A stretch of DNA of 64,000 nt from an uncultured Eubacteriales bacterium. GTDB lineage: Bacteria > Acidobacteriota > Aminicenantia > Aminicenantales > Aminicenantaceae. The stretch is from NCBI GenBank assembly GCA_964449165.1, contig CAYVAT010000013.1, positions 407 to 64,406 on the forward strand, read 5' to 3'. The notes beneath the pieces were generated by a model. The model saw only the letters and a program-made list of their open reading frames with translations. It did not search any database and had not been told where the DNA came from. Positions 1-64,000 of the stretch are shown here, one piece after another. Both the position numbers and the translations under genes were made by a program. The stretch's first letter is position 1. The number at the start of each line of letters is the position of its first letter.

Positions 1-1985
1 TGGGAATTACTCTAAAAGAGATTATTTATGATATTGGAGGCGGGATTCCCAAGGGAAAAAAATTTAAGGCAGTTCAGACCGGTGGACCATCAGGAGGCTG
101 TATCCCTGCAAGTCTGATTGATTTGCCAGTGGATTATGAAAAGTTGACTGAAGCCGGTTCCATAATGGGTTCCGGTGGAATGATTGTGATGGATGAAGAT
201 ACGTGTGTAGTGGATGTAGCGAAATATTTTATCGAGTTTACAAATGATGAATCCTGCGGAAAATGTTCATCCTGTAGAGAAGGCTCATCCCAACTCCTTG
301 AAATACTAAAAAAAATAACCAGGGGAGAAGGTGAAGAACAAGATCTTCAGACTTTGGAGGACCTCAGCCATGTGATAAAAGATACCTCAATGTGTGGATT
401 GGGTCAGACGCTGCCGAACCCGGTATTAAGCACATTGAAATATTTCATAAATGAATATATAGAACATATTAAATATAAAAGATGTTCTGCTTTAGTATGT
501 AAAGGTATAATTTCATCCGCCTGTCAGCATATATGTCCATTATCGCAGGATGTGCCCAGTTATATAGGGCTCATTGCTCAGGGAAAATTTGATGAAGCGA
601 TTAAAGTCGTAAGAAAAGAGAACCCATTACCCCTTATTTGCGGACGTGTATGTCATGCTCCTTGTGAAGAAAAGTGTGTAGCAGGGGAATGGGGTGATTC
701 CATAGCAATTAGATCGCTGAAACGTTTCCTCGCAGATTATGAGATGAAGAATGGGGTTATCATTGAAGAAAAACCGAAAAGTGAGAGAGCGGAGAAGATT
801 GCTGTGGTCGGTTCCGGTCCTGGAGGATTGACTTGTGCACATTACCTCGCCTTGGAGGGATATAAAGTTACTGTTTTTGAGAGTCAGGAAGTACCTGGAG
901 GCATGCTTGCGTTAGGCATCCCGGAATTCAGATTACCCAAGGGTGTATTGAAATATGAAATAGGCAGGATACGAAAATTAGGGGTTGAAATTAAAACAAA
1001 TACTACGATTGGGAAAGATATTCCGCTTGATAAGCTGAAAGAAGATTATAAGGCAATCTTCATTGCTGTCGGTGCCCACAAGGGTTTGAAGATGAAAGTC
1101 CCAGGTGAAGATTCTAAAGGAGTAATCGATGCGGTGGAATTCCTGAGGGATGTTAACCTGGGTCGCGAAGTAAAAATTGGGGATAAGGTTATAGTTATTG
1201 GTGGTGGAAATTCAGCCATAGATGCGGCTCGAGTAGTAAAACGAATGGGAAAGGACACGGAGATTTTATACCGAAGGACAAGAGCAGAGATGCCCGCTAT
1301 TAAGAGTGAAATCGAAGAAGCCATCATAGAGGGCATTGATATACAATTTCTCGCAGCTCCAGTTAAAGTTCTATCGAGCAATGGAAAAATGGAGGCTATA
1401 GAGGCTATCAGGATGGAACTAGGAGATGTAGATGCGAGCGGTAGAAGGCGCCCTGTTCCGATTGAGGGATCTGAATTTAAAATCAATGTGGATACTCTGA
1501 TCCTGGCCATAAGTCAGGAACCAGATGTGTCTTTATTGAATGGAAATGGATTGAATATTTCTAAGTGGAACACAATTGAAGTCGATCCTGAGACTCTTCA
1601 TACAAATATCGAGGGAGTATTTGCAGGTGGCGATGTGGTGACCGGCCCGAATACAGTAACCGAAGCCATGGCTCACGGAAAAGTTGGAGCTCAAATGATA
1701 GATAAATATATACGGGGAGATAAGCTGGAAAGAAAATACAAGGTGACTCGTCCGGCAGTCCGCGTTGAAGCCCTTGAGGTTGCAGAAGAAGAAATCAAAG
1801 AGCTCAAAAAACCTAAAATGCCATCGATGCCTATTGCTGAAAGGGTTAAGAGTTTCAAAGAAGTTGAATTGGGATTCACAGAAGCGGATGCGATTACTGA
1901 AGCGAAGCGTTGTCTCCGGTGTGATCTAGAAAGAGAAGAAGATAAAGCAGCAGAGAAAAAGAAGAATAACGAAGGGAAAAAATAA
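1..1985 (+). CDS. NuoF-like NAD(P)H-binding flavoprotein (C-terminal part) fused to a GltD-like FAD/NAD(P) oxidoreductase. It is 5'-partial: the reading frame is open from nucleotide 3.
   Basis: The frame opens upstream of the ORF-track Met: nt 3-122 translate to [35 protein letters not shown], the NuoF/HoxF FMN-NADH region. The [4Fe-4S] motif [12 protein letters not shown] and MCGLGQT are present. They are followed by a GltD-type Fe-S region ([13 protein letters not shown]) and a Rossmann motif [19 protein letters not shown]. Confidence 0.8.
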
Positions 1986-2085
1986 TGCTTCTTGAGATTG
2001 AAATTTTGGCATCTGATGACAAGAAGATACCAGGAATTGTAAACATAGAGAATTGTATTGAATGTGTTATAAGCGGAGGCTTGGC

Positions 2086-5000
2086 GTGATAGAGCTGACA
2101 ATAGATGGTAAGAAGAGTGAATTTCCTGAGGGTAAAACACTATTAGAATGTATTAAGAGTACTGGAATAAAGATACCGACTCTCTGTTATCATAAAGCTT
2201 TAACTCCATATGGAGCATGCAGATTATGTGTTGTAGAAGTGACTCAAGGCAACAGAACGGCAATTCAGGCTTCATGCACTTATCCGGCTATCAATGGTTT
2301 AATAGTGAACACCCATACTGAAAGAATAATAAAATCGAGAAAAATTATAGTTGAGCTATTATTAGCGAGATGCCCCGATTCAAAGGAGATACAGAAAATA
2401 GCAGAAGAATTGGGTGTAAAGGAAACACGGTTTAAGAAAAAAAATGAGGATTGTTTTCTTTGTGGCTTATGCGTGAGGATGTGTAATGAAAGGATGGGTA
2501 TCAGTGCAATCAATTTCGTTAATCGCGGTCCCCATAAGAAAGTAAGCCCGCCATTTGACGTGGTTTCTGATGTATGCCAGACATGTGGCGCCTGTGCTTT
2601 TATTTGTCCAACAGAAAGGATTAAACTCGAGGAAATCAGCAAGAATAAAGAAGTCCCCATATTGGATGAGTACAATGAAAGATTAATTAAAAGATCAGCT
2701 GCTTATATCCCATATCCTCAGGCTGTTCCTAATAAAGCTGTAATTGATGAGAGATATTGCGTACATATGCTTAAGGATGAATGTGGAGTCTGCAAAGAGT
2801 TTTGTGAAGCAGATGCAATTGATTATGAACAAAAAGAAAAGAAGAGTGAATTAAACGTCGGTGCAGTAGTTGTATCCCCAGGATTTGATATATTTGACGC
2901 AAAAATCAAGGAAGAATATGGATATGGATTATATCCAAATGTTGTTACGTCGCTTGAATTTGAAAGAATCTTATCTTCTACAGGGCCGTATCTCGGCAAA
3001 GTCTTAAGACCCAGTGATGGGACAAAGCCAAAAAGGATAGGATTTATTCAATGTGTCGGCTCGCGTGACATAGATCGGGATTATTGTTCCTCTGTATGCT
3101 GTATGTATGCGACAAAGGAAGCTATCATCGCTAAAGAGCATGCGGGTGAAGATTTAGAATGTGATATATTTTTTATGGACATGCGCGCATTCGGTAAAGG
3201 ATTTGATGCGTATTATCAAAGGGCAAAGGAACTTGGAGTAGATTATATCCGATGTCGTCCAGCTGCTGTGAAAGAAATTTCTCAAACAAAAAATCTTATA
3301 ATTGAGTATCTGATTGAAGATGATAAGAAAGTTTCTCGTGAATATGACATGGTTGTTCTATCTGTCGGTATAGTACCTCCAAAATCTGTAAAGGAAATTT
3401 CTGAAAAATTTGGCATCGAATTGAATGAATTTAACTTCTGTAAGACAGATCCATTTAGACCTGTTGAATCGACACGGGAGGGAATTTATACGTCAGGGCC
3501 TTTCACAGAGCCTAAAGATATACCTGAGACCATAATGCAAGCATCCGGAGCCTCATCAAAAGTTTTATCCCTTTTAAAAGACGTTAAAGGCAACTTAATA
3601 ACCCCAAAGGAATATCCGCCAGAAATAGATGTAGAAGGGCAGGAGCCAAGAATCGGAGTATTTATATGCCATTGCGGGACAAATATAGGCGGAGTGGTAA
3701 ATGTTCCAAGAGTCGTTGAATTTGCAAAAACACTTCCTAATGTTGTTTATGCAGAAGATAATTTATTTACCTGTTCAAATGATACTCAAAAAAAAATAAA
3801 AGAGAAAATAAAAGAACATAAGTTAAATCGTGTAGTCGTTGCTTCTTGTACGCCAAGGACTCACGAACCTCTATTCAGACATACAGTCCGGGAGGCGGGA
3901 CTAAACCCATATCTTTTTGAAATGGCGAATATCAGGGATCAATGCTCATGGATTCATATGCATGAACCTGAAAAAGCCACAGAGAAATCCAAAGACCTGG
4001 TGAGAATGACCGTAGCTAAATCAAGATTATTAGCACCTCTTCAAAAAATATCAGTACCAATAATAAAATCAGCGCTTGTTATCGGTGGCGGACTTTCTGG
4101 GATGACGTCTGCGCTTGAACTGGCAAGTCAAGGGTTTGATGTATATTTAGTGGAAAAAGAAAAAGAGCTGGGTGGAAATCTGAGACGTCTTCACTACTTA
4201 GTAACCGGAGAAAATCCGCAAGATGAGTTAAAAAAGCTTATTGAAAATGTAAAAAAGAATAAGAAAATCCATTTATATACAGAAGCCAGAATAGAAAAAT
4301 TTGAAGGTTCAATCGGAAATTTTAAAACAACTATTTCTTCAAAAGGAAAGTCAATAGAGCTTGGCCATGGTGTAGTGGTTGTTGCAACCGGTGCACAAGA
4401 ATATAAACCGAAAGAGTATTTATATGGTCAGCATGAAAGGGTTTTAACCCAACTCGAACTTGAAGAGCGCCTAAGCACAAACGGCGAGTGGTCAGCTCCA
4501 GATAAAAATCAAATGCCCAGGACCATTGTAATGATTCAATGCGTTGGCTCACGGGATGATGAAAGGCCTTATTGCTCAAGGGTTTGTTGTACAGAAGCTG
4601 TGAAGAACGCCTTAAAAATAAAAGAACTTTCACCTGAAGCATATATATATATATTGTACCGAGATATAAGAACTTATGGATTTAACGAAAGCTTCTATAC
4701 AGAAGCAAGGCGAAAGAACGTTGTATTCGTAAGGTATGATGAAGACCGGAAACCAGAAGTTTCAAAAAACGGAAACGGATTGCGGGTGGAAGTCTTTGAC
4801 CAGACTTTAAGGATGCCGATTGAGATATCTGCGGATTTAGTCGTGTTGTCAGCAGGAATAGTTCCAAATGATGACAGCGAAACAATTTCTCAATTTTTAA
4901 AAGTTCCTTTAAACACCGATGGATTTTTCCTTGAGGCACACATGAAGCTGAGACCGGTTGACTTTTCCACTGACGGTGTGTTTCTTGCGGGGATAGCCCA

Positions 5001-5352
5001 CAGCCCGAAGACGGTTTCAGAAAGCATTGCCCAGGCAGAGGCTGCCGCCTGCCGTGCAGCAGCAATTTTAAGCAAGGACGAGTATGAAACCGAGGCCACG
5101 ATTTCCTCGGTGAATGAAGAACTCTGTACCGGGTGCGGTACATGTGTCGAGGTATGCGAATTTGACACTCTTGAACTTGTCGAAACACCTGAGGGCGAGA
5201 TGGTATGCAGAGTGAATCAAGCGCTCTGCAAAGGCTGCGGCTGCTGCGCAGCGGCGTGCCCGAGCGGGGCGATCGAACAGAATGGCTTCAGGAGAGACCA
5301 GATCCTTTCAGCGGTTGATGCAGCAACAGCCTGGGGAGAAGAAAGTGGCTAA
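2086..5352 (+). CDS. Multidomain fusion: NuoG-like N-terminal 2Fe-2S/4Fe-4S domain, then a partial HdrA-like FAD segment, then a complete HdrA-like module (N-domain, FAD, C-terminal 2x[4Fe-4S]).
   Basis: The N-terminus TIDGKKSEFPEGKTLLECIKSTGIKIPTLCYH...GACRLCVV is NuoG/HydA-like, with Cys motifs CFLCGLCVRMC and CQTCGACAFICP. HdrA signatures QCVGSRD...YCSSVCC occur twice, plus GVFICHCGTNIGG, the dinucleotide motif VIGGGLSGM, and C-terminal CTGCGTCVEVCE / CKGCGCCAAACP. The likely start is GTG 2086 with a GGAGG 6 nt upstream; the ORF-track ATG 2062 is the alternative. Confidence 0.75.
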   Translation: MIELTIDGKKSEFPEGKTLLECIKSTGIKIPTLCYHKALTPYGACRLCVVEVTQGNRTAIQASCTYPAINGLIVNTHTERIIKSRKIIVELLLARCPDSKEIQKIAEELGVKETRFKKKNEDCFLCGLCVRMCNERMGISAINFVNRGPHKKVSPPFDVVSDVCQTCGACAFICPTERIKLEEISKNKEVPILDEYNERLIKRSAAYIPYPQAVPNKAVIDERYCVHMLKDECGVCKEFCEADAIDYEQKEKKSELNVGAVVVSPGFDIFDAKIKEEYGYGLYPNVVTSLEFERILSSTGPYLGKVLRPSDGTKPKRIGFIQCVGSRDIDRDYCSSVCCMYATKEAIIAKEHAGEDLECDIFFMDMRAFGKGFDAYYQRAKELGVDYIRCRPAAVKEISQTKNLIIEYLIEDDKKVSREYDMVVLSVGIVPPKSVKEISEKFGIELNEFNFCKTDPFRPVESTREGIYTSGPFTEPKDIPETIMQASGASSKVLSLLKDVKGNLITPKEYPPEIDVEGQEPRIGVFICHCGTNIGGVVNVPRVVEFAKTLPNVVYAEDNLFTCSNDTQKKIKEKIKEHKLNRVVVASCTPRTHEPLFRHTVREAGLNPYLFEMANIRDQCSWIHMHEPEKATEKSKDLVRMTVAKSRLLAPLQKISVPIIKSALVIGGGLSGMTSALELASQGFDVYLVEKEKELGGNLRRLHYLVTGENPQDELKKLIENVKKNKKIHLYTEARIEKFEGSIGNFKTTISSKGKSIELGHGVVVVATGAQEYKPKEYLYGQHERVLTQLELEERLSTNGEWSAPDKNQMPRTIVMIQCVGSRDDERPYCSRVCCTEAVKNALKIKELSPEAYIYILYRDIRTYGFNESFYTEARRKNVVFVRYDEDRKPEVSKNGNGLRVEVFDQTLRMPIEISADLVVLSAGIVPNDDSETISQFLKVPLNTDGFFLEAHMKLRPVDFSTDGVFLAGIAHSPKTVSESIAQAEAAACRAAAILSKDEYETEATISSVNEELCTGCGTCVEVCEFDTLELVETPEGEMVCRVNQALCKGCGCCAAACPSGAIEQNGFRRDQILSAVDAATAWGEESG

Positions 5353-5770
5353 GGAATTCGAACCCAGAATAGTGGCATTTCTTTGCAACTGGTGCTCGTA
5401 TGCTGGTGCAGATCTGGCTGGCGTCAGCAGGCTGCAGATGCCTCCCACATTCAGGGTTATCCGTGTGATGTGTTCGAGCCGCGTCGACCCGATGTTCGTG
5501 GTCAAAGCGTTTCTCGAAGGCGCTGACGGCGTGATCATGGCCGGATGCCTCCCGGGAGATTGTCACTACTTAAAGGGAAATTACTATGCGCGTCGAAGAT
5601 TTGCGGTTTTGAAAAAGACCTTTGAGAGTCTCGGATTGGAGCCTGAGCGTCTCCGGCTTTCGTGGGTTTCGGCCTCTGATGGACCGCGTTATGCGGAGGT
5701 CGTAAAAGAGTTCACAGAGGAAATACGAAAATTAGGACCTAGCCCGGCTCGTAGGGAAGTGTTTATCTAA
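5347..5770 (+). CDS. MvhD-like protein ([2Fe-2S] electron-transfer subunit of Mvh/Hdr complexes)
   Basis: FEPRIVAFLCNWCSYAGADLAG...RVMCSSRVDP...GCLPGDCHY is the MvhD signature. The start is uncertain: the ORF opens at 5282 and overlaps the upstream gene. GTG 5347 follows a GGGGAG, but ATG 5318 is also possible. Confidence 0.7.
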
Positions 5771-5872
5771 AGAAGACAGTATGTTAGGTCGAAAAAAGTA
5801 GTTCACAGGTTAAAGCAATAAAATTGGATATCGTGCCCATATTATTAAAAATTAAATAAGGAGAGAGAAAAG

Positions 5873-6229
5873 ATGGCAAAGATGGCAATTACATGCAATG
5901 GTTCGGCCGCACCGAATGTTTATCCGACCTTCATTCTCGGATCTTCAGCAGTGGCATCGGGTGATGAGGTAATCCTGTTCTTTACCCCGGGCGGAGCACC
6001 AGCCCTGGTGAAAGGCGAAATGGAGAAGATGCAGGACATAAAAGGGTACCCGAATTTGATTGAGCTGTACAATGGTATGGTCGAACTTGGGGCCAAAATC
6101 TACGCTTGCGAAATTTGCCTTGAGGCAAAGGATTTGAAGAAGGAAGACTTCAGGGAGGGAGTTGAGATCGTTGGGGCTACATCGTTTGTTAACGAGATTA
6201 AGGACGCGACAATTACGTTCTCGTTCTAG
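5873..6229 (+). CDS. DsrE/DsrF-like sulfur-relay family protein
   Basis: 118 aa of small alpha/beta protein with MAKMAITCNGS...ILFFTPGGAP...IYACEICLEAKDL. Size and conserved Cys context fit the DsrE/TusD family. A strong RBS, AAGGAGAGAG, lies upstream. Confidence 0.6.
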   Translation: MAKMAITCNGSAAPNVYPTFILGSSAVASGDEVILFFTPGGAPALVKGEMEKMQDIKGYPNLIELYNGMVELGAKIYACEICLEAKDLKKEDFREGVEIVGATSFVNEIKDATITFSF

Positions 6230-6264
6230 AGATCGATATAGGAAAATAAAAGGAGGAAGGAATA

Positions 6265-6486
6265 ATGGCTAATTATACGTTGGATACCCTAGGACTTAAA
6301 TGCCCACAGCCGGTTCTGAAGGTGGCTGTGAAGGCAAAGGAATTGCAGCCGGGAGACATGTTGGAGGTTATAGCCGACTGTGAGTCTTTTCCTAAAGATA
6401 TTGAGGCATGGTGCCAGAAGACAGGAAAGACGCTGCTTTTCTGTAATACAGAAGGTGGTAAACATACAGCACAGATTCAATTCTAG
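6265..6486 (+). CDS. TusA-like sulfurtransferase (SirA/YedF/YeeD family)
   Basis: 73 aa; LDTLGLKCPQPVLK carries the diagnostic CPxP motif of TusA-family sulfur carriers. RBS AAGGAGGAAGG lies upstream. Confidence 0.75.
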   Translation: MANYTLDTLGLKCPQPVLKVAVKAKELQPGDMLEVIADCESFPKDIEAWCQKTGKTLLFCNTEGGKHTAQIQF

Positions 6487-6606
6487 TTTTCAGTGATTGA
6501 TAGTTAGTAGCTAACAGGGATCGGATTCAGCCTTCCTGTCGGCTATTTCTATCAGCTTGTCGGAGTGGAGGCTGCATTGCCGGAGGAACAAGAAAAGGAA
6601 GAAAAG

Positions 6607-7026
6607 ATGAGCGAGGAATTTGAGCCGCGTATAGTTGCTTTTTTATGCAACTGGTGTTCGTATGCCGGTGCGGATGTGGCGGGTTCGAGCAAACTAGAGA
6701 TGCCGCCTACCATAACACCCGTGAAGGTAATGTGTTCGAGCCGGGTTGATCCGGTAATGGTGATCACAGCTTTTCTGCGCGGGGCCGACGGTGTGCTGAT
6801 TGCCGGATGTCATCCGGGAGATTGTCACTACGACAAAGGCAATTATTACGCGCGCAGGCGATTTGCGGTTTTAAGAGAAATTTTCAATACGCTTAGACTT
6901 GAAGGGGAGCGGTTGAGGCTTTCCTGGGTCTCCGCGTCGGAAGGACCGCGATACGCAGAGGTAGTGCGGGAGTTTTCCGAAAAGATCAAGCAGTTGGGCC
7001 CGAACCCTGTAAAACAGAAGACATAA
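6607..7026 (+). CDS. MvhD-like protein, second paralog
   Basis: MSEEFEPRIVAFLCNWCSYAGADVAG...VMCSSRVDP...GCHPGDCHY. The ORF-track start is GTG 6565; ATG 6607 with AAGGAAG upstream matches paralog N-termini better. Confidence 0.7.
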   Translation: MSEEFEPRIVAFLCNWCSYAGADVAGSSKLEMPPTITPVKVMCSSRVDPVMVITAFLRGADGVLIAGCHPGDCHYDKGNYYARRRFAVLREIFNTLRLEGERLRLSWVSASEGPRYAEVVREFSEKIKQLGPNPVKQKT

Positions 7027-7053
7027 AACACCTTCAGGTGCTGGAGAAAGACT

Positions 7054-8340
7054 ATGACTAAAAAACAGCAAGAGGCCAAGGATCAGGTTCTTGTGATCGG
7101 TGCGGGAATGGCCGGGATCGAGGCCAGCCTTACACTGGCCTCTGCCGACAAGAAGGTCTACCTCGTGGAGAAGGAACCGCTGTTCGGCGGAAAGGTTATC
7201 AAGTTCGAAGAAGTCTTTGCCAACATGGAATGCTCCACATGTATGGCAGCGCCGAAACAGCAAGAAGTGCTTCAGAATGAGAAGATCGAGTTGCTTACGC
7301 TCAGCAAGGTAAAAGAAGTTAAAGGAGAAGCGGGTAATTTTACTGTAAAGATTGAAAAAAAGGCAAGATACGTGAGCCTCGAGGACTGCATAGGCTGTAA
7401 CGAGTGTTTTGAACCCTGCCCGGTAAGTCTGCCCAATGAGTTCGAGGAGAACCTGGGTGAGAGAAAGGCTATATATATCCCCTGTCCCGGCGCGCTACCG
7501 AATGCCCCGTCGATAGATACAGATAATTGCGTGAGATTCACGAAGGGAGAAGATTGCCAGTTGTGCAAGGAAGCCTGCATGTTTGAGGCAATCGATTTCG
7601 ACCAGAAAGATGAAGAAGTGGAACTCAATGTTGGGGCCATAATTGTAGCTACAGGATTTGACCTTATGGATTCCGAGCAGATTTCTGACTGGGGTTACAA
7701 TGGCGAAGCGAACGTGTATACCGCACTTGAGATGGAAAGGTTGTATGCGTCGAACGGGCCAACTGCGGGAAAAATCATTTTAAGAAACAATAAAGAACCG
7801 GCATCCGCGGCAATGATTCACTGTGTGGGACGCGAAAAAGCGGGTTACTGTTCTGGCGTATGCTGTATGTACAGTTTCAAGTTTATTCATTACTTGAAAG
7901 ACAAACTGCCGGAAATAAAACTGTATGATGTCTACAGCGACTTTTGTATGCCAGGCAAGAGCTATCAGCCATTTTTCGAGCATTTGAAAGATAAAACAGA
8001 GTCGGTTCGGTTCCAAGATCTGAAAATCGTGCATCAGAACGGTAAAGTACGGATCAAATATAAATCCTTGGCAGGCAAGGAGGAAAAACTGGATGTAGAT
8101 ATGGTGATTCTTGCACCCGCTATCGTGCCCGCCAAGGGGGCATCGGAATTGGCCAAGAAACTGGGCATTGAACAAACTGAGAGCGGATTTTTTGGTTTTC
8201 AATCGAGTGACCGTTCACCGGAGGAGAGCGGCCGTGAGGGGATTTATCTTGCGGGGTGTGTTCTCGGGCCCGAAGACATTGGCAGAGCAATTGCCCAGGC
8301 CGAGGCAGCGGCAGGGAAAGTACTTGCATTGCTTAGTTGA
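7054..8340 (+). CDS. HdrA-like flavoprotein, central module: FAD domain with inserted 2x[4Fe-4S] ferredoxin, lacking the HdrA N- and C-terminal domains
   Basis: VLVIGAGMAGIEASL, FEEVFANMECSTCM, CIGCNECFEPCP, CQLCKEAC, IHCVGREKAGYCSGVCCMY. It is collinear with residues ~140-560 of the canonical HdrA at 15747-17669. Confidence 0.75.
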   Translation: MTKKQQEAKDQVLVIGAGMAGIEASLTLASADKKVYLVEKEPLFGGKVIKFEEVFANMECSTCMAAPKQQEVLQNEKIELLTLSKVKEVKGEAGNFTVKIEKKARYVSLEDCIGCNECFEPCPVSLPNEFEENLGERKAIYIPCPGALPNAPSIDTDNCVRFTKGEDCQLCKEACMFEAIDFDQKDEEVELNVGAIIVATGFDLMDSEQISDWGYNGEANVYTALEMERLYASNGPTAGKIILRNNKEPASAAMIHCVGREKAGYCSGVCCMYSFKFIHYLKDKLPEIKLYDVYSDFCMPGKSYQPFFEHLKDKTESVRFQDLKIVHQNGKVRIKYKSLAGKEEKLDVDMVILAPAIVPAKGASELAKKLGIEQTESGFFGFQSSDRSPEESGREGIYLAGCVLGPEDIGRAIAQAEAAAGKVLALLS

Positions 8341-8355
8341 GCGAAGAGGAGTGTA

Positions 8356-10038
8356 ATGGAGAAGAAGAGCGTAATGGATAGGAAAATCGGCGTTTATGTT
8401 TGTGAATGCGGGCCGAACATAGCAGATGCTCTGGATATAGACAGGGTTATCGAAGCTGTGTCGGGCATGGAGAATGTCGCTGTTATCGATAGGTATAAAC
8501 TCCTGTGCTCCCCGGACGGGAAGAAATACCTTGCCGAGCAGATAAAAGAACATGGGCTGACACACTTGGTGGTTGGAGCGTGTTCCCCAAAACAGCATGA
8601 AGCGACTTTTATGGGCGTATGTAAAGAAGGTGGGATGAATCCTTTCCTGATGCAGATGGCCAATCTTCGAGAGCAGATCGCATGGATAACTCCAGACAAA
8701 GAAAAAGCTACCGAACGGGCGATCAGGCACATGAAAGCGGCTGTTCGACGTGTCCGGTATCACGCGCCGTTGGAACAAAAAGAAATTGAATGTAATGCAG
8801 ATGTGCTGGTCATAGGTGGAGGTATAGCGGGAATGTCGGCAGCCCTGCTGCTGAGCAGTCCGGACCGAAAAGTGTTTCTAGTCGAAAAGAATACAGAACT
8901 CGGAGGAATGGTTTCAAGATACGAGAAGCTCTTTCCGGATATGATCAGAGGCAGTGAGATTACGGAAAGGCGCGTCAAGAGCTTGAAAGAAGACGATAAT
9001 ATCGAGGTGCTAACAGGTACAAAAGTGGAGAAAATCCTCGGCTTTTTCGGAAACTTTGTAGTTACTGTCCGCGAAGGAGAATCCGAACCTCGAGAGTTTA
9101 AAGTGGGAGCTGTTGTAGTGGCCACAGGTGCAGACCTTTTCGATCCCGGTACCCTGGAGGAATACGCGTACGGGAAGATAAAAAATGTTGTTACTGCCCC
9201 CGAGGTTGAAGAAATGAATCTGAAAGGAAACATTAAGCTCGAAAACGGAAAAGAACCGAAAAGTGTTGGGATTATTCATTGCGTTGGTCGGAAAGAGAAA
9301 GGGTACTGCTCAGAGGTGTGCTGCAGAGCGGGGATGAAGATATCGCGCTATCTGAAAGAAAAGATTCCGGCCGTTTCAATAAAGCATTTTTATCAGGATC
9401 TCTGTGTTCCGGGCTCTGGAGCGCAGGCGTTCTACGAGGAGACCCGGGATGCGGGGGCGGAGTTTGTCTGCACAGATACAGTTAAACTGAAGGAGTCCGA
9501 TAAAAATATCAAAATAGATCACGACGGTAAAGTTGATACAGTAGACATGGCGGTCCTTCTGCCCGCAATAGAACCGGCAGAAGACACTTCTGATATTTCC
9601 GAAATGCTCGGTGTTGAAAAGGGAAAGGGAGGATTTCTTACGGAAGAACACGAGAAGATAAGCCCGGTCACTACAACCGTCGAAGGAGTATGCCTGGCCG
9701 GGTCTGTTTCAGGACCAAAAACCGTACGTGACGCCGTGTCCCAGTCAGAAGCTGCAGCGGGGAAGATACTTTCCTCATTGGTGCCGGGTCGAAAACTGGA
9801 AACAGAAGCCAAGACTTCGAAAATATTCGAGAATTTGTGTACGGGCTGTAGAACTTGTCTGACGGTATGCTGTTACAGCGCAATCGAGTATGATGAATCG
9901 AGAGGAGTTTGTGTGGTTAATGAGGTGCTCTGCAAGGGATGCGGGAATTGCGCAGCAGCTTGCCCCTCTGGAGCGGCAATGCATCAGCAATTTACACCAA
10001 AACAAATCTACAGGGAAGTGATAGAGATATTGCGATGA
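8356..10038 (+). CDS. HdrA-like flavoprotein with N-terminal Cys domain and C-terminal 2x[4Fe-4S], but no inserted ferredoxin domain
   Basis: IGVYVCECGPNI...LLCSPDG...VGACSPKQ; VLVIGGGIAGMSAAL; IHCVGRKEKGYCSEVCC; C-terminal CTGCRTCLTVCC and CKGCGNCAAACPSG. RBS GAGGAG lies upstream. Confidence 0.75.
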   Translation: MEKKSVMDRKIGVYVCECGPNIADALDIDRVIEAVSGMENVAVIDRYKLLCSPDGKKYLAEQIKEHGLTHLVVGACSPKQHEATFMGVCKEGGMNPFLMQMANLREQIAWITPDKEKATERAIRHMKAAVRRVRYHAPLEQKEIECNADVLVIGGGIAGMSAALLLSSPDRKVFLVEKNTELGGMVSRYEKLFPDMIRGSEITERRVKSLKEDDNIEVLTGTKVEKILGFFGNFVVTVREGESEPREFKVGAVVVATGADLFDPGTLEEYAYGKIKNVVTAPEVEEMNLKGNIKLENGKEPKSVGIIHCVGRKEKGYCSEVCCRAGMKISRYLKEKIPAVSIKHFYQDLCVPGSGAQAFYEETRDAGAEFVCTDTVKLKESDKNIKIDHDGKVDTVDMAVLLPAIEPAEDTSDISEMLGVEKGKGGFLTEEHEKISPVTTTVEGVCLAGSVSGPKTVRDAVSQSEAAAGKILSSLVPGRKLETEAKTSKIFENLCTGCRTCLTVCCYSAIEYDESRGVCVVNEVLCKGCGNCAAACPSGAAMHQQFTPKQIYREVIEILR

Positions 10039-11117
10039 AAGAAGGGCATGTAATCAAAGCAGCTGAAGGGACGAGTAAAGCTATAGCCGGGCTTTTAAAG
10101 AGCTCGCTGGAGAAGAAAATCTTTGAGGCTGTGCTTGTGCCAATACGCACAAACGAAGGATATAACTACGTTTTGACGGATAACGCCGACCTTCTGGAAA
10201 GGGCCGAGATAATGCCCCCGGTGATGTCTGTTCAAGGGGGCAAGGTGTTGCAGGCTCTGACTCGGCACGGGAAAAGCAGGAAAATCGCCGCCGTAATGCG
10301 GATGTGCGAAATACGGGCTGCTGTAGAGCTTTCCAAGTTGGAGCAGACGGATTTGGAGAACGTTTTCTTTATCAGTGTGGATTGTAATGGCGTAACACCT
10401 CTCTCCGATTACCTGGAAGATCCGTCCAGCGCCGGCACGAAGCTCCGGCCACTTTGCGAAATCTGTACGTCATTCAGTGTTGTTGGAGATAAACAGGCCC
10501 AGGATGTTGATATACACGCTGCAACCATGGGTGTAGATGAAGGAGAAGTGTTGTTTATTCCCATGAGCGATGACGGTGAAAGTGTGCTGGAGAAACTGGC
10601 CATTGATAAGAAAAAAGACGCCGGGAAATGGGTAAAGGAAACAGAGAAGTTGCAGAAGCAGCGTATAGCCGCCAGGGAAAAAGCTCTGAAAGAAACAAAG
10701 GAAATGGTAAAAGGACTGAACGGTTTGCTGGAGGTGTTCAGCCGGTGCATAGAATGTCACAACTGCCGCAGTGTATGCCCGATATGCTATTGTCGGCTCT
10801 GCTTTTCTGATAAGGATACTTTCCGGGAAACAGGCGCGGAATATCTTGATCGTGTGCAGGCCCAAGGGGTGATGAAGTGTACAGATGACCTTCTGCAGTT
10901 CCATTTGGGCCGGATGTCGCACATGAGCTTATCGTGCGTGTCCTGCGGAATGTGTGAAGATGTGTGCCCGGTGGACATACCGGTTGGACAAGTATTCAGC
11001 GCCGTAGCCGAGAAAACTCAGGCGATATTTGACTATTTTGCGGGTAAAAGTTCTGATGAGGAACAGCCGCTCAGGACATTCGAGCTGGGTGAATTGGTTG
11101 AAGTAGAGGACAAATGA
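10035..11117 (+). CDS. FrhB/FdhB/FpoF-family protein (coenzyme F420 hydrogenase/dehydrogenase beta-subunit-like flavo-Fe-S protein), paralog 1
   Basis: RMCEIRAAVEL corresponds to the FrhB motif GTPCQIQAVR. C-terminal CIECHNCRSVCPICYC and CVSCGMCEDVCP. The start ATG at 10035 overlaps the previous stop (ATGA); the ORF-track Met at 9939 lies inside the upstream gene. Confidence 0.65.
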   Translation: MKEGHVIKAAEGTSKAIAGLLKSSLEKKIFEAVLVPIRTNEGYNYVLTDNADLLERAEIMPPVMSVQGGKVLQALTRHGKSRKIAAVMRMCEIRAAVELSKLEQTDLENVFFISVDCNGVTPLSDYLEDPSSAGTKLRPLCEICTSFSVVGDKQAQDVDIHAATMGVDEGEVLFIPMSDDGESVLEKLAIDKKKDAGKWVKETEKLQKQRIAAREKALKETKEMVKGLNGLLEVFSRCIECHNCRSVCPICYCRLCFSDKDTFRETGAEYLDRVQAQGVMKCTDDLLQFHLGRMSHMSLSCVSCGMCEDVCPVDIPVGQVFSAVAEKTQAIFDYFAGKSSDEEQPLRTFELGELVEVEDK

Positions 11118-11155
11118 ATGGTCTGTGACCGGCCGCGCATGCTTGGAGACTTGAA

Positions 11156-12265
11156 ATGACTAAGATGTTGAAAATAGATAAAGCGATTTCAGACGGGACC
11201 AGAGATTTTCTGCGCTATCTTCTGGACAGCAAGAACGTGCGTAGTGTGGCAGTGCTGAGGAGAGATAGGACGTCTGGCTGGGTCAGCTACAGCCTGATCT
11301 CTGATCCGGAAAAGATAGAGGAAGCGGTCCCTTTTTCTCCGGTCATGCCATACAACGCGGGTGAGTATCTCTCTCGCCTCACATCCAAGGGACCGTTCGA
11401 TAAGCCTGTTGCGGTGGTATTGCGTCCATGCGAACAGCGAGCGTTTGTGGAGCTTGTAAAACGACAGCAGGGCAGTTTGGACAATATCATAACAATCAGT
11501 TCGGTTTGTCCGGGAGTTTATCCTTTGAAAACATTTGTTCGTGAGAACGAGGACAAGCTGTTTAAGGATTACTGGTCGGTGGTAGCTGATGGAAAACAAC
11601 CTGAGGGGATCCGGGACACGTGTTCGTTCTGTGAGCATTTTGTTCCGGCTGAAGCCGACATTGTCATACCCATAGCAGGCGAGAAGGATACGGGCAAAGA
11701 ATGCAAATTGTTCGCGAATACCGAAAAGGGAGCTGAACTACTGAAGGGGATAGATGGGAAAATACAGGAATCTGAACTGGAGACAAAAGGAACCGAAGCT
11801 ATCCGGCAGTTGCGGAAGGAAAACGAAGAAAAGATGCTGGCCGATCTGGGGAAAAAGTTATCGGGATTAGATGGGCTGGTAGAAATGTTCAGTACGTGCA
11901 TTGGCTGTCATGGATGTCGGTCGGTTTGCCCGATTTGTTACTGCCGCTTATGTGAATTTGATTCTTCTCGAAGTGAATACGAGGCACGAAAATATGAAAT
12001 CGAACTGCGCAAGAAGGGGGGCGTAAGAATACCCCCGGGCTCCATAGCCTTTCAGATAGGTCGGATGATCCATATAGGCCTTTCCTGTGTGAGCTGCGGG
12101 ATGTGTAGCGACGTGTGTCCCGCCGATATCCCGGTTGCAAATATTTTCAGGAAAGCGGGAAAGGCGGTCCAGGATGTGTTCGAATACATTCCTGGAAAGG
12201 ACCTTGAGGATAGTATCCCTGTCACGACATTTGAAGAAGAGGAATTGAGAAGTGTTGAGGATTAA
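11156..12265 (+). CDS. FrhB/FdhB/FpoF-family protein, paralog 2
   Basis: RPCEQRAFVELVK; CIGCHGCRSVCPICYCRLC; CVSCGMCSDVCPADIP. It aligns with paralog 1 throughout. Confidence 0.65.
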   Translation: MTKMLKIDKAISDGTRDFLRYLLDSKNVRSVAVLRRDRTSGWVSYSLISDPEKIEEAVPFSPVMPYNAGEYLSRLTSKGPFDKPVAVVLRPCEQRAFVELVKRQQGSLDNIITISSVCPGVYPLKTFVRENEDKLFKDYWSVVADGKQPEGIRDTCSFCEHFVPAEADIVIPIAGEKDTGKECKLFANTEKGAELLKGIDGKIQESELETKGTEAIRQLRKENEEKMLADLGKKLSGLDGLVEMFSTCIGCHGCRSVCPICYCRLCEFDSSRSEYEARKYEIELRKKGGVRIPPGSIAFQIGRMIHIGLSCVSCGMCSDVCPADIPVANIFRKAGKAVQDVFEYIPGKDLEDSIPVTTFEEEELRSVED

Positions 12266-12729
12266 GAGGGTGGTGAATCAGATTTTATTATCTTTGTTAT
12301 TTCATCTACAATTCCCGGAATTTTACTTTTTACCCCAGGAGTACATTCCTCGCCAAACGTAGTATTATCTTCTATTTCTATTGCATAAATTTCAATAATT
12401 TGAGGTATTTTATATCCCAGCTTCCTTCCGAGTTCAATTGCAGTTCTAATATTCACTCCATGTGAGTATGATGGAGTTGAAAAAGTGCCTATATCTTCCA
12501 GGTTTAGTTTGTAAAGGGTGCCAGGTGTTTCTTTTTCTGTTTTTATGGAGTCGATGATGATAAGTCTCTCGTATTCACCAATATAGTCAAGCAGTGAAAT
12601 TCCCGCCAGACTTGTTTTTATCACTTCAATATCAGGAAGGGAAAGTTTCTCTATCTCATTTGCCACACAGATGCCTACCGAATCATCTGTCAGAATTGGG
12701 TTTCCAACTCCCAATATAAGAGTTTCCAT
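12262..12729 (-). CDS. [NiFe] hydrogenase maturation endopeptidase (HycI/HybD/FrhD family)
   Basis: ILGVGNPILTDDSVGICVANEI...IIIDS is typical of hydrogenase C-terminal processing proteases. It sits directly downstream of the large subunit. Confidence 0.8.
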   Translation of the reverse strand: METLILGVGNPILTDDSVGICVANEIEKLSLPDIEVIKTSLAGISLLDYIGEYERLIIIDSIKTEKETPGTLYKLNLEDIGTFSTPSYSHGVNIRTAIELGRKLGYKIPQIIEIYAIEIEDNTTFGEECTPGVKSKIPGIVDEITKIIKSDSPPS

Positions 12730-12786
12730 TTTTGAAGACGGGAAATATCAATCCACAGTAATGAGCGTGAAGAGATCGAAATATTT

Positions 12787-14250
12787 TTACGACCTTCTGA
12801 TAGTGTCTATTATATTCGCTTTATGATCTCTAATGTTGACTTCGAGAGGCATATGCCCGGGCAGTGAATGAGTAGCACAGGCAAGGCAAGGGTCATATGC
12901 ACGGAATGCCATTTCTACCATGTTAAGTAATCCCTCAGATACCTTTCCCTCCTTTATGAGCCCTTTTGCCGCTTTCTCTATTGACATACATATCGAAGCA
13001 GCATTGTTAACTGTAGCAACAATTAAATTGACGTCTGTAAGAACACCTTTATCGTCTGTCTTGTAATGATGATAGAGAGTACCTCTTGGTGCTTCTACTA
13101 CGCCAATCCCTTCATCAGGAACAGCGGTTGGGATACTTCTAACATCGGGGTCGAGAATTTCCTCGTCCTGGGCTAACTCCAAAAGCCTTTCAGCTGCATA
13201 GAGAAGCTCCACTAGCCTTGCCCAATGATAGGCAAGAGTGTTGTGTGCTGGCTTACCACCCAAGATATTATACATTTTTTCATATTCTACTTGAGCCAGT
13301 GGCGTTGCCATACCATCGGACGCATTGAGTCTTGCAAGAGGAGCTACTCGATAAACTCCGCTGTCCTTTCCATCAACGAATCCCTTCCAGCCGACACCTT
13401 TAAGATATGGAAATTTTATGTAGCTCCACGGCTCAACATGCTCCTCAATATGATTCAGATACTCCCGAGACTTAAACTTGGCAAACTCCTTACCTTCAGG
13501 GTCAACTACTCTAATATCTCCGTCATAAAAATTGACTTTATTGTTCTCATCAACAAGTCCCATATAATATGTTTTGTGTTTGTAAATATCTCCCACAATG
13601 ACATCTACATACTCTTTGTTTTTGAGAACAATGTCTTCAAAAGCTTTCAAAGCGAATTTGGCAAATTCTATCGCATCTTTCCCTATTTGGATATATTCTT
13701 CTCTATCTTCTTTGGTAACCCCCTTGGATACACCCCCAGGAAGATTACATACGGGGTGAATAACCCTGCCTCCCTGCTTTGTAATGATGTTGCGCAGCCG
13801 CTTTCTGATATCTATAACCTTCTTGCCCGCGTCAAGACCAACTTTCTGAATGACTCCCAAAATATTCCTCTCTCCTGCGGGTGCCTGTGGTCCAACAACA
13901 AAATCAGGTCCCCCAAGGAAGAAGAAGTGGAGAGTATGGTCTTCAGCCATGAAAGCAGAATTAATAAGCTCTCTTATCTTCTTGGCCGGTGACGGAGGGG
14001 TTACATGGAACAAATCATCAAGCGCCTTGCCAGATGCCATATGATGGGTAGTGGGACATACGCCACATATCTTGGGAGTGATTCTCGGCATTTCCTCTGC
14101 CATGCGTCCTTCAGAAAATTTCTCAAATCCCCTCAGCTCAGGAACTTGAAAAAAAGCCTTCTCCACATTTCCCTCGTTATTAAGAAATATTTCTATCTTC
14201 CCATGACCTTCAAGCCTTGTTATTGGGTCTATCGTTATTCTTTTTGCCAT
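12787..14250 (-). CDS. mvhA: [NiFe] hydrogenase large subunit, Mvh/group-3c-like
   Basis: N-terminal RLEGHGKIEI and PKICGVCPTTHH; C-terminal DPCLACATHSLPGH (the Ni-Fe ligating CxxC pair); RBS AGGGAGA. Confidence 0.85.
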   Translation of the reverse strand: MAKRITIDPITRLEGHGKIEIFLNNEGNVEKAFFQVPELRGFEKFSEGRMAEEMPRITPKICGVCPTTHHMASGKALDDLFHVTPPSPAKKIRELINSAFMAEDHTLHFFFLGGPDFVVGPQAPAGERNILGVIQKVGLDAGKKVIDIRKRLRNIITKQGGRVIHPVCNLPGGVSKGVTKEDREEYIQIGKDAIEFAKFALKAFEDIVLKNKEYVDVIVGDIYKHKTYYMGLVDENNKVNFYDGDIRVVDPEGKEFAKFKSREYLNHIEEHVEPWSYIKFPYLKGVGWKGFVDGKDSGVYRVAPLARLNASDGMATPLAQVEYEKMYNILGGKPAHNTLAYHWARLVELLYAAERLLELAQDEEILDPDVRSIPTAVPDEGIGVVEAPRGTLYHHYKTDDKGVLTDVNLIVATVNNAASICMSIEKAAKGLIKEGKVSEGLLNMVEMAFRAYDPCLACATHSLPGHMPLEVNIRDHKANIIDTIRRS

Positions 14251-14329
14251 TTTATCTCCCTTTTCCTCAAAGTGATGTAAATTGTCTTATAAACTTAACA
14301 AACAATAAAAAATTGCTCCAAGCATTCAT

Positions 14330-15310
14330 CTATGCCATTCTCTTCCTTTTTAACAGCGAAGAAGGCAAACTATACATATAGAAAAGACCTGCCGGATCTA
14401 CTATCTGGTCGATTAACTTCTTCGTGTCTTCCTCTGTCATCTTCTCTTCTTCTTCCACGCCTATTATGGATGCAATTGCTGATAATCCTTTTGCCCCCTG
14501 GTCTACTACTTCCTTTGTCGGTCCAAAACATCCGCGACACGGCATATTTGCATTTATGCATCTCTCACCACAGCCGCTCCTGGTTACAGGGCCTAAGCAG
14601 ATAAGCCCTTCTTCTAAAAAACACTTCTCAGGGTCTGGTATTATCTCGTAGGGTCTCTTTATTTCCTTTATTGAGAGTTTATCCGGTTTTGTCTCTCCAC
14701 GTGGGCAAGTTTCACACAAGGATTTATCAGGTGCGAGAACTGCTCCCTTTTCGGGAAGCTTACCTTCCAATATAGCTGTTACCGCATTCATAATTAAATC
14801 TGGTGGCGGTGCACATCCAGGAAGATAATAATCAACATCGATTGTCTGGTCCAGTGTCTTGACTGTATCATAGAACTCAGGAAGCGTAAGCTCACCCTCA
14901 GGAATATTTGTTTTTTGTTGTGGCACTATCCCATTGGGGTTTGCTATAGAGGGTACTGTCTTGTAAACCCTCGTGAAAATTGTTTCCCTATTCCAAAAAT
15001 TTGCAAGCCCTGGTATTCCACCTAAATGAGAACAGGACCCAAACGCGACTACAAGCCCAGATTTCTTTCTCAATAGTTTCACCATCTCTTCCTGTTCTTC
15101 TGTTCTAATAGCACCGTTTATGAAACTCACTGCTATTTCTCCATCGCCCATCGCCTCCACATCCTTTTTCTTAAAGTCCAGTGCGACTGGCCAGAACGCT
15201 ATATCCACTGCCTCCACTACTTTTAATATATCCTCATTAAGGTCGACAATAGCTTCCTCACATCCACCACATGAAGCGCACCAATAAAATGCTACTTTTG
15301 GTTTAGCCAT
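14330..15310 (-). CDS. mvhG: [NiFe] hydrogenase small subunit, Mvh/group-3c-like
   Basis: VAFYWCASCGGCEE at the N-terminus (proximal cluster), with further Cys motifs. RBS AGGAGG. Positioned between mvhD and mvhA. Confidence 0.8.
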   Translation of the reverse strand: MAKPKVAFYWCASCGGCEEAIVDLNEDILKVVEAVDIAFWPVALDFKKKDVEAMGDGEIAVSFINGAIRTEEQEEMVKLLRKKSGLVVAFGSCSHLGGIPGLANFWNRETIFTRVYKTVPSIANPNGIVPQQKTNIPEGELTLPEFYDTVKTLDQTIDVDYYLPGCAPPPDLIMNAVTAILEGKLPEKGAVLAPDKSLCETCPRGETKPDKLSIKEIKRPYEIIPDPEKCFLEEGLICLGPVTRSGCGERCINANMPCRGCFGPTKEVVDQGAKGLSAIASIIGVEEEEKMTEEDTKKLIDQIVDPAGLFYMYSLPSSLLKRKRMA

Positions 15311-15348
15311 AATTGCCTCCTTCTAAAATAGACATCATTTCTACTTAT

Positions 15349-15750
15349 TTAGGATAATTCTAGGGGACCTAAATTTTTTACAGTTTCTGCCATTTCATTT
15401 GCTACTTTTGCAAATCTCTCTCCTTCGCCTGCTGCAACCCAGTCCAATCTAACTCTTTCTTCTTCAATCCCCAGCTGCTTCAGGGTATTCTTCAAAAGAT
15501 GTGCTCTCCGAAGTGCCTTATAGTTTCCTGTTTTGTAATGGCAGTCCCCGGGATGGCATCCTAAAATTAACACTCCGCTTGCGCCCTCTTTTAATGCTTG
15601 TATCACAAGCTCTGGATCTACACGACCGCTGCACATAACCCGAACGATTCTTACATTCGCAGGATAATTCAATCGTGCGCCCCCAGCCTTATCTGCTCCT
15701 TCGTATGAACACCAATTACATAGAAAACTAACGATTGTTGGCTCATTCAT
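15349..15750 (-). CDS. mvhD: MvhD ([2Fe-2S] subunit linking hydrogenase and HdrA)
   Basis: TIVSFLCNWCSYEGADKAG...RVMCSGRVDP...GCHPGDCHY; RBS AAGGGGG; 4-nt overlap with the hdrA stop. Confidence 0.8.
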   Translation of the reverse strand: MNEPTIVSFLCNWCSYEGADKAGGARLNYPANVRIVRVMCSGRVDPELVIQALKEGASGVLILGCHPGDCHYKTGNYKALRRAHLLKNTLKQLGIEEERVRLDWVAAGEGERFAKVANEMAETVKNLGPLELS

Positions 15751-17669
15751 CTTACTACCCCCTTAATTTCAGCAAATATTTGCTCCTTTGTGAAGTGCTT
15801 TGCTCTCGCTGCACCCGACGGACAGGCTGATACACAAGTTCCACACCCTCTACAAAGAGTCTCATCTACAACTGCAATCTTTTTTTCTACATCCCGAGAT
15901 ATGGCAGAGTATGGACATAGAACAATACATACGTTACAGCCACTGCATAAATCTTCACTTATCTCTGATACCTTTGCTTCTAACTCAAGTTTTTCACCAG
16001 GTATAAGTCTTGAAAGTATTCTTCCTGCAGCGGCTCCTCCTTGAGCCACTGCATCTCCAATATCCTTTGGTCCCTGACAGCTCCCTACTGCAAAAACGCC
16101 TTCAAGTGCTGTAGCAAAAGGCTTCATCAATGTGTGCTCCTCAGCAAAAAAGCCCTGGTCATCTCTGGCTATATCAAGGAGTTCGGCTATTTTTTCAGTA
16201 TCTTCGTTAGGCTCAACTGCAGGTGCAAGTACTACCATATCTACGGATATCTCTTTTCCATTTGTTCCCACTTTTATTTTTTCTCCTTCATCAGTAACAG
16301 TCACATCCTCTCCACTTCTTATAAACTCTATACCTTTCTCCACAGCCTTCTTATGCATCATTTGATGTTCTTTCTTCGGAAGACATAGGTCAGTATAGAA
16401 GTGATGCATCTTTACCGCGGGCAATTTTTCTTTCATAAGATGGGCCAAGGTGAGTGAATACATACAGCATATGCCTGAGCAATAGCCCTTCTCTTTCCTG
16501 CCAACACAGTGAATGAAAGCTATGGATTTTGGCTCCTTCCCGTTCTTTAATTGAATCTTCCCTCCTGTTGGTCCATTTGAGGCATTCAACCTCTCTAATT
16601 GCATGGCTGTTAATACATTGTCATATTTTCCATATCCATATTGAGGAAGTTCTTTGGGATCAAAAAGTGCAGAGCCCGTAGCTAAAATAATTGCACCTAC
16701 GTTCTTCTCAATTGTCTTGTCCTCGTCATCATAATTAATGGCGTCAAAGGAACAACTTTCTTTGCAGATGCTGCATTCCTCTCCCTTGAATCTCTTGCAG
16801 TTATTCTTATCTATGACAGGCACATTAGGAAGACCACCAGCGAACGGAATATATATTGCTTTCCGGGATGACAATCCCTCATCATATTCATTGGGCACTT
16901 CCACAGGACACGGCTCAAAACATGCATCACATCCAATGCAGGCTTCTTCGTTTACGTATCGGGCTTTCTTCTTAACCTTGACAGTGAAATTCCCAAACGA
17001 CCCAACAACTTCCTCTAGCTCGCTATAAGTGAATGCTTCTATATTCTCTTTTTGAAGGACTTCTTGCAGTTCAGGTGCTATCATGCAAGGTGCACACTCC
17101 AAAGTTGGGTAAACTTCTTCAAATCTTGCTGTAAGCCCACCAATACAGGGGCTCTTTTCCACGAGATAGACCTTCCTGCCCTTCTGTGCGAGTGATAGAC
17201 ATGCCTCTAATCCAGCTACCCCTCCCCCTACTACTAGAACATCAGGCTGAATATCAATTTCCTTTTTCTCTATAGGTTCTTGTAAAGAAGTCCTGTTTAT
17301 TGCAGCTATAACAAGACTTTTTGCTTTTTCAGTTGCAGCAGATTTTTCAGCGGTAACCCAGGCACACTGCTCCCTTATGTTCGTCATCTGCATAAGATAA
17401 GGATTCAGCCCTGCTTCCTCACAAGCCCTCATAAATTTAATCTCGTACTGCTTTGGAGTGCAGGCAGCAATCACAACTCTTGAAAGCTTCTCATTCTTTA
17501 TTTCTTCTTTGAGAAATTTTAGCCCTTCTACTGAACACAGGAGATTATGACTCTTTGCCACTGCTACATCCTCGATGCCCTTTACTTCATTGGCAATAGC
17601 ATCTACATCTACCTTGTCTCCTATGTTTGGTCCACATTTACACACATATACGCCTATCTTTTCAGCCAT
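15747..17669 (-). CDS. hdrA: Heterodisulfide-reductase subunit A-like flavoprotein, canonical full-length HdrA architecture
   Basis: IGVYVCKCGPNIG, VLVVGGGVAGLEACL, inserted ferredoxin CIGCDACFEPCP/CSICKESC, IHCVGRKEKGYCSGICCMY, C-terminal CSGCNVCIVLCP/CRGCGTCVSACPSG; RBS AAGGAGG. Confidence 0.85.
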   Translation of the reverse strand: MAEKIGVYVCKCGPNIGDKVDVDAIANEVKGIEDVAVAKSHNLLCSVEGLKFLKEEIKNEKLSRVVIAACTPKQYEIKFMRACEEAGLNPYLMQMTNIREQCAWVTAEKSAATEKAKSLVIAAINRTSLQEPIEKKEIDIQPDVLVVGGGVAGLEACLSLAQKGRKVYLVEKSPCIGGLTARFEEVYPTLECAPCMIAPELQEVLQKENIEAFTYSELEEVVGSFGNFTVKVKKKARYVNEEACIGCDACFEPCPVEVPNEYDEGLSSRKAIYIPFAGGLPNVPVIDKNNCKRFKGEECSICKESCSFDAINYDDEDKTIEKNVGAIILATGSALFDPKELPQYGYGKYDNVLTAMQLERLNASNGPTGGKIQLKNGKEPKSIAFIHCVGRKEKGYCSGICCMYSLTLAHLMKEKLPAVKMHHFYTDLCLPKKEHQMMHKKAVEKGIEFIRSGEDVTVTDEGEKIKVGTNGKEISVDMVVLAPAVEPNEDTEKIAELLDIARDDQGFFAEEHTLMKPFATALEGVFAVGSCQGPKDIGDAVAQGGAAAGRILSRLIPGEKLELEAKVSEISEDLCSGCNVCIVLCPYSAISRDVEKKIAVVDETLCRGCGTCVSACPSGAARAKHFTKEQIFAEIKGVVR

Positions 17670-17733
17670 CGTTCCTCCTTATTATTTGAATTTTGACACT
17701 CCTCAATTGCGGCCATCTTCTGTATTTAATTAT

Positions 17734-17755
17734 CTTGATAATTAGATATATCAAG
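17734..17755. promoter_or_regulatory. Inverted repeat CTTGATA-N8-TATCAAG between the ArsR-family gene and hdrA; candidate operator
   Basis: A perfect 7-nt inverted repeat, read directly, about 65-85 nt upstream of the hdrA start codon and immediately downstream of the ArsR-family gene. Confidence 0.4.
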
Positions 17756-17763
17756 GGGAATAA

Positions 17764-18042
17764 TTATCTTTTTAATATTTGTAAGATTTTAACAACACGC
17801 TTATCAATAACTTTATAACATACTTCTACTCCCTTTTTGCTTCCATCAATTATACCTCTGTTCCTTAATATCTGAAGGTGCTGAGAAATTGTAGGTTGAG
17901 GAATGCCTAATATTTTCTGTATTGAACTAACGCTACATCCTTCATTGTGGAGTCCTAATAATAGCAGCTCTATTATTTGCAGACGTACAGGGTGAGCGAA
18001 TGCTTTCAAGAGCTCACTTTCATCCTTGTATTTATATTGCAT
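17764..18042 (-). CDS. ArsR/SmtB-family transcriptional regulator
   Basis: 92 aa; HPVRLQIIELLL...SVSSIQKILGIPQPTISQHLQILRNRGII is a winged-helix ArsR signature. Confidence 0.8.
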   Translation of the reverse strand: MQYKYKDESELLKAFAHPVRLQIIELLLLGLHNEGCSVSSIQKILGIPQPTISQHLQILRNRGIIDGSKKGVEVCYKVIDKRVVKILQILKR

Positions 18043-18350
18043 TTGTGGAAAGAACCATTATTTGACAGAGTATAATAACATAGTGAAACTTCTGCGTCTT
18101 ATATGCATCATTTCTTTTAACCGCATATTTAAATATATAAATAATGCAGTGTCAAGGGAAAAAATAATACATATGGGATTGTGTTATTTGTGAATCTAAA
18201 AAAGAGGTCCAGGATATGATGCGGAAATTCAAAAATGCTGGCTTTGAAGAAGAATTTATGAACCTAATGTTATATATCCCGTTTCTTAAAAAACAGGGGT
18301 AATACTTCCTCGGAAGTAAAAATCTTTACTAAAGAATTTGTTATTATATA

Positions 18351-19895
18351 ATGGTATCAGATGGAGAAATTGGTTTGAGACAGGAAGATAAAGTAACAAA
18401 AGAATTCTTAGAAAATATCTTAGAGAGCATGGAAGGGGGAGTGCTTACTGTAGACAAAAATGGCAGGATCACCTCGTTTAACCGTTCTGCTGAGGAAATT
18501 ACTGGTTTCAAGAGAGAGGAAGTACTGAATAAGGAATGTTGTCATATTCTTAAGACCGATCTCTGTGAAGAATTATGTCCTTTAGAAGAGATCTTAAAAG
18601 TTGGAAAGACAGTCCACAATTATGAGATTATGATTGCCAGCAAAGATGGGAATAAGGTTCCTGTAAACATAACGACTTCAGCATTACGATCCAGCAATAA
18701 TGAGATAATTGGCGCTATAGAAAACTTCAGGGATTTGACCAAACATAAAGGATTATGGGGGAAGCTGCGCCAGGAAAGAAACAAAGCACAGCAGTACCTC
18801 AACATTGCGGGAGTTATAATCATTGCTATTAATGACAAGGGAATAGTCACCCTTATCAACAAGAAGGGGTGCGATGTCTTGGGTTACAGAGAAGAAGAGA
18901 TCATCGGTAAAAACTGGTTTGATTTATGTGTTCCTGAAGCAGAGAAAAAAGAAAGAGAGGATACTTTTAAAAAAGTGATGGCAGGAAAAATACAGGAAGC
19001 TGAAGACTACGAAAACTCAATTCTGGCTAGATCTAGTGAGGAAAGGATTATCGCATGGCACAATACGACACTCACAGATGAAAAAGGTCATATCGTTGGC
19101 ACTCTTAGCTCAGGAGAAGACATCACCAAGCGCAAACAAACAGAGGAAGAATTGATCAGATCTGAAAAACTAGTCTCTTTAGGTCAGCTAGCTGCCAGCG
19201 TTGCTCACGAAGTGAATAATCCATTGGCCGGTATTATGGTTTATATCAAGCTTCTTATCAAGAAGTATAAAGAAAAGAAACTGCAGACAGGAAAAACTGA
19301 AGAGCAGCTTTTGAAAATGGAAAAAGAACTGGATAGGACTACCCGAATAATCAGAAATCTTCTCGATTTCGCCCGCCAATCAGAACCGGCCATAAGACCA
19401 GTCGAAATAAATAAAGTAGTAGAAGCCGCTTTGTTATTAGTCGGACATCAAATCAGCCTTGAAAACATAAAGCTCGAGAAGGAATTAGATACTGAGCTTC
19501 CTCTTGTTCTTGCGGACTTTGATAAAATCCAACAGGTATTGATAAACATCATCATGAACGCGATTCAGGCGATGCCTGAGGGGGGCAACTTGACAGTCTC
19601 TACATCGGTTGCTAAAAACGTTAAAATCAATCAGTTTCTCAAAGATACTGTTAGGATTGAAATCAAGGATACAGGAGTGGGAATTCCCAAAGAAAACTTA
19701 AGCAAACTTTTTACGCCTTTCTTCACTACTAAAGAAAAAGGCAAAGGTGTGGGGCTAGGACTCCCTGTTGTTCATGGAATTATTGAGCAGCATAAGGGAA
19801 AGATAGAAGTAGAAAGTGAACCCAACATAGGTACAGCATTCACGATATATCTGGAGGTAATGAATGAGGAAAAAGACAAAAATACTCGTAGTTGA
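18351..19895 (+). CDS. Cytoplasmic PAS-domain sensor histidine kinase
   Basis: Two PAS-like segments, then the H-box SVAHEVNNPLAGI and an HATPase region with N/G boxes (NAIQAM, DTGVGIP, GKGVGLGL). No TM segment. The Cys cluster ECCHILKTDLCEELCP lies in the first PAS. Confidence 0.8.
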   Translation: MVSDGEIGLRQEDKVTKEFLENILESMEGGVLTVDKNGRITSFNRSAEEITGFKREEVLNKECCHILKTDLCEELCPLEEILKVGKTVHNYEIMIASKDGNKVPVNITTSALRSSNNEIIGAIENFRDLTKHKGLWGKLRQERNKAQQYLNIAGVIIIAINDKGIVTLINKKGCDVLGYREEEIIGKNWFDLCVPEAEKKEREDTFKKVMAGKIQEAEDYENSILARSSEERIIAWHNTTLTDEKGHIVGTLSSGEDITKRKQTEEELIRSEKLVSLGQLAASVAHEVNNPLAGIMVYIKLLIKKYKEKKLQTGKTEEQLLKMEKELDRTTRIIRNLLDFARQSEPAIRPVEINKVVEAALLLVGHQISLENIKLEKELDTELPLVLADFDKIQQVLINIIMNAIQAMPEGGNLTVSTSVAKNVKINQFLKDTVRIEIKDTGVGIPKENLSKLFTPFFTTKEKGKGVGLGLPVVHGIIEQHKGKIEVESEPNIGTAFTIYLEVMNEEKDKNTRS

Positions 19896-21231
19896 TGATG
19901 AAGATATAGTAAGAGAATCACTCCGCGATTGGCTGAGCAGTGTTGGCTATAAAGTGGAAATTGCCTCCTCTGGAGAGGAAGCCCTCCGGATAATCAAACA
20001 GAAAAAGATCAAAATTATGCTTGCTGACCTCATCATGCCGGGCATGGACGGTATCGAACTGATGAAAAAGGCAAGAGAAATAGTTCCAACACTCTCAACG
20101 GTCATTATAACAGCCCATGGAACGATTCAAACAGCGATAACCGCGATCAGAGAAGGCGCTCATGATTACGTAGAGAAGCCGTTCTGCCCGGAAAAGGTCG
20201 AACTTATCATAAAGAATCTGGTGGAACATCAGGATCTGGTTGAGGAAAATATATCTCTTCGGCGGAAGATTGAAGCAAGATTCCACTTTGAGGGCATCAT
20301 CGCAAAGAGCCCCAAGATGTTGAAGATAATTGAACTTATTAAAACAGTAGCGCCGACTAATGCCACCATACTGATTATTGGGAGAACCGGAACGGGCAAG
20401 GAAGTCATTGCACGGACTATTCATCATCAAAGTCCGCGTCGAAGCAAACCTTTCATCGCCACAAGTTGCGCATCCCTTCCGGAAAGTCTGCTGGAAAGTG
20501 AACTTTTCGGCCACGAAAAGGGCTCTTTTACAGGGGCAATAGGAAGAAAAAAAGGCAAGTTTGAAGCTGCAGACAGAGGCACTTTATTCCTTGATGAAAT
20601 AGGCGAGATAAATCCCAACACCCAGATCCATCTCCTAAGAGCACTTGAGGAGAAGAAAATTACCAGAGTGGGTTGTAATGAAGAAATTGGTGTTGATGTA
20701 CGTATCATTGCTGCCACAAATAGAGATTTGAAAACTATGGTTGAGCAGGAGAAATTCAGAGAGGATCTGTATTACCGGTTGAATGTGGTAACTATAGACC
20801 TCCCTCCGCTTAAGGATAGGATGGAGGATATTCTACCGCTGGCAGAGCATTTTTTGAAGAAGTATGCTCAAGAAAATAATAAAAGCATCAAAAAATTTTC
20901 TCCTGAAATAGTAGAATTTATGCTGAATTATTCATGGCCTGGTAATGTTAGAGAGTTAGAGAACATGATCGAACGCGGTGTGATTATATCGAAGAATACG
21001 ACAATCACTCTGGGCGAACTTCCACATGAAATTATTCACCCAGCTCCTAAAGAAGGAAAAACCATCGAGGCGGTCGAGAGAAATCACATCATTAGTGTGC
21101 TCGAAGAGACAAAAGGCAATGTTTCAAAGGCAGCTAAGATACTCGGTATTCGGCGGACGACCCTTTATAACAAGCTGAAAAAATATAATTATACTGTCCA
21201 TAAATTAGACACGAATTGTCCAATTAATTAA
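19864..21231 (+). CDS. Sigma-54-dependent response regulator (NtrC family: receiver, AAA+, HTH)
   Basis: KILVVDDEDIV receiver; Walker A GRTGTGKEV; ESELFGHEKGSFTGA (GAFTGA motif); C-terminal HTH AAKILGIRRTTLYNKLKK. Confidence 0.85.
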   Translation: MRKKTKILVVDDEDIVRESLRDWLSSVGYKVEIASSGEEALRIIKQKKIKIMLADLIMPGMDGIELMKKAREIVPTLSTVIITAHGTIQTAITAIREGAHDYVEKPFCPEKVELIIKNLVEHQDLVEENISLRRKIEARFHFEGIIAKSPKMLKIIELIKTVAPTNATILIIGRTGTGKEVIARTIHHQSPRRSKPFIATSCASLPESLLESELFGHEKGSFTGAIGRKKGKFEAADRGTLFLDEIGEINPNTQIHLLRALEEKKITRVGCNEEIGVDVRIIAATNRDLKTMVEQEKFREDLYYRLNVVTIDLPPLKDRMEDILPLAEHFLKKYAQENNKSIKKFSPEIVEFMLNYSWPGNVRELENMIERGVIISKNTTITLGELPHEIIHPAPKEGKTIEAVERNHIISVLEETKGNVSKAAKILGIRRTTLYNKLKKYNYTVHKLDTNCPIN

Positions 21232-21341
21232 CACCTTTTCATTTTTTGGCCATTCTTCGGCAATCTTGTCCTTTATCATAAATCATTTATTTTTAGAGCG
21301 TTAGCGCTTTTCCTAAAAAAATTTTTGAACTGCGTCTATTT

Positions 21342-21357
21342 TGGCACGCTGCTTGCA
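21342..21357 (+). promoter_or_regulatory. Sigma-54 (-24/-12) promoter
   Basis: TGGCACGCTGCTTGCA is an exact match to TGGCAC-N5-TTGCA, about 100 nt upstream of the receiver gene at 21458 and downstream of the NtrC-type activator. Confidence 0.7.
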
Positions 21358-21457
21358 CTATAAATGAAATGAGATGACTAATTCCAATAGGATAGTCACT
21401 GTCGCCAAAGCTGTCCTGGTGGAAATTGACTAAAAAAACAAAAATTGGAGGTTAACA

Positions 21458-22252
21458 ATGAAAAAAGAAACTATGTTGGTTGTAGAAGATGAGGATATTA
21501 TGCGGGAGGCATTATCCGATTACTTCTCTGACGGGGGCCATAAAGTTGATACCGCCAATAATGGGGATAACGCATTGGAAAAATTTAATTTAGAAGATTA
21601 CAACGTCATGATAGTCGATCTTAAATTACCCGGGCGTGATGGGCTTTCCGTGCTGAAGGAGATTAGAGCGAAGAATCCGAAGGCAAAAGTTATTATCATC
21701 ACGGCTTATCCCTCGATTGATACTGCAAAAGAGGCTATACGTGGTGGTGCGCTTGACTACTTACCAAAACCTTTTGAGCTGGACTATCTTGAAACCATAA
21801 TCAACCGATCTTACGAAGTTGAAATAGTACCTACACCGCCTGTTGAAGAACCAATAGTTGAAGAGAAAATTGTAACTCCATGCATCTGGATGCAAGCTGG
21901 CTTAGTAAAAAAACGGATGTGTACGCTCGGTTATCAATGCAATAATGCGTGTAAGTTTCATGCAGCAATGATGAAAAAAGAGGAATTCAGGAATGATCCA
22001 AGGATTAAACCTTTTCTTGACAAACTTAACTCTCAAATAGGAAGGAAGCAGTGCAGATATACTATGAGTGGAGAAATTGCTCTGCGATCCTGCGATAGGC
22101 TTTACCGCTGCGAGAGCTGCGAATTTCACCAGACAATCGAGGATGAGGTAGACCGCCAACTTGCCATTAAGGCCGCAAATCAAAAAAGGAAGCAGGCCAA
22201 AATGTATGGCCGGGTGGCAACGATGCATAGTCCATCCCGAAGTGACCACTAA
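21458..22252 (+). CDS. Response-regulator receiver protein with a C-terminal cysteine-rich domain of unknown function
   Basis: CheY-like receiver (LVVEDEDIM...DLKLPGRDG...YLPKPF). The ~130 C-terminal residues carry about 10 Cys (CIWMQ...CTLGYQCNNACKFH...CRYT...SCDRLYRCESCEFH) and no recognizable DNA-binding motif. Confidence 0.65.
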   Translation: MKKETMLVVEDEDIMREALSDYFSDGGHKVDTANNGDNALEKFNLEDYNVMIVDLKLPGRDGLSVLKEIRAKNPKAKVIIITAYPSIDTAKEAIRGGALDYLPKPFELDYLETIINRSYEVEIVPTPPVEEPIVEEKIVTPCIWMQAGLVKKRMCTLGYQCNNACKFHAAMMKKEEFRNDPRIKPFLDKLNSQIGRKQCRYTMSGEIALRSCDRLYRCESCEFHQTIEDEVDRQLAIKAANQKRKQAKMYGRVATMHSPSRSDH

Positions 22253-22455
22253 ATCCGACTTGTTCCAACTACCTAACCCGTTTTGATTCGATGGCTCCTT
22301 GGTTGATTGCGGATTTAAGAAAAACATCGAGCTTATCTCATTCCCCCTGTTTTTCTAGTCTGCTTTTCTGCAGGAGAAGTGGCGGAAATAAATCAATCTA
22401 TTTGGTGCTTTCAATTCAGTGATGTTCTGTATCTTTTCTTTAAGAGTTGTTATTC

Positions 22456-22989
22456 TTATTTTCTATCTTTTTTTAGATTTTCCCTAATCATTCTTATCCC
22501 GTCAGGAGAATTGATAGGCATCTCCTTGAGCTGAGCCTTTATTTTTCTTGTGTCTAAATAGAACTTGTAGCTATTCTTTTTGTGGACATAGATTAAATCT
22601 ATTTCAGGATTCCCCAAAATAAGAGTTATGATTGTTTGTCCAATATCACCCAAAGGCTTCCGGTCGATATGGCTGTGCTGGAAATCGGCTTTGACTTTAG
22701 TCCCTTCTCCCTTTTTGGATTTTATGGAGAGGTGACCATTTGCTGCATTGGCGGCTTGTGATAAGAGAGACAGTCCTAGGCCAAATCGGCGAACCGTTTT
22801 AGAAGTGTAAAAGGGATCAAGCACCTTTTCCATGGTTTGCTTATCCATACCCATACCGTTGTCGGTGATTTCGATAGACAGAAAATCTTTCTCTTTGTCT
22901 TCTTTTATCCTTATTTCAATCTTATCGGCTTTGGCTGCCACAGAATTTTCGACGATGTCTAGAATGTGCAAAGAGAGATCTTCCATCAA
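22456..22989 (-). CDS. Small GHKL-type ATPase (anti-sigma-factor/Ser-kinase-like HATPase_c protein)
   Basis: LHILDIVENSV...ITDNGMGMD...GLGLSL are the N, G1 and G2 boxes of a histidine-kinase-like ATPase lacking a DHp domain. Confidence 0.6.
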   Translation of the reverse strand: MMEDLSLHILDIVENSVAAKADKIEIRIKEDKEKDFLSIEITDNGMGMDKQTMEKVLDPFYTSKTVRRFGLGLSLLSQAANAANGHLSIKSKKGEGTKVKADFQHSHIDRKPLGDIGQTIITLILGNPEIDLIYVHKKNSYKFYLDTRKIKAQLKEMPINSPDGIRMIRENLKKDRK

Positions 22990-23012
22990 AACCTCAGCCT
23001 GGATTATTCAGG

Positions 23013-23744
23013 TTAGTGAATTAATTTTCTCCCATCTTCATTTTTCAAGGCTTTTTTTATTTCGGCCACTGTGCCGTCCTTGAGCAAGAATGATGTAAAG
23101 CTTTTTCCGATATCATCGGGATAATGGGCATCTGAAGAGCAGGTGATCGGATAATCCTTTGAATACCTTTTCTTTGCCTCTTCGGAAGTGATTGCAGGAG
23201 AAATTTCTAAAGCATCCAATTCCAAATTATCCGGGATGAACCCCAGTTGGCCGATGATGCTGAAAGATTCTCTATCTATATGGGAGGCGATCGCTATTCC
23301 GTCGAGAGAGTGAATGATTTTGATGATTTTTTCAAGAGGAATAGTCGTAGCTCCAATCAAGAGTTTATTATTGAAACCAAGCACTTCCTCTTTTTCATTC
23401 ACGATGACTTGCATCCCGAAGGCTTCTTCATCATTTTCTCCAGGCAACTTATCATAGACATGCTCCTGCAGTTTTAGAGCGTTTTCTATTTCGTCAAAAA
23501 GTGCCAAGACATGAACTTCTTCTTGAGAGGTCACTTCCATCCCGGGGAAAACATTAATATTCATCTTCTTGGCAGCGTTCATTATGGCCAGAGAATTTTC
23601 AGATGAATTATGATCACAGATGCCTATGATATCTATTTTTTTTTTCTTTGCCGCCTTGAGTATTCTCTTTGGAGACATATCCAGTTCAGTACAGGGAGAA
23701 AGGCAGGTGTGGATATGCAAGTCCGCTTTGAAAGGTCTGAGCAT
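23013..23744 (-). CDS. PHP-domain metal-dependent phosphoesterase
   Basis: ADLHIHTCLSPC...IIGICDHN fits the PHP (polymerase/histidinol-phosphatase) His-rich motifs. Confidence 0.65.
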   Translation of the reverse strand: MLRPFKADLHIHTCLSPCTELDMSPKRILKAAKKKKIDIIGICDHNSSENSLAIMNAAKKMNINVFPGMEVTSQEEVHVLALFDEIENALKLQEHVYDKLPGENDEEAFGMQVIVNEKEEVLGFNNKLLIGATTIPLEKIIKIIHSLDGIAIASHIDRESFSIIGQLGFIPDNLELDALEISPAITSEEAKKRYSKDYPITCSSDAHYPDDIGKSFTSFLLKDGTVAEIKKALKNEDGRKLIH

Positions 23745-23747
23745 GAA

Positions 23748-24089
23748 TTAATCTTTTAAACTTATCAATTCATACAATTTACCCGAAACTTCAAAGGCCA
23801 TTTCTTCACTGCCAAGGAGGGGCAAATTTTCCTCCTTTGCTTTTTGAAGCGTGTTTTCATCAGGTTCTCGGTTATTGACTATGATTATTCCAGACAGGTC
23901 TTTCAGTTTGGCCACAGCGATAATATTCTGATGGGTCTGAAGAGTGATCCAGAGATTGTTTTCTTTGCTGTTGGCAATCACATCACTAAGAAGATCGCTC
24001 GTGTATCCACTTGTAACCTCTACATCCAACTTATCTTGGCCTGTCAAAACTTTAAGCTGTAATTTTTCAATGATCTCTTTAAGTTTCAT
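23748..24089 (-). CDS. DRTGG-domain protein
   Basis: 113 aa resembling the DRTGG/CBS-associated domain (TSDLLSDV...LWITLQTHQNIIAVA), and paralogous to 25905-26270. Confidence 0.5.
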   Translation of the reverse strand: MKLKEIIEKLQLKVLTGQDKLDVEVTSGYTSDLLSDVIANSKENNLWITLQTHQNIIAVAKLKDLSGIIIVNNREPDENTLQKAKEENLPLLGSEEMAFEVSGKLYELISLKD

Positions 24090-25462
24090 TTTATCGCCTT
24101 TCCTTTTTTGCTTGTTTTATTGACGGTAGACTTGGATTGAGTTAAAAAAGCAGATTTATTAAGCAATTTTGAAAATTCTTGGGTGAGTTTTTTTAACCTT
24201 CGGGGAAGATTGAAAATACAGTCAGTGAGTTCTGCTTCTCCTTTAACCACGTCTTCAGCAAAGGTTAAGCAAGTGGGAGCACCACATGCTCCGCAGTCAA
24301 TTTTGGGCAGTGATTCGTAGATATCCTCTTTTTCTTTTCTCTTCTTTATTGCTTTGGCTAAATCTTTATCGAGAGGTTTGAGGGGGCGGGGCTCCAGTTT
24401 TCCATCTAAGAAAAAGTATTTCTGGTTATAGAGCTTTCGTACCTCCCTGATGTCTGGACAAGCTTTTATTTGTTCGAACTCTAAGGTCTCGATCAATTTC
24501 AGAATTTTGTTGTAAGAAATATAAATATTTTGCACTGTCAAAGAGCCTCCGACACACCCTTGAGGGCAAGAATAGGCTTCGACGAAGTCAATGTTTCTCA
24601 GTTTTCCTCTTTCAATATCATCAAAGACTTTTAAGATTTCAGCTAGACCTGAAACAGCCAGGGAGTTTTTCATTCTCAAGGTTCGGCAGATGCCTCCAAC
24701 CATTGCCCATCCAATTCCCAGAATGCAGATGCTCTCCAGTGCTTTCCGGTAGCTGCCTTTTTCTATGCCTTCCATAGCCGAAAGAAGAGGTGGGTAAATG
24801 TCTGAGATAGAGATGGCTCCGTCTATGTAAGATTTCCCTCTTTCTGCAGGCTGTCTGATAGATATCATTTTCACCGGGCATGGTGTGAGATAAAAGATTC
24901 CGATCTCTTTTTCTTTAAGTTTTAGTTGTTTTGATTTTTCCTTTTTGATTTCTCGAGCAGCCAATTCTCGTGGAGTATCAATGGGTATAACTTGGTCGAT
25001 GAGGCCTGGATATTTGACCTGGATTAAACGCACGATAGTCGGACATACATTAGAAATAAGCGGCTTGGGACCCTTATATTCTCGGAGATATTCCTGGATG
25101 GCGAAACTAACTTCTCCGCAGGTAAACGCCAGGTCAAAAGCATCATCGAATCCCAGTTTTTTTAATCCGACGAGGATTTTCTCTGGCAGAATTTCTCTTC
25201 CGAATTGAGCATATAGAGCAGGAGAGGGCATGGCAACTGTGTGGCGGAATTTAGTGAGTTCTCCAAAGGGATCTGTCAAAGGGATGATGGCGTTGTGAGG
25301 ACAAACTGTGATACATTCTCCACAATCGATACATTTTTCTTCGATGATGGTTGACTTTCCATTTCTGATCCTGATGGCTTGAGTGGGACACACCCGCAAA
25401 CATTTCATACGGCCATGACACTTTTCCGGATCAATCCGGATGGAATGAAAGTATTGATTCAT
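24086..25462 (-). CDS. [FeFe]-hydrogenase-like protein with degenerate H-cluster motifs, an N-terminal 2x[4Fe-4S] ferredoxin and a C-terminal CxxCx4C..C Fe-S domain; probably sensory or non-catalytic
   Basis: CHGRMKCLRVCP and CIDCGECITVCP. H-domain motif equivalents: L1 NVCP (versus TSCCPxW), L2 TPCPVKM (versus MPCxxK), L3 EAYSCPQGCVGG (versus ExMACxGGCxxG). The C-terminus CGACGAPTC...C resembles the RnfB-type Fe-S domain. Confidence 0.6.
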   Translation of the reverse strand: MNQYFHSIRIDPEKCHGRMKCLRVCPTQAIRIRNGKSTIIEEKCIDCGECITVCPHNAIIPLTDPFGELTKFRHTVAMPSPALYAQFGREILPEKILVGLKKLGFDDAFDLAFTCGEVSFAIQEYLREYKGPKPLISNVCPTIVRLIQVKYPGLIDQVIPIDTPRELAAREIKKEKSKQLKLKEKEIGIFYLTPCPVKMISIRQPAERGKSYIDGAISISDIYPPLLSAMEGIEKGSYRKALESICILGIGWAMVGGICRTLRMKNSLAVSGLAEILKVFDDIERGKLRNIDFVEAYSCPQGCVGGSLTVQNIYISYNKILKLIETLEFEQIKACPDIREVRKLYNQKYFFLDGKLEPRPLKPLDKDLAKAIKKRKEKEDIYESLPKIDCGACGAPTCLTFAEDVVKGEAELTDCIFNLPRRLKKLTQEFSKLLNKSAFLTQSKSTVNKTSKKGKAIK

Positions 25463-25908
25463 TTTTTTTCTGTTTTATCCAGGCAGATCGTTATCTCTAA
25501 TGACGTTCCTTTGCCAGGGATTGAAGAAATTTCAAATTTATCAGCATTTTTTTTAATATTGGGAAGTCCCATGCCTGCGCCAAATCCCATCTCTCGCATT
25601 TCCTCGGTGGCGGTCGAAAAACCTTTCTCCATGGCCAAATCTACATTCTCAATCCCAGGACCTTCGTCTTCGAGCTTAAAATGAAGTTTCTCAGGAGTAA
25701 TGTTCAGAGTGAGCACACCTCTGTGAGCATACATAACAACATTCATTTCTGCCTCATAGGAGGCGATGGCTGCACGGACGATGACAGAATGGTCGATACC
25801 AATCTCCTGGAGAATTTCTTTGATACTTGTGGATGTCCTTCCTCCATTGCTGAAATCACCGCCTTTGATTTCAAAGCGATGAGATAATTTATTCTTGTCG
25901 CTCATCAT
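25459..25908 (-). CDS. Small GHKL-type ATPase (HATPase_c-only protein), paralog of 22456-22989
   Basis: LEDEGPGIENVDLAMEKGFST...GFGAGMGLPNIKK (G1/G2 boxes). The likely start is MMSDKNK, since the ORF-track N-terminus overlaps the upstream DRTGG gene. Confidence 0.55.
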   Translation of the reverse strand: MMSDKNKLSHRFEIKGGDFSNGGRTSTSIKEILQEIGIDHSVIVRAAIASYEAEMNVVMYAHRGVLTLNITPEKLHFKLEDEGPGIENVDLAMEKGFSTATEEMREMGFGAGMGLPNIKKNADKFEISSIPGKGTSLEITICLDKTEKK

Positions 25909-26270
25909 CGTTTTTTTGGGGAGAGGCCACTTACACCTGGAAGACCATGACTGAAGAGAAGGCCACAAGCTGTGTACATCATGTATTTGGTTAATAGAAG
26001 GGGGATTCTTTTTTCTCTGGCTAGCTCGATTCCCGTTTTATCTGGCTTTTTGCCCCGGACATACACAATAGCTTTGGCATCTATTATATTTGCTGTCCTG
26101 ACAGATTGAGCATTGGATAAACCAGTCAGAAGCAGAATTCCTGGTTTACCAAAAGCTAAGACATCGCTCATCAGGTCAGATCCTCCTGCAAATTTGATTT
26201 CCATGTCAAGACAGTCAATTCCGCTGATGACCTCAGCCTGAAGGAGTTCCTTGATTTCTTTTAAGGTCAT
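25905..26270 (-). CDS. DRTGG-domain protein
   Basis: 121 aa; SDLMSDVLAFGKPGILLLTGLSNAQSVRTANIIDAKAIVYVRG is paralogous to 23748-24089. It is the first gene of the minus-strand cluster. Confidence 0.5.
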   Translation of the reverse strand: MTLKEIKELLQAEVISGIDCLDMEIKFAGGSDLMSDVLAFGKPGILLLTGLSNAQSVRTANIIDAKAIVYVRGKKPDKTGIELAREKRIPLLLTKYMMYTACGLLFSHGLPGVSGLSPKKR

Positions 26271-26458
26271 TTTAGTTTTCTGGGGCGTTTCTTCTAAGTA
26301 AAGGAATGACTTTGGCTATTTTTATGTTGGCCGACGCCATATTCGCCCTTACTCTGGCTTTCTATGAATCTACCTTTTAGGAATTCATATGATAACTGTT
26401 CGGGTAGTCAGAAGTCAATATTAGTAAGCAGAGAGAAGGCATGCAAATCTAATGGGGA

Positions 26459-26893
26459 TCAGTTGCTTTTTCTTATTCCCGTACCCACATCTAGTAAGCA
26501 TATGTTTTCTGGAATATTGCAGGGATTTTTTCCATTTTGAAATCGAAGCATCTGTTGGGCAAGACGGCTGAATTTTTCTCTGAATTCTTCAAGTTCAGCT
26601 TGAGCCAGAGGCGTATCGATTTTATCAACGACATTGATTCTAGCCAGTGTATTGGTCCGATAAATCCCATTTGGATTATCCAGATCCATAGAAAATTCAC
26701 CTGCTTTCTTCGCATAAGGGAACTTCAAATAGGTCTAGGGTTCAACATGCTCACGGATATAATCGGTGCACTCATCGCATTTGAAATCTTCATAAGAACC
26801 GTCGACAGACATCATCCTCAGCTTTCCATCATAAAGATCGAGCAAACCATCTTCAGTCACAGTTCCTAAAAATCCTGTGTTTATAACACCCAT
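26459..26893 (-). pseudogene. Decayed fragment of a [NiFe] hydrogenase large-subunit gene (internal segment only, with an in-frame TAG)
   Basis: The minus-strand translation ...DGKLRMMSVDGSYEDFKCDECTDYIREHVEP*TYLKFPYAKKAGEF...IYRTNTLARINVVDKIDTPLAQAELEEF aligns with mvhA residues ...DGDIRVVDPEGKEFAKFKSREYLNHIEEHVEPWSYIKFPYLKGVGW...VYRVAPLARLNASDGMATPLAQVEYEK. The stop at 26735-26737 replaces the conserved Trp. There are no N- or C-terminal metal-binding regions. Confidence 0.65.
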
Positions 26894-27053
26894 GGATTTA
26901 ACGACTTCCAAATATTATATTAGGCCGAACAAATATCTTCACTGATCCTGGGTGACATTATTCAGGAATCAAAAATGTATTTAAACTTGCTTTTTTGCTG
27001 GAAAAAAAAGTAAAATGAGAAAAATTAAATCATAAAGAAAAGAAGGAGGAAGA

Positions 27054-27746
27054 ATGAGAAGAAAAATTCCAATCATTCTTGGATTAGCTTTTCTCATGTT
27101 CATCATGCAAACCTGCAAGCATAATCCAGAAGAGGGCCTTCTAAAAAGATATTTTCATGCTGTTTCTTTGAATGATTTAACAACCATGTCCACCATGGCA
27201 CTGGAGCCACTGACATTGGATGTTAAGAGTTGGAATATTACCAGCGTCAGCGAAGAAGTTATTGAGCCTGCATCGCTTCCAGAGCTGAATAAGAAGGAAT
27301 TGGAATTTAAGAAGAAATTGGAGGATCATGTAGGAGTCACCCTCGATGCAAGAGATGCTTTGGATGATGCTGAGTTTGAGCGGGAAAATGCCCGGACGAG
27401 AGCGGCGAGGAATGCAGCCCGGGCAAAGGTAAACGAACTCCAGACCAAGTATGATGAAATATATGAAGAACACAAAGAGCTTCAGAAGCAATACAACGAA
27501 TCCAAAGCTGCTGCGGCCAGAGAGGAAGAAATAACTCTCTTTTCCCTGGGTGCGGGAGAGCTTCCCAATGTCAGAGATTTAACAGGTAATATCCATTCCA
27601 AAGAGGTCGATGTGAAGATTGTGAGCAAGGATGGAGAAGAAAAGACCTATAAATTTTATTTGAGAAGATACGACTTAAGAGACGAAGCCATGGGCCTCGA
27701 TCGCAAGGGAAGATGGGTCATCATCCAATTCGAGCCCGTGGGCTGA
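27054..27746 (+). CDS. Hypothetical secreted or lipoprotein with a coiled-coil region
   Basis: N-terminal signal-like IPIILGLAFLMFIMQTC, a charged coiled-coil middle, and a strong RBS AAGGAGGAAG. Confidence 0.5.
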   Translation: MRRKIPIILGLAFLMFIMQTCKHNPEEGLLKRYFHAVSLNDLTTMSTMALEPLTLDVKSWNITSVSEEVIEPASLPELNKKELEFKKKLEDHVGVTLDARDALDDAEFERENARTRAARNAARAKVNELQTKYDEIYEEHKELQKQYNESKAAAAREEEITLFSLGAGELPNVRDLTGNIHSKEVDVKIVSKDGEEKTYKFYLRRYDLRDEAMGLDRKGRWVIIQFEPVG

Positions 27747-27747
27747 T

Positions 27748-27778
27748 ATTGACTTTTTTTCTGTATACTTATAATTAT
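27748..27778 (+). promoter_or_regulatory. Sigma-70-like promoter for the tRNA pair (TTGACT-N~16-TATAAT)
   Basis: A near-consensus -35 and perfect -10 sit about 14 nt upstream of tRNA-Lys. Coordinates are approximate, within ±2 nt. Confidence 0.5.
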
Positions 27779-27789
27779 TTTTTCCTTTC

Positions 27790-27864
27790 GGGCCGTTAGC
27801 TCAGAGGGAGAGCACCGGCCTTTTAAGCCGGGTGTCGCTGGTTCGAGTCCAGCACGGCTCACCA
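27790..27864 (+). tRNA. tRNA-Lys (anticodon UUU)
   Basis: GGGCCGTTAGCTCAGAGGGAGAGCACCGGCCTTTTAAGCCGG...GGTTCGAGTCCAGCACGGCTCACCA is a cloverleaf with anticodon loop CTTTTAA and an encoded CCA. Confidence 0.85.
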
Positions 27865-27874
27865 CGTCATGAAC

Positions 27875-27949
27875 GCCCCTGTCGTCTAGCTTGGTCTAGG
27901 ACATCGCCCTTTCAAGGCGGCAACACGGGTTCAAATCCCGTCGGGGGCG
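27875..27949 (+). tRNA. tRNA-Glu (anticodon UUC)
   Basis: GCCCCTGTCGTCTAGCTTGGTCTAGGACATCGCCCTTTCAAGGCGG...GGGTTCAAATCCCGTCGGGGGCG with anticodon loop CTTTCAA, followed by a T-run. Confidence 0.85.
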
Positions 27950-28054
27950 TTTTTCTATAGAGTTGCCAATGATGGGCAATGTCCATATAATCATATTTGA
28001 TTATATCCACTATCATGAGTAAGCTTGACCCGATTATGATGGCTTATCCTGAGG

Positions 28055-28702
28055 TTGATTGAGAGAGGAAAGTTGGCCAAAAAAATTCTTTTCATCATTT
28101 TGATGCTAACCGTTTTGTCTGGTCTCTATGCGGACGGATTCAAGCTTATGGTGGGATTGAATCTTTTAAAGTATTCAGCCAAGGCTAGTGAGGGCACTTT
28201 CCGATGGAGCCAAAAATTGGGATTGTGCGTGGGCGGTGGGTTCGAGTTTGATCTGTCCGAGAGTCAGAAGATTGCTATTGAGATTGATGGATTCATCGTG
28301 CAGAAGAAGGGGACCCGGATTGAGGAAGGCGAGCCCACAAATGGAGAATTGACCTTCAGCATGAGCACTCTTCGTATCCCCCTTCTCGTTCGGTTCAAAC
28401 CCAAAGCTTCCTTACCTCTTTATGTGCTAGGCGGGAGTGAATTTTCGCTTGTTTTATCTCATTCGTTTGAGAGAAGGATCGGAGAAAGCAAGCAGCAAGG
28501 GGATATAAAGGAGTTGACAAGAGGATCAGATCTGGGGATTGTTTTGGGTTGCGGTGTTGAGGTAAGAATGAAAGAATTCCAGAACCTTTTTGTGGAGATG
28601 CGATTCCATTATGGCTCGTTGAATATGAATGGAGATTATGAGGAATTTTCTTCTTTAAGAACTCATGTTCTTCTCTTAATTGTGGGTATCAAGGCCTTTT
28701 GA
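28055..28702 (+). CDS. Outer-membrane beta-barrel protein (OmpA-like/OMP_b-brl family)
   Basis: Signal peptide ...LSGLYA/DG, then alternating amphipathic beta-strand pattern, ending in an aromatic residue (...GIKAF). Confidence 0.55.
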   Translation: MIERGKLAKKILFIILMLTVLSGLYADGFKLMVGLNLLKYSAKASEGTFRWSQKLGLCVGGGFEFDLSESQKIAIEIDGFIVQKKGTRIEEGEPTNGELTFSMSTLRIPLLVRFKPKASLPLYVLGGSEFSLVLSHSFERRIGESKQQGDIKELTRGSDLGIVLGCGVEVRMKEFQNLFVEMRFHYGSLNMNGDYEEFSSLRTHVLLLIVGIKAF

Positions 28703-28734
28703 GGAGTTGAGTCCATCGGCCAGCCGGGTATGGG

Positions 28735-29358
28735 ATGAGAATCAGGAAAAAACCAATCAATCTGGCTATCCGGCTTCTTTTATGGACTGTGGTTATTTTC
28801 CCCCTCTATGCTGATTTTAAGATAATGGGAGGAATGAACATCTCCTGGTATGATGTCTCGCCTGAGTCAGCAAATATCCAGTGGGATTATAAAAGAGGAT
28901 TTTCGGCTGGAATCGGACTGGAAAAAATTTTGAATCCATTCATGCTGCTGGAACTGGATATTCTCTACTTCCAGAAAGGAAGTCGATCTGAATCGTCTTA
29001 TTTCCAAGACTCAGAGGCAAAATACAAGCTGAATGTCCTCAGTCTTCCCATTCTCTTCAGAAGCAAGTTTCTGTATAACTCCTCGCCTTATGTTGTGGGA
29101 GGAATTGAATTCTCCTCAATACTCTCCCATGAATTTGTCACCGGAGGAGAGGAGCCAGTGGATCTTAAGAATGATACCCGCAGCTTTGATTTCGGGTTTG
29201 TGTTCGGATGTGGTTTTGAGATCAAGATAGAGGATCGCCTGTTTTTTTTCGTCGAAGGGAGATACCACCTCGGATTCAGAAACATAGTGGCTAACCCTTT
29301 TTTGGAAGAAACCAAGAAAACCAGAGCTATCTTGATCCTCATCGGCCTCCGTTCTTGA
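28735..29358 (+). CDS. Outer-membrane beta-barrel protein, tandem paralog
   Basis: Signal peptide ...IFPLYA/DF. Motifs shared with the upstream gene: LYAD(G)FK(L/I)M(V)G(L/M)N, GCG(V/F)E. Confidence 0.55.
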   Translation: MRIRKKPINLAIRLLLWTVVIFPLYADFKIMGGMNISWYDVSPESANIQWDYKRGFSAGIGLEKILNPFMLLELDILYFQKGSRSESSYFQDSEAKYKLNVLSLPILFRSKFLYNSSPYVVGGIEFSSILSHEFVTGGEEPVDLKNDTRSFDFGFVFGCGFEIKIEDRLFFFVEGRYHLGFRNIVANPFLEETKKTRAILILIGLRS

Positions 29359-29424
29359 GTTTAGGGAATATCAAGGTTCATCATATCAAGGAATAAACTG
29401 AAAAATGTATGTTAGGTAGTGAGG

Positions 29425-29496
29425 CCGCGGTTCCCCTCCATCCTTGCCAAGACCCTCCCACCCTCCACCATGGGCTTCGGATGGACAGCAACCGCT
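29425..29496. repeat. Copy 1 of a ~72-nt structured repeat (hairpin with a C-rich loop), downstream of the GH38 gene
   Basis: GCGGTTCCCCTCCATCCTTGCCAAGACCCTCCCACCCTCCACCATGGGCTTCGGATGGACAGCAACCGC is about 90% identical to 33026-33102. Nested inverted repeats: GCGGTT/AACCGC and TCCATCC/GGATGGA. Confidence 0.6.
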
Positions 29497-29565
29497 GCTG
29501 GGATTGATTATATTCCTTATTATTAGCTGCCAAGGAAATGGCTTCCTTGGTAATTTTTATAGGCT

Positions 29566-32500
29566 CTAAAATACGACTTCGATGGTCTTGATTTCCGATT
29601 TTCCAAATTTGAGGGTTAGAGCATTTTTTTCCCAAGAGAGAGCTTGCTGCCGGTTTTCCATAAGATCCAGTTCGAAAATTTTCTTCGGAGATCGGAAGAA
29701 TTCAACCTGAGCTTGGGTGGGTGTTCCTTCTGCTTCATAAAGCCTGAGGATAAGACTTTCTCTGTCTTCTGCCTTCTTCACGGTCACCAGGATGATGTTT
29801 GAGGGAGATGCTTTAATGAAAGAATGCGAAGGTGGGAGTTCGCCGGAGTGAGAATCAACGAAGAGGGCTATCAGAGGGTAGTTAAATTCATAGCCCCTCT
29901 GGACTGTATCAGCCTTCCGCCAGTCGCCTTGATGGGGATAGAGAGCATAAGAGAAGCGATGTTTTCCCATGTCGGCCATGGGATCAGGCCACTTCGGAGA
30001 GCGCAGAAGGGTGAGTCTGATGACATTGTCTTTGATATCGTGGCCATATTTAGAATCATTGAGAAGGCTGACTCCGTAATTTTCGCTTGAGAGATCTGCC
30101 CAGCGGATGGCAGAGACTTCGAAGCGCGCTTTTTCCCAATCTGAGTTGCGGGAGGCGGGTCTTTGGACAGAAGCGAAAGGAATCTCATAAGTAGCCCAGT
30201 TGCTTCTGACATCGACTGGGAAAGCCACTTTGAGGAGGATGTGATCCTCCCACCAATCGGCCTTCATGTGGATGTCGATCCGGGGCAGATTTTCGTAGAG
30301 GACGATCTCCTGAGAAAAGAAAGAAGAGGGGAAGTCAGGAGTCGGTCCCCGGCGGGCCTTGGAAAGACCCAGAAAATGTTTCTCCACTTCCAGGGAGGCC
30401 AGGGCTGGCCCGTCATGGACGATTCTGATACCATCGGCTTTATCCAGCTTCCAGCTACGCCCAGTATAACCGATGTTCCATGCATCCCATCGGTCGGGCT
30501 TATCTTCAAAGAGCTGGAGTTCATTTCCGCAAGCTTCTGATGAGAGGACTTCTTTTTTCGCCAGCTTGTCGAATATGCTGATAATGTTTCCTGTTTCTGG
30601 ATGGAGATGGATGGAGAAATAACGATTTTCTAAGGATGTCTTGTTCACTTTCAAGGAACTCTCGTAGGAAGAACTCTTTCCTTCCTGGATGGTGAAGACC
30701 TTGTATCCCAGAGAGGGAATATTTCTGGCGATGAAGCAGAGAAATTTTCCTTTGTGAGAAGAAAGTACCTGGGAGGGGATTACTTCTCCCTGGTCATCGA
30801 AAACCAAGGCTCCGGCTTGCAAGGAGTCCGGCATTTTCACTTTGACTATTCCATCCCTTGCCCATGAGAGAGAGTTGAAGACGAGAAGCGGTGTTCCTTT
30901 ATTTTCTCTTGCTGTATTTATTCTCTGGGCGAGATGAAGAAGGCTTTCGTGGAGGATTGTGTTAAGAGTGCGGTAGGCTTCCAGATAGGATTCTCTAGCG
31001 TCTCTGTAGACAGGAGTAATGCTTGAGCCGGGGAGGATGTCGTGGAATTGATTCATCAAGACCTTTTCCCAGGCCTCCTTGAGTCCAGCTTGGTCGTATT
31101 CCTTGCCGAAAAGAGATGATATGGAGGCCAGTTTTTCCGTGTGGGAAAGAAGAACCTCAGATTTTCTGTTGAATTTTTTTGTTTCAGATTGGGTGGTATA
31201 GGTTCCTCGGTGGTACTCCAGATAAAGCTCATCCTTCCATACAGGAAGTGCCTCCAGATTTTTTTTGGGAAGTCCGTTCAAATATTTGGAAGCTCCGAGA
31301 TGTTTTACCTTGGGAAATATGGTCTGCTCTTTGTATTCTGTAAGACGATCGAGCATCTGGCGGTTGGGCCCCCCGCCGTGATTTCCAAGCCCGTAAAGGA
31401 TCAGGACATTCCTCAATCCTGTATTTTTTTCAAACTGTTTGAGGCCGACTGACATCCTTTCTGCCATCAGCTGGCCTACGTAGCCTGTCGGCGGGAAATA
31501 AGTCAGGATTCGCGACCCGTCCGGGCCTTCCCACCAGAAGAGGAAATAGGGGAAGAGGGTGGTGTCGTTCCAGCTTATTTTTTGGGTAATGAAGGCATCG
31601 ATACCACTCTTCTTGAAGAATTGGGGCATATTCCAGTTATAGCCGAATGAATCGGGATTCCAGCCAAGTTGCACATCGACTCCGAATTTTTGCTGGAAAT
31701 ACCTTTTCCCGTAGAGAATCTGCCGAATGAAGGACTCTCCATCTATGAGGTTGCAATCCGGCTCAACCCACATGCCTCCCACTATTTCCCAGCGGCCTTC
31801 CCGAACTTTCTTCTTGATGCGCTCAAAGACTTGAGGGTAATATTCTTCCATCCACTTGTAGGCTTGGGCCTGGCTCTGGGCATAGATAATATCAGGGTAT
31901 TCCTCCATGTTGTCCAAAATGGCAGAGAAAGTTTCTTTGGCAACCTCCACAGTCTCACGCCACCGCCACAACCAGGCCAGGTCGATATGAGAGTTTCCCA
32001 CAACAGCGATTTCATATTTATTTGAAAATTGTGAAACAGGTTTTGTTTGTTGGTAGAATTTAAGGAGAGAAGCCTTTGCTTCTGAAAGGTCGCCCTGTCG
32101 GAGGGCTTCCAGATCGAAGGTCATGACAGCCTTCTGGAACCTTTGTCTCAGGTTCTGAAATTCCTTTGAATCGATGAGGCGGGTGTACTGCTCAGAGAGA
32201 GGTCTATCACCTCTGCGGTCTGGACTCTTTTGAGCTTGCATATCGAGAAGGATGGCTCCGATTTTAAGATCCAGCAAGAACCGTGAGAGCCATTGAAAAG
32301 GCTCTTGGGCATTCTTGACAAGAAATCGGGCTTCTTGAAGTTGAAGGAATGTACCTGGTTCAGCTTCTTTTCTTTTGATCAGAGGCAAAAAGCCGGTGTT
32401 TTCGAAGTGGAAAGCCAGAAGCATCCTTTCTCCGGGTTTCGCCTTTTGGGTAAGGACAAAGGCTTTTTGGATTTCTTCGACTTGGTTTCCGAATTCGAGC

Positions 32501-32883
32501 TGGAAGCTCTCCTTGAGCTGCTCATTTTGGAAGAACTTGCCTTTGACCACCCCTATACCCCGAAAGAGGCAGGAAAGGATGATTTCGCTTCCTTGGGTTG
32601 AGACTCCGGAGAAGACGTCTGGTACCTCGAAGCGATGGCGCATCCAGAAGGCTTTGTCGCGGACTGTGGATCCTGTTCTTATCGACTGCCATGAAGCATC
32701 TTCAGTGCTAACCTTTTCTGCATCAGGGATATCTTGGATTGTCATTTTCCAGAAGGAAAGAGAATTATCCAGCAGCTTTTCTATCTCATCGATGCGATTT
32801 TGAAGAGTGTTCTGTCCGAAACCAAGGATGGTCACAGATAGAATAAAAACCAATAGAAAGTGCTTTGTCTTGAAGAATCTCAT
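29566..32883 (-). CDS. Secreted GH38-family alpha-mannosidase
   Basis: HIDLAWLW...GGMWVEPDCNL...LGWNPDSFGYN...HRGTYT are GH38 N-terminal catalytic motifs. Signal peptide MRFFKTKHFLLVFILSVTILGF. Start chosen at ATG 32883 behind AGGGGAG; the ORF-track Met at 32937 is the alternative. Confidence 0.8.
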   Translation of the reverse strand: MRFFKTKHFLLVFILSVTILGFGQNTLQNRIDEIEKLLDNSLSFWKMTIQDIPDAEKVSTEDASWQSIRTGSTVRDKAFWMRHRFEVPDVFSGVSTQGSEIILSCLFRGIGVVKGKFFQNEQLKESFQLEFGNQVEEIQKAFVLTQKAKPGERMLLAFHFENTGFLPLIKRKEAEPGTFLQLQEARFLVKNAQEPFQWLSRFLLDLKIGAILLDMQAQKSPDRRGDRPLSEQYTRLIDSKEFQNLRQRFQKAVMTFDLEALRQGDLSEAKASLLKFYQQTKPVSQFSNKYEIAVVGNSHIDLAWLWRWRETVEVAKETFSAILDNMEEYPDIIYAQSQAQAYKWMEEYYPQVFERIKKKVREGRWEIVGGMWVEPDCNLIDGESFIRQILYGKRYFQQKFGVDVQLGWNPDSFGYNWNMPQFFKKSGIDAFITQKISWNDTTLFPYFLFWWEGPDGSRILTYFPPTGYVGQLMAERMSVGLKQFEKNTGLRNVLILYGLGNHGGGPNRQMLDRLTEYKEQTIFPKVKHLGASKYLNGLPKKNLEALPVWKDELYLEYHRGTYTTQSETKKFNRKSEVLLSHTEKLASISSLFGKEYDQAGLKEAWEKVLMNQFHDILPGSSITPVYRDARESYLEAYRTLNTILHESLLHLAQRINTARENKGTPLLVFNSLSWARDGIVKVKMPDSLQAGALVFDDQGEVIPSQVLSSHKGKFLCFIARNIPSLGYKVFTIQEGKSSSYESSLKVNKTSLENRYFSIHLHPETGNIISIFDKLAKKEVLSSEACGNELQLFEDKPDRWDAWNIGYTGRSWKLDKADGIRIVHDGPALASLEVEKHFLGLSKARRGPTPDFPSSFFSQEIVLYENLPRIDIHMKADWWEDHILLKVAFPVDVRSNWATYEIPFASVQRPASRNSDWEKARFEVSAIRWADLSSENYGVSLLNDSKYGHDIKDNVIRLTLLRSPKWPDPMADMGKHRFSYALYPHQGDWRKADTVQRGYEFNYPLIALFVDSHSGELPPSHSFIKASPSNIILVTVKKAEDRESLILRLYEAEGTPTQAQVEFFRSPKKIFELDLMENRQQALSWEKNALTLKFGKSEIKTIEVVF

Positions 32884-33025
32884 TTTCTCCCCTCTTATTT
32901 CTTGGATTGTGTATATCTGATGGACATTTGAGCGCAAAAATCTTATCAGTTAAATGATGCAAGGTCAACAAGAATTAGGGGCGGTCCTCACGGGAAGAAT
33001 CTCCATTTCAGTCGTAGCTAATAAA

Positions 33026-33102
33026 GGTGTCGGTTCCTATCCATCCTTGCCAAGACCCTCCCACCCACCACTATGGGCTTCGAATGGACAGGAACCGACA
33101 CC
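33026..33102. repeat. Copy 2 of the ~75-nt structured repeat, upstream of the GH38 gene start
   Basis: GGTGTCGGTTCC...TATCCATCCTTGCCAAGACCCTCCCACCCACCACTATGGGCTTCGAATGGACA...GGAACCGACACC has a perfect 12-bp outer stem. The complementary strand carries GGTGGGTGGGAGGG. Confidence 0.6.
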
Positions 33103-33244
33103 TAATCCGAGCAGTCAAGCAAGCTGACTCGTCAGCCCGCGAATTTTCCCCAGCGAGGATGGAGAGGATCAGCTTTAGAGATTCAGGATTTTTTTCGACA
33201 TATCAGGCGGGGTTGCTGGATCTTTTCGATCTCAGGGAAAAATT

Positions 33245-33439
33245 TTAGGTTTTTTTCTTTTTTTTCCAGAGCCAGTAAATATACACTGCAGGCCACTGAT
33301 AAATGGCAAAGATGATGGGAGAAAGGATGAGCCAGTAGATGTTGAAATCCAGAACAAAAAGAAAAACAAAGGCTGTAACACCACCTAGGGAGGCTAAAAT
33401 GGAAGCAGCAAGAAGAGGCCAGCAGTGTATCTTTTTCAC
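33245..33439 (-). CDS. Small hypothetical membrane protein (2 predicted TM helices)
   Basis: 64 aa, hydrophobic with a K-rich C-terminus, GTG start and weak RBS; could be spurious. Confidence 0.25.
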   Translation of the reverse strand: MKKIHCWPLLAASILASLGGVTAFVFLFVLDFNIYWLILSPIIFAIYQWPAVYIYWLWKKKKKT

Positions 33440-33770
33440 ACTTCTTTTTTACTCTTAGAAACTGCGTATTGCAAGTGATTTAGGGAGAAGGCTGCTCGAG
33501 TCTTTCCTTATCTTTAAACTCGGTGGTTTGAAGGTTTCGGTTGATTTGTTTCTCTTTTCTGGATGTTGACCTTGCCTTTTTGGAATGTGATACTCTTATT
33601 TCTGGATGTCAGTGGATAGAAATTATAGAAAATTGAAATTCTTTAGGTGAATACACATGTCCTGAAAAGATTACAGTCTTGTATAGAGGAGACAGGTATA
33701 GGCTCTAATCAATTCTGGCATGAGATTTGCTGAAGGAATAAGCAAAGGTGACTCGAGCTGGAAAAATTGA

Positions 33771-35885
33771 TTGCAAATAAGGATGTTCATATTGAATAAA
33801 AAAAATTCCTTTATCATCCTCCTTCCCAGTTTTCTCATGATTCTTTATGGTTATGTATCGAATTCCGCTTATTCACAGGAAAAGAAAGATCAAGAAGTCA
33901 TGGAATATGAAGTGAGTGTTACTCTAAAACTGGTCCAGGTTTATGTCACGGACAGCGACGGCAAACCTGTGATAAATTTAGAAAAAGAAGATTTTGAGCT
34001 TTACGACAACGGAAAGCTCCAGTCCATCACAGATATTGAGAAACACACCCTCTTCATGCCCTCCGACAAGCCAAGGCCGCAACAAAAAGAAGAAATCCCA
34101 TCTCGCACTAATTTAAATCGTAAATTTTTTCTCTTCTTTGATTTTGCATTCAATTCTCCCAGAGGGATAAAAAACGCCAAGGAAGCAGCTCTCTATTTTA
34201 TTGATCATCAATTGGACCCATCTGATGAGGTTGGGGTTCTTTCTTATTCCATTACCAAGTATTTGACTGTTCATGAGAACTTAACGACCAATCACAAAAA
34301 AGTCAGGGAAGCTGTTGAAGGGTTGGGCATAAAAGGTATCTTGGGAAGAGCAGAAGACGTGGAGCAAAAATACTGGGAAATGGTAGGTGAAATCGATAGA
34401 AATCCTAATTTACCGGAGATTGAGAAAATAAGTTTAGAAAATGATTTTATTCAACTCAGCTATGATAGGATTTATTTCAAACAGCACGTGTCAAATTTTT
34501 CTAGAACAATGAAAGAATTAGGCCAAGCACTCAGCCATGTACAAGGACGTAAGAATATTCTTTATCTCTCAACCGGGATTCCCGGTTCAATATTTGAAGG
34601 TGGCGGAACAAAATCCCCATATCACTCACGGAAGTTAATCTTTAAGGGTGCTATTGCAGATACACACCTAAACGATAGATACGAAGAGATGATAAAGATT
34701 TTAGCCGCGTCGAACAGCTCTGTTTACCCTATATATGCAGAAGGAACAAGCATGGACTTAAATCAGAGATATGGCTTTCAGGATAAGGGTCAGCTTGGAA
34801 AATCTTCACTCCAGAGAATGGCTATAGGAACAGGAGGAAAGTATTTTGGCAACATCAACAGCTACGAGACATTCATGGAAGAGATTCAAAGTGCCACCAG
34901 CTCTTTTTATGTGCTGGGTTACTACATAGGGGAGAAATGGGATGGAAAATATCATAAAATAACAGTAAAAGTCAGGCGAAAAGGATGCAAAGTCCGCTCT
35001 CAAGCAGGATATTTCAATCCCAAGCCATTCAGCGAGCTATCTGAGTTCGAAAAGGAGTTAGATTTTATAGAATTGGCCCTGGAAGAAAGCTCACAATATC
35101 AGGCTCCTCTTAGTTTTCCTGTGGGAACCATCTCTTTTTCGGCTGAAAGAATATCTGGACTTGCTACCATATCTAAAATACCCGTTGAAATGGTTCGCGA
35201 GCTCTCCGGAAAAAAGGTTGAATTCGTTAATCTTATCTTCGATGAGAAGGACGATCTCTTTTCCTTCAAGGGTTGGAGAATAAATCTTGCTAAATTACCT
35301 CAAAATGACATTTTTTATTATTCTCTTGCCTCTCTTCCTCCCGGCAAATACACATCCCGCATTGTCATACGAAACACGAAAACGGGAAAATCAGCAGTGT
35401 CTTCTTCGCCGGTTATCATTCAAAGACCTCTAGATTCCGGCTTAAATCTCTCCTCTCCTCTGCTACTTGTGTCTGAAAAAAGTCCGGTCTATTTGAAAGG
35501 AGGTCTTATAGAGCAGGAGGATGAAGATAAAAAATCTATCGACCTGATAGACTTGTATTCCTGCAACCTCAAATTTTTTGCGCCTGTTGTGAAAGAAATA
35601 GAGCAAGGAATTCCAGAGCTTACAGCGGTGATTCGCAGTTACATTCCTCAAATCCAATATCCAGACATGAAGATTTCTCTTCGTGTGATGGATCAATCTT
35701 CAGGTGAAATCATGCCTATACCTTTTTCTATTCTTCGCCAAGATCCCAAGAATCATACTCAAATATCCTTTATCATTCTTGAAGTTCACTCCTTAAAACC
35801 AGGTAACTATATTATCTATTTCGATGCGGAAGAGACAAAGACTCGATGGAAATCCCAAGTCAGCACCACTTTTTCCATTAAATGA
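33771..35885 (+). CDS. Secreted von Willebrand factor A (VWA)-domain protein
   Basis: Signal peptide, then a VWA-like segment RKFFLFFDFAFNSPRGIKNAKEAALYFID...DEVGVLSYS that resembles the 'VWFA-related' domain common in Acidobacteria-like lineages. Confidence 0.55.
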   Translation: MQIRMFILNKKNSFIILLPSFLMILYGYVSNSAYSQEKKDQEVMEYEVSVTLKLVQVYVTDSDGKPVINLEKEDFELYDNGKLQSITDIEKHTLFMPSDKPRPQQKEEIPSRTNLNRKFFLFFDFAFNSPRGIKNAKEAALYFIDHQLDPSDEVGVLSYSITKYLTVHENLTTNHKKVREAVEGLGIKGILGRAEDVEQKYWEMVGEIDRNPNLPEIEKISLENDFIQLSYDRIYFKQHVSNFSRTMKELGQALSHVQGRKNILYLSTGIPGSIFEGGGTKSPYHSRKLIFKGAIADTHLNDRYEEMIKILAASNSSVYPIYAEGTSMDLNQRYGFQDKGQLGKSSLQRMAIGTGGKYFGNINSYETFMEEIQSATSSFYVLGYYIGEKWDGKYHKITVKVRRKGCKVRSQAGYFNPKPFSELSEFEKELDFIELALEESSQYQAPLSFPVGTISFSAERISGLATISKIPVEMVRELSGKKVEFVNLIFDEKDDLFSFKGWRINLAKLPQNDIFYYSLASLPPGKYTSRIVIRNTKTGKSAVSSSPVIIQRPLDSGLNLSSPLLLVSEKSPVYLKGGLIEQEDEDKKSIDLIDLYSCNLKFFAPVVKEIEQGIPELTAVIRSYIPQIQYPDMKISLRVMDQSSGEIMPIPFSILRQDPKNHTQISFIILEVHSLKPGNYIIYFDAEETKTRWKSQVSTTFSIK

Positions 35886-36142
35886 TTTGACCTGGCCTCT
35901 TCCGTTCCAGTCCGCAGCCGCTTCTTATGGCCGCTGAAGAAAGCACAAAATTTTTGGGCTGAGCCGAGACTAGTATGACGAAGAGCAGAGGCAAAAACAG
36001 GGTTGAAAGGCTCACAGGAATCTTCTTAAAGCATCCCCGCTTCTTCAGATTAGCAATTACACTTGCTATTTATGGCTTACATTTTCGAGAAATTATGGGA
36101 ACATAAGCGCCAAAAGAGAGTTATCCTTCTATGCTTGCCCGA

Positions 36143-36379
36143 TTACTCTTTTTCGATTAATTCGAGATTAAATCTTTTTTTCAGCTTCATTCCAGCAGCA
36201 CCGAGAATAACTCTGATAGCCTGGACATTTCTTCCCTGTTTTCCGATAATCTTACCCACATCTTCAGGAGCAACCTTTAATTCAATGATCGAGCTCTGCT
36301 CTCCGTCTAATTGGGAAACCTTAACCTTTTCTGGATTGTCCACTAATGACTTGGCAATCAATTCAACGATTTCTTTCAC
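36143..36379 (-). CDS. KH-domain RNA-binding protein (KhpA/YlqC-like)
   Basis: 78 aa; IIGKQGRNVQAIR is a GxxG KH motif, and LVDNPEKVKV is typical of this family. Confidence 0.75.
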   Translation of the reverse strand: MKEIVELIAKSLVDNPEKVKVSQLDGEQSSIIELKVAPEDVGKIIGKQGRNVQAIRVILGAAGMKLKKRFNLELIEKE

Positions 36380-36775
36380 TGTAACCTCCCTTAATACTTA
36401 AATTTTTTTCACTTTTGAGAATATCTTTCTCCTCATTCGTCTTTTCCAAGGACCGTCAATTCACATAAGCGTTCCTTAAAGCTCTGAAATTTTTTCTTTC
36501 ATTACTCTTTTTTGGAATTTAACAGCTGAACACAACTTCTCAAATTCAACTCAAGTTGCCTCTGCCTTGTATGGAAGGCCAATGATCGAGTGGCCTGACG
36601 TTTAACAAACAATCACGAGGCAGATTAGGTGCTTTTCAGGAGGGATTTTCCATTTTTTAACTGGAATGATAGGTGTATTTACGGATTTGTAGAGGCAAAT
36701 GAGCTGGTCAAGCAACCCTCATATATGCTTTGATGTGGAATTCGGCTATGATCTTGAATCTCTGAGTGCCTCTTG

Positions 36776-37060
36776 TCAGAAGCGTCTTTTTCCCCCAAAT
36801 CCACCTCGGCGGTCGTCACGGCGAGGGCGGGCCTCGTTGACCTTAATAGTTCGCCCCTTCAAATCTTTGCCGTCGAGCCCGGAAATTGCGGACTGAGCTT
36901 CGCTGGAGTTAGGCATCTCGACGAATCCGAATCCCCTCGATTCGCCAGTGTACTTGTCTGTTATGATTTTGGCAGATGTGACCTGCCCGAAGGCTTCAAA
37001 AGCCTCTCGTAAATCTCCTTCTGTGGATTCCCGTGACAAATTGCCTACATAAATATTCAT
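36776..37060 (-). CDS. RRM-type RNA-binding protein with a Gly/Arg-rich tail
   Basis: NIYVGNLS (RNP2), RGFGFVEM (RNP1), C-terminal RRDDRRGGFGGKRRF. Confidence 0.8.
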   Translation of the reverse strand: MNIYVGNLSRESTEGDLREAFEAFGQVTSAKIITDKYTGESRGFGFVEMPNSSEAQSAISGLDGKDLKGRTIKVNEARPRRDDRRGGFGGKRRF

Positions 37061-37342
37061 TCTGGCTTCCTTTAATATTGGAATTGTAATAAGGGAGGGA
37101 TGTCATTTTTACCTGTTGAAATTTTCCCTCATCCTTTGTGATCCCTGCCTCTTCTTGGAAGCGGACAGGTCTCTTTTATTTCAACGCAAAAGATGATAGC
37201 ACAAGAAAGCTATGTCGTCAATGAATGTTGGGGTATTTACTTTCTTATCAACCATAATCTTCTGAGGCTCTGAATGAATGCTTGAATAGGCAAGTTGACA
37301 AAAAGAGGATTAGAACAGAAGCAGGGCTCCGTTTTTTTAGCT

Positions 37343-37804
37343 TTAATTATAAAATTTAGTTAAAACGCCTACTAATCGCTCTGCATGCACCTTGTCGTCA
37401 GCAGAGAGTCTCTCAAATAATTCTTTTAAAGATGCATCATTTACTTCTGCAAGTGTTTTTAGATGAAATTGCTCAAAAAGCCTTTCCAGCTCTGCAGCAT
37501 CATTTATGGCCTCTTGTAAGTCGATTCTTTTGTTGTGAACATCATCAATGAGCTTGATAACCCTGTATAATCCAATTTTTAACTCAGTTATTCTTTCTGA
37601 TTTCAGACTGAATGCATCAGGCGTCTCTTTTAAATAATTTTTGCCGGTGATCAAAAGCCTCATATGGTCTGTCTCGTCTTTAGAGAGCATCATTAATTCT
37701 CTTGAAATTGATCCAACACGACATAACTGACCAATCTGTTCATAGCATTCTGACATTTTCTCTTCCACCTGAATAGCAAGATTAAAAAGTTCATTGACAC
37801 TCAT
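37343..37804 (-). CDS. Ferritin-like/rubrerythrin-family diiron protein (no rubredoxin domain)
   Basis: ExxH-type motifs EEKMSECYEQ, DETDHMRLL, ELERLFEQFH, DDKVHAERL. Start chosen at MSVNELF because AGGAGG lies 5 nt upstream; the ORF-track start at 37891 is the alternative. Confidence 0.55.
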   Translation of the reverse strand: MSVNELFNLAIQVEEKMSECYEQIGQLCRVGSISRELMMLSKDETDHMRLLITGKNYLKETPDAFSLKSERITELKIGLYRVIKLIDDVHNKRIDLQEAINDAAELERLFEQFHLKTLAEVNDASLKELFERLSADDKVHAERLVGVLTKFYN

Positions 37805-38036
37805 ATCTCCTCCTTTTTCAACACAGATAGTCTTTAGTTCTTGATGGGAATACTGATTTTTCTCCTTATAACGGGCAAACAGCGAGAACATGTTAATAGA
37901 TATATTTTCTGTGAGTAAATAGCCTTAAAAGATGATTTCAGGGGTGATTTAAAAATAACCCCCTAGGTGCATATCTCTGCAAAGAACAATATGTTTTGTC
38001 TAATTGATAAGAAATTCGTTTTTCCCCTTATATCTC

Positions 38037-38111
38037 TGGTGGGCGGTACTGGGTTCGAACCAGTGACCCCCGGTTTGTAAGACCGGTACTCTACCGCTGA
38101 GCTAACCGCCC
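38037..38111 (-). tRNA. tRNA-Val (anticodon UAC)
   Basis: The reverse complement GGGCGGTTAGCTCAGCGGTAGAGTACCGGTCTTACAAACCGG...GGTTCGAACCCAGTACCGCCCACCA has anticodon loop CTTACAA and an encoded CCA. Confidence 0.85.
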
Positions 38112-38122
38112 GTTGTTTTCTA

Positions 38123-38151
38123 ATTAAAATCGAGAAGAGATTTTTTGTCAA
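38123..38151 (-). promoter_or_regulatory. Sigma-70-like promoter for tRNA-Val (TTGACA-N17-TTTAAT on the minus strand)
   Basis: The reverse complement reads CTTGACAAAAAATCTCTTCTCGATTTTAAT, about 12 nt upstream of the tRNA 5' end, divergent from the rplU promoter. Confidence 0.45.
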
Positions 38152-38163
38152 GCCGAAGGGTGA

Positions 38164-38192
38164 TTGACATAAAAATAACCATATGTTAAATT
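38164..38192 (+). promoter_or_regulatory. Sigma-70-like promoter for rplU-rpmA-obg (TTGACA-N17-TAAATT)
   Basis: TTGACATAAAAATAACCATATGTTAAATT lies about 40 nt upstream of the rplU start. Confidence 0.45.
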
Positions 38193-38232
38193 TAGATTCC
38201 TTTTACAATAAATTTCATTAAAGGTCAGAAGG

Positions 38233-38709
38233 ATGTTTGCTGTTATTAGAACAGGAGGAAAACAGTACCGAGTCCAGGAGGGAGATATTCTCGAGGTGGA
38301 GAAACTCCGGAAAAAAGAGGGACAGAAAGTCGTCTTTAAGGAAGTCCTTCTCGTCGAAGACGGAGATAGTGTTCTGTTGGGCATGCCTCTGGTCGATAAG
38401 GCCCAGGTAAAAGCAGAAGTGGTGGAAAATTTCAAGGATGAGAAGATCATCATTTTTAAGAAGAAGAGAAGAAAGCAGTATCGAAGGACAACAGGACACC
38501 GTCAGGAGTTGACTCGGGTGAAGATTGAACAGATTATCGCCGAGGCCAAAGCTCCTGTCGAGAAGCCCAAGGTCAAAAAGAAGGAGGAAGAGAAGACTCC
38601 AAAGAGACCGAAGGCGAAAAAAACCAGAGCCTCGAAGACACCAGAGAAAAAACAGAAGGTAGCCAAGAAAGCTCCTTCCTCCAGAAAAGTGACCAGGACA
38701 AAGGAGTAA
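38233..38709 (+). CDS. rplU: 50S ribosomal protein L21 with a long Lys-rich C-terminal extension
   Basis: [18 protein letters not shown]...; about 55 extra residues [25 protein letters not shown]... Confidence 0.9.
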
Positions 38710-38713
38710 GAGG

Positions 38714-38968
38714 ATGGCGCATAAAAAATCCGGCGGAAGTGCAAAAAACGGAAGGGACAGTTACTCAAAGCGGCTGGGCGTGAAACGTTCAGGAGGCCAG
38801 TTTGTCAAGGCGGGTTCTATCCTGGTGCGGCAAAGAGGAACGCCCTTCAAGCCTGGTTTAAACGTAGGTCGGGGGAAAGACGATACTCTCTTTGCCAAAA
38901 TCACCGGCTTTGTCCGTTTTGAGACAAGAGGAAGAGGACAGAAATTCGTTTCCGTCCTTCCTTCCTAG
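38714..38968 (+). CDS. rpmA: 50S ribosomal protein L27
   Basis: [16 protein letters not shown]...[10 protein letters not shown]. Confidence 0.9.
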
Positions 38969-38992
38969 AAGGAGGGCCGAGCCTCTTTAAGC

Positions 38993-40012
38993 ATGTTCGT
39001 TGATCAAGTTAAAGTGACCCTCCGAGCTGGCAAGGGAGGCAACGGCTGTATGAGTTTCCGCCGGGAATGGGGGGTTCCTCGTGGCGGACCCGATGGGGGC
39101 CGGGGCGGAAATGGAGGAAATATCCATATCGTTTCCGACAGCCACATCAATTCACTGGCTTATTTCCGGTTTCATCCCATAATCAAATCCCAGAGAGGTG
39201 CACACGGGGAAGGGGGGAATCGCCAGGGAAAGAGCGGCGAAGACCTCTTCCTGAAAGTCCCTGTTGGAACCGTTGTCAGAGAAGAGAATAGAGACGAGGT
39301 TCTTTTCGATTTTACCGCCCCTGATCAGAAGTATTTAGCTGTCCGTGGAGGAAAAGGAGGGAGGGGAAACGCTTCCTTCGCCACTCCGACTCATCAGGCT
39401 CCTCGAGAGTCAGAGAAAGGGAAGGAAGGAGAGGAGCACAGCTTTATTCTGGAACTTAAACTCATCGCTGATGTTGGGGTTGTCGGTTTTCCCAACGTGG
39501 GAAAGTCAACGCTCATCTCCAAAATTTCTGCAGCCAGACCCCTCATCGCCGATTATCCGTTCACCACTCTGGTGCCTAATTTAGGGGTGGTGGATGTAGA
39601 TGAATTCCGAAGCTTTGTCATCGCCGATATTCCCGGTCTCATCCAAGGAGCTCATTTGGGCCATGGCCTGGGAATCCAGTTCCTGAAGCACGTGGAGAGG
39701 ACAAAAATTTTGGTTCACATGGTCGATGTCTCCCCTTACAACCAGAGAGATCCTGTCGAGGATTTCCAGACGGTGATGAAAGAGCTCGAGGCTTTCGGTC
39801 CTCAGCTGGTTGAGAAAAGCCAGATATTAACAGCCAACAAGATAGACCTTCTGGGCAAGGAAAAAGAGAGACTCGAGAGGGTGGAGAGATTAGCTCGGAG
39901 AGAAAAATTACCCTTTTTTGCCATTTCAGCCTTGAAGGCAGTCGGGTTGAGAGGGCTCGTGGCAAAAATGGCAGAAACTCTGAATTTTCCCGGAGACGAG
40001 AGACGGGTTTGA
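38993..40012 (+). CDS. obg: GTPase Obg/CgtA
   Basis: MFVDQVKVTLRAGKGGNGCMSFRRE (Obg fold); G motifs GFPNVGKST, DIPGLI, NKID. Confidence 0.9.
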   Translation: MFVDQVKVTLRAGKGGNGCMSFRREWGVPRGGPDGGRGGNGGNIHIVSDSHINSLAYFRFHPIIKSQRGAHGEGGNRQGKSGEDLFLKVPVGTVVREENRDEVLFDFTAPDQKYLAVRGGKGGRGNASFATPTHQAPRESEKGKEGEEHSFILELKLIADVGVVGFPNVGKSTLISKISAARPLIADYPFTTLVPNLGVVDVDEFRSFVIADIPGLIQGAHLGHGLGIQFLKHVERTKILVHMVDVSPYNQRDPVEDFQTVMKELEAFGPQLVEKSQILTANKIDLLGKEKERLERVERLARREKLPFFAISALKAVGLRGLVAKMAETLNFPGDERRV

Positions 40013-40674
40013 TGGAACGAATAGGAGTCCTCGGAGGCACTTTCAATCCCATACATATGGGGCATTTGAAGGTTGCAGATACGGTCCAGAGGTCATTTTA
40101 TCTCAGCAAGATTCTCTTCGTTCCCTCTTACATCCCTCCCCACAAAAAATCTTCGGAGATTGCTGCACCTTCGGATCGGTTGAAGATGGTGGAATTAGCT
40201 CTTGCCTCCTCCCCTCGGTTCATTCCCTCTTCGATCGAGATTCGAGCCAAGGGAAAGTCTTACTCCATCCTGACATTGAAGAAGCTGAAGAAACTCTATC
40301 CTCAGGCTTCAATCTTTTTCATCCTGGGTATAGATGCTTTCTTGGAGATTGACACGTGGAAGGAATACAGGGAAGTTCTCCAGCAGTGCTTTTTCGTGAT
40401 CGTCAGCCGTCCAGGATACAGGCTGGAAAATGCCAGGAGTGTTCTGGAAGAGAATTATCGAGAGAGGATGATTGAAATTTCAGAATCGGAAAGGATTAGG
40501 GAAGATATGCTTCAGAACTATCGGCTCTTTCTTCTATCCATGAACAGCGTGGATGTTGCCTCCACAGAAATCCGTGAAAAGATAAGGAGCGGAGAATCTA
40601 TTCGAGGAATGGTCCCACAGGCCGTGGAAAAATACATATTGGAGAACAGTCTCTATCGCGATAAAAATGATTGA
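40009..40674 (+). CDS. nadD: Nicotinate-nucleotide adenylyltransferase
   Basis: RIGVLGGTFNPIHMGHL (HxGH motif); conserved synteny after obg. Confidence 0.85.
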   Translation: MMERIGVLGGTFNPIHMGHLKVADTVQRSFYLSKILFVPSYIPPHKKSSEIAAPSDRLKMVELALASSPRFIPSSIEIRAKGKSYSILTLKKLKKLYPQASIFFILGIDAFLEIDTWKEYREVLQQCFFVIVSRPGYRLENARSVLEENYRERMIEISESERIREDMLQNYRLFLLSMNSVDVASTEIREKIRSGESIRGMVPQAVEKYILENSLYRDKND

Positions 40675-41038
40675 GAAAAAGACTAAAAAGCTGACCAAGC
40701 GCAATCTTCCTCCTGAAGTGAGGATTTCGGTCAAGGCCAGCTTAGCCAAGAAGGGCGAGGATCTTGTGGTGCTCGATTTAAGAGGCATTTCCTCTTTCAC
40801 CGATTTCTTCGTCATTACCCACGGAAACTCGCTCAGGCAGAATATCGCTCTTTATGAGAGTGTCGAAGAGGAATTAAAGAAGAAAGATATCCGTCCTTTG
40901 AGCATCGAGGGCAAGGAACATAGCGAATGGATCTTGATGGATTATGGAAGTTTTATAGTGCACATCTTCTCCAAAAGAGCAAGAGAGTATTACTCTCTGG
41001 AAAAATTATGGGGAGATGCACAGAAACTCTTCTATTGA
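40667..41038 (+). CDS. rsfS: Ribosomal silencing factor RsfS (Iojap family)
   Basis: About 120 aa; LVVLDLRGISSFTDFFVITHGNS is Iojap-like; synteny nadD-rsfS-rlmH. Confidence 0.8.
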   Translation: MIEKKTKKLTKRNLPPEVRISVKASLAKKGEDLVVLDLRGISSFTDFFVITHGNSLRQNIALYESVEEELKKKDIRPLSIEGKEHSEWILMDYGSFIVHIFSKRAREYYSLEKLWGDAQKLFY

Positions 41039-41341
41039 TCCTCTAATTTCATCGTGTTTCTTCAAGGAGTAGAGCTCCGCAGAAGTCACATTGGGAGAAG
41101 ATTGGCTTATCTGGATCTTTTATAACTCCATGTTATAGAAAATCAAGAAACAGTCCATTTTTATTACTGTCAGTAAGATCCTTAATCCCCGGTTTTCTCT
41201 ATAATCTAGGTGAGAGACAAATTAAAATCTCAGAGAATATTTTTCTACAAAAAATGGTTGACATTTGACTGGATAGGCATTATTTTATTGTAAATTTTTA
41301 AGTAATATTTCTCGAGATGGGAGGTAAATCAGCGTTCCACT

Positions 41342-41809
41342 ATGAGATTGAAGATTCTGTGGCCAGGAAAAACACGGAACAAAGAAATCGGACGATTGGA
41401 GGAGTTCTATCTCAGAAGAATCAATCAGTTAGAAAAGTGTGAACTGATTGAAACCAAGGAAGCGAGAGGTATTGAAGAAAGGTTTGCCGAAAAAATAATG
41501 AAGATAGAAGCCCAAGGTCTTGAAAAACACATCGGAGATGATTATATTATCTGCCTTTCTGATAGAGGAAAGGAAATGAATTCTGAGGAATTTGCCCGAT
41601 ATTTAGAGCAGAGAGTATCCCTGACTCCTAAGGTTGTCACTTTTGTGGTGGGTGGATTTCTCGGGCTGGAGGAGAGATTTTTAAGGAAGGCCCATTTTCT
41701 GCTGTCTCTTTCTCGAATGACATTTTCTCATGAACTGGTGCGTCTTCTTCTCTTGGAACAGATTTATCGTGCCTTGACCATCATGAAAGGAAGTCATTAT
41801 GTTAAATAA
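41342..41809 (+). CDS. rlmH: 23S rRNA (pseudouridine1915-N3)-methyltransferase RlmH (SPOUT)
   Basis: MRLKILWPGKTRNKEIGRLEEFYLRRI...; 155 aa SPOUT fold. Confidence 0.8.
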   Translation: MRLKILWPGKTRNKEIGRLEEFYLRRINQLEKCELIETKEARGIEERFAEKIMKIEAQGLEKHIGDDYIICLSDRGKEMNSEEFARYLEQRVSLTPKVVTFVVGGFLGLEERFLRKAHFLLSLSRMTFSHELVRLLLLEQIYRALTIMKGSHYVK

Positions 41810-41820
41810 GGGGGTTAAGA

Positions 41821-42174
41821 GTGAAAAAGCAAGATAAAGAGCGATACAAGAAGAAGCTGTTGAACAGGAAGAATGAGATCATCGACAAACTGAATGAGGC
41901 CTACACAGAGAGCATAGAAGTGGAGCCCAACTTTGCTCAGGATGTGGGGGACAAGGCTGAGACATCTTACACCAAGGAATTCCTCTTAAGCCTCTCTGAC
42001 TCGGAAAGAAAACAGCTTTTTATGATCGATGAAGCCTTGAAGAAAATCGGAGAGTGCACATACGGAATGTGCCAGATGTGCAACAAGCCAATAGGTAAAA
42101 AAAGGCTGAATGCCATCCCTTGGGCTCTCTATTGCATTCAGTGTCAGGAGAAGGCTGAGAGAGAATCCCCGTGA
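41821..42174 (+). CDS. DksA/TraR-family C4 zinc-finger protein
   Basis: CQMCNKPIGKKRLNAIPWALYCIQCQ is the C-terminal C4 finger typical of DksA/TraR. Confidence 0.7.
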   Translation: MKKQDKERYKKKLLNRKNEIIDKLNEAYTESIEVEPNFAQDVGDKAETSYTKEFLLSLSDSERKQLFMIDEALKKIGECTYGMCQMCNKPIGKKRLNAIPWALYCIQCQEKAERESP

Positions 42175-42911
42175 TTTCTCTCCGAGATAGATACTCTTCT
42201 CTCGCCAAATTAACAGAACTCATTTTTTTCCCCTCCCGTTGTCACATCTGTTCCGCACTGCTTGAGCAGCCCCATGAGAAAATCGTCTGTCAGTCCTGTC
42301 TGGCAAGCATGAAAAGGCCTCGGTTTTGTTTTTGCTTGTGCTGCGGTCGTTTTTTCGATTATTTAGGAGAACCCCACCTCTGTTCAACATGCATAAAAAG
42401 TGCGCCTCCTTTCTCCCGTCATCGTTCTTGCGGTCGGTATCAAGGGATATTGAAGGATGTTATCCTTCTCTACAAATACCGGAAATATAAAGTGTTGGGG
42501 AAGAGACTGGCCATTTTTGCCCACCAGGCCTTGGGAAAAAGCGAAGAGCTGTGGGAAGGGACAGAAGTTGTTATGGCGGTTCCTCTACATCCTGAGAAGA
42601 AAAGACAGCGGGGATTTAACCAGGCCGGGATCATAGCCCGGGAGATAGCCAGGATGCAAGGATTGGTTTTTGTCGAGGATGCCCTGACAAAATTTAAGAT
42701 GACACCTGCTCAGACTTCGCTCGCAGCAGAAGAGAGAAGACGCAATGTCAAAGGAGTCTTCCGCCTTAAAAAAAGAGAGAGAATCGAGAAGAAAACAGTC
42801 ATCCTTGTGGATGATGTTTTTACAACAGGCTCAACTCTGCGCGAATGCAGTATTGTGCTCAGAGAAGGAGGAGCCAAGGAAGTCAGGGCATTGACTTTAG
42901 CTCAAGCTTAG
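42171..42911 (+). CDS. ComF-family phosphoribosyltransferase-domain protein
   Basis: N-terminal Cys zinc-ribbon; C-terminal PRTase motif VILVDDVFTTGST. Confidence 0.75.
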   Translation: MISLRDRYSSLAKLTELIFFPSRCHICSALLEQPHEKIVCQSCLASMKRPRFCFCLCCGRFFDYLGEPHLCSTCIKSAPPFSRHRSCGRYQGILKDVILLYKYRKYKVLGKRLAIFAHQALGKSEELWEGTEVVMAVPLHPEKKRQRGFNQAGIIAREIARMQGLVFVEDALTKFKMTPAQTSLAAEERRRNVKGVFRLKKRERIEKKTVILVDDVFTTGSTLRECSIVLREGGAKEVRALTLAQA

Positions 42912-42927
42912 ATGTTTTATTAGGCAT

Positions 42928-42962
42928 AAAAAAAGAGCCCTGAGCTCTAGGGCCCAGGGCTC
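42928..42962 (-). terminator. Rho-independent terminator downstream of hsp20
   Basis: On the minus strand: GAGCCCTG-GGCCCTAGAGCT-CAGGGCTC followed by TTTTTTT. Placed between the convergent comF-family and hsp20 genes. Confidence 0.6.
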
Positions 42963-42973
42963 AGAATATTCGC

Positions 42974-43444
42974 TTATTTCTTAGCTTTCTCTGCGGATTT
43001 TGTTTTGAGGACCTTGACTTTTCGAGGCTTTAACTCTGGCTTTTTGGGCATGGTAATCTTGAGGACGCCGTTTTCATGATGAGCTTCGATCTTGTCTTGG
43101 TTGATGTAGTTGGGAAGAGTGAAAGAACGGTAGAAGGATCCGTAAGCACGTTCGATTCGGTGGTAGCTTTCCTCCTTAGTTTCTTTTTCGAATTTTCTCT
43201 CTCCAGAGAGAGTAAGGGTATTATCTTCTATCTTGATCTCGATGTCGTTCTCGTCGATTCCAGGAACTTCAGCACTAAGGATAAGGGCATTCTCGGTCTC
43301 GTAGATATCGACTGAAGGTGTCCATGTGCCGGCAACAAGATCTTTTTCTTCGCCTCGAGATGTGAAAGTTTCCTCAAAAAGCCGATTCATTTTTTCTCGC
43401 AGAGAAACAAGATCTCTAAATGGATCCCATCTGATGATCGCCAT
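42974..43444 (-). CDS. Small heat-shock protein (Hsp20/alpha-crystallin family)
   Basis: MAIIRWDPFRDLVSLREKMNRLFEE...; alpha-crystallin domain with ...LPGIDENDIEI... and a C-terminal I/L-K-I motif. Confidence 0.85.
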   Translation of the reverse strand: MAIIRWDPFRDLVSLREKMNRLFEETFTSRGEEKDLVAGTWTPSVDIYETENALILSAEVPGIDENDIEIKIEDNTLTLSGERKFEKETKEESYHRIERAYGSFYRSFTLPNYINQDKIEAHHENGVLKITMPKKPELKPRKVKVLKTKSAEKAKK

Positions 43445-43700
43445 TTTAAATACCTCCTTAAATCTTAGTCAAGAAACAATATAATATATTAGTGCCTATT
43501 TGTCAAGTAATTTTAAAAAAATTTTTAATTTTTACATAAAATAGGCTGATTTGTCTTGAATGAGAGCAAATCCTGCTGAAAAAGCCATTATATGGCTTAA
43601 TTTTGATCTATAAAGAGGATATCCGGATGAAAATACTTTTTTTTGGGAAGATACAGGGATTTACGCAGATAAGACTTCTGACATTAGAGAAAAAAAGAAG

Positions 43701-44453
43701 TTACTCTCCTGATATGTTTCTTGCTGATTTTCTTTTTGATGCCCTTTCCCTGGAGCCCTGAACAAGGATGGTGGATTCACCCTTTAATTTCCGCTTCTCC
43801 AAGCTCACCAATAGTTCTCCAGGGGTTCCTCTTAAGAATTCTTCATACATCTTGGTCATCTCTCGGGCTATAACAACCTGTCTTGGACCCATTTCTTCTG
43901 CGGTCAGGCTTAAAAATGAGGAGAGCCTTCGTAAGGGAAGATAAAAAACCAGAGTCCCCTCTTCTTCCTTCAGAGAGGAGAGCAGTTTTCGAGTGGCTTC
44001 CTTTTTTGGAGGTGGAAATCCGATAAAGAGGAATCTATGGGTTGAAAGTCCGGAGGCAGAAAGGGCTGCGGTCAGGGCAGAGGCTCCTGGTATGGGGACG
44101 ATACTGATTTTCTCTTCTATGGCTTTTTTTATCAGAGGAAAACCAGGATCGGAGAGACCGGGAGTACCGGCATCTGAGACAAGGGCTATGTCGCGTCCTT
44201 CTTTGAGCAGCTTGATAATTTTGGGGACCTTTTGTCTTTCTTTTGGTTGGTAGTAGCTTATCAGATTCTTTTTGAGTTGATACCTGCCCAGCAATTTCCT
44301 TGTCTGGCGGGTATCTTCGCAGGCGATCCAGTCCACTTCACCCAGAATCCTCAAGGCTCTCAAGGTCAGGTCTTCGAGGTTTCCGATAGGGGTGGCCACG
44401 ATATAAAGCTTTCCCTTGTTTTTTTGCTCTTGGGGTTCCTCTGCGTTGACCAT
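43701..44453 (-). CDS. rsmI: 16S rRNA (cytidine1402-2'-O)-methyltransferase
   Basis: LYIVATPIGNLEDLTLRAL...ACEDTRQTRKLL. Confidence 0.8.
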   Translation of the reverse strand: MVNAEEPQEQKNKGKLYIVATPIGNLEDLTLRALRILGEVDWIACEDTRQTRKLLGRYQLKKNLISYYQPKERQKVPKIIKLLKEGRDIALVSDAGTPGLSDPGFPLIKKAIEEKISIVPIPGASALTAALSASGLSTHRFLFIGFPPPKKEATRKLLSSLKEEEGTLVFYLPLRRLSSFLSLTAEEMGPRQVVIAREMTKMYEEFLRGTPGELLVSLEKRKLKGESTILVQGSRERASKRKSARNISGE

Positions 44454-44458
44454 GACCT

Positions 44459-45271
44459 CTATTTATCCCAGTCATAGGGAAAGAGAAAATCATGGCCGAC
44501 TGTCCGGGAGGATATTTTTGCTATAGGAGGAAGCTTTCTTTTGAATTCAGAATTTTTTATCAGATGGATGATCCTCTTTACATCCTCTTTCTTGAAGCCG
44601 GCTGTGATAACATCATTTTTTGATTTCCTCAGGTCAACAAGCTGGAATAGAATCTCATCCATGGTCTCGTAAGGAAGGCCAAGCTCTCCTTCATCGCTTT
44701 GGCCAGTCCAGAGCCCGGCTGATGGGGCTTTTTTTCGTATTTTCTCGGGAACACCCAGATGGACGGCCAATTGCCTGATTTGAGTCTTGTACAGATCACC
44801 CAGAGGATTGATGCCGGAGGCCATATCGCCATGAATTGTGCCGTACCCCAGGAGGAGCTCTGTTTTGTTGCTTGTGCCCAGAATGATCGCTTTCTCTCGG
44901 GCAGAAAAGTCATAGAGGATGGACATTCGTTCTCTGGCCATCTTGTTTCCCTTGATAATCCTGCTGGGTGTGGGGTATTTCGAAAAGTAGGCATCCACCA
45001 TGGGAGAGATATCGATCGTTTTTGAGCGGATGCCCACTAGCTTCGCTATCTCTTGAGCATCCCGGATATCATCTTGGCAGGCTTTTCCGTAGGGAAGGAT
45101 GAGAGCAATCACATTGTCCGGCTTGAGGGCCCTGGCAGCCAGGAAGGCACAGACAGAAGAGTCCACGCCCCCTGAAAGACCCAGGATACCCTTTTTGAAA
45201 TGAAACTTGGCCAGCTCCTCCTTGATAAAGGAGGTAAGGACTTTTTCCACAAAACCTGGGTTAATCTTCAT
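44459..45271 (-). CDS. nadE: NH3-dependent NAD+ synthetase
   Basis: GLSGGVDSSVCAFLA is the PP-loop (SGGxDS). Start chosen at MKINPGF to avoid overlapping the upstream gene. Confidence 0.8.
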   Translation of the reverse strand: MKINPGFVEKVLTSFIKEELAKFHFKKGILGLSGGVDSSVCAFLAARALKPDNVIALILPYGKACQDDIRDAQEIAKLVGIRSKTIDISPMVDAYFSKYPTPSRIIKGNKMARERMSILYDFSAREKAIILGTSNKTELLLGYGTIHGDMASGINPLGDLYKTQIRQLAVHLGVPEKIRKKAPSAGLWTGQSDEGELGLPYETMDEILFQLVDLRKSKNDVITAGFKKEDVKRIIHLIKNSEFKRKLPPIAKISSRTVGHDFLFPYDWDK

Positions 45272-46109
45272 AATCTTGGATGATCCTTTGGAGTGAATGA
45301 AGAATGATTTCGGGTTTTTCGTCTCTTTTGTAAGGCCATTTCTTGCGGGTTTCCCGGATATCATCCAGGTTGATCTTCTGGATCAGCAGCTCTTCATCCA
45401 GATAGGAGGCCTGGGCAAGAAGTTGACCCAGGGGGTTGAAGATGAACGAACCGCCGGAAAAATGTTTTCCGTCCTCAAAACCTACCCGGTTGCAGTAAAA
45501 AAGAAAGGCTGATGAAAAACGGGAGATAGCTTCTCCCATCACCTCCCACATCCGGTTTGACTCATATTTTTCTTTTTCTGAGAAACCGCGGCCTGGTGCT
45601 GCGCTGATAACGGTGATGATTTCAGATCCGCCAGCAAAGAGGAGGTAGCTTGACCCGTAGTGAAGAAAATCATAACAGATCAGCATTCCCATTTTGCCAA
45701 AAGGCGTAGAAAAGGTCTTGAAGTTTTTTCCCAAAGCAAAAAATTTCATTTCTTCGAACATCCCGTAGGTAGGAGGGAACACTTTGCGGTGGATATGCAG
45801 GATCTTCCCGCCAGAGAGGAAAGCCGCTGAATTGTAGAAAAGCCCTTTCTCCTTCTCCTCCACAAAACCGACAACAAGAGAAAGATCGCGGCTCAAGGTC
45901 TTGAGCTTTGAAAAGACAGGATCCTTCTCTGGACGTATGGCTACCTCTTCCACGAGATCCTTGAGAGTATATCCTGTCAAACTAAGCTCGGGGAAGATCA
46001 GGAGATCGACCTTTTTCTTTTTTGCTTTTTCGATTGTACGGAGATGGAGGTCGAAATTTTTGCGGACATTCCCCAGAACAGGGGCAATCTGAGCCAATCC
46101 CGCTTTCAT
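45261..46109 (-). CDS. Carbon-nitrogen hydrolase (nitrilase superfamily), likely glutamine amidotransferase partner of NadE
   Basis: MKAGLAQIAP...LIFPELSLTGY...catalytic Cys in MLICYD. The start uses the internal Met of the ORF-track model. Confidence 0.7.
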   Translation of the reverse strand: MKAGLAQIAPVLGNVRKNFDLHLRTIEKAKKKKVDLLIFPELSLTGYTLKDLVEEVAIRPEKDPVFSKLKTLSRDLSLVVGFVEEKEKGLFYNSAAFLSGGKILHIHRKVFPPTYGMFEEMKFFALGKNFKTFSTPFGKMGMLICYDFLHYGSSYLLFAGGSEIITVISAAPGRGFSEKEKYESNRMWEVMGEAISRFSSAFLFYCNRVGFEDGKHFSGGSFIFNPLGQLLAQASYLDEELLIQKINLDDIRETRKKWPYKRDEKPEIILHSLQRIIQDYED

Positions 46110-46307
46110 GATGCAGAAATTAACACAATTTATCCTCCTTTGCAATTCCGCTCTGGAAGAATATAATATATAAAGAAAATGAATGGTATGATATGGTTCT
46201 TAGGTAAAAAAGATGAGGAAATCAGAGACATATGCCGATCTTCTGAAATCGGTGGTATGCCCTTGATTTCCATGCTTAAGAAGGAGAGGAGTATCGTCTG
46301 AACTGAG

Positions 46308-47741
46308 ATGGAACATGTCGCTTGTTATTTAAAGGATATTCATTTTAACAAAAAAAGCGGTCGTCTTGTCTTTCGCCATCAAGATATCCAAAAATACTTT
46401 TTCTTCCAGGATGGGGCTCTCATCCACGCCAAGACCAATCAGAAACAAGAATTGTTGGGCGAAATTCTATTCAGATTAGGGAAGCTTCCCAAGGAAGATT
46501 TTGAGAGGATTGATGAATACATCAAGCCCGGAGAGAGCTTGGGAGAATCATTGATAAAAAAAGGGCTTATATCCAGGAAGGATCTGAGCGATGGCCTCGT
46601 CTATCAAATGAGAGAGATCACTTTGAACATTTTCCCCTTCTTTGAGGGAGAGTTGAGTTTTCAAGAAATAGATGAGTTTGTGGATAAAGCCCAGGATGTG
46701 GAGATCGATGTTGCTGCTTTGATCGAGGACGGGATAAGGAGGATGAAATTCGATCCTTCCCTGAAGGACTTTCTGGCCAAGAGAGTCCCCTTTACCAAGA
46801 ACAGGGAGTTTTTCTACCGTCTGGCAGAGGATGAAAGAGACGTCTTGAAGCATGTTGATGGCTCATCTATGAGCGAAAAACTTCTTACTGAATCCAAGAT
46901 GAATCCAGAAATCTTCTGGAAGAATCTCTTCCTTTTTTACTGCTTGGATTTGATCGACTTTGAAAAAGAGAAGGAACCCACAGTAGAAGAGAAGAAAAAG
47001 GAAGAAACAGACGAGGATGTCAGAAGAAAGCTTGAAAATGTCATAAGCCTGAGTGAGAATCTTTCTCGGATGAACTATTATCAGATTTTGAGTGTTCCAC
47101 CTTCTTCTTCCCAAGAGGAAATAAAAAAATCCTATTTTAGGCTGGCTCGCACCTACCATCCAGACCTTTTTGACCAGGCACTTCCCCAAGATATGAAACA
47201 GAAAATCGAGGAAGTATTTGCCTCGATCACCAAAGCCTACCGCACTCTCAGCGACGATGGGGAAAGGCACGTTTATGACTCCAAGATGGAATCTGTTTCT
47301 CCAGAGAGAAAAAAAGATGTGGTCAAGGATGCAGAGATTAAGTTTCGCCAGGGAAAGACTCTCTACGACAAAGGGATGTATGAGGATGCTATGCTTCTTT
47401 TAGAAGAAGCAACACGACTGATAAAGGAAAAGGGAAGCTATTTTTTGCTCCTTGCCCTCGCAGAGTCCAAGATTCCAGCTTATCATAAAAGGGCCGAGGA
47501 ACATTTTATGCGTGCCGTAAAATTAGATCCGTGGAATCCAGAGGCGCATGTGGGATTAGGGCTTCTCTACAAAAAGTCCGGGCTTACGGTGAAGGCGAAA
47601 AAGCGCTTTGAAAAAGCCCTCAGCCTCGACCCCGATCACCCCATTGCCAGCAAGGAATCAAGTCCCCTTAAGAAAGAAAAAAAGAAAATGGGATTAAAAG
47701 ATATCCTGTCAATGGATATCTTCGGCAAAAAGAAAAAGTAG
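46308..47741 (+). CDS. J-domain (DnaJ-like) protein with C-terminal TPR repeats
   Basis: YYQILSVPPSSSQEEIKKSYFRLARTYHPD (J domain with HPD); C-terminal TPR-like repeats. Confidence 0.7.
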   Translation: MEHVACYLKDIHFNKKSGRLVFRHQDIQKYFFFQDGALIHAKTNQKQELLGEILFRLGKLPKEDFERIDEYIKPGESLGESLIKKGLISRKDLSDGLVYQMREITLNIFPFFEGELSFQEIDEFVDKAQDVEIDVAALIEDGIRRMKFDPSLKDFLAKRVPFTKNREFFYRLAEDERDVLKHVDGSSMSEKLLTESKMNPEIFWKNLFLFYCLDLIDFEKEKEPTVEEKKKEETDEDVRRKLENVISLSENLSRMNYYQILSVPPSSSQEEIKKSYFRLARTYHPDLFDQALPQDMKQKIEEVFASITKAYRTLSDDGERHVYDSKMESVSPERKKDVVKDAEIKFRQGKTLYDKGMYEDAMLLLEEATRLIKEKGSYFLLLALAESKIPAYHKRAEEHFMRAVKLDPWNPEAHVGLGLLYKKSGLTVKAKKRFEKALSLDPDHPIASKESSPLKKEKKKMGLKDILSMDIFGKKKK

Positions 47742-47788
47742 AGGATAAGCTTTTTTCCGTAACGAAAAAATTGTCCGTTGTCTTCCCT

Positions 47789-49861
<2,073 letters not shown>

Positions 49862-49922
49862 TTAGGTCAGGGAAAAGTGCAATCGGGTGGAATCAGGAAG
49901 ATGGAGGATTAGAGAATAATAT

Positions 49923-51113
49923 TTAACTGATGCCTAATCTTTTCTTGGCTTGATCGATGAGCTTTTGAAATTCTGCCAAGGCTTCCTTTTGTTCGGCCTC
50001 TAGTTTCTTGATGGCTGCTTCTTCATTCTTGATTTTTGCCAGGGTTTCTTTCATTTCTTTTTTTTCCTGGTCGCTCAGGTCCTCCTCAACTTTCTCTCCG
50101 AATTTCTTGTTGAATTCTTCTGTGAGAGCATCCAGTTCTTCGGTTTTTTCCTTAAGCTCTTTGACCTTCTCGTTGTAGTTGAGTTTGCTGTTTCCTGTGA
50201 AGAATAGCCTTTCGGCCAGGGACATGGCTTTTTCAGAATTTTTGGGGGAGAGGAAGCTGGCATCCAGCAAGTATTTTATAGCTTCTGGCTGGAAAGATGG
50301 ATCTTTTTTTGCCTTTCCGGCCAGGATGATTCCTATATTGTAGGCAATTTCACCGCTTTTTTGTTGGCCGTAGGCCTGTTTGAAATAAGTGAGCGCTTCG
50401 TCTTTTTTCCCAGTTCGATAGAGAGTCTTGGCATAGAAAAGGCAGCTGGCGAAATCTTTTAAAGTATCACAGGCCACTCGAAAAGCTTTCTCTGCATCAT
50501 TGTAAAACTTGAAATCATAAAGGGATTTCCCTACCTTCATTAGATCATTGGCGATCTGTTTATTTTTTAAGATTTTGAAAGAATTTATGTATGAATCGAC
50601 CGAGCCCTTAAGGTCCTTGTTCTTCTCCAAGGCTTGGGCTTGGGCATAATACCCAGCTCCCATAAGCTGATTCCATTGTTCTGGAGGCTCAGGGGTAGAT
50701 TCTTTATTCTTGTTCGCTTTGCTGATTTGGACAACCTGAAGGGCATAGTTTTGGGCTTTATCTAGATTTTGACCGAGGCTGCTGTATATTCCTGAAAGTA
50801 CGATGTAGATCTGACACTTGGTAAAATCATCCAGGCCGCCGAGCGCCAAGGCCTTTTCTCCGTAGCTTATGGTTTCATTTGGCGTCTTACCCTGATAAGG
50901 AGTGAGACAGAGCTGAGCATAAACATGATTTTCGTATTTTGTCCCCTTACCTCCGTATGAGTTGATATATTCCTTTAGAAGCTTAACTTTCTGAGCAGTA
51001 TCAGGTGTGGTGACAGCCTTGATGTACAGTTCATCAGCCGTGTTTTGGCCGAGAAGGGAAAAAGGCAGGATAAAGAGGATGAGGACAACTATGGTCAGTG
51101 TTCTTCCTTTCAT
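49923..51113 (-). CDS. TPR-repeat protein with N-terminal signal peptide
   Basis: Signal peptide LTIVVLILFILPFSLLGQ; TPR-like repeats; C-terminal coiled-coil EKKEMKETLAKIKNEEAAIKKLEAEQ. Confidence 0.5.
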   Translation of the reverse strand: MKGRTLTIVVLILFILPFSLLGQNTADELYIKAVTTPDTAQKVKLLKEYINSYGGKGTKYENHVYAQLCLTPYQGKTPNETISYGEKALALGGLDDFTKCQIYIVLSGIYSSLGQNLDKAQNYALQVVQISKANKNKESTPEPPEQWNQLMGAGYYAQAQALEKNKDLKGSVDSYINSFKILKNKQIANDLMKVGKSLYDFKFYNDAEKAFRVACDTLKDFASCLFYAKTLYRTGKKDEALTYFKQAYGQQKSGEIAYNIGIILAGKAKKDPSFQPEAIKYLLDASFLSPKNSEKAMSLAERLFFTGNSKLNYNEKVKELKEKTEELDALTEEFNKKFGEKVEEDLSDQEKKEMKETLAKIKNEEAAIKKLEAEQKEALAEFQKLIDQAKKRLGIS

Positions 51114-51376
51114 CTTATGACCTCTCTACAGAATTTTATGCATAATAGCCTGACATGAGATAAAAGTCAATATCTGAAATATTATTACCAAATAAATGGT
51201 AGCAAAATATGTGCCAAATTTAAATCTCGGCTTGGCGAGGATGGATAGGAACCGGAGCTGTGTCTAATTATATCCCTCATCATAGAAATGGATGTTTCCT
51301 TCTCTATCATTGAGATAGAGATGTTTCAACTCTTACCTTTTTGGACTTTTTAGATGACATTGTATAGAATGAGTCC

Positions 51377-52321
51377 ATGGCTCCGGAGAAAGATTTCTCC
51401 TCCCTTTTCATGAGGGCTTTTGGAAGGTCATTCCGAAGGTCTGTTCCTTTGAGCGAATATTCCCATTTCAAGATAGGCGGTCGAGCCGATTACTTTTTCG
51501 AAGCCGAAACACTCGCGGAACTGGTGAGAGCTGTCAAGATCTGCCGTAAATCCAATTTTCCCTATTATGTCATAGGAGCAGGCTGCAATCTTTTATTTGA
51601 TGATCAAGGATTCCGCGGTATCATCATCAAGAACGCAGCCAAAGGTATAAGCCTGAGAAAGGAGAGAGGAGAGGTAGAAGCCTTGTCAGGTACATCGTTG
51701 AATGAGCTTGTTGATTTTTGTCTGCAGAGAGGCTTAGCCGGTGTCGAAATTTTAGCTGGAATTCCAGGAACTGTGGGAGGAGCTGTCTTCAGTAATGCTG
51801 GAGCGTTCGGGAAGAGCATGGGAGATCTTTTGAAGGAAGCCATTCTCCTCGATGAAGAAGGTAAAAAGATAAGGGTCAGCAGGGATTATTTTGCATTTGA
51901 TTATAGGGACAGTTTTCTCAAGAGAAAACATCTTCTTCTGTTGAAGGCTGTCTTTATCCTTCAACCAGGTGAGAAAGAGAGGATAAAAGAGACCATCGAG
52001 GAAAATCTCAAGAGCAGAGAAAACAAGCATCCGCCCCAGAATACAGCCTATGCCGGAAGTTATTTCAAGAATCCTGTTTTTCCCGATGGGAAGAAAGTTG
52101 CAGCTGCCTATCTTCTGGACCAGGTTGGAGCCAAGGCGCTTAAAGTCGGTGGGGCAGCCGTCTCCAGCTTACATTCCAATTTTATCATTAACCAGGAGAA
52201 TGCCTCTTCCAGAGATATTCGGGCTTTGGCCCAGGAATTGAAAGGCCGGGTGAAAGATAAATTCAACATCGAGCTTGAGGAAGAGGTCATTTATCTTCCA
52301 GCAAGCTCATCAATGCCTTGA
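51377..52321 (+). CDS. murB: UDP-N-acetylenolpyruvoylglucosamine reductase
   Basis: FAD-binding region GGRADYFFEA...YYVIGAGCNLLFDD; C-terminal MurB domain. Confidence 0.85.
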   Translation: MAPEKDFSSLFMRAFGRSFRRSVPLSEYSHFKIGGRADYFFEAETLAELVRAVKICRKSNFPYYVIGAGCNLLFDDQGFRGIIIKNAAKGISLRKERGEVEALSGTSLNELVDFCLQRGLAGVEILAGIPGTVGGAVFSNAGAFGKSMGDLLKEAILLDEEGKKIRVSRDYFAFDYRDSFLKRKHLLLLKAVFILQPGEKERIKETIEENLKSRENKHPPQNTAYAGSYFKNPVFPDGKKVAAAYLLDQVGAKALKVGGAAVSSLHSNFIINQENASSRDIRALAQELKGRVKDKFNIELEEEVIYLPASSSMP

Positions 52322-53153
52322 TTTTTTGAGAAGAAAGCTTTCCCTCTTTTCTGGCGATTTCCAAGGTTTGTTTAGCGAGAGTAATGTAGACCTCTTGATA
52401 GAGCGGGAAACAGCGCAAGGCCTGGATATGTTTTTCTATCGAACGCCGGTCTCCTCTAACCAGAGGCCCGGTCAGAGAGGACTCGATGTTAAATTTTTTT
52501 ACATTATGTAAAGTACCTTTCACCAGCGGGAAGAGAATCTGGAAGGATTCTTCTTTAAGTCCCATCTGCTGGAGAAGAGAGGTGGCTATCTCCAGCAGGG
52601 CCACAAAAAAATTGGAGGCGATGCTGCAGGCCGCGTGGTAGAGCGGTTTGTCGGAGGCCTCAAGGATGATGACTTTCCCACCAAGATGACGCACCATTTC
52701 CTTGCCTAGAGACAAGGATTCCGCACATCCTTCCAGGCCAAAATAGATACCCTTAAACTGGCTTTCCTCGCTTCTCTTGGAAGGAAAAGACTGGACAGGA
52801 TGGAAGGAAGCGGTGAAGGCCCCTTTCTTCCTCAAAGGAGAGAGAATTCGAGAGGGATGAAGGCCGCTGCAATGAAAAACGTATCTCTCTGACCAATTGA
52901 AATCTGAGCGGGAAAGCTCTTTGGCAACCTTCGCGATCTCTTCGTCCGGAACACAGATGAAAACAATCTCTCCTTTACTTGCCGTTTCCCTGTTATCGGT
53001 GAGCGCTCTTCCCTGTCCGATGATTTTTCGACTCTCTCTTGCAGAAGAGATGCTTTTGCAGGTTATGGCTTTTATCGTGTATCCTTTTTTCCTGAACGCA
53101 TAACCCAGGGAAGTGCCCAATCTGCCGGCACCGATTATAGCGATATCCATCAT
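52287..53153 (-). CDS. Rossmann-fold NAD(P)-binding protein (DUF2520-like)
   Basis: N-terminal MDIAIIGAGRLGTSLG dinucleotide motif; C-terminal DUF2520-like region. Confidence 0.5.
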   Translation of the reverse strand: MMDIAIIGAGRLGTSLGYAFRKKGYTIKAITCKSISSARESRKIIGQGRALTDNRETASKGEIVFICVPDEEIAKVAKELSRSDFNWSERYVFHCSGLHPSRILSPLRKKGAFTASFHPVQSFPSKRSEESQFKGIYFGLEGCAESLSLGKEMVRHLGGKVIILEASDKPLYHAACSIASNFFVALLEIATSLLQQMGLKEESFQILFPLVKGTLHNVKKFNIESSLTGPLVRGDRRSIEKHIQALRCFPLYQEVYITLAKQTLEIARKEGKLSSQKIKALMSLLEDK

Positions 53154-53629
53154 TTCCTCCTCTCAAAAATTTTGCTCCAATGGTCTATTTCGAGAGGCGA
53201 AAGTATGATCTCTTCTTTTTTCATCTCCAAAGATTTCCTGTATTCTTTGAGCGAAGCTTTTAACAGGCGATGAAATTCTCTCGAGTTGAGGGATTTTGCT
53301 CCCCTGGCCTTGGTAAAACGGCGGATCTCGCGGTCAGAGCTGACCACAAAGAATCTCCTCAAATATGTCTGTTTCTCGATGATTCGTTTTATCACCTGGT
53401 CTGCATTTTCCTCTAAAGACGGGAAAATGACAGTCAGCGATTTTTTCTGGAGCTTGTCAGTTTCCAAATCTGGAAGAGGGGGGCCATCAAAGACCAGATA
53501 GATTTTTGTCTTTTTCAGGTGCTTGAAAATCAACAGCTGTGAGATCAAGATGTACTTGCTTTTTGGCTCTCTGAGATGTGAGGGCCAGAGGTAACCGATT
53601 AAGTTGTTGCCATCGATTAGATATGCCAC
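53150..53629 (-). CDS. NYN-domain (YacP/Rae1-like) putative ribonuclease
   Basis: MAYLIDGNNLIG...YLVFDGPP...FVVSSDREI is the NYN/PIN-like acidic triad. Confidence 0.6.
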   Translation of the reverse strand: MAYLIDGNNLIGYLWPSHLREPKSKYILISQLLIFKHLKKTKIYLVFDGPPLPDLETDKLQKKSLTVIFPSLEENADQVIKRIIEKQTYLRRFFVVSSDREIRRFTKARGAKSLNSREFHRLLKASLKEYRKSLEMKKEEIILSPLEIDHWSKIFERRK

Positions 53630-53665
53630 TTGCGGGGTGGTCCCTCAATCATGGGCGTTTTGGCA

Positions 53666-54319
53666 TCACAAGGTATAGGATTCTCCTGGCTTGAGGATGA
53701 TAACCTCTGCCATGTTTCCGACTCTCTGTTTGAACTCCTCAGGATTGGATTCGATTATGGGGAAGGTTCCGTAATGGATGGGGATCACTTTTTTGGTTTG
53801 GATAAATTCCACGGCTTTCACAGCAGAAGGCACACCCATGGTATAACGATCTCCTATGGGAATAAAGCTCAAATCGGGCTTGAAGAATTCGGCGATAAGC
53901 TTCATATCATAGGTGAGGCCTGTATCGCCGGCGTGATAGAGGGTCTTTCCATCCAATTCAATAACCACGCCTGATGGATCCCCTTTTTCGGCTGAATGGA
54001 GAGCGGTGACCATATGGACGGTGACTCCCTTGGCTTCCACTGTGCCTCCTATGTTCATCCCCTCTGTTTTTATGCCCTCTGCTTCAGCCTCCACAGCCAC
54101 TTCATGGATGGAGACCAGGGTGGCTGCTGTTTTTTTACAGATGGCGAAGGCATCTCCGAGATGATCGCTATGATAATGGGTGACCACCACTACATCTGCT
54201 TCTGTGATTTCTTCGGGGGTAATAGAGGCAGCAGGATTATCAGTTAAGAAGGGATCGATATATATTGTCTTTGAGCCCTTGATTTTAACTGCTGAATGTC
54301 CTAACCAGGTGATTTCCAT
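53666..54319 (-). CDS. Metallo-beta-lactamase-fold hydrolase (UPF0173 family)
   Basis: THYHSDHLGD motif; about 217 aa. Confidence 0.75.
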   Translation of the reverse strand: MEITWLGHSAVKIKGSKTIYIDPFLTDNPAASITPEEITEADVVVVTHYHSDHLGDAFAICKKTAATLVSIHEVAVEAEAEGIKTEGMNIGGTVEAKGVTVHMVTALHSAEKGDPSGVVIELDGKTLYHAGDTGLTYDMKLIAEFFKPDLSFIPIGDRYTMGVPSAVKAVEFIQTKKVIPIHYGTFPIIESNPEEFKQRVGNMAEVIILKPGESYTL

Positions 54320-54372
54320 TTTTTACCTCCTGTGGTAATTTTTTTCCCGGATAAATTATGCTTTTTCCCAGA

Positions 54373-54717
54373 CTATCCGGGAGGCCAATGCATCCTTCTT
54401 CCTCCCAGTAAATGCAGGTGTATGTGGAAGACTTCCTGTCCAGAGTCCCTCTCGGTGTTGAGTACGATCCTGTAGCCGCTTTGGGCGATCCCTTTTTCCT
54501 CTGCAATCTGGCGAGCCTTAAGAAGAAGATAGCTGAGAATTTCCTTCTTTTCCTCTGGAATTGCGTTTAAGGAACCGAAGTGTTCTTTGGGGATAAGCAG
54601 GATATGGGTGGGTGCCTGAGGGTTGATGTCGTTAAAGGCAAGAATGTCCTTATCTTCATAAACAATCTTTGAGGGAATTTCTTTATTGACGATTTTGCAA
54701 AAAATGCACTCGTCCAT
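54373..54717 (-). CDS. HIT-family (histidine triad) nucleotide hydrolase
   Basis: CIFCKI...HIHLHLLGG (HxHxHxx). Confidence 0.85.
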   Translation of the reverse strand: MDECIFCKIVNKEIPSKIVYEDKDILAFNDINPQAPTHILLIPKEHFGSLNAIPEEKKEILSYLLLKARQIAEEKGIAQSGYRIVLNTERDSGQEVFHIHLHLLGGRRMHWPPG

Positions 54718-54719
54718 TT

Positions 54720-55994
54720 TTATGGTGTCTCCCTGTCTTTTATCCTCTCTATCTGGGCGCCTATGGATTTCAGCTTCTCCTCGATTCTCTCATAACCCCT
54801 GTCCAGGTGTTCAACCTCGTTGATCATGGTTTCTCCGCTGGCGATCAATCCAGCCAGGACGAGGGAAGCTGAGGCCCTCAGGTCTGTGGCTATGATCTCT
54901 GCCCCTGAAAGGGGAGTTTTTCCTCTGACTATGGCTTTATCACCGGAGACTTCGATAGAAGCTCCCAGACGCAAAAGCTCGTTTATATGGCTGAACCGCC
55001 GGTCAAAGATGGTCTCTGTTATGATGGATGTGCCTTCCGCCTGAGTCATCAACATGATGAACTGGGCCTGCATATCGGTGGGAAAGCCTGGATATGGAGA
55101 GGTGGTCACATCCTGCGGCCTGATCCGGGGGCTTCCTTTGATTCTGAGAGAATTGAGGTTTAATTTTTCTATCACTGCTCCTGAGTATCTCAGCTTTTCG
55201 ATGATGGTGTCGAGATGATCGGTCCGGACCTTGGTGAGGGAGAGGTCCCCTCGAGACAAAGCACCTGCCACCAGGAAAGTGCCGGCTTCGATACGGTCAG
55301 GGATGATTTCATGGACGGCACCTCCCAGATCATCCACTCCCTTAATCCGGATGGTCTCCTCACCGACTCCATCGATTTTCGCTCCCATTTTCAGCAGAAG
55401 CTCGCAGAGATTGGTTACTTCCGGTTCGACGGAACAGTTTTTAAGGGTAGTCTCTCCCCGAGCCAGGGAAGCGGCCATGATCAGGTTTTCTGTCCCGCCT
55501 ACGGTTTTCTTCTCGAATTCGATCTCCGAACCCTGAAGCCTTCTCGCTTCAGCCTGGATATAGCCGTGCTGGAGACTGATGGTAGCCCCCAGTTTTTCCA
55601 GGCCGTGGATATGAAGGTCTATGGGACGAGAACCGATGGCGCAGCCTCCGGGTAAGGCAACAACAGCTCTTCCCCGCCTGGCAATCAAGGGGCCGAGGAC
55701 AAGGATGGAGGCTCTCATCGCCCGAACCAATTCATAGGCGGCTTCTTCTGAGCGGATCTTTCTGGTTTGGATGGAGAGAGAATTTTTCTTGATGCTGTAA
55801 TCTGCTCCCAGCTCTTTCATCAAGGTCAGGATGGTGAAAACATCTTTCACTCTGGGTGTGTTTTTCAGCTTTATCTTTTCCCGCGTCAGGAGAGAGGCGG
55901 TGATGGCTGGAAGCACTGCATTCTTGGCTCCGCTGATTTTTACTCTTCCTTTGAGCCGAAGGTTATGATTTCCCAGAATTCTGATCTTATCCAT
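54720..55994 (-). CDS. murA: UDP-N-acetylglucosamine 1-carboxyvinyltransferase
   Basis: MDKIRILGN...VKISGAKNAVLP...; EPSP-synthase fold; catalytic Cys region LPGGCAIGSRPIDLH. Confidence 0.9.
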   Translation of the reverse strand: MDKIRILGNHNLRLKGRVKISGAKNAVLPAITASLLTREKIKLKNTPRVKDVFTILTLMKELGADYSIKKNSLSIQTRKIRSEEAAYELVRAMRASILVLGPLIARRGRAVVALPGGCAIGSRPIDLHIHGLEKLGATISLQHGYIQAEARRLQGSEIEFEKKTVGGTENLIMAASLARGETTLKNCSVEPEVTNLCELLLKMGAKIDGVGEETIRIKGVDDLGGAVHEIIPDRIEAGTFLVAGALSRGDLSLTKVRTDHLDTIIEKLRYSGAVIEKLNLNSLRIKGSPRIRPQDVTTSPYPGFPTDMQAQFIMLMTQAEGTSIITETIFDRRFSHINELLRLGASIEVSGDKAIVRGKTPLSGAEIIATDLRASASLVLAGLIASGETMINEVEHLDRGYERIEEKLKSIGAQIERIKDRETP

Positions 55995-56081
55995 ATAGTG
56001 TAATTCTAAAATAATATCTCTGAAAATTCAATGTGTTGACTTATCCGGGATTGTGTTTTATTAGTGAGGAAAGGAGGTCTC

Positions 56082-57467
56082 ATGGGAATTTCGAGGCGAA
56101 ATTTTATGAAGAATCTAAGCTATGGGTTTGCTGCCGCAGGGTTAGGCAGGAAATCCGGATCCTTTTCTTTTCCTCAGAAGGAGGGCTCGGAAAGCCTGCT
56201 GATTAAGAACCCAGACCATCCCCAGGAAGCGGCATTCGACCGGCTTCCCCTCTCATGGTACAAGAAGACAGTGAGCCGGCTGAAGGAGAAAGTTGCCGAG
56301 AAGGGCATTGAAGCGATTATCCTTCAAAATCGGTGGAACCTGATCTACTTTACCGGACTCTTTCATAGTACTACGGAACGTCCCTTCTATGTTCTCTTCC
56401 CGGTCAAAAAGGATGCGATCTACTGGTATCACCCGGGTCTGGATAGAGACCTGGTTTCGTCCTGGTGGTCTACAGAGAATGATTACTACTTTGACTATCT
56501 CCATGCCGAGGGAGGTTTTCCTGAAAAGGGAAAAGTGGTCCAGGGGAAAACCGTTGATCTTTTTGAGTGGCTGCTCGAAGGATTGAAAAAGAGAGGATAT
56601 GCCGATAAGGTCATCGGAGTGGACAAAGAATTTCCTCCTTCCAGGATGAAAAAGATCAAGAAGATCCTTCCTCAGGCCAAGTTTGTCGATATCAGCCAGG
56701 CCTGCCTCAAGATGAGGATAGTCAAGACCCCCGAAGAGATCGCTCTCACTCAGAGGGCCATGAATTACTTCAGCAAGATCCACGCTTTTGCTCGTGATTA
56801 TCTTCTGGAAAAGGGGACAGATGCCACAGACTTTGAGGTGGGACATGCGGCTTCAGAATACGGCACTGATCTGATCATGAAGGATGTAAAGAGAGACGGT
56901 AAGCCTCACAATGCCGTGGGAATTTCCGTGCACATAGGCTGCCGCACAGGTGTGGCCACAGCCTATCCCCATCCCAACCAGTTCTTCCACAAGAGGATCG
57001 AAAAAGGTGATGCTTTGCAGATATCTGGCGTGGTCAGGGTTGGAGGCTACGGAGGGGAGCTCTACCGCTATTTCCAGATCGCTCCCTGGGACGCTCATCG
57101 GGAGAAGCTGTGGCAAGTGGTGACCGACTGTGTCCGGATCCAGGAGGAGGAGTCCATGGCTGGGAAGACCTGTTCTGAGCTGGCTTTCAAGATCCATCAG
57201 TACCAGGTCAAGAACGGAGTGGCCAAATACATCTATCATCGGCCTGCCCACGGAGAGGGGATGGAAGGGCACCAGGCACCCTGGCTCGCTCTGGGTGATT
57301 ACACTGTTTTAGAAGAAGGGATGACCTTCAGTGTGGAACCTGGCCTTTATGATCCCGAGAATGGCTTTGGCTATAATCCCAGCGATAACCTGCTGGTGAC
57401 AGAGAAGAAGGGAGTGCTGATGAGCAGCGTTCCCTACTCCAAAGCGTGGATGTTCTTGAAGCTTTAA
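56082..57467 (+). CDS. Tat-exported M24-family metallopeptidase (creatinase/Xaa-Pro peptidase-like)
   Basis: Twin-arginine signal MGISRRNFMKNLSYGFAAAGLG; creatinase N-domain; C-terminal pita-bread metal ligands (HGEGMEGHQAPW, VEPGLY). AAGGAGG RBS before ATG 56082. Confidence 0.7.
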   Translation: MGISRRNFMKNLSYGFAAAGLGRKSGSFSFPQKEGSESLLIKNPDHPQEAAFDRLPLSWYKKTVSRLKEKVAEKGIEAIILQNRWNLIYFTGLFHSTTERPFYVLFPVKKDAIYWYHPGLDRDLVSSWWSTENDYYFDYLHAEGGFPEKGKVVQGKTVDLFEWLLEGLKKRGYADKVIGVDKEFPPSRMKKIKKILPQAKFVDISQACLKMRIVKTPEEIALTQRAMNYFSKIHAFARDYLLEKGTDATDFEVGHAASEYGTDLIMKDVKRDGKPHNAVGISVHIGCRTGVATAYPHPNQFFHKRIEKGDALQISGVVRVGGYGGELYRYFQIAPWDAHREKLWQVVTDCVRIQEEESMAGKTCSELAFKIHQYQVKNGVAKYIYHRPAHGEGMEGHQAPWLALGDYTVLEEGMTFSVEPGLYDPENGFGYNPSDNLLVTEKKGVLMSSVPYSKAWMFLKL

Positions 57468-57552
57468 GAATAGCAAGAGAGTCAGGTGTTGTGATAAGCT
57501 GGAGGATCAGTGTGTTTAGCGGAATAGAATTTTTTTGTAAGGAGGAAGTCCA

Positions 57553-58965
57553 ATGAGAATGCTTATCGGAGAAAATTGGGTGGAAAAGGATGAGAAGATC
57601 GATGTCCGCAACCCCTACAATAACGAACTCATCGACACTGTTCCCTCCGCAGATAAGAGTGATGTGGAAGCCGCTTATCAGGCGGCTGAGCAAGGATACA
57701 GAATCAATCGCGATCTGCCCGTCCACCAGCGTATTTCCATCCTCTACAGGACAGCAGAAATACTCAGAGAACGCTCCGAAGAATTCGCCAAGACCATCGC
57801 CACTGAAGGAAGCAAAACCATCAAAGAGGCCAGAAAAGAGGCAAGCCGCTGTATCGATACCATCACCATCTCTGCCGAGGAGGCAAGGCGTGTGGTGGGA
57901 GAGACCGTGCCATTTTCGAGCCGAGAGGGATCTGAAAACAGAGTGGGCTACTACTACCGGTTTCCCATCGGAGTTATCCTGGCCATTACTCCCTTTAATG
58001 ACCCTTTGAACCTGGTAGCTCATAAGGTAGGGCCGGCCATTGCGGGAGGAAACTCCGTAGTCCTCAAACCGGCCACTGTCACTCCTCTCTCTGCGCTTAA
58101 GCTGGGAGAGGCCATGATAGAAGCCGGCCTTCCCTGGAAAGTATTGAACATCGTCACCGGTTACGGCTCCAAAATCGGCGATGCCTTGGTCACGGATCCA
58201 AGGCCCAGGATGATTTCCTTCACCGGAGGCACCGAAGCAGGGCAGGAGATCGTTAAGAAAGCCGGGTTAAAGAAAATAGGAATGGAACTGGGGTCAAACT
58301 CTCCTGTCATCGTCATGGATGATGCAGACCTCGAGCAGGCTGTGGAGCTCTGTGTTTCAGGAGCGTTCTGGGCGGTGGGACAGAATTGTATCGGAGTGCA
58401 GCGTATCTATATCCACGAAAACATCTATGATCGCTTTGAAAGAGCGTTTGTGGAGCAGACCAAGAAGATGAAAATTGGTTACCAGCTGGATGAAGCGACA
58501 GACATGGGCCCTATGATCACAGAATCAGAAGCAGAGCGGGTGGAGAGATGGGTTAAGGAGGCCTCGGAGGAAGGGGCAGAACTTCTCTGTGGGGGGCGCA
58601 GAAATGGGACACTCTTTGACCCCACGGTCTTTAAGAATATGCCCGACCAAGCCAAGCTGAACTGCGAAGAAGTGTTCGGTCCTGTGGTCAGCCTGTATAA
58701 AGTCTCTTCCCTTGATGAGGCCATCTCATCAGCCAACAGCGTCAAGTACGGCCTGCATGGCGCGATTTTTACCCGTTCCCTCACCCGTGCCTTCAAAGCT
58801 ATCAAAGAGCTTGATGTGGGAGGGGTGATGGTCAACGACTCCACAGATTACCGCATCGATATGATGCCTTTTGGAGGAGTGAAGTGGAGCGGGCTGGGAA
58901 GAGAAGGAATCAAATTTGCTCTGCTTGAGATGACCGAACCCAAGGTTGTCTGCTTTAACCTCTAG
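57553..58965 (+). CDS. NAD(P)-dependent aldehyde dehydrogenase family protein
   Basis: ELGSNSP (catalytic Glu), GQNCIGVQRIY (catalytic Cys), GGTEAGQEI. Confidence 0.85.
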   Translation: MRMLIGENWVEKDEKIDVRNPYNNELIDTVPSADKSDVEAAYQAAEQGYRINRDLPVHQRISILYRTAEILRERSEEFAKTIATEGSKTIKEARKEASRCIDTITISAEEARRVVGETVPFSSREGSENRVGYYYRFPIGVILAITPFNDPLNLVAHKVGPAIAGGNSVVLKPATVTPLSALKLGEAMIEAGLPWKVLNIVTGYGSKIGDALVTDPRPRMISFTGGTEAGQEIVKKAGLKKIGMELGSNSPVIVMDDADLEQAVELCVSGAFWAVGQNCIGVQRIYIHENIYDRFERAFVEQTKKMKIGYQLDEATDMGPMITESEAERVERWVKEASEEGAELLCGGRRNGTLFDPTVFKNMPDQAKLNCEEVFGPVVSLYKVSSLDEAISSANSVKYGLHGAIFTRSLTRAFKAIKELDVGGVMVNDSTDYRIDMMPFGGVKWSGLGREGIKFALLEMTEPKVVCFNL

Positions 58966-58968
58966 GCC

Positions 58969-60375
58969 TTAAACAGAGCGGAGGGCCTGGTCGAGATCCC
59001 TGATAATATCATCCGGATCTTCGGCTCCCACGCAGAGCCGTATCATCTGAGGGGGGACATCCGCCATTTGGCGGGCTTGCTCGCCTTGCTGGAGATGGGT
59101 GGATATGGCCGGGATTGTGGCGATACTTTTGATCCGGCCCAGGTCCCCTGCTCTCATGATTATCTTGAAGCTGTCGAAGACTTTGCGGGCGTTTTGAGCA
59201 GGACCATCCACCCGGAAGCTCAACAGGTGGCCGTAGCGGTTTATCTCGTTTCCCTCTCCGTCGTCCGAATCAACCAGTTTCATGTATTTTCTGGCCAGAT
59301 CGTGGAGAGGGAAGCTGGGAAGTCCCAGATAGTCGACCTGGTATACTCTAGGATGCTGGCTGAGGAATTCAGAAACCTTCTCTGAGTTCTGGCTTAGAAG
59401 ATCCATTTTCGATCGCAGGGTGCGCAGGTCGTTCAAGGTAAAAAGAGCATTCATCGGAGATGCTGCCGGCCCGTTATCGCGGAAGGGAAGAAACTTTATG
59501 TATTCAGCGAACCTTTCTCTGAAAAGCGGATTGTCATTCCTGACTTTGGTGGTGATGGGGTTGCGGCTGATCAAAGCCCCTCCCATGGCCAGTCCCCCTG
59601 AAGTCATGGATTTGGTGAGGGAATGGATGACCAGATCTGCTCCATAGGCGATGGGTCTCATCAGGGCAGGAGTGGCACAGGTGGAATCGATGATGAAGGG
59701 AATATCCCAGGAGTGGGCCAGATCTGCCAAGGCCTTCACATCGCAGAAAGCCTGTTGAGGATTGCTCGGCGCCTCTGCAAAGAGAAAGCGTGTGTTGTCA
59801 TCGATTTTTGCCTTCCATTCTTCTATGTCCTCTGGATGGTGCACCCATCGCACATCGATTCCCCGTTCTTTCATCTTGCGGATCGAGAAATGCTGGTAAG
59901 TGCCTCCATAGATTTGGATGGATGAGACAAAATTTATTTCTTCTGGGCCTTGTTTTTGCTTGACCAGCAGGGCATCCACAGCCAGCATGATGGCTGACAT
60001 CCCGGAAGCCGTCACCACACAGGAGGTCTCGCAGCCAGTTTGGTACCCTTCAAGAAGAGCCAGAAGACATTCCAGATAGTAGGTAGTTGGATTGGCAAAA
60101 CGCGTGTAGCACCAGGTAGGGATGAGATAGGCTAAAGCGGCTTCCAGCTCATCAGAATCGCGGTAGGCCTGTGCTGTTGAAAGGTAGAGAGGCTCTATGA
60201 CAGCCCCCTGGTTCTGGCTCAGAGCTTCCTCCACTGTGTAGAAGCCGTGGACTGCTATGGTGTCGAACTTAAGTTTTTTTACCCGCTTCAGCTCTTCCTG
60301 TTTTTGAGCCAGGAATTTTTTGGCTTGTTCAATGTACTTCTGAACACCGGGTGAATATTTTTGCTCCTTGCTCAT
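58969..60375 (-). CDS. PLP-dependent Cys/Met-metabolism enzyme (O-acetylhomoserine/cystathionine family)
   Basis: HSLTKSMTSGG (PLP-Lys region), about 468 aa, and an N-terminal region typical of the trans-sulfuration family. Confidence 0.6.
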   Translation of the reverse strand: MSKEQKYSPGVQKYIEQAKKFLAQKQEELKRVKKLKFDTIAVHGFYTVEEALSQNQGAVIEPLYLSTAQAYRDSDELEAALAYLIPTWCYTRFANPTTYYLECLLALLEGYQTGCETSCVVTASGMSAIMLAVDALLVKQKQGPEEINFVSSIQIYGGTYQHFSIRKMKERGIDVRWVHHPEDIEEWKAKIDDNTRFLFAEAPSNPQQAFCDVKALADLAHSWDIPFIIDSTCATPALMRPIAYGADLVIHSLTKSMTSGGLAMGGALISRNPITTKVRNDNPLFRERFAEYIKFLPFRDNGPAASPMNALFTLNDLRTLRSKMDLLSQNSEKVSEFLSQHPRVYQVDYLGLPSFPLHDLARKYMKLVDSDDGEGNEINRYGHLLSFRVDGPAQNARKVFDSFKIIMRAGDLGRIKSIATIPAISTHLQQGEQARQMADVPPQMIRLCVGAEDPDDIIRDLDQALRSV

Positions 60376-60443
60376 GCGTCCATCTCCTTAGAAAAGGCCA
60401 CTTGCTTTTTTTTAAAAAAAGAGAGCTGTTTGTCCCTTTTTCC

Positions 60444-61658
60444 TTATCTCTGGTCTTGATGCCGCTTGATAACTTTGCTTAACCTTCTTACTCCCTCGGC
60501 AATCTGGTCCTTGGTGGGGTAAGAAAAATTGATTCTCATGGTATTGAAGCGGCGAAAGTCTTGAGGGTAGAGCACCTCTCCCGGGACGAAAGCCACATTC
60601 TCTTCGATGGCTTTGTAGAAGAGGTCGGTGGTGTTGATATTTTCCGGGCCTGTGATCCAGAGGAAGAGTCCCCCTTCGGATTTTGTCCACTTGACCACCA
60701 TTTCTTCGGGAAAATTCTCTTCCAAGGCCTCGAGGAAGAAATTCAGCTTCTCGGAGTTGTACTTGATGACTTTATCGAAGTGGGCATCCAGGTCATATTC
60801 GCGCAGAAAGGCTGTGCAGATATCCTGGTTGAGCTTTGGAGTGTTGAGTGTGTTTCCTCCCTTTATGAAAGTGAATTTCTGGATAACCTCCGGAGGACCG
60901 ATGTTGAATCCCACGCGAAGGCCAGGGCAGAGGATCTTGGAGAAGGTGTAAATGCCGATGACATTTCCCTGGTTTTTGTCCAGAGAATAAATAGAGGGGA
61001 TGGTCTCTCCTCTGTAGCGCAGCTCCCTGTAAGGGCTGTCCTCCACGATGGGGATTCCAAATTTTTTGCCCAGGGAAAGAAGGGAAAGCCTTTTTTCAAG
61101 GCTCATGGTTATCCCGGAGGGATTCTGGAAATCAGGAACCACATAGATGAACTTGGGCTTTCTGCCCCGGTTGATGGATTGTTCTATCTCCTGCTCCATG
61201 CCTTTAACATCAGATCCATCCTCCTCGATATCGAGGGCGATGTATTTGGCATCTTCCATCTCGAAGGAAGCCAAAGCGCCTCCGAATGTGGGAAGATCTG
61301 AAACGATTAGATCTTGGGGTTCCAGGAAAAGCCTGCCTATCAGGTCGATGCCGTGCTGTCCGGAGGTGGTGATGAGAATATTTTCTGGTTCGATGTGGAT
61401 ATCGTCCCGCTTAAGGTATTCGATGACCGCCTCTATCAGATCATCTTCTCCGGGAACTGAGGAATACTGGAGTACCTGATCCCAGTCTTGTTTGAGTGAT
61501 GTCTCTGCAGCCTTGCGGATAAGGTCGAGAGGAAAGACATCCGGGCTGGGCAGACCTCCTGCGAAAGAGATGACTTTAGGATCACTGATATAACCCATCA
61601 TTTTTCCTATGGTATATCCCTCGTATCCTTGCATGATTTTGGTGAATAATTCTTTCAT
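60444..61658 (-). CDS. PLP-dependent aminotransferase (class I/II fold)
   Basis: YTFSKILCPGLRVGF (Lys-containing SKxxxxPGxR motif), size 404 aa. Confidence 0.65.
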   Translation of the reverse strand: MKELFTKIMQGYEGYTIGKMMGYISDPKVISFAGGLPSPDVFPLDLIRKAAETSLKQDWDQVLQYSSVPGEDDLIEAVIEYLKRDDIHIEPENILITTSGQHGIDLIGRLFLEPQDLIVSDLPTFGGALASFEMEDAKYIALDIEEDGSDVKGMEQEIEQSINRGRKPKFIYVVPDFQNPSGITMSLEKRLSLLSLGKKFGIPIVEDSPYRELRYRGETIPSIYSLDKNQGNVIGIYTFSKILCPGLRVGFNIGPPEVIQKFTFIKGGNTLNTPKLNQDICTAFLREYDLDAHFDKVIKYNSEKLNFFLEALEENFPEEMVVKWTKSEGGLFLWITGPENINTTDLFYKAIEENVAFVPGEVLYPQDFRRFNTMRINFSYPTKDQIAEGVRRLSKVIKRHQDQR

Positions 61659-61680
61659 TGCGTCCCTCTAGAAATTTCTT

Positions 61681-62037
61681 TCATTTGATTTTATAACGAT
61701 TGGGATCGTCAAAGACATCTATCACATGAACCCTGGTCAGGAAAGTTGCTGAATGCACAACCCCTTCAGGGATGAAATACCAGTCTCCCTTGCTGTAAAC
61801 CTTGGTTTTCTTTCCGATGGTCAGCCTCATTTTTCCTTCCACCACCAGCCCCCATTGAGCGCAGTGAGAGTGGGGAGGGACTACTCCTATGGGAAGGATA
61901 TCGAAAAAAACCACTTGCTTATCTTTGCTCTGGATGGCCCAGCCTCTTATTCCTTCCAGAGGTGTATCGATTTCTGGAAGTTCTCTGATTATTCCTGGAT
62001 AGAATGTTTGGTCCTGTTCTTTTTTTGGATTCTTCAT
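61681..62037 (-). CDS. Cupin-domain protein
   Basis: GVVPPHSHCAQWGLVVEG...VHSA contains cupin motif 1 and 2 histidines. Confidence 0.6.
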   Translation of the reverse strand: MKNPKKEQDQTFYPGIIRELPEIDTPLEGIRGWAIQSKDKQVVFFDILPIGVVPPHSHCAQWGLVVEGKMRLTIGKKTKVYSKGDWYFIPEGVVHSATFLTRVHVIDVFDDPNRYKIK

Positions 62038-62082
62038 CTCACCCTTCCTTTTGGAGACAGCCTCCTCATTAGTTGTCCCCGT

Positions 62083-62874
62083 TTACAACAGTCCTTTCAC
62101 CCATCCGCCGTCGACCTGAAGAGAAACTCCGGTAATGTAGGAGGCTCTCTCCGAGGCCAAAAAGGCCACAGCATCGGCGATCTCCTCCGGCCTGCCCAAC
62201 CTTCCCAGAGGAATGTTCTCTTCCACAGCGCGGTAGAAGTCTTCTTCGCTCCCTTTTCCTTTCTTGGCGAATGCCCTGGCCAGCTCTTCGACTCTTTCCG
62301 TCCTGGCGTAACCCGGACAGACCGAGTTTACCGTGATTCCATGGGGGGCCAACTGCTCTGAGAGGGATTTGGAAAAGCCCAGAACTCCAGCCCTTGCCGT
62401 GTTGGAAAGAATCAGGGTTTTCAAGGGTTGCTTGGCCGATATGGAAGTCATGGTAATGATCCGCCCCCATTTCTGTTTTTTCATCAAGGGCATCACTTCA
62501 TAACAGAGATTAACCGTGCTCATAAGATTGAGCTCTAAGGCCTGCCTATAGTCGTCCACAGTAAAATCTTCCACCAAGCCTGCCGGAGGTCCCCCAGCAT
62601 TGCAGACCAGGATATCCACAGCGGAAAACTCGTCCACTGCCTGTTGGACCATCTGTTTGACCTGATCTCTATCTGTAACGTCTGCCACGATGGCCTTAAC
62701 AGCTCCTCCGGTTTCAGAGATGATTTCATCCCTTGTCTTTAAGAGCTTCTCTTTTCCTCTGGCGCAGATAAAGACCTTTGCTCCTTCCCTGGATAACCGG
62801 AGGGCGATGGCCTTTCCCAGGCCACGGCTGGATGCTGCCACCAGAGCCACTCTGTTTCTTATGCCCATATCCAT
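62083..62874 (-). CDS. Short-chain dehydrogenase/reductase (SDR)
   Basis: VALVAASSRGLGKAIA (TGxxxGxG-like), NAG motif (VCNAGGP), YxxxK catalytic region. Confidence 0.8.
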   Translation of the reverse strand: MDMGIRNRVALVAASSRGLGKAIALRLSREGAKVFICARGKEKLLKTRDEIISETGGAVKAIVADVTDRDQVKQMVQQAVDEFSAVDILVCNAGGPPAGLVEDFTVDDYRQALELNLMSTVNLCYEVMPLMKKQKWGRIITMTSISAKQPLKTLILSNTARAGVLGFSKSLSEQLAPHGITVNSVCPGYARTERVEELARAFAKKGKGSEEDFYRAVEENIPLGRLGRPEEIADAVAFLASERASYITGVSLQVDGGWVKGLL

Positions 62875-62900
62875 CTAGTTTCTCCTGGTTTAGTCCCGAT

Positions 62901-63983
62901 TTATTCTCTGTAGGAGATTTTGGCAAACCTTGTCTTATGGCCTCTTCTCATGATCTCCTTAGCGTCTTTGTCACAGCGGACACATTTATGATAGATCACA
63001 TCGCCGATGAAATCCGCCTTCTCGTTTCTTTCTTCATCGGGGAGAAAATAGGCTTCCATGGTATCGTAGGGCCTCGACTCGCCATCGCTTTCGTATTTTA
63101 TGGTCAGATCTTTTCCAGCATCGAGTACCTTATAGGCGTTCTCTGTCCAGTTGAAATCAGCTATTCCCAGGTCGGGATTGATCCTGAGATGGGCAGCTAG
63201 ATAGATTTTGGGAAGGCCCGAGGCCTCGATCTCTTCTGCGCACTGGATGAACGTTTCCGGAGTGGCGGCGTTTCCGATGTTGATCTCGTAGATAGGTGTG
63301 GAGCCGTCATCTCGAATGTATTCTTTGAAGATGTTGAGCAGCATCCGCAGCTGGATGGTGTTCTGGGTGGAGAGCAGCATGGAGATTTTGAAGGAGAGGT
63401 TGGGAATTTCCCGGGCGTAATAGCAGGCTGCCACGATGGTTGACCAGCTGGGATTGAGGTAGAAATTCCCGCCTGTCTCGAGCGCGGCCCGGGTGATTCC
63501 GTCAAGATAAACGAGATGGTTGTTGTTTCCCACTTCCACCCCGCCGAGATTGCCGAAGGGAGTCCCCATATTCTTCAGGATGATCTGGTTTAAACCTTCA
63601 CCCAGATCCCTTCTTTCGAATTTCTCGCCGGTGACTTTCTCCACTCTCAAAAACCTCTCCTCAGGAAGTGGGGTGCCCAGGAGGTTGGTGGAGCAGAACT
63701 TGCTTGCTCCTAGAATATTTTCAGCCATGGCCAGAGTTGCCAGAAGGTCTCCGCTGTAAACATAGTTCTCCGTCAGTCCGACCACAGAAATCATCTCGGT
63801 GGGAAAGAGCACATCCCCGTTCTCAGCCACTCTTTTTATGCAGTCAAAGGTGGGACGGGCTCCCTGAAAGCCGGAGACTTGAGCTGTGCAGATACCCTCC
63901 TTGCTGGTTGTGATTCCTTCTTTCTTTATAAAGTCCTCCACCTTGGCAAATTTCTTCACATATTCTTCTGCTCGCTCCAGCAT
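62901..63983 (-). CDS. Uncharacterized conserved protein of about 360 aa
   Basis: An intact ORF with good codon periodicity and no motif I can assign by eye. It is co-oriented with the SDR, cupin and PLP-enzyme genes. Confidence 0.4.
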   Translation of the reverse strand: MLERAEEYVKKFAKVEDFIKKEGITTSKEGICTAQVSGFQGARPTFDCIKRVAENGDVLFPTEMISVVGLTENYVYSGDLLATLAMAENILGASKFCSTNLLGTPLPEERFLRVEKVTGEKFERRDLGEGLNQIILKNMGTPFGNLGGVEVGNNNHLVYLDGITRAALETGGNFYLNPSWSTIVAACYYAREIPNLSFKISMLLSTQNTIQLRMLLNIFKEYIRDDGSTPIYEINIGNAATPETFIQCAEEIEASGLPKIYLAAHLRINPDLGIADFNWTENAYKVLDAGKDLTIKYESDGESRPYDTMEAYFLPDEERNEKADFIGDVIYHKCVRCDKDAKEIMRRGHKTRFAKISYRE

Positions 63984-64000
63984 TTCCCCGTAGCCTTTAT

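Follow-up and report, generated by a model that had tools for sequence, protein, structure and literature searches.

The window analysed here, a 64 kb stretch of bacterial DNA, opens with ten co-oriented genes (g1–g10; Table 1) that span nt 3–12265 and are separated by gaps of at most 102 nt or by small overlaps, as the original prediction had described. Its list of components also proved correct: a NuoF+GltD protein, HdrA modules of which one is fused to a NuoG-like part, two MvhD proteins, two proteins of the FrhB/FdhB type, a DsrE and a TusA. No terminator-like signal above chance was detected within the array. The Mvh operon said to converge with it is likewise borne out by Pfam, with the order HdrA-MvhD-MvhG-MvhA-HycI on the minus strand. 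The ArsR/SmtB-type regulator that heads this operon has two conserved cysteines in the alignment; in other lineages, related regulators precede the genes equivalent to g4–g10.

Table 1. Genes of the array (g1–g10) and of the convergent operon, with the principal matches
Gene	Product	Position (nt)	Strand	Evidence
g1	NuoF/GltD fusion, C-terminal 660 aa	3..1985	+	Pfam NADH_4Fe-4S 110 bits, Fer4_20 96 bits, Pyr_redox_2 126 bits; cut by window edge
g2	NuoG-like/HdrA fusion	2062..5352	+	Pfam Fer2_4, Pyr_redox_2, Fer4; NCBIfam HdrA2 887 bits
g3	MvhD-type 2Fe-2S adaptor number 1	5282..5770	+	Pfam FlpD 187 bits
g4	DsrE-family sulfur carrier	5873..6229	+	Pfam DrsE_2 56 bits (cut-off 25), DsrE 40 bits (cut-off 22.7)
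g5	TusA sulfur carrier	6265..6486	+	Pfam TusA 70 bits (cut-off 28.6)
g6	MvhD-type adaptor number 2	6565..7026	+	Pfam FlpD 175 bits
g7	HdrA paralogue, 428 aa	7054..8340	+	NCBIfam HdrA2, PDB HdrA match
g8	HdrA paralogue, 560 aa	8356..10038	+	PDB HdrA match, E 6e-107
g9	FdhB/ElpB-like Fe-S (flavo)protein 1, 360 aa	~10035..11117 (start from gene calls in relatives)	+	PDB match; paralogue of g10
g10	FdhB/ElpB-like Fe-S (flavo)protein 2, 369 aa	11156..12265	+	Pfam FrhB_FdhB_C 34.7 bits (cut-off 23.3)
	HycI-type hydrogenase maturation protease (operon's last gene)	12262..12729	-	Pfam HycI 44.7 bits
	MvhA/VhuA-type [NiFe] hydrogenase large subunit	12787..14250	-	Pfam NiFeSe_Hases; NCBIfam VhuA 402 bits, under the cut-off of 800
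	MvhG-type small subunit	14330..15310	-	Pfam Oxidored_q6 79.5 bits
	MvhD adaptor number 3	15349..15750	-	Pfam FlpD 185 bits
	HdrA full-length, 640 aa	15747..17669	-	NCBIfam HdrA2 675 bits, residues 4-638; Pfam
	ArsR/SmtB-type regulator (heads the operon)	17764..18042	-	Pfam HTH_5, NCBIfam

The first three genes are part of a NAD(P)H-linked HdrA unit, module A, which comprises an upstream partner, a split-HdrA/NuoE fusion, NuoE, g1, g2 and g3. Frame 3 is open from nt 3, where it encodes the SLBB part of NuoF, followed in g1 by the NuoF 4Fe-4S domain and the GltD-type FAD/NAD(P)H domain; orthologues of 1022–1041 aa also carry a Complex1_51K FMN domain and a NuoE-like N-terminus. In g2, a NuoG-like N-terminus (2Fe-2S + 4Fe-4S) precedes a partial HdrA, made up of the inserted ferredoxin and the second half of the flavin domain, and then a complete HdrA; the HdrA2 match accordingly falls into three stretches, residues 196–507 corresponding to model positions 253–562. 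Homologues of g2 with 58–67% identity adjoin MvhDGA in other phyla, and the string NuoF…NuoG/HdrA-MvhD-MvhGA is found free of DsrE and TusA in Melioribacter and acidobacterial MAGs, among others. Both MvhD calls of the array, g3 and g6, hold. The FlpD domain of g3 begins at residue 30, and the true start probably lies some codons downstream of the called one, since gene calls in two relatives (L084 and L171) give 141 aa.

The DsrE and TusA assignments pass the Pfam thresholds, and both proteins keep their active cysteine. Cys79 of g4 is invariant across the aligned family and aligns with the cysteine of solved DsrE-family proteins (PDB 2qs7, 3mc3), while g5 carries CPQP at residues 13–16 (Cys13-Pro-Gln-Pro) and matches E. 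coli TusA (3lvj; E 3e-10). The DsrE homologues found, all from uncultured organisms, are 64–92% identical across several phyla, occupy a fixed position at the cassette head and are linked to three different HdrA/MvhD architectures. Among metagenomic loci picked by DsrE similarity alone, which are phylogenetically non-independent, TusA is adjacent in 66 of 75, MvhD lies no more than 1.2 kb away in 51 of 62 and HdrA within 2.5 kb in 43 of 49; ArsR stands directly upstream of DsrE in 30 of 66. The linkage of DsrE/TusA to MvhD/HdrA is non-random.

The two HdrA paralogues that follow show complementary domain losses. The shorter, g7, keeps the flavin domain, in which a CxxC lies close to the FAD, together with the inserted ferredoxin domain, and is devoid of the N-terminal and the C-terminal domain: residues 3–427 correspond to HdrA2 model positions 133–560, and residues 8–423 align with positions 150–568 of PDB 8rvu_a (E about 9e-99). 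The longer, g8, keeps the N-terminal, flavin and C-terminal ferredoxin domains and is devoid of the inserted ferredoxin domain and the CxxC; its two HdrA stretches, 9–240 and 241–557, skip HdrA positions ~240–311 (judged also from the g7 alignment). Both resemble methanogen HdrA (E about 1e-99 for g7 and 1e-107 for g8) far more closely than the non-bifurcating sHdrA 6tjr (4e-22 and 3e-33, respectively). The two FrhB/FdhB assignments fared differently: g10 exceeds the Pfam cut-off, whereas g9 has no match to Pfam FrhB and owes its assignment to its matches with FdhB (PDB 9t1s_M, 7e-32) and 8rvu_E (3e-28) and to full-length paralogy with g10 (35% identity, E 3e-64). For g10 itself, PDB FdhB is matched with E 3e-34, the profile of its family aligns colinearly with FdhB (9t1s_M, 5e-52; 7bkb_E, 6.5e-41), and Foldseek relates the AF2 model (pLDDT 83) to 7bkb_E (1.7e-18) and 8rvu_E (2.3e-17).

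It had also been claimed that HdrB and HdrC are missing. No CCG-domain motif and no stand-alone HdrC-like protein were found within the 64 kb window; this is, however, partly an edge effect because g1 runs off nt 1, and, as the array does not start there, the absence of an HdrB/HdrC-type partner holds only within the window. HdrB/HdrC genes immediately upstream of nt 1 had been named as grounds for abandoning the prediction, and this is largely what relatives at 77–89% and ~90% identity display: an HdrC-type partner, either HdrCB or QmoC-like, heads the string in every relative with upstream sequence. In the closest contigs (L092, L094 and L095; ~90% nucleotide identity, the first two being 90.3% and 90.6% identical to the window and collinear with it over 16.3 kb), the same gene string is headed by a qmoC-like gene that overlaps or abuts the next one. 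Its 407 aa product (L092/L094) combines an HdrC-type di-cluster domain with a NarI-like membrane domain, has 4–5 predicted TM segments, and matches NCBIfam qmoC over positions 6–358 of 360 with 191 bits, the family cut-off being 300. In L081, L084 and L089 (77–89% nucleotide identity), hdrC-hdrB takes this place (HdrC 196 aa; HdrB CCG 88 bits, in two stretches). Judging by these sequences, module A of the closest relatives most probably has as its partner a QmoC-like membrane protein that bears an HdrC-type di-cluster domain, and HdrC + HdrB fill this role in slightly more distant relatives. No contig identical to the window was found, the best identity being about 90%, so that its own genome may carry either variant.

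The window thus holds the 3′ part of a long operon built from modules that also occur separately. The array and its neighbour are a mosaic of the NAD(P)H module (A), a conserved cassette (B, g4–g10) and the convergent hydrogenase operon (C), and the ten genes, treated in the original prediction as a single unit, comprise at least two cassettes that are separate elsewhere. A search for the gene order in other genomes showed that dsrE-tusA-mvhD-hdrA-hdrA-fdhB-fdhB recurs, often alone, in full as (arsR)-dsrE-tusA-mvhD-hdrA(428)-hdrA(560)-fdhB-like ×2-(mvhD). Of the 26 metagenomic loci whose length allows a judgement, 22 have cassette B complete; it stands alone in Aminicenantaceae (L086) and many other metagenomic loci, often with no HdrB within 8–10 kb, and HdrB occurs in only two of the 11 loci having at least 8 kb on both sides. 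Its GC content is 47–49%, against 38–43% in the flanks.

Among characterised systems, those nearest to the FdhB-like/MvhD/HdrA part are the methanogen Fdh-Hdr and Elp-Hdr complexes, which the earlier comparison had left out. ElpABC-HdrABC and FdhAB-MvhD-HdrABC (8RVU, 9T1S, 7BKB; PMC12350162) give the best sequence and fold matches to the array proteins and share with them the FdhB/ElpB-type subunit (g9, g10), the MvhD/ElpC-type 2Fe-2S adaptor (g3, g6) and an HdrA of the bifurcation type (g7, g8). Unlike them, the array is bacterial, with no CoM/CoB; it lacks ElpA/FdhA, HdrBC is absent from the window and often from the surroundings of cassette B, two complementary paralogues take the place of an HdrA homodimer, and there are two FdhB-like subunits, with DsrE and TusA always attached. 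The sHdr system (TusA/DsrE3, LbpA) shares Hdr-family proteins and a sulfur relay of the TusA/DsrE family, but neither its hdrC1B1A-hyp-hdrC2B2 genes nor its lipoate-binding proteins are present in the cassette, whose HdrA is of the large bifurcation type rather than the 6tjr type and whose hosts, unlike those of sHdr, are anaerobic sediment lineages. MvhD and FdhB-like subunits are not known to be parts of sHdr. QmoABC of sulfate reducers shares two HdrA-like flavoproteins, an MvhD-type module and, in the closest relatives of the window, the QmoC-like gene at the operon head; the array differs in that no aprAB was seen among the window ORFs scanned, in its additional NuoEF/GltD, NuoG, FdhB-like, DsrE and TusA genes, and in a QmoC-like protein that does not reach the family cut-off and gives way to HdrCB in sister lineages. 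Module A presumably also resembles FlxABCD-HdrABC and the NAD(H)-linked HdrA modules of the BamDEFGHI type: it brings together HdrA, MvhD, a flavoprotein that oxidises NAD(P)H and, in relatives, a partner of the HdrBC type, and its NuoEFG-like proteins recall BamGHI. Presumed differences are the absence of FlxA/B/C-type proteins and of BamB, the fusions of NuoF to GltD and of a NuoG piece to HdrA, and the presence of DsrE and TusA.

By analogy, we read cassette B as the methanogen Fdh-Hdr/Elp-Hdr bifurcating machine in heterodimeric form, its products presumably forming a complex. Roles have been described in Elp-Hdr for HdrA's N-terminal and C-terminal domains as against FAD′, HA4′ and HA5′, and the domain losses of g7 and g8 map onto these roles (PMC12350162). 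In the solved complexes, the donor arm and the shuttle cluster belong to domains that the 560 aa HdrA keeps. The 428 aa HdrA has the flavin and the adjoining CxxC, the HA4-type cluster motif, and the inserted ferredoxin domain, from which electrons pass to ferredoxin; jointly, the two preserve a single one of the HdrA homodimer's two bifurcation paths. Electron pairs from a hydride carrier would enter via one FdhB-like flavoprotein and MvhD. In the presumed direction of flow, the low-potential electron would go to ferredoxin and the high-potential one to the second FdhB-like protein, with its HdrC-type di-cluster domain, or to HdrBC where present. The most likely high-potential substrate would be sulfane sulfur (persulfide or thiosulfonate) on TusA Cys13 and DsrE Cys79, reduced to H2S, and module C would supply a link to H2. 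By an estimate from standard potentials, bifurcation from NAD(P)H to ferredoxin and persulfide would be thermodynamically tight. A bifurcating enzyme of the Elp/Fdh-Hdr kind that works on sulfane sulfur bound to TusA/DsrE, within a modular operon, is the reading to which we would give an even chance. Gene content, homologies, synteny counts and the cut at nt 1 are shown by the data; that the products form a complex, which way electrons flow, and what sulfur compound is reduced and where, we infer.

Alternatively, DsrE and TusA may be accessory, supplying sulfur to Fe-S/cofactor maturation or serving redox/sulfide sensing, and the real substrates of the complex may be non-sulfur compounds, for instance those of a bifurcating oxidoreductase of the F420-like or NAD(P)H:ferredoxin type, along the lines of Elp-Hdr. 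TusA is well known to take part in cofactor and tRNA thiolation, and the cassette encodes many Fe-S clusters. Moreover, stand-alone cassette B has no recognised site for reducing disulfide or persulfide, neither a CCG domain nor a TrxR-like redox CxxC next to a flavin, and F420 is the only known partner of the FdhB/ElpB flavin site, FrhB/FdhB-type flavins being known for F420 hydride transfer and not for sulfur chemistry (PMC12350162). Mere maturation or sensing would nevertheless sit poorly with the conservation of DsrE at the cassette head across phyla and its association with three architectures, or with other HdrA complexes that have equally many clusters and carry no DsrE/TusA genes. Rhodanese domains are encoded upstream in one locus (L163), and in another (L169) cassette B contains an inserted rhodanese gene, along with one for a second TusA and a Sulf_transp gene of the YeeE type, which suggests that imported sulfur compounds serve as substrate. 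On balance, we regard an accessory role as rather unlikely.

Two further schemes seem improbable to us, to a similar degree. The one originally proposed would assemble all ten products into a single soluble complex with no HdrB/HdrC-type partner, drawing electrons from NAD(P)H, and through Mvh from H2, and passing them to ferredoxin and to a persulfide on TusA/DsrE. The small gaps between co-oriented genes, the lack of any terminator-like signal above chance and the window free of CCG domains and free HdrC would agree with this, as would L128, in which A, B and Mvh genes form one string on one strand; yet that very string begins with HdrC-HdrB, the operon is cut at nt 1, relatives with upstream sequence all have a partner at its head, and modules A and B are independent in many lineages. 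The other would make the array of the window's lineage membrane-anchored and Qmo-like, in that the QmoC-like subunit would trade electrons with the menaquinone pool and MvhD and the HdrA paralogues would act as QmoA/QmoB, so that quinol and a second donor would drive the reduction of a cytoplasmic sulfur compound. A full-length qmoC-like gene does head the operon in the three closest contigs, and the short HdrA, the longer HdrA and MvhD presumably resemble QmoA/QmoB in domain content, but the qmoC score is subthreshold, aprAB and other dissimilatory sulfate genes were not seen among the window ORFs scanned, and sister lineages have soluble HdrCB in the same position. Cassette B, besides, mostly occurs with no membrane subunit, and g7 contains the di-cluster ferredoxin insert of bifurcating HdrA.

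The original prediction did not recognise the arrangement as a characterised system, and our literature search found no paper describing the cassette dsrE-tusA-mvhD-hdrA-hdrA-fdhB-fdhB. Cassette B is widespread in uncultured sediment bacteria and apparently undescribed, and it may link cytoplasmic sulfur chemistry with energy-saving electron bifurcation.

The ten plus-strand genes at the left end of the window (g1–g10) are followed tail to tail by a minus-strand operon that encodes an ArsR regulator, a 640-aa HdrA (g15), MvhD, MvhG, MvhA and HycI (see table). Gene identities were taken from an ORF listing combined with Pfam and NCBIfam scans, and within the window they confirm the original prediction's inventory of ten co-oriented genes. 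MvhD/ElpC-type adaptors are present (FlpD, 175–187 bits in Pfam), and g2, g7, g8 and g15 qualify as HdrA proteins with FAD and multiple 4Fe-4S clusters, with every score below the NCBIfam equivalog cut-off. By Pfam, the Mvh-type (putatively group 3c) [NiFe] hydrogenase set is complete, comprising large and small subunits, MvhD and the adjoining HdrA; the top NCBIfam match of the large subunit is VhuA, at 402 bits against a cut-off of 800. Neither an HdrB with two CCG domains nor an HdrC was found in the window, and a six-frame regular-expression search of the 64 kb returned no CCG-domain motif; CxxCxxCxxxC motifs occur only in the cluster proteins and in one [FeFe]-hydrogenase-like ORF. The stop codons of g10 and HycI overlap by 4 nt, so that nothing separates the two convergent operons, and a terminator-like hairpin was not detected at this junction. 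Since promoter and terminator counts equalled the shuffled expectation, they permit no statement on transcription units.

Features of the cluster, its surroundings and related loci (positions refer to the window unless a related contig is named)
Feature	Position (nt)	Strand	Description
g1	3–1985	+	NuoF C-terminal part fused to GltD-type FAD/NAD(P)H domain
g2	2062–5352	+	NuoG-like N-terminus, partial HdrA, then complete HdrA
g3	5282–5770	+	MvhD
g4	5873–6229	+	DsrE family
Cys79-Glu-Ile-Cys82 of g4	6107–6118	+	site of the second cysteine
g5	6265–6486	+	TusA with CPQP
g6	6565–7026	+	MvhD
g7	7054–8340	+	HdrA paralogue, 428 aa (HdrA428)
g8	8356–10038	+	HdrA paralogue, 560 aa (HdrA560)
g9	about 10035–11117	+	FdhB-like
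g10	11156–12265	+	FdhB-like
g10/HycI junction	12262–12265	+/−	overlapping stop codons
HdrA (g15), MvhD, MvhG, MvhA, HycI		−	Mvh operon, converging on g10
ArsR	17764–18042	−	ArsR/SmtB regulator of the Mvh operon
Regulatory block	18351–25462		PAS histidine kinase, sigma-54 activator, response regulator, PHP protein, [FeFe]-hydrogenase-like protein with C-terminal 'FeS' domain
GH38	29566–32937	−	alpha-mannosidase-like, 1123 aa
HdrA-FAD/NuoE fusion, L081	1806–2693		upstream part of split HdrA
HdrA-FAD/NuoE fusion, L092	~1556–2440		upstream part of split HdrA, intact
HdrA-FAD/NuoE fusion, L094	1515–2497		two overlapping ORFs
Insertion in cassette B, L169	6289–8684		rhodanese, second TusA, YeeE-type Sulf_transp gene

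The array is real, but it is cut by the window edge. From nt 3 onward frame 3 is open, encoding the SLBB region of NuoF (the ORF tool starts g1 at a TTG at nt 123), and g1 orthologues are 1022–1041 aa long, with a NuoE-like N-terminus and a Complex1_51K FMN domain. The array is therefore truncated, and for this reason the absence of HdrBC 'anywhere', as originally put forward, cannot be deduced from the window. An exact look-up found no contig in the collection with a protein identical to g2. The closest contigs are L094 and L095, from the White Oak River SMTZ data, and L092. L094 and L092 show 90.6% and 90.3% nucleotide identity, respectively, and are collinear with the window over a 16.3-kb stretch that takes in the convergent Mvh operon; protein identities between the window and the three contigs are 88–97%. 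Window nt 1 corresponds to nt 4129 of L094, upstream of which the closest contigs carry four genes on the same strand: NuoE (127 aa), a protein of 295–344 aa in which an HdrA FAD-binding N-terminal piece is fused to a NuoE-like 2Fe-2S domain, a 407-aa protein composed of an HdrC-type di-cluster domain and then a NarI-like membrane domain and, furthest away, the end of a further [NiFe] hydrogenase large subunit. The NCBIfam qmoC match of the 407-aa protein is full-length, at 191 bits and thus below the family cut-off of 300, and 4–5 TM segments are predicted in it.

This QmoC-like gene replaces HdrB/HdrC at the operon head in L092, L094 and L095. In L084 (88.7% nucleotide identity), L089 (about 87%) and L081–L083 (about 77%), HdrC (196 aa) and HdrB stand there instead, the HdrB of these relatives being a 283-aa protein with two CCG stretches (88 bits) and a TIGR03288 match of 155 bits. 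By per-segment identity the first 2 kb of the window are nearest to the QmoC-type contigs, by a modest margin. As judged from gene content, an HdrC-type partner heads the operon in either variant, HdrCB or QmoC-like. The proposal of an Hdr array devoid of any Hdr(B)C partner is consequently not sustained for this operon, since relatives carry HdrC and HdrB or the QmoC-like gene upstream; the original prediction named HdrB/HdrC genes immediately ahead of nt 1 as decisive against it, and the HdrC-type partner of the relatives largely amounts to this refutation. At this edge one HdrA is apparently split over two genes, the upstream HdrA-FAD/NuoE fusion of L081 and L092 and g2, in which residues about 196–507 supply only the rest of it (model positions 253–562). 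The fusion gene is intact in L092 and broken in L094, the latter being a frameshift or an assembly error.

Nor do the ten genes behave as a single unit; they resolve into two or three modules, namely module A (NAD(P)H-linked NuoE and g1–g3), cassette B (g4–g10) and the convergent Mvh operon. A genome scan with g1, in which the best identity among the matches listed was 57%, recovered loci without DsrE/TusA from a Melioribacter MAG, from acidobacterial MAGs and from others labelled deltaproteobacterial or 'Bacteroides sp.'. NuoF … NuoG/HdrA (54–67% identity to g2), MvhD, MvhG and MvhA are encoded at these loci, and module A thus exists on its own, tied to an Mvh hydrogenase. A protein search with DsrE yielded 422 clusters at E <= 1e-5, the best 120 of which, at 64–92% identity, belong to MAGs of Chitinispirillaceae, WOR-3, TA06, Aminicenantes, Acidobacteriota and Fidelibacterota. 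These homologues bear only automatic names, for example 'predicted peroxiredoxin' or 'formate dehydrogenase subunit beta'.

With nothing but a DsrE alignment as seed, a scan of metagenomes gave 80 loci; the denominators below are loci long enough to judge, and shared ancestry is uncorrected in all counts. TusA adjoins DsrE in 66 of 75 loci, MvhD lies within 1.2 kb of DsrE in 51/62 and HdrA within 2.5 kb in 43/49, while the full series TusA-MvhD-HdrA428-HdrA560-FdhB-like1-FdhB-like2 is found in 22 of 26. An ArsR-type regulator stands just upstream of DsrE in 30/66. Among the 11 loci with at least 8 kb on both sides, HdrB is present in two, NuoF or NuoG/HdrA genes in five and MvhA in three. L086, from an Aminicenantaceae MAG, has the cassette surrounded by unrelated genes and closed by a further MvhD. 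These synteny counts, together with the stand-alone copy of L086, argue that cassette B, of the form (arsR)-dsrE-tusA-mvhD-hdrA428-hdrA560-fdhB-like x2-(mvhD), is a conserved, self-contained unit, and it is more interesting than the array originally claimed. Its GC content (47–49% in window 6001–12000, versus 38–45% in module A and 41–43% in the Mvh operon) is compatible, as weak evidence, with a module that was acquired separately and became joined to the adjacent genes. The g10 product shares 85% identity with a protein from 'Nitrospira bacterium SM23_35', a Nitrospirota MAG to which the bacterial host of the window is related. A contig carrying this protein shares the regulatory block found downstream in the window; the block is kept next to the cluster in L171 and L085, and its [FeFe]-hydrogenase-like gene has the look of a sensory hydrogenase. 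Housekeeping genes fill the rest of the window, with a large GH38 alpha-mannosidase-like gene in their midst, and the window ORFs scanned include no dissimilatory sulfur genes.

The assignments of the two sulfur carriers withstand the HMM check, both lying above the Pfam gathering scores. g4 attains 56.1 bits for DrsE_2 (cut-off 25) and 39.9 bits for DsrE (cut-off 22.7), and g5 attains 69.7 bits for TusA (cut-off 28.6), with a C13-P-Q-P motif and a match to E. coli TusA (E 3e-10). Against NCBIfam DsrE2, g4 scores 48 bits (cut-off 210), so that the family is assigned above the level of the DsrE2–5 subgroups. Cys79 is the sole invariant cysteine of the DsrE family (25 sequences) and aligns with the cysteine of PDB entries 2qs7 and 3mc3. 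The window protein has a second cysteine, Cys82, where 24/24 aligned homologues read CELAL or CELSL. A CxxC redox protein comparable to the UxxC DsrE-like selenoproteins was rejected because this second cysteine is unique to the window copy, and for the same reason the DsrE family is to be regarded as a single-cysteine carrier.

Gene neighbourhoods indicate that DsrE is linked to HdrA/MvhD generally and not to one particular partner. In L087, L140 and L146, DsrE and TusA precede an HdrA-MvhD-CCG fusion and then MvhGA-HdrCBA; in L116, L123 and L125, DsrE stands between NuoG/HdrA and MvhD-HdrA-MvhDGA; in L170, HdrD-like, HdrC, HdrB and HdrA genes lie directly upstream of it; and L128 carries HdrC-HdrB, module A, cassette B and MvhDGA in a single string. 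The insertion in L169 separates HdrA560 from the FdhB-like genes, and rhodanese domains are encoded upstream in L163. These alternative DsrE contexts and the rhodanese/YeeE insertion are the best indications that the cassette may work on imported sulfur compounds passed along a carrier relay. L169 also has a gene for a double-MvhD/ferredoxin fusion and a DUF5981 gene after cassette B. The ArsR/SmtB regulators of the cassette (L100, L108, L121, L132 and others) and of the Mvh operon share two conserved cysteines, and CsoR-like regulators take the place of ArsR in L160, L162 and L169, in the last of these upstream of cassette B. A persulfide-sensing role for ArsR was considered in view of the two cysteines, but the match to the model of the sulfite-sensing BigR is weak (50.6 bits, cut-off 155).

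The two HdrA paralogues of the cassette are much closer to methanogen bifurcating HdrA (E about 8e-99 for g7 and about 6e-107 for g8) than to the sulfur-oxidiser sHdrA 6tjr (4e-22 and 3e-33, respectively). g7 spans HdrA positions about 140–565 and consists of the flavin domain, with the CxxC that represents the Cys/Sec site of HdrA, and the inserted di-cluster ferredoxin domain; g8 keeps the N-terminal, flavin and C-terminal ferredoxin domains and is devoid of the inserted ferredoxin domain and the CxxC. The two FdhB-like proteins are full-length paralogues (35% identity, E 3e-64). Both match solved FdhB chains, and the Pfam threshold of FrhB_FdhB_C is passed by g10 and not by g9. The g10 family is colinear with FdhB/ElpB (9t1s_M, 5e-52; 7bkb_E, 6.5e-41) and conserves the invariant Cys sets and Cys ligand motifs, FrhB_FdhB_N being detected by Pfam in only 2/31 of its members. 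The predicted fold of g10 is of the FdhB/ElpB type (TM 0.70–0.71), with FrhB, the Fsr N-domain and HCAR ranking next. To our knowledge, F420 is the only known partner of the FdhB flavin site.

Of the known systems, cassette B would work most like Elp-Hdr and Fdh-Hdr. These possess ElpA/FdhA as well as HdrBC, whereas the window cluster contains no FdhA-like or molybdopterin protein and no HdrBC, and in cassette B, unlike in these systems, HdrA is split. The presence of TusA and DsrE beside HdrA might recall sHdr, whose gene set is hdrC1B1A-hyp-hdrC2B2 with a small sHdrA. This identity was rejected, since the window lacks the HdrB/C pairs, g7 and g8 are HdrA of the large type, and neither the 16 genes of the cluster nor those tabulated for the related loci include an LbpA lipoate-binding protein; moreover, we know of no report of MvhD or FdhB-like subunits as parts of sHdr. 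In Flx-Hdr, FlxA is a DHODB-type NAD(P)H flavoprotein, and FlxB and FlxC are Fe-S subunits. Pfam found no FAD_binding_6, NAD_binding_1 or DHODB_Fe-S_bind protein in the cluster, and Flx-Hdr was rejected for want of FlxABC-type proteins; genes of this type do occur further downstream in L170. The window has no QmoC membrane subunit, and the likeness to QmoABC is limited to the full-length but sub-threshold QmoC-like match in the closest relatives; no Apr-like protein (aprAB) was found among the window ORFs scanned, which were all but about twenty of the smaller ones. Module A, for its part, appears to resemble NuoEFG-linked HdrA modules such as BamDEFGHI. The YTD cluster of sulfur disproportionators shares TusA and a DsrE-like gene with the cassette and comprises, as described, a YedE-type permease and two hypothetical genes besides; it was rejected because it is described without Hdr, MvhD or FdhB components. 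Full-text literature searches found no description of the cassette, which may be mentioned in an HdrA review. As far as searched, the DsrE-TusA-MvhD-HdrA-HdrA-FdhB-FdhB cassette thus appears to be an undescribed variant of Fdh/Elp-Hdr headed by a fixed sulfur-carrier pair, and it is widespread in uncultured anaerobes.

In Elp-Hdr, the FAD of ElpB accepts a hydride from F420H2, and electrons pass through the clusters of ElpB and those at the N-terminus of one HdrA, reaching the 2Fe-2S centre of ElpC/MvhD and from there the bifurcating FAD' of the partner HdrA' (PMC12350162). The high-potential electron then exits via HA4' to HdrC/HdrB; the low-potential electron, carried on the first HdrA's C-terminal shuttle cluster, HA3, is passed to HA5' of the partner's inserted ferredoxin domain and on to ferredoxin (PMC12350162). 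The domain contents of g8 (N- and C-terminal domains) and g7 (FAD with CxxC, an HA4-type motif and the inserted ferredoxin domain) match these two complementary roles, and a g7/g8 heterodimer would, to judge from this architecture, retain exactly one complete bifurcation path. The donor arm on g8 would consist of one FdhB-like protein and MvhD, and ferredoxin would be the low-potential partner. Where HdrBC is present, the high-potential electron might pass to it; the alternative recipient would be the second FdhB-like protein, which ends in an HdrC-type (Fer4_8/Fer4_17) domain. The final acceptor might be sulfane sulfur on TusA or DsrE, released as H2S. No known persulfide- or disulfide-reducing site was found in the stand-alone cassettes. 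To judge by the sequence, the reverse direction, confurcation, would be equally possible. Cassette B might constitute a class of HdrBC-independent flavin-based bifurcating enzymes, with a single-path heterodimeric HdrA, an FdhB/ElpB-like high-potential branch and TusA/DsrE sulfane sulfur as terminal acceptor. Such a bifurcating persulfide reductase is a reading that we consider rather unlikely.

Bifurcating complexes built on HdrA have a central place in anaerobic energy conservation, and for few bacterial HdrA systems has the thiol/disulfide partner been established. A sulfur-carrier pair fixed at the head of the cassette in many uncultured sediment lineages offers a concrete candidate substrate, sulfane sulfur bound to TusA or DsrE. 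The complementary domain losses of the two HdrA paralogues would make them a natural single-path HdrA dimer that could help to dissect the bifurcation mechanism. If the HdrBC-independent enzyme is real, it would provide for energy-conserving cytoplasmic reduction of sulfur, polysulfide or thiosulfate in many uncultured fermentative sediment phyla, among them Aminicenantes, WOR-3, TA06, Fidelibacterota, Chitinispirillaceae and Nitrospirota relatives. Should the link to sulfur hold true, current marker-gene surveys would underrate both how common cryptic cytoplasmic sulfur reduction is in marine and estuarine sediments and how well it is coupled to energy conservation.

Follow-up and report, generated by a model that had tools for sequence, protein, structure and literature searches.

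Described Bfu- and HdrA-type systems

Judged for BamE by its published description, the closest characterised analogue of the fusion gene analysed here is the class II benzoyl-CoA reductase (BCRII) of Geobacter metallireducens, Bam[(BC)2DEFGHI]2, in which a HydBC/Bfu-type module is coupled to an HdrA-type module (bioRxiv 10.64898/2026.04.10.717634). Its parts are BamGH with the BfuA-like BamI, the fused HdrA dimer BamE, the MvhD-like adaptor BamF, and BamD as an HdrBC/HdrD-like exit for the high-potential electron; the bifurcating FAD of BamE lies in the first of its TrxR domains, one not preceded by an N-terminal domain, and uses a CxxC motif (C59-C62) and Lys280 (bioRxiv 10.64898/2026.04.10.717634). 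Bam-Bfu was the only Hdr-linked type in a survey of Bfu systems (PMC9304861). A GltD/NfnB domain inside the inserted ferredoxin domain of HdrA has been described for Desulfobacterium autotrophicum HdrL, for ANME-1 HdrA9-11 and for "type III HdrA". In the fused or tandem HdrA proteins of ANME, one unit has the N-terminal cluster domain without Cys197, and the other shows the reverse (PMC9012536).

The general principle, a Bfu module combined with a fused HdrA dimer, or GltD placed in the HdrA ferredoxin domain, is already published, while no description of the exact split, NuoG-fused HdrA form was found in the literature.

The fusion gene and its split HdrA partner

In the window (the whole stretch of 64,000 nucleotides that was analysed), the gene is one plus-strand open reading frame, 2062..5352, without internal stops, which counts 1096 amino acids from an ATG at 2062. 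The GTG at 2086 is the most likely start, giving 1088 amino acids (2086..5352), because a GGAGG is located at 2076-2080 and most homologues are 1087-1088 amino acids long and open with MIELTI; the ATG is the alternative. The first-pass start at 2086 was therefore retained, but not the accompanying length of 1096 residues, and the 1088-aa form is used for residue numbering throughout. The product starts with a BfuA-like domain, continues with three fifths of a split HdrA (its C-terminal portion) and ends with another HdrA-like module, and Pfam, NCBIfam and PDB matches bear out the proposed order of a NuoG/HydA-like N-terminus followed by one and a half HdrA.

Among the matches listed, more than 120 full-length homologues shared 71-93% identity with the protein. 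The architecture, termed Type-I, was found at 46 more loci from more than 12 phyla, in Aminicenantes, Acidobacteriota, Fidelibacterota, Ignavibacteriota (Melioribacter-labelled), Actinomycetota, Planctomycetota, Aerophobetes, Dehalococcoidia, Spirochaetota, Stahlbacteria, Desulfobacterota and archaea-labelled MAGs. It is common in databases, although not characterised. All predicted cluster-ligand cysteines were invariant in a 57-sequence alignment, namely those of the 2Fe-2S site, of three CxxCxxCxxxC-type motifs (aa 123-240), of two CVGSRD...YCSxxCC sites, of the N-domain, and of the C-terminal 2x[4Fe-4S] motifs. The AlphaFold2 model was of moderate quality (pLDDT 65.5, pTM 0.55), with values below 50 in the Fe-S region at aa 117-254.

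The N-terminal domain (2086..2634, plus strand, aa 1-183) is of the BfuA/HydA-N/HoxU/NuoG type, with profile matches to Pfam Fer2_4 (E=8.5e-16) and to the NCBIfam models NuoG, HoxU (aa 5-207, E=1e-28) and FeFe-hydrogenase A6 (HydA-A6; aa 1-209, E=1e-36). Residues 2-181 matched 9mqx_A (E=4e-39), which is the BfuA from the Bfu complex of a tungsten aldehyde oxidoreductase. The domain contains [2Fe-2S] ligands (C34, C45, C48, C64) and two CxxCxxCxxxC motifs (C123-C133 and C164-C174). The His-ligated cluster motif HxxxCxxC was absent from it (sequence HTERIIKSRKIIVELLLARCPDS), and by its motifs it resembles the small "Type 2" BfuA without this cluster. Homology to HdrA sets in only about 18 residues after C174-P175.

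Module 1 (2653..3600, plus strand, aa 190-505) corresponds to HdrA residues ~262-570, as delimited by phmmer, the HdrA2 profile and the unsplit relative P0122: aa 194-445 aligned with 5odc_A 262-511 (237 bits, phmmer), and aa 188-499 with profile positions 253-562. It covers the middle and C-terminal parts of the TrxR fold and contains, as the first-pass annotation had recognised, the second inserted-ferredoxin motif (C225, C233, C236, C240) and the CVGSRD...YCSSVCC cluster site (C323, C334, C338, C339). Its E293/K344 pair, equivalent to HdrA E356/K409, was invariant across the relatives checked. No GxGxxG for this module was present within the polypeptide.

A 295-aa protein of the syntenic locus L001, encoded three genes 5' of the fusion gene's orthologues, matched HdrA 142-256 with its aa 13-127 (8rvv_A, E=2e-45) and HydC/NuoE with its aa 147-293 (E=1e-43); its HdrA piece holds the GxGxxG, a Cys197-type CxxC and the first inserted-ferredoxin motif. 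This HdrA(N)-NuoE gene was found upstream in 37 of the 46 Type-I loci. Among the nine others, four have less than 3.5 kb of upstream DNA, two (L009, L069) are cut by a contig end and two (L050, L082) are interrupted by 100-N scaffold gaps. The only true exception is L055, where the upstream partners of the fusion-type gene are missing, an observation that counts against the complex proposed below. Across the 37 partners, the GxGxxG, the CxxC, the four ferredoxin cysteines and the NuoE 2Fe-2S cysteines were essentially invariant.

Both pieces are colinear with unsplit relatives of ~1000 amino acids. In P0122 (1025 aa), aa 14-134 were 69% identical to the HdrA(N)-NuoE partner, and aa 110-1022 were colinear with aa 156-1080 of the fusion protein (58% identity). 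The insertion point is empty in some relatives and occupied by a polyferredoxin (P0131) or by GltD (P0123) in others; P0123-type relatives (~1500 aa, GltD at the split site) were retrieved at 22 loci, with 53-66% identity to the HdrA parts. These alignments show that what looks like half an HdrA is the C-terminal portion of one whose split falls exactly between its two inserted-ferredoxin cluster motifs, and at the operon level a hydC/small-Fd/hydB/hydA-N cassette in effect sits inside an hdrA gene. The earlier description of this piece as a mere partial fragment was not upheld, since the upstream HdrA(N)-NuoE gene completes the split HdrA. From the 92-93% identical syntenic loci L001 and L005, we infer that this partner gene and a QmoC-like gene, which lie outside the window, are present in this genome too.

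Module 2 begins with an HdrA N-terminal domain (3640..4035, plus strand, aa 519-650) that matches 5odc_A 2-130 within a 264-bit segment aligning aa 519-757 with 5odc_A 2-241, and that carries the invariant [4Fe-4S] cysteines C528, C530, C563, C588 and C620. It continues with a TrxR-like FAD domain (4036..5085, plus strand, aa 651-1000), delimited by 5odc_A alignments and by Pfam Pyr_redox_2/NAD_binding_8 at 663-782, which contains a GxGxxG (~667-672), a CVGSRD...YCSRVCC site (C819, C830, C834, C835) and an E793/K840 pair. The first-pass annotation had called this module complete, but the inserted ferredoxin domain and Cys197 are lacking: aa 758-936 fall ~86 residues short of the matching HdrA stretch and contain no ferredoxin motifs, and the "TFPTNDCxxC" segment reads VTGENPQDELKK, without the Cys197 motif. 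Both missing elements are present in the partner plus module 1. The presence of an E/K pair in both modules counts against assigning bifurcation to the split module's FAD; the module 2 pair varies in some relatives.

The C-terminal 2x[4Fe-4S] ferredoxin domain (5086..5352, plus strand, aa 1001-1088) is supported by Fer4 matches at 1008-1066 and by 5odc_A 568-647; aa 937-1078 aligned with 5odc_A 507-647 at 134 bits. Its GC3 is 0.59, versus 0.30 in the remainder of the gene, and its identity to the majority type of Aminicenantes is 40-45%, versus 65-89% elsewhere in the protein. By these differences, the domain is a swapped-in variant in this lineage. With the N-domain cluster and the C-terminal ferredoxin domain, but with neither Cys197 nor an inserted ferredoxin domain, module 2 is the complementary pseudo-partner, and the fusion protein would therefore form an intramolecular HdrA heterodimer comparable to BamE and to the fused or tandem HdrA proteins of ANME. 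An unfused paralogous pair in the window, HdrA428/HdrA560, shows the same division of labour.

The operon and its comparison with known systems

The conserved operon comprises a QmoC-like gene (or HdrCB), HdrA(N)-NuoE, a 2Fe-2S protein, NuoF(±GltD), the fusion gene and MvhD. The window opens within nuoF-gltD (3..1985, plus strand; 661 codons, the frame being open to the left edge), and this 3' part encodes the NuoF C-terminal 4Fe-4S region (NADH_4Fe-4S, E=6e-32), the GltD/NfnB 2x[4Fe-4S] domain (Fer4_20, E=1.5e-27) and FAD/NAD(P)H domains (Pyr_redox_2, E=3e-36), with PDB matches to StnC/NfnA-type GltD domains (E<=1e-105) and to the HydB C-terminal region (E~1e-45). The full orthologue at L001 (1030 aa) begins with a 2Fe-2S domain and also contains the FMN domain, SLBB, NADH_4Fe-4S and GltD. 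Synteny of NuoF-GltD in many genomes supports the earlier proposal of an NAD(P)H flavoprotein covalently linked to an HdrA-type flavin. At L008, which has a canonical HydB, DRTGG, CBS-HATPase and PHP genes lie between hydB and the fusion homologue; such genes accompany HydABC operons.

Downstream, mvhD (FlpD), encoding the [2Fe-2S] adaptor (5345..5770, plus strand; Pfam FlpD E=1e-55, VhuD profile E=2e-36), has a probable GTG start at 5345 that overlaps the stop of the fusion gene; it directly follows the fusion-type gene in most loci, including L001 (141 aa). The upstream QmoC-like protein (407 aa) matched the qmoC profile end to end (191 bits; cut-off 300), and in some lineages HdrC plus a CCG protein takes its place. 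An Mvh/Vhu-type [NiFe] hydrogenase is encoded at 12262..15310 on the minus strand (HycI protease 12262-12729, large subunit 12787-14250, small subunit 14330-15310), with VhuA (E=2e-120) and VhuG (E=5e-64) matches that are both under the curated cut-offs. Since small- and large-subunit genes of the Mvh type occur no more than 10 kb away from the fusion homologue in a large share of the retrieved loci, from different phyla, this neighbourhood makes the hydrogenase a probable partner of the complex.

BamE resembles the unsplit relatives in spacing (C66/C69/K289 in P0122). Compared with Bam, the present system has the BamI-like and BamE-like parts on a single polypeptide; the first HdrA unit is split, with its N-terminal piece joined to the BamG/NuoE-like subunit; NuoF carries GltD; the BamBC (tungsten) module is absent; the high-potential partner is QmoC-like or HdrCB; and the usual neighbour is an Mvh-type hydrogenase. 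HdrL, HdrA9-11 and type III HdrA, a form shared by the P0123-type relatives, likewise have their NAD(P)H-binding flavoprotein at this very point of the HdrA inserted ferredoxin domain and are followed by mvhD. Their insertion is a single in-frame domain, whereas here it is made of separate genes (NuoE, small 2Fe-2S, NuoF±GltD, BfuA-N), and HdrA is therefore physically split, with its halves fused to different Bfu subunits. With type II HdrA and ANME HdrA3/4, 5/6 and 12/13, the present protein has in common complementary units with K409/E356 equivalents in both, but the unit order is reversed relative to HdrA3/4, and the N-terminal BfuA domain and the split are additional.

Both in sequence (E=9e-186) and in fold (Foldseek TM 0.70 on target), the best match was the methanogen MvhAGD-HdrABC complex (5ODC), which has the cluster motifs, an MvhD adaptor and a neighbouring Mvh-type hydrogenase in common with the present system. 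Unlike that system, the protein is not a homodimeric 650-aa HdrA, HdrB is absent from this lineage's operon, and the host is bacterial, with no methanogenesis context; the protein also missed the NCBIfam HdrA equivalog cut-offs (887 vs 1100; 683 vs 1400). As in the Bfu family (HydABC, NfnABC/StnABC, WOR-Bfu), there is a small BfuA (closest to 9mqx_A), NuoE is BfuC-like, and NuoF is BfuB-like and begins with a 2Fe-2S domain, with the canonical HydB C-terminal ferredoxin domain in some lineages. In contrast to that family, BfuA is followed by HdrA rather than by a catalytic H-cluster, pterin or F420 domain, and in this lineage GltD takes the place of BfuB's C-terminal ferredoxin domain.

Proposed electron flow and alternatives

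We lean towards reading the protein as the central electron-transfer scaffold of a hybrid bifurcation complex that combines a HydABC/Bfu-type NAD(P)H module with an HdrA-type module. The anatomy of this complex rests on sequence and synteny, and its mechanism on homology with Mvh-Hdr and BCRII, from which we infer the physical complex, the flavin occupancy of the split domain, the direction of electron flow and the substrates. Electrons from the Mvh-type [NiFe] hydrogenase would enter through MvhD and pass via the C-terminal ferredoxin and N-domain clusters to the FAD of the split module. This FAD would be the bifurcating flavin, because module 1 invariantly keeps the E356/K409 equivalents, which vary in module 2 of some relatives, and because in BamE the N-terminal TrxR1 flavin bifurcates while the second is structural. 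The high-potential electron would leave through the CVGSRD/YCSxxCC cluster to the QmoC-like quinone-reducing subunit (HdrCB in other lineages), and the low-potential electron through the inserted ferredoxin domain directly to the BfuA wire.

The BCRII homologue of BfuA, BamI, feeds the C-terminal and not the inserted ferredoxin domain of BamE, which counts against this wiring. It is possible, though less probable, that the complex is wired as in BCRII. The Bfu module (NuoE/NuoF-GltD) would then be the input, with NAD(P)H, possibly confurcated, delivering electrons through the BfuA wire, the C-terminal ferredoxin domain and MvhD to the bifurcating FAD; the high-potential electron would go to QmoC/HdrCB, and the low-potential one would exit by way of the inserted ferredoxin domain, to be taken up by ferredoxin or by the hydrogenase (H2 production). 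In the only solved Bfu-HdrA machine, electrons run from BamI cluster I3 through E1/E2, the C-terminal ferredoxin clusters of BamE, and BamF to the bifurcating FAD, and the same types of subunit are encoded here. The lifestyles of Aminicenantes are reported as fermentative, which would suit H2 production. However, the BfuA domain runs on covalently, across the short gap, into the latter half of the inserted ferredoxin domain, NuoE is fused to the first half, and relatives have GltD or a polyferredoxin at exactly that site; these features argue for an NAD(P)H module on the branch of the inserted ferredoxin domain. Moreover, MvhD is short here (137-162 aa), in contrast to the extended BamF that contacts BamI.

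A Qmo-like or sulfur-related role appears unlikely. In such a role, menaquinol, NAD(P)H and a persulfide/disulfide carrier protein of the DsrE/TusA/DsrC type would exchange electrons through the complex, with the hydrogenase only incidental. As in QmoABC of sulfate reducers, two complementary HdrA-like flavoproteins are combined with an HdrC-like Fe-S/NarI-like membrane subunit, the QmoC-like protein that HdrCB replaces in some lineages; in the window, genes for DsrE and TusA come immediately downstream, and D. autotrophicum HdrL1 adjoins dsrABC. Yet DsrE was matched at only L001 (directly downstream) and L005 (likewise) among the retrieved loci, and TusA was seen in the window and L001; both genes belong to an adjacent second Hdr gene set, and Mvh-type hydrogenase genes co-occur far more widely than DsrE. 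The Type-I loci inspected showed no adjoining apr, sat or dsr genes. Unlike in QmoABC, an aprAB context is absent, and the HdrA-like units differ in their fusion, their split and their linkage to a Bfu module.

It is more doubtful still that the half HdrA is a degenerate, flavin-free relic, a mere Fe-S wire or structural spacer linking the NuoG-like domain to a single functional HdrA, which comes close to the picture drawn in the first-pass annotation. The lack of a module 1 GxGxxG in the polypeptide and the view that one of BamE's two TrxR domains is structural would fit such a relic, but the missing Rossmann piece is encoded in the same operon with 58-69% identity to its counterpart in unsplit relatives and methanogen HdrA, its FAD-binding and cysteine motifs are invariant in its 37 loci, and E293/K344 are more conserved than the module 2 pair. 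An assembly chimera or hidden frameshift fusing separate NuoG-like and HdrA genes can practically be dismissed: the sharp GC3 step within the gene near nt 4900, which would speak for it, coincides with a domain swap common to many independent assemblies and is distant from the NuoG/HdrA junction, and the uninterrupted ~1087-aa protein recurs in more than 120 clusters among the matches listed, from four assembly sources (ENA, NCBI, JGI, Logan), and in MAG chromosome records (CP070825, CP070656, CP070727).

As scaffold of the hybrid bifurcation complex, the protein would contribute a wire of one [2Fe-2S] and two [4Fe-4S] clusters, its N-terminal BfuA-like domain, of the kind that ordinarily docks onto NuoF/HydB and NuoE/HydC, and electrons would pass from it to NuoF(FMN)-GltD(FAD) for the reduction of NAD(P)+. 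Lineages with a canonical HydB would instead reduce NAD+ plus ferredoxin, and the overall reaction may also run in the reverse direction.

Fusion of a BfuA-type domain to HdrA sequence

An uninterrupted open reading frame was found on the plus strand of the window at 2062–5352. Because a GGAGG sequence at 2076–2080 lies a few bases 5′ of a GTG codon at 2086, and because most homologues are 1087–1088 residues long with the N-terminus MIELTI, we took the gene as 2086–5352, encoding 1088 residues. The first-pass annotation had the same start, which is thus borne out, but its length of 1096 residues corresponds to a reading from ATG 2062. Its outline of a three-part fusion, composed of a NuoG-type N-terminus, a partial HdrA and an HdrA module, agrees with our profile and structure-database searches. 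The upstream reading frame belongs to a nuoF-gltD fusion gene, of which the left edge of the window leaves only the 3′ part. A 34-residue reading frame (1985–2089) fills the gap between the nuoF-gltD stop codon and the GTG start, its own stop overlapping that start. It was considered as a coupled small gene, but in a homologous locus (L004) the NuoF-GltD match stops about 35 nt short of the target start, leaving no room for an equivalent; given this spacing, the frame is unlikely to be conserved or to be a gene.

Residues 1–183 are of the HydA-N/HoxU/NuoG (BfuA) type, matching Fer2_4 (E = 8.5e-16), a HoxU profile (residues 5–207, E = 1e-28) and the BfuA chain of PDB 9mqx_A (E = 4e-39). They show the features of BfuA, with sites for a [2Fe-2S] (A1) and for [4Fe-4S] clusters in a HydA-N/NuoG fold and matches to the Fer2_4, HoxU, HydA-A6 and NuoG profiles. 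Positions 253–562 of the HdrA2 profile align to residues 188–499, and residues 262–511 of the Methanothermococcus HdrA (5odc_A) to residues 194–445 with 237 bits (module 1). In module 2, residues 2–241 and 507–647 of 5odc_A correspond to residues 519–757 and 937–1078, respectively, and a C-terminal 2×[4Fe-4S] ferredoxin domain occupies residues 1001–1088. The predicted cluster ligands were all invariant in an alignment of 57 full-length homologues. A CVGSRD...YCSxxCC site and the counterparts of HdrA Glu356/Lys409 are present in both modules (C323/334/338/339 with E293/K344, and C819/830/834/835 with E793/K840) and are invariant in alignment A1. Three further cysteines of module 1, C359, C390 and C452 (nt ~3160, 3253 and 3439), were examined as a possible extra site, and none proved general: all are kept in close homologues, but C359 and C390 vary more widely, and C452, alone retained by distant members with the same N-terminal fusion, is absent from most unsplit relatives. 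An AlphaFold2 model built from the 57-sequence alignment had a pLDDT of 65.5 and a pTM of 0.55, with residues 117–254 below 50; a Foldseek search with this model recovered the folds of HdrA (5odc_A, TM 0.70 on the target) and of the BfuA of 9mqx, and nothing further. Public annotations name the homologues only "heterodisulfide reductase subunit A" or "FAD-dependent oxidoreductase", automatic labels that conceal the fusion architecture of this family.

Module 1 has no GxGxxG motif of its own in cis, and the homology of the flagged protein to HdrA begins at the position corresponding to HdrA residue 262. The genes upstream of the starting point of the window were read from two syntenic loci that agree in gene order, L001, which carries a 93% identical orthologue (P0001), and L002, an Aminicenantes chromosome with a 78% identical orthologue (P0040). 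The operon encodes, in order, a protein of about 405 residues with an HdrC-like 2×[4Fe-4S] N-terminus and a NarI-like membrane part, a 295-residue HdrA(N)-NuoE protein, a 127-residue 2Fe-2S protein, a 1030-residue NuoF-GltD protein, the orthologue of the flagged gene, and MvhD. Residues 13–127 of the 295-residue partner correspond to HdrA residues 142–256 (E = 2e-45) and contain the GxGxxG motif, which the partner provides in these orthologous loci, the segment LDKTFPTNDCAMC (a Cys197-type CxxC) and the first CxxCxxCxxxCP motif of the inserted ferredoxin domain; residues 147–293 form a HydC/NuoE domain (E = 1e-43). The second motif of the inserted ferredoxin domain is found at residues 225–240 of the flagged protein. 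As the HdrA part of the partner ends near HdrA residue 256 and the flagged protein resumes near residue 262, the two genes represent two sides of one HdrA, divided at a point between the first and the second cluster motif of the inserted ferredoxin domain, with nothing lost or doubled. In the unsplit relative P0122 (1025 residues), residues 14–134 are 69% identical to the partner and residues 110–1022 are 58% identical to residues 156–1080 of the flagged protein; the two chains are therefore colinear with an unsplit relative.

The partner gene was found upstream in 37 of the 46 loci with the same N-terminal fusion, and its GxGxxG, CxxC, ferredoxin cysteines and NuoE 2Fe-2S cysteines are essentially invariant. 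Among the nine other loci, four have less than 3.5 kb of upstream DNA, two are cut by a contig end (L009 and L069) and two have 100-N scaffold gaps just upstream (L050 and L082), so that a Desulfobacterales locus (L055) is the only true exception.

Module 2 contains an N-terminal cluster domain, a GxGxxG FAD fold of the thioredoxin reductase type (residues ~667–672, with a Pyr_redox_2/NAD_binding_8 match in Pfam), a CVGSRD/YCSRVCC site and the C-terminal ferredoxin domain. No inserted ferredoxin domain was found in it, the stretch 758–936 falling about 86 residues short of its HdrA counterpart and containing no extra cysteines, nor was a Cys197 motif, the corresponding segment reading VTGENPQDELKK. 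The split module, composed of the partner and module 1, has the Cys197-type CxxC and the inserted ferredoxin domain and lacks the N-terminal domain. The N-domain, carried by module 2 only, and the Cys197-type CxxC, carried by the partner only, are complementary as judged from the sequences, with putative ligation across the units. What had been described at first as a partial HdrA fragment followed by a complete HdrA module is thus better seen as one side of a split HdrA, completed by the partner gene upstream, and a second unit devoid of both the inserted ferredoxin domain and the Cys197 motif. Tandem or fused HdrAs of ANME archaea with the same complementarity have been read as obligate heterodimers (PMC9012536), and complementary fused or tandem HdrAs were later named "type II HdrA" (PMC12054007). 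The window also encodes two unfused paralogues that divide the domains in the same way: HdrA428 (7054–8340), with a CxxC and the inserted ferredoxin domain and no N-domain, and HdrA560 (8356–10038), with the N-domain and the C-terminal ferredoxin domain and neither Cys197 nor an inserted ferredoxin domain.

Distribution of the fusion and the insertion site in the ferredoxin domain

A word-indexed protein search of ENA, NCBI, JGI and Logan assemblies returned at least 120 clusters at 71–93% identity with 99–100% query coverage, and scanning one genome per species gave 80 loci. The same N-terminal fusion (Type I) was present in 46 of all the loci fetched, at 47–92% identity. The hosts were Aminicenantes, Acidobacteriota, Fidelibacterota, a Melioribacter-labelled MAG (Ignavibacteriota), Actinomycetota, Planctomycetota, Aerophobetes, Dehalococcoidia, Spirochaetota, Stahlbacteria, Desulfobacterota and archaea-labelled MAGs, and several of these loci lie on MAG chromosome records. 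An assembly error, raised in the first-pass annotation as a possible source of the fused frame, does not account for a fusion that recurs in ENA, NCBI, JGI and Logan assemblies and on MAG chromosomes. An archaeal origin, evoked by one 90%-identical match labelled Theionarchaea DG-70, was discarded, the window encoding a sigma-54 activator and an NAD-dependent DNA ligase (LigA).

The GC3 content rises from 0.30 before nt ~4900 to 0.59 after it, inside the flagged gene, and the high value runs through mvhD and the next ~7 kb. This step coincides with a swapped C-terminal ferredoxin domain: residues 1001–1088 are 40–45% identical to the majority type of Aminicenantes, compared with 65–89% for the rest of the protein. 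The same mosaic was seen in about a dozen independently assembled homologues and is hence to be read as an old recombination rather than a mis-assembly.

In an exhaustive search of 50%-identity representatives, 22,996 matches were obtained at E ≤ 1e-3, including 3,097 at E ≤ 1e-30. Among the best 150 of these 22,996 matches, the N-terminal domain was covered only in P0121, P0126 and, partially, P0176, and the remaining ones were doubled HdrAs of about 1000 or 1500 residues. As so few of the best 150 cover this domain, the flagged form makes up a sub-branch within a large family in which HdrA pairs are fused.

Among the fetched loci and the representatives, one point of the inserted ferredoxin domain was found in four alternative states. 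It bears no insertion in Type III proteins of about 1000 residues (P0122 and the majority of 13 loci classed as "III/other"), a polyferredoxin insertion in P0131, an in-frame GltD/NfnB domain in Type II proteins of about 1500 residues (P0123 and 22 loci), and a run of separate genes in Type I. These intervening genes are those of a HydABC/Bfu operon, namely hydC, a small 2Fe-2S protein gene and hydB, in that order. The NuoF homologue of a Fidelibacterota locus (L008) has the canonical HydB form, including a C-terminal 2×[4Fe-4S] domain, and the full BfuB set (N-terminal 2Fe-2S, FMN, NADH_4Fe-4S and C-terminal 2×[4Fe-4S]) is present together with a BfuC containing a 2Fe-2S site. Between this canonical hydB and the target homologue lie genes encoding DRTGG, CBS+HATPase, DRTGG, PHP and HATPase proteins (L008, 7251–10004). 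Genes of the DRTGG/CBS-HATPase/PHP type accompany HydABC hydrogenase operons, and their presence in L008 supports the capture of a whole hydrogenase-type cassette. In the lineage of the window, the C-terminal ferredoxin domain of HydB is replaced by a GltD with its own 2×[4Fe-4S]. The simplest description is that of a Bfu cassette lying inside an hdrA gene, in which the 3′ part of hdrA replaces the H-cluster domain of HydA and hydC is joined to the 5′ part of hdrA. The series from no insertion through a polyferredoxin and GltD to a split with a full Bfu cassette marks the inserted ferredoxin domain as the plug-in point of the low-potential branch of HdrA.

Operon partners, hydrogenase genes and genomic neighbourhood

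The mvhD gene lies directly 3′ of the flagged gene and probably starts at a GTG that overlaps the stop codon of the latter; it follows the target homologue in nearly all loci. The protein of about 405 residues, which has an HdrC-like N-terminus and a Nitrate_red_gam region, matched the qmoC profile from end to end. The high-potential partner is QmoC-like in many lineages, and is HdrC with a CCG-domain HdrB in Sedimentisphaerales and Dehalococcoidia loci. Genes for the small and large subunits of a Vhu/Mvh-type [NiFe] hydrogenase adjoin the operon in a large proportion of the fetched loci, with all three types represented. They match VhuA with E = 2e-120 to 1e-135 and VhuG with E ~ 1e-64 to 1e-68, in both cases with scores under the equivalog cut-offs. 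The role of Mvh-type (group 3c) hydrogenases outside methanogens has been described as unresolved (PMC6472368).

A second Hdr-type gene set lies directly downstream in the window (5873–12265). It encodes DsrE (5873–6229), TusA (6265–6486) and a second MvhD (6565–7026), followed by HdrA428 and HdrA560 and then, up to 12265, by a 392-residue Fer4_8 protein and a 369-residue FrhB_C/Fer4 protein. Its sulfur-carrier genes point to a persulfide or a disulfide as the substrate of this set; among the fetched loci, DsrE matches beyond the window were limited to the closest relatives (L001 and L005), and TusA was seen in the window and in L001. A third Hdr set on the minus strand (12262–17669) comprises a HycI protease and the large and small subunits of a Vhu/Mvh-type [NiFe] hydrogenase (12262–15310) and a canonical 640-residue HdrA with all five domains (15747–17669), and thus three HdrA systems lie inside 18 kb of the window. 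In L001, an FlpD/MvhD gene stands beside the hydrogenase small-subunit gene.

Genes for a PAS histidine kinase and a sigma-54-dependent response regulator (18351–21231) adjoin the hydrogenase/Hdr cluster, and such a pair directly precedes the target homologue in L055 (17–2569); these pairs may be regulators of the operon. In the same locus, mvhD and a MetV-like DUF5981 gene come after the target homologue, and the latter gene hints at a MetFV-type partner in that lineage. Further along the window, a 458-residue [FeFe]-hydrogenase-like protein (24086–25462, minus strand) combines the C-terminal domain of the [FeFe]-hydrogenase large subunit with two ferredoxin motifs and a PF04060 Fe-S domain. 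The tandem tRNA-Lys(UUU) and tRNA-Glu(UUC) genes (27790–27950), the tRNA-Val(UAC) gene (38037–38111) and a gene for a 1123-residue GH38 alpha-mannosidase (29566–32937) are ordinary bacterial context, unrelated to the flagged gene.

Proposed electron transfer and relation to known systems

The nearest characterised analogue is class II benzoyl-CoA reductase (BCRII), whose BamE was described by cryo-EM in 2026 as a fused HdrA dimer in which the N-terminal TrxR unit has no N-domain and bears the CxxC C59-C62, Lys280 and the bifurcating FAD, the second FAD being structural (bioRxiv 10.64898/2026.04.10.717634). Electrons enter through the C-terminal ferredoxin clusters of BamE and the MvhD-like BamF, and the low-potential exit is the inserted ferredoxin domain of BamE (bioRxiv 10.64898/2026.04.10.717634). 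Compared with this published description, unsplit P0122 agrees in unit order and motif spacing, with C66/C69/K289 in place of C59-C62/K280. In BCRII, too, Bfu and HdrA modules are joined.

Starting from the observed domain content, split, complementarity, conserved operon and hydrogenase neighbourhood, a mechanism can be proposed by homology with Mvh-Hdr (5ODC) and BCRII. The E293/K344 pair of module 1 was invariant across all relatives checked, while the module 2 pair differs in some, and for this reason the FAD of the split module is proposed as the bifurcating flavin. Electrons from the hydrogenase would reach it through MvhD, the C-terminal ferredoxin clusters and the N-domain cluster. The high-potential electron would pass through the CVGSRD/YCSSVCC cluster to QmoC (quinone) or HdrCB, and the low-potential electron through the inserted ferredoxin domain into the covalently joined BfuA wire and on to NuoF(FMN)-GltD(FAD). 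The net effect would be an H2-driven reduction of NAD(P)+, and also of ferredoxin in lineages with a canonical HydB, for which the reduction of a quinone or disulfide would provide the pull. Such a reaction would be of use at trace levels of H2; the opposite direction is just as conceivable.

The main alternative is a wiring of the BCRII type, in which the Bfu module would act, like BamI, as a donor into the C-terminal ferredoxin domain. We rate it lower: the position of the BfuA fusion favours the inserted-ferredoxin branch, and the same site receives GltD or a polyferredoxin in relatives, which also speaks against it. It seems quite possible, if somewhat short of probable, that a whole HydABC-type (Bfu) cassette was inserted at the operon level into the inserted ferredoxin domain of a BamE-like doubled HdrA, that the bifurcating flavin domain is built from two chains, one fused to NuoE/HydC and the other to the HydA-N wire, and that this yields an interlocked "double-bifurcation" complex in which H2 (through the Mvh hydrogenase), NAD(P)H, in some lineages also ferredoxin, and a quinone or disulfide are connected, and which would be a main physiological partner of the group 3c-type hydrogenases of uncultured bacteria.

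Two other identities were considered. The protein is not a CoB-CoM heterodisulfide reductase HdrA, since its scores stay under the NCBIfam cut-offs (887 against 1100 for HdrA2, 683 against 1400 and 623 against 1300), the window is bacterial and the partner in this lineage is QmoC-like. A QmoABC complex was discarded, the QmoC-like protein reaching 191 bits against a cut-off of 300 and no apr genes being present in the loci examined.

Fused complementary HdrA pairs were already known, and the flagged protein, by its predicted domains, belongs structurally to both the HdrA and the BfuA family. The in-frame GltD form, here Type II, is that of HdrL of Desulfobacterium autotrophicum (PMC2702500), ANME-1 HdrA9-11 (PMC9012536) and "type III HdrA" (PMC12054007); HdrL and ANME-1 had already shown NAD(P)H domains placed within the ferredoxin domain of HdrA. 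Our literature search found no paper joining Bfu, HdrA, NuoF and bifurcation; the Bfu survey and its supplement (PMC9304861) list no Hdr-linked type besides Bam-Bfu, and the 2025 HdrA classification (PMC12054007) has no Nuo-fused and no split class. In this search, which did not take in Appel et al. 2021, no description was found of a covalent BfuA-HdrA fusion, of a flavin domain split over two Bfu-subunit-fused chains, or of the operon. The first-pass annotation had asked whether the architecture might be common and characterised: common it is, with at least 120 clusters and 46 loci, and the flagged form is widespread and uncharacterised.

A coupling of Bfu-type and HdrA-type bifurcation has so far been shown for one enzyme, BCRII (bioRxiv 10.64898/2026.04.10.717634). 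The family of the flagged gene, which ranges over at least a dozen mostly uncultured phyla, would be a second natural combination of Bfu and HdrA, much more widespread and differently wired. Its operon offers a concrete proposal for the group 3c hydrogenases, in which H2, NAD(P)H/ferredoxin and quinone or disulfide would be joined in one machine.
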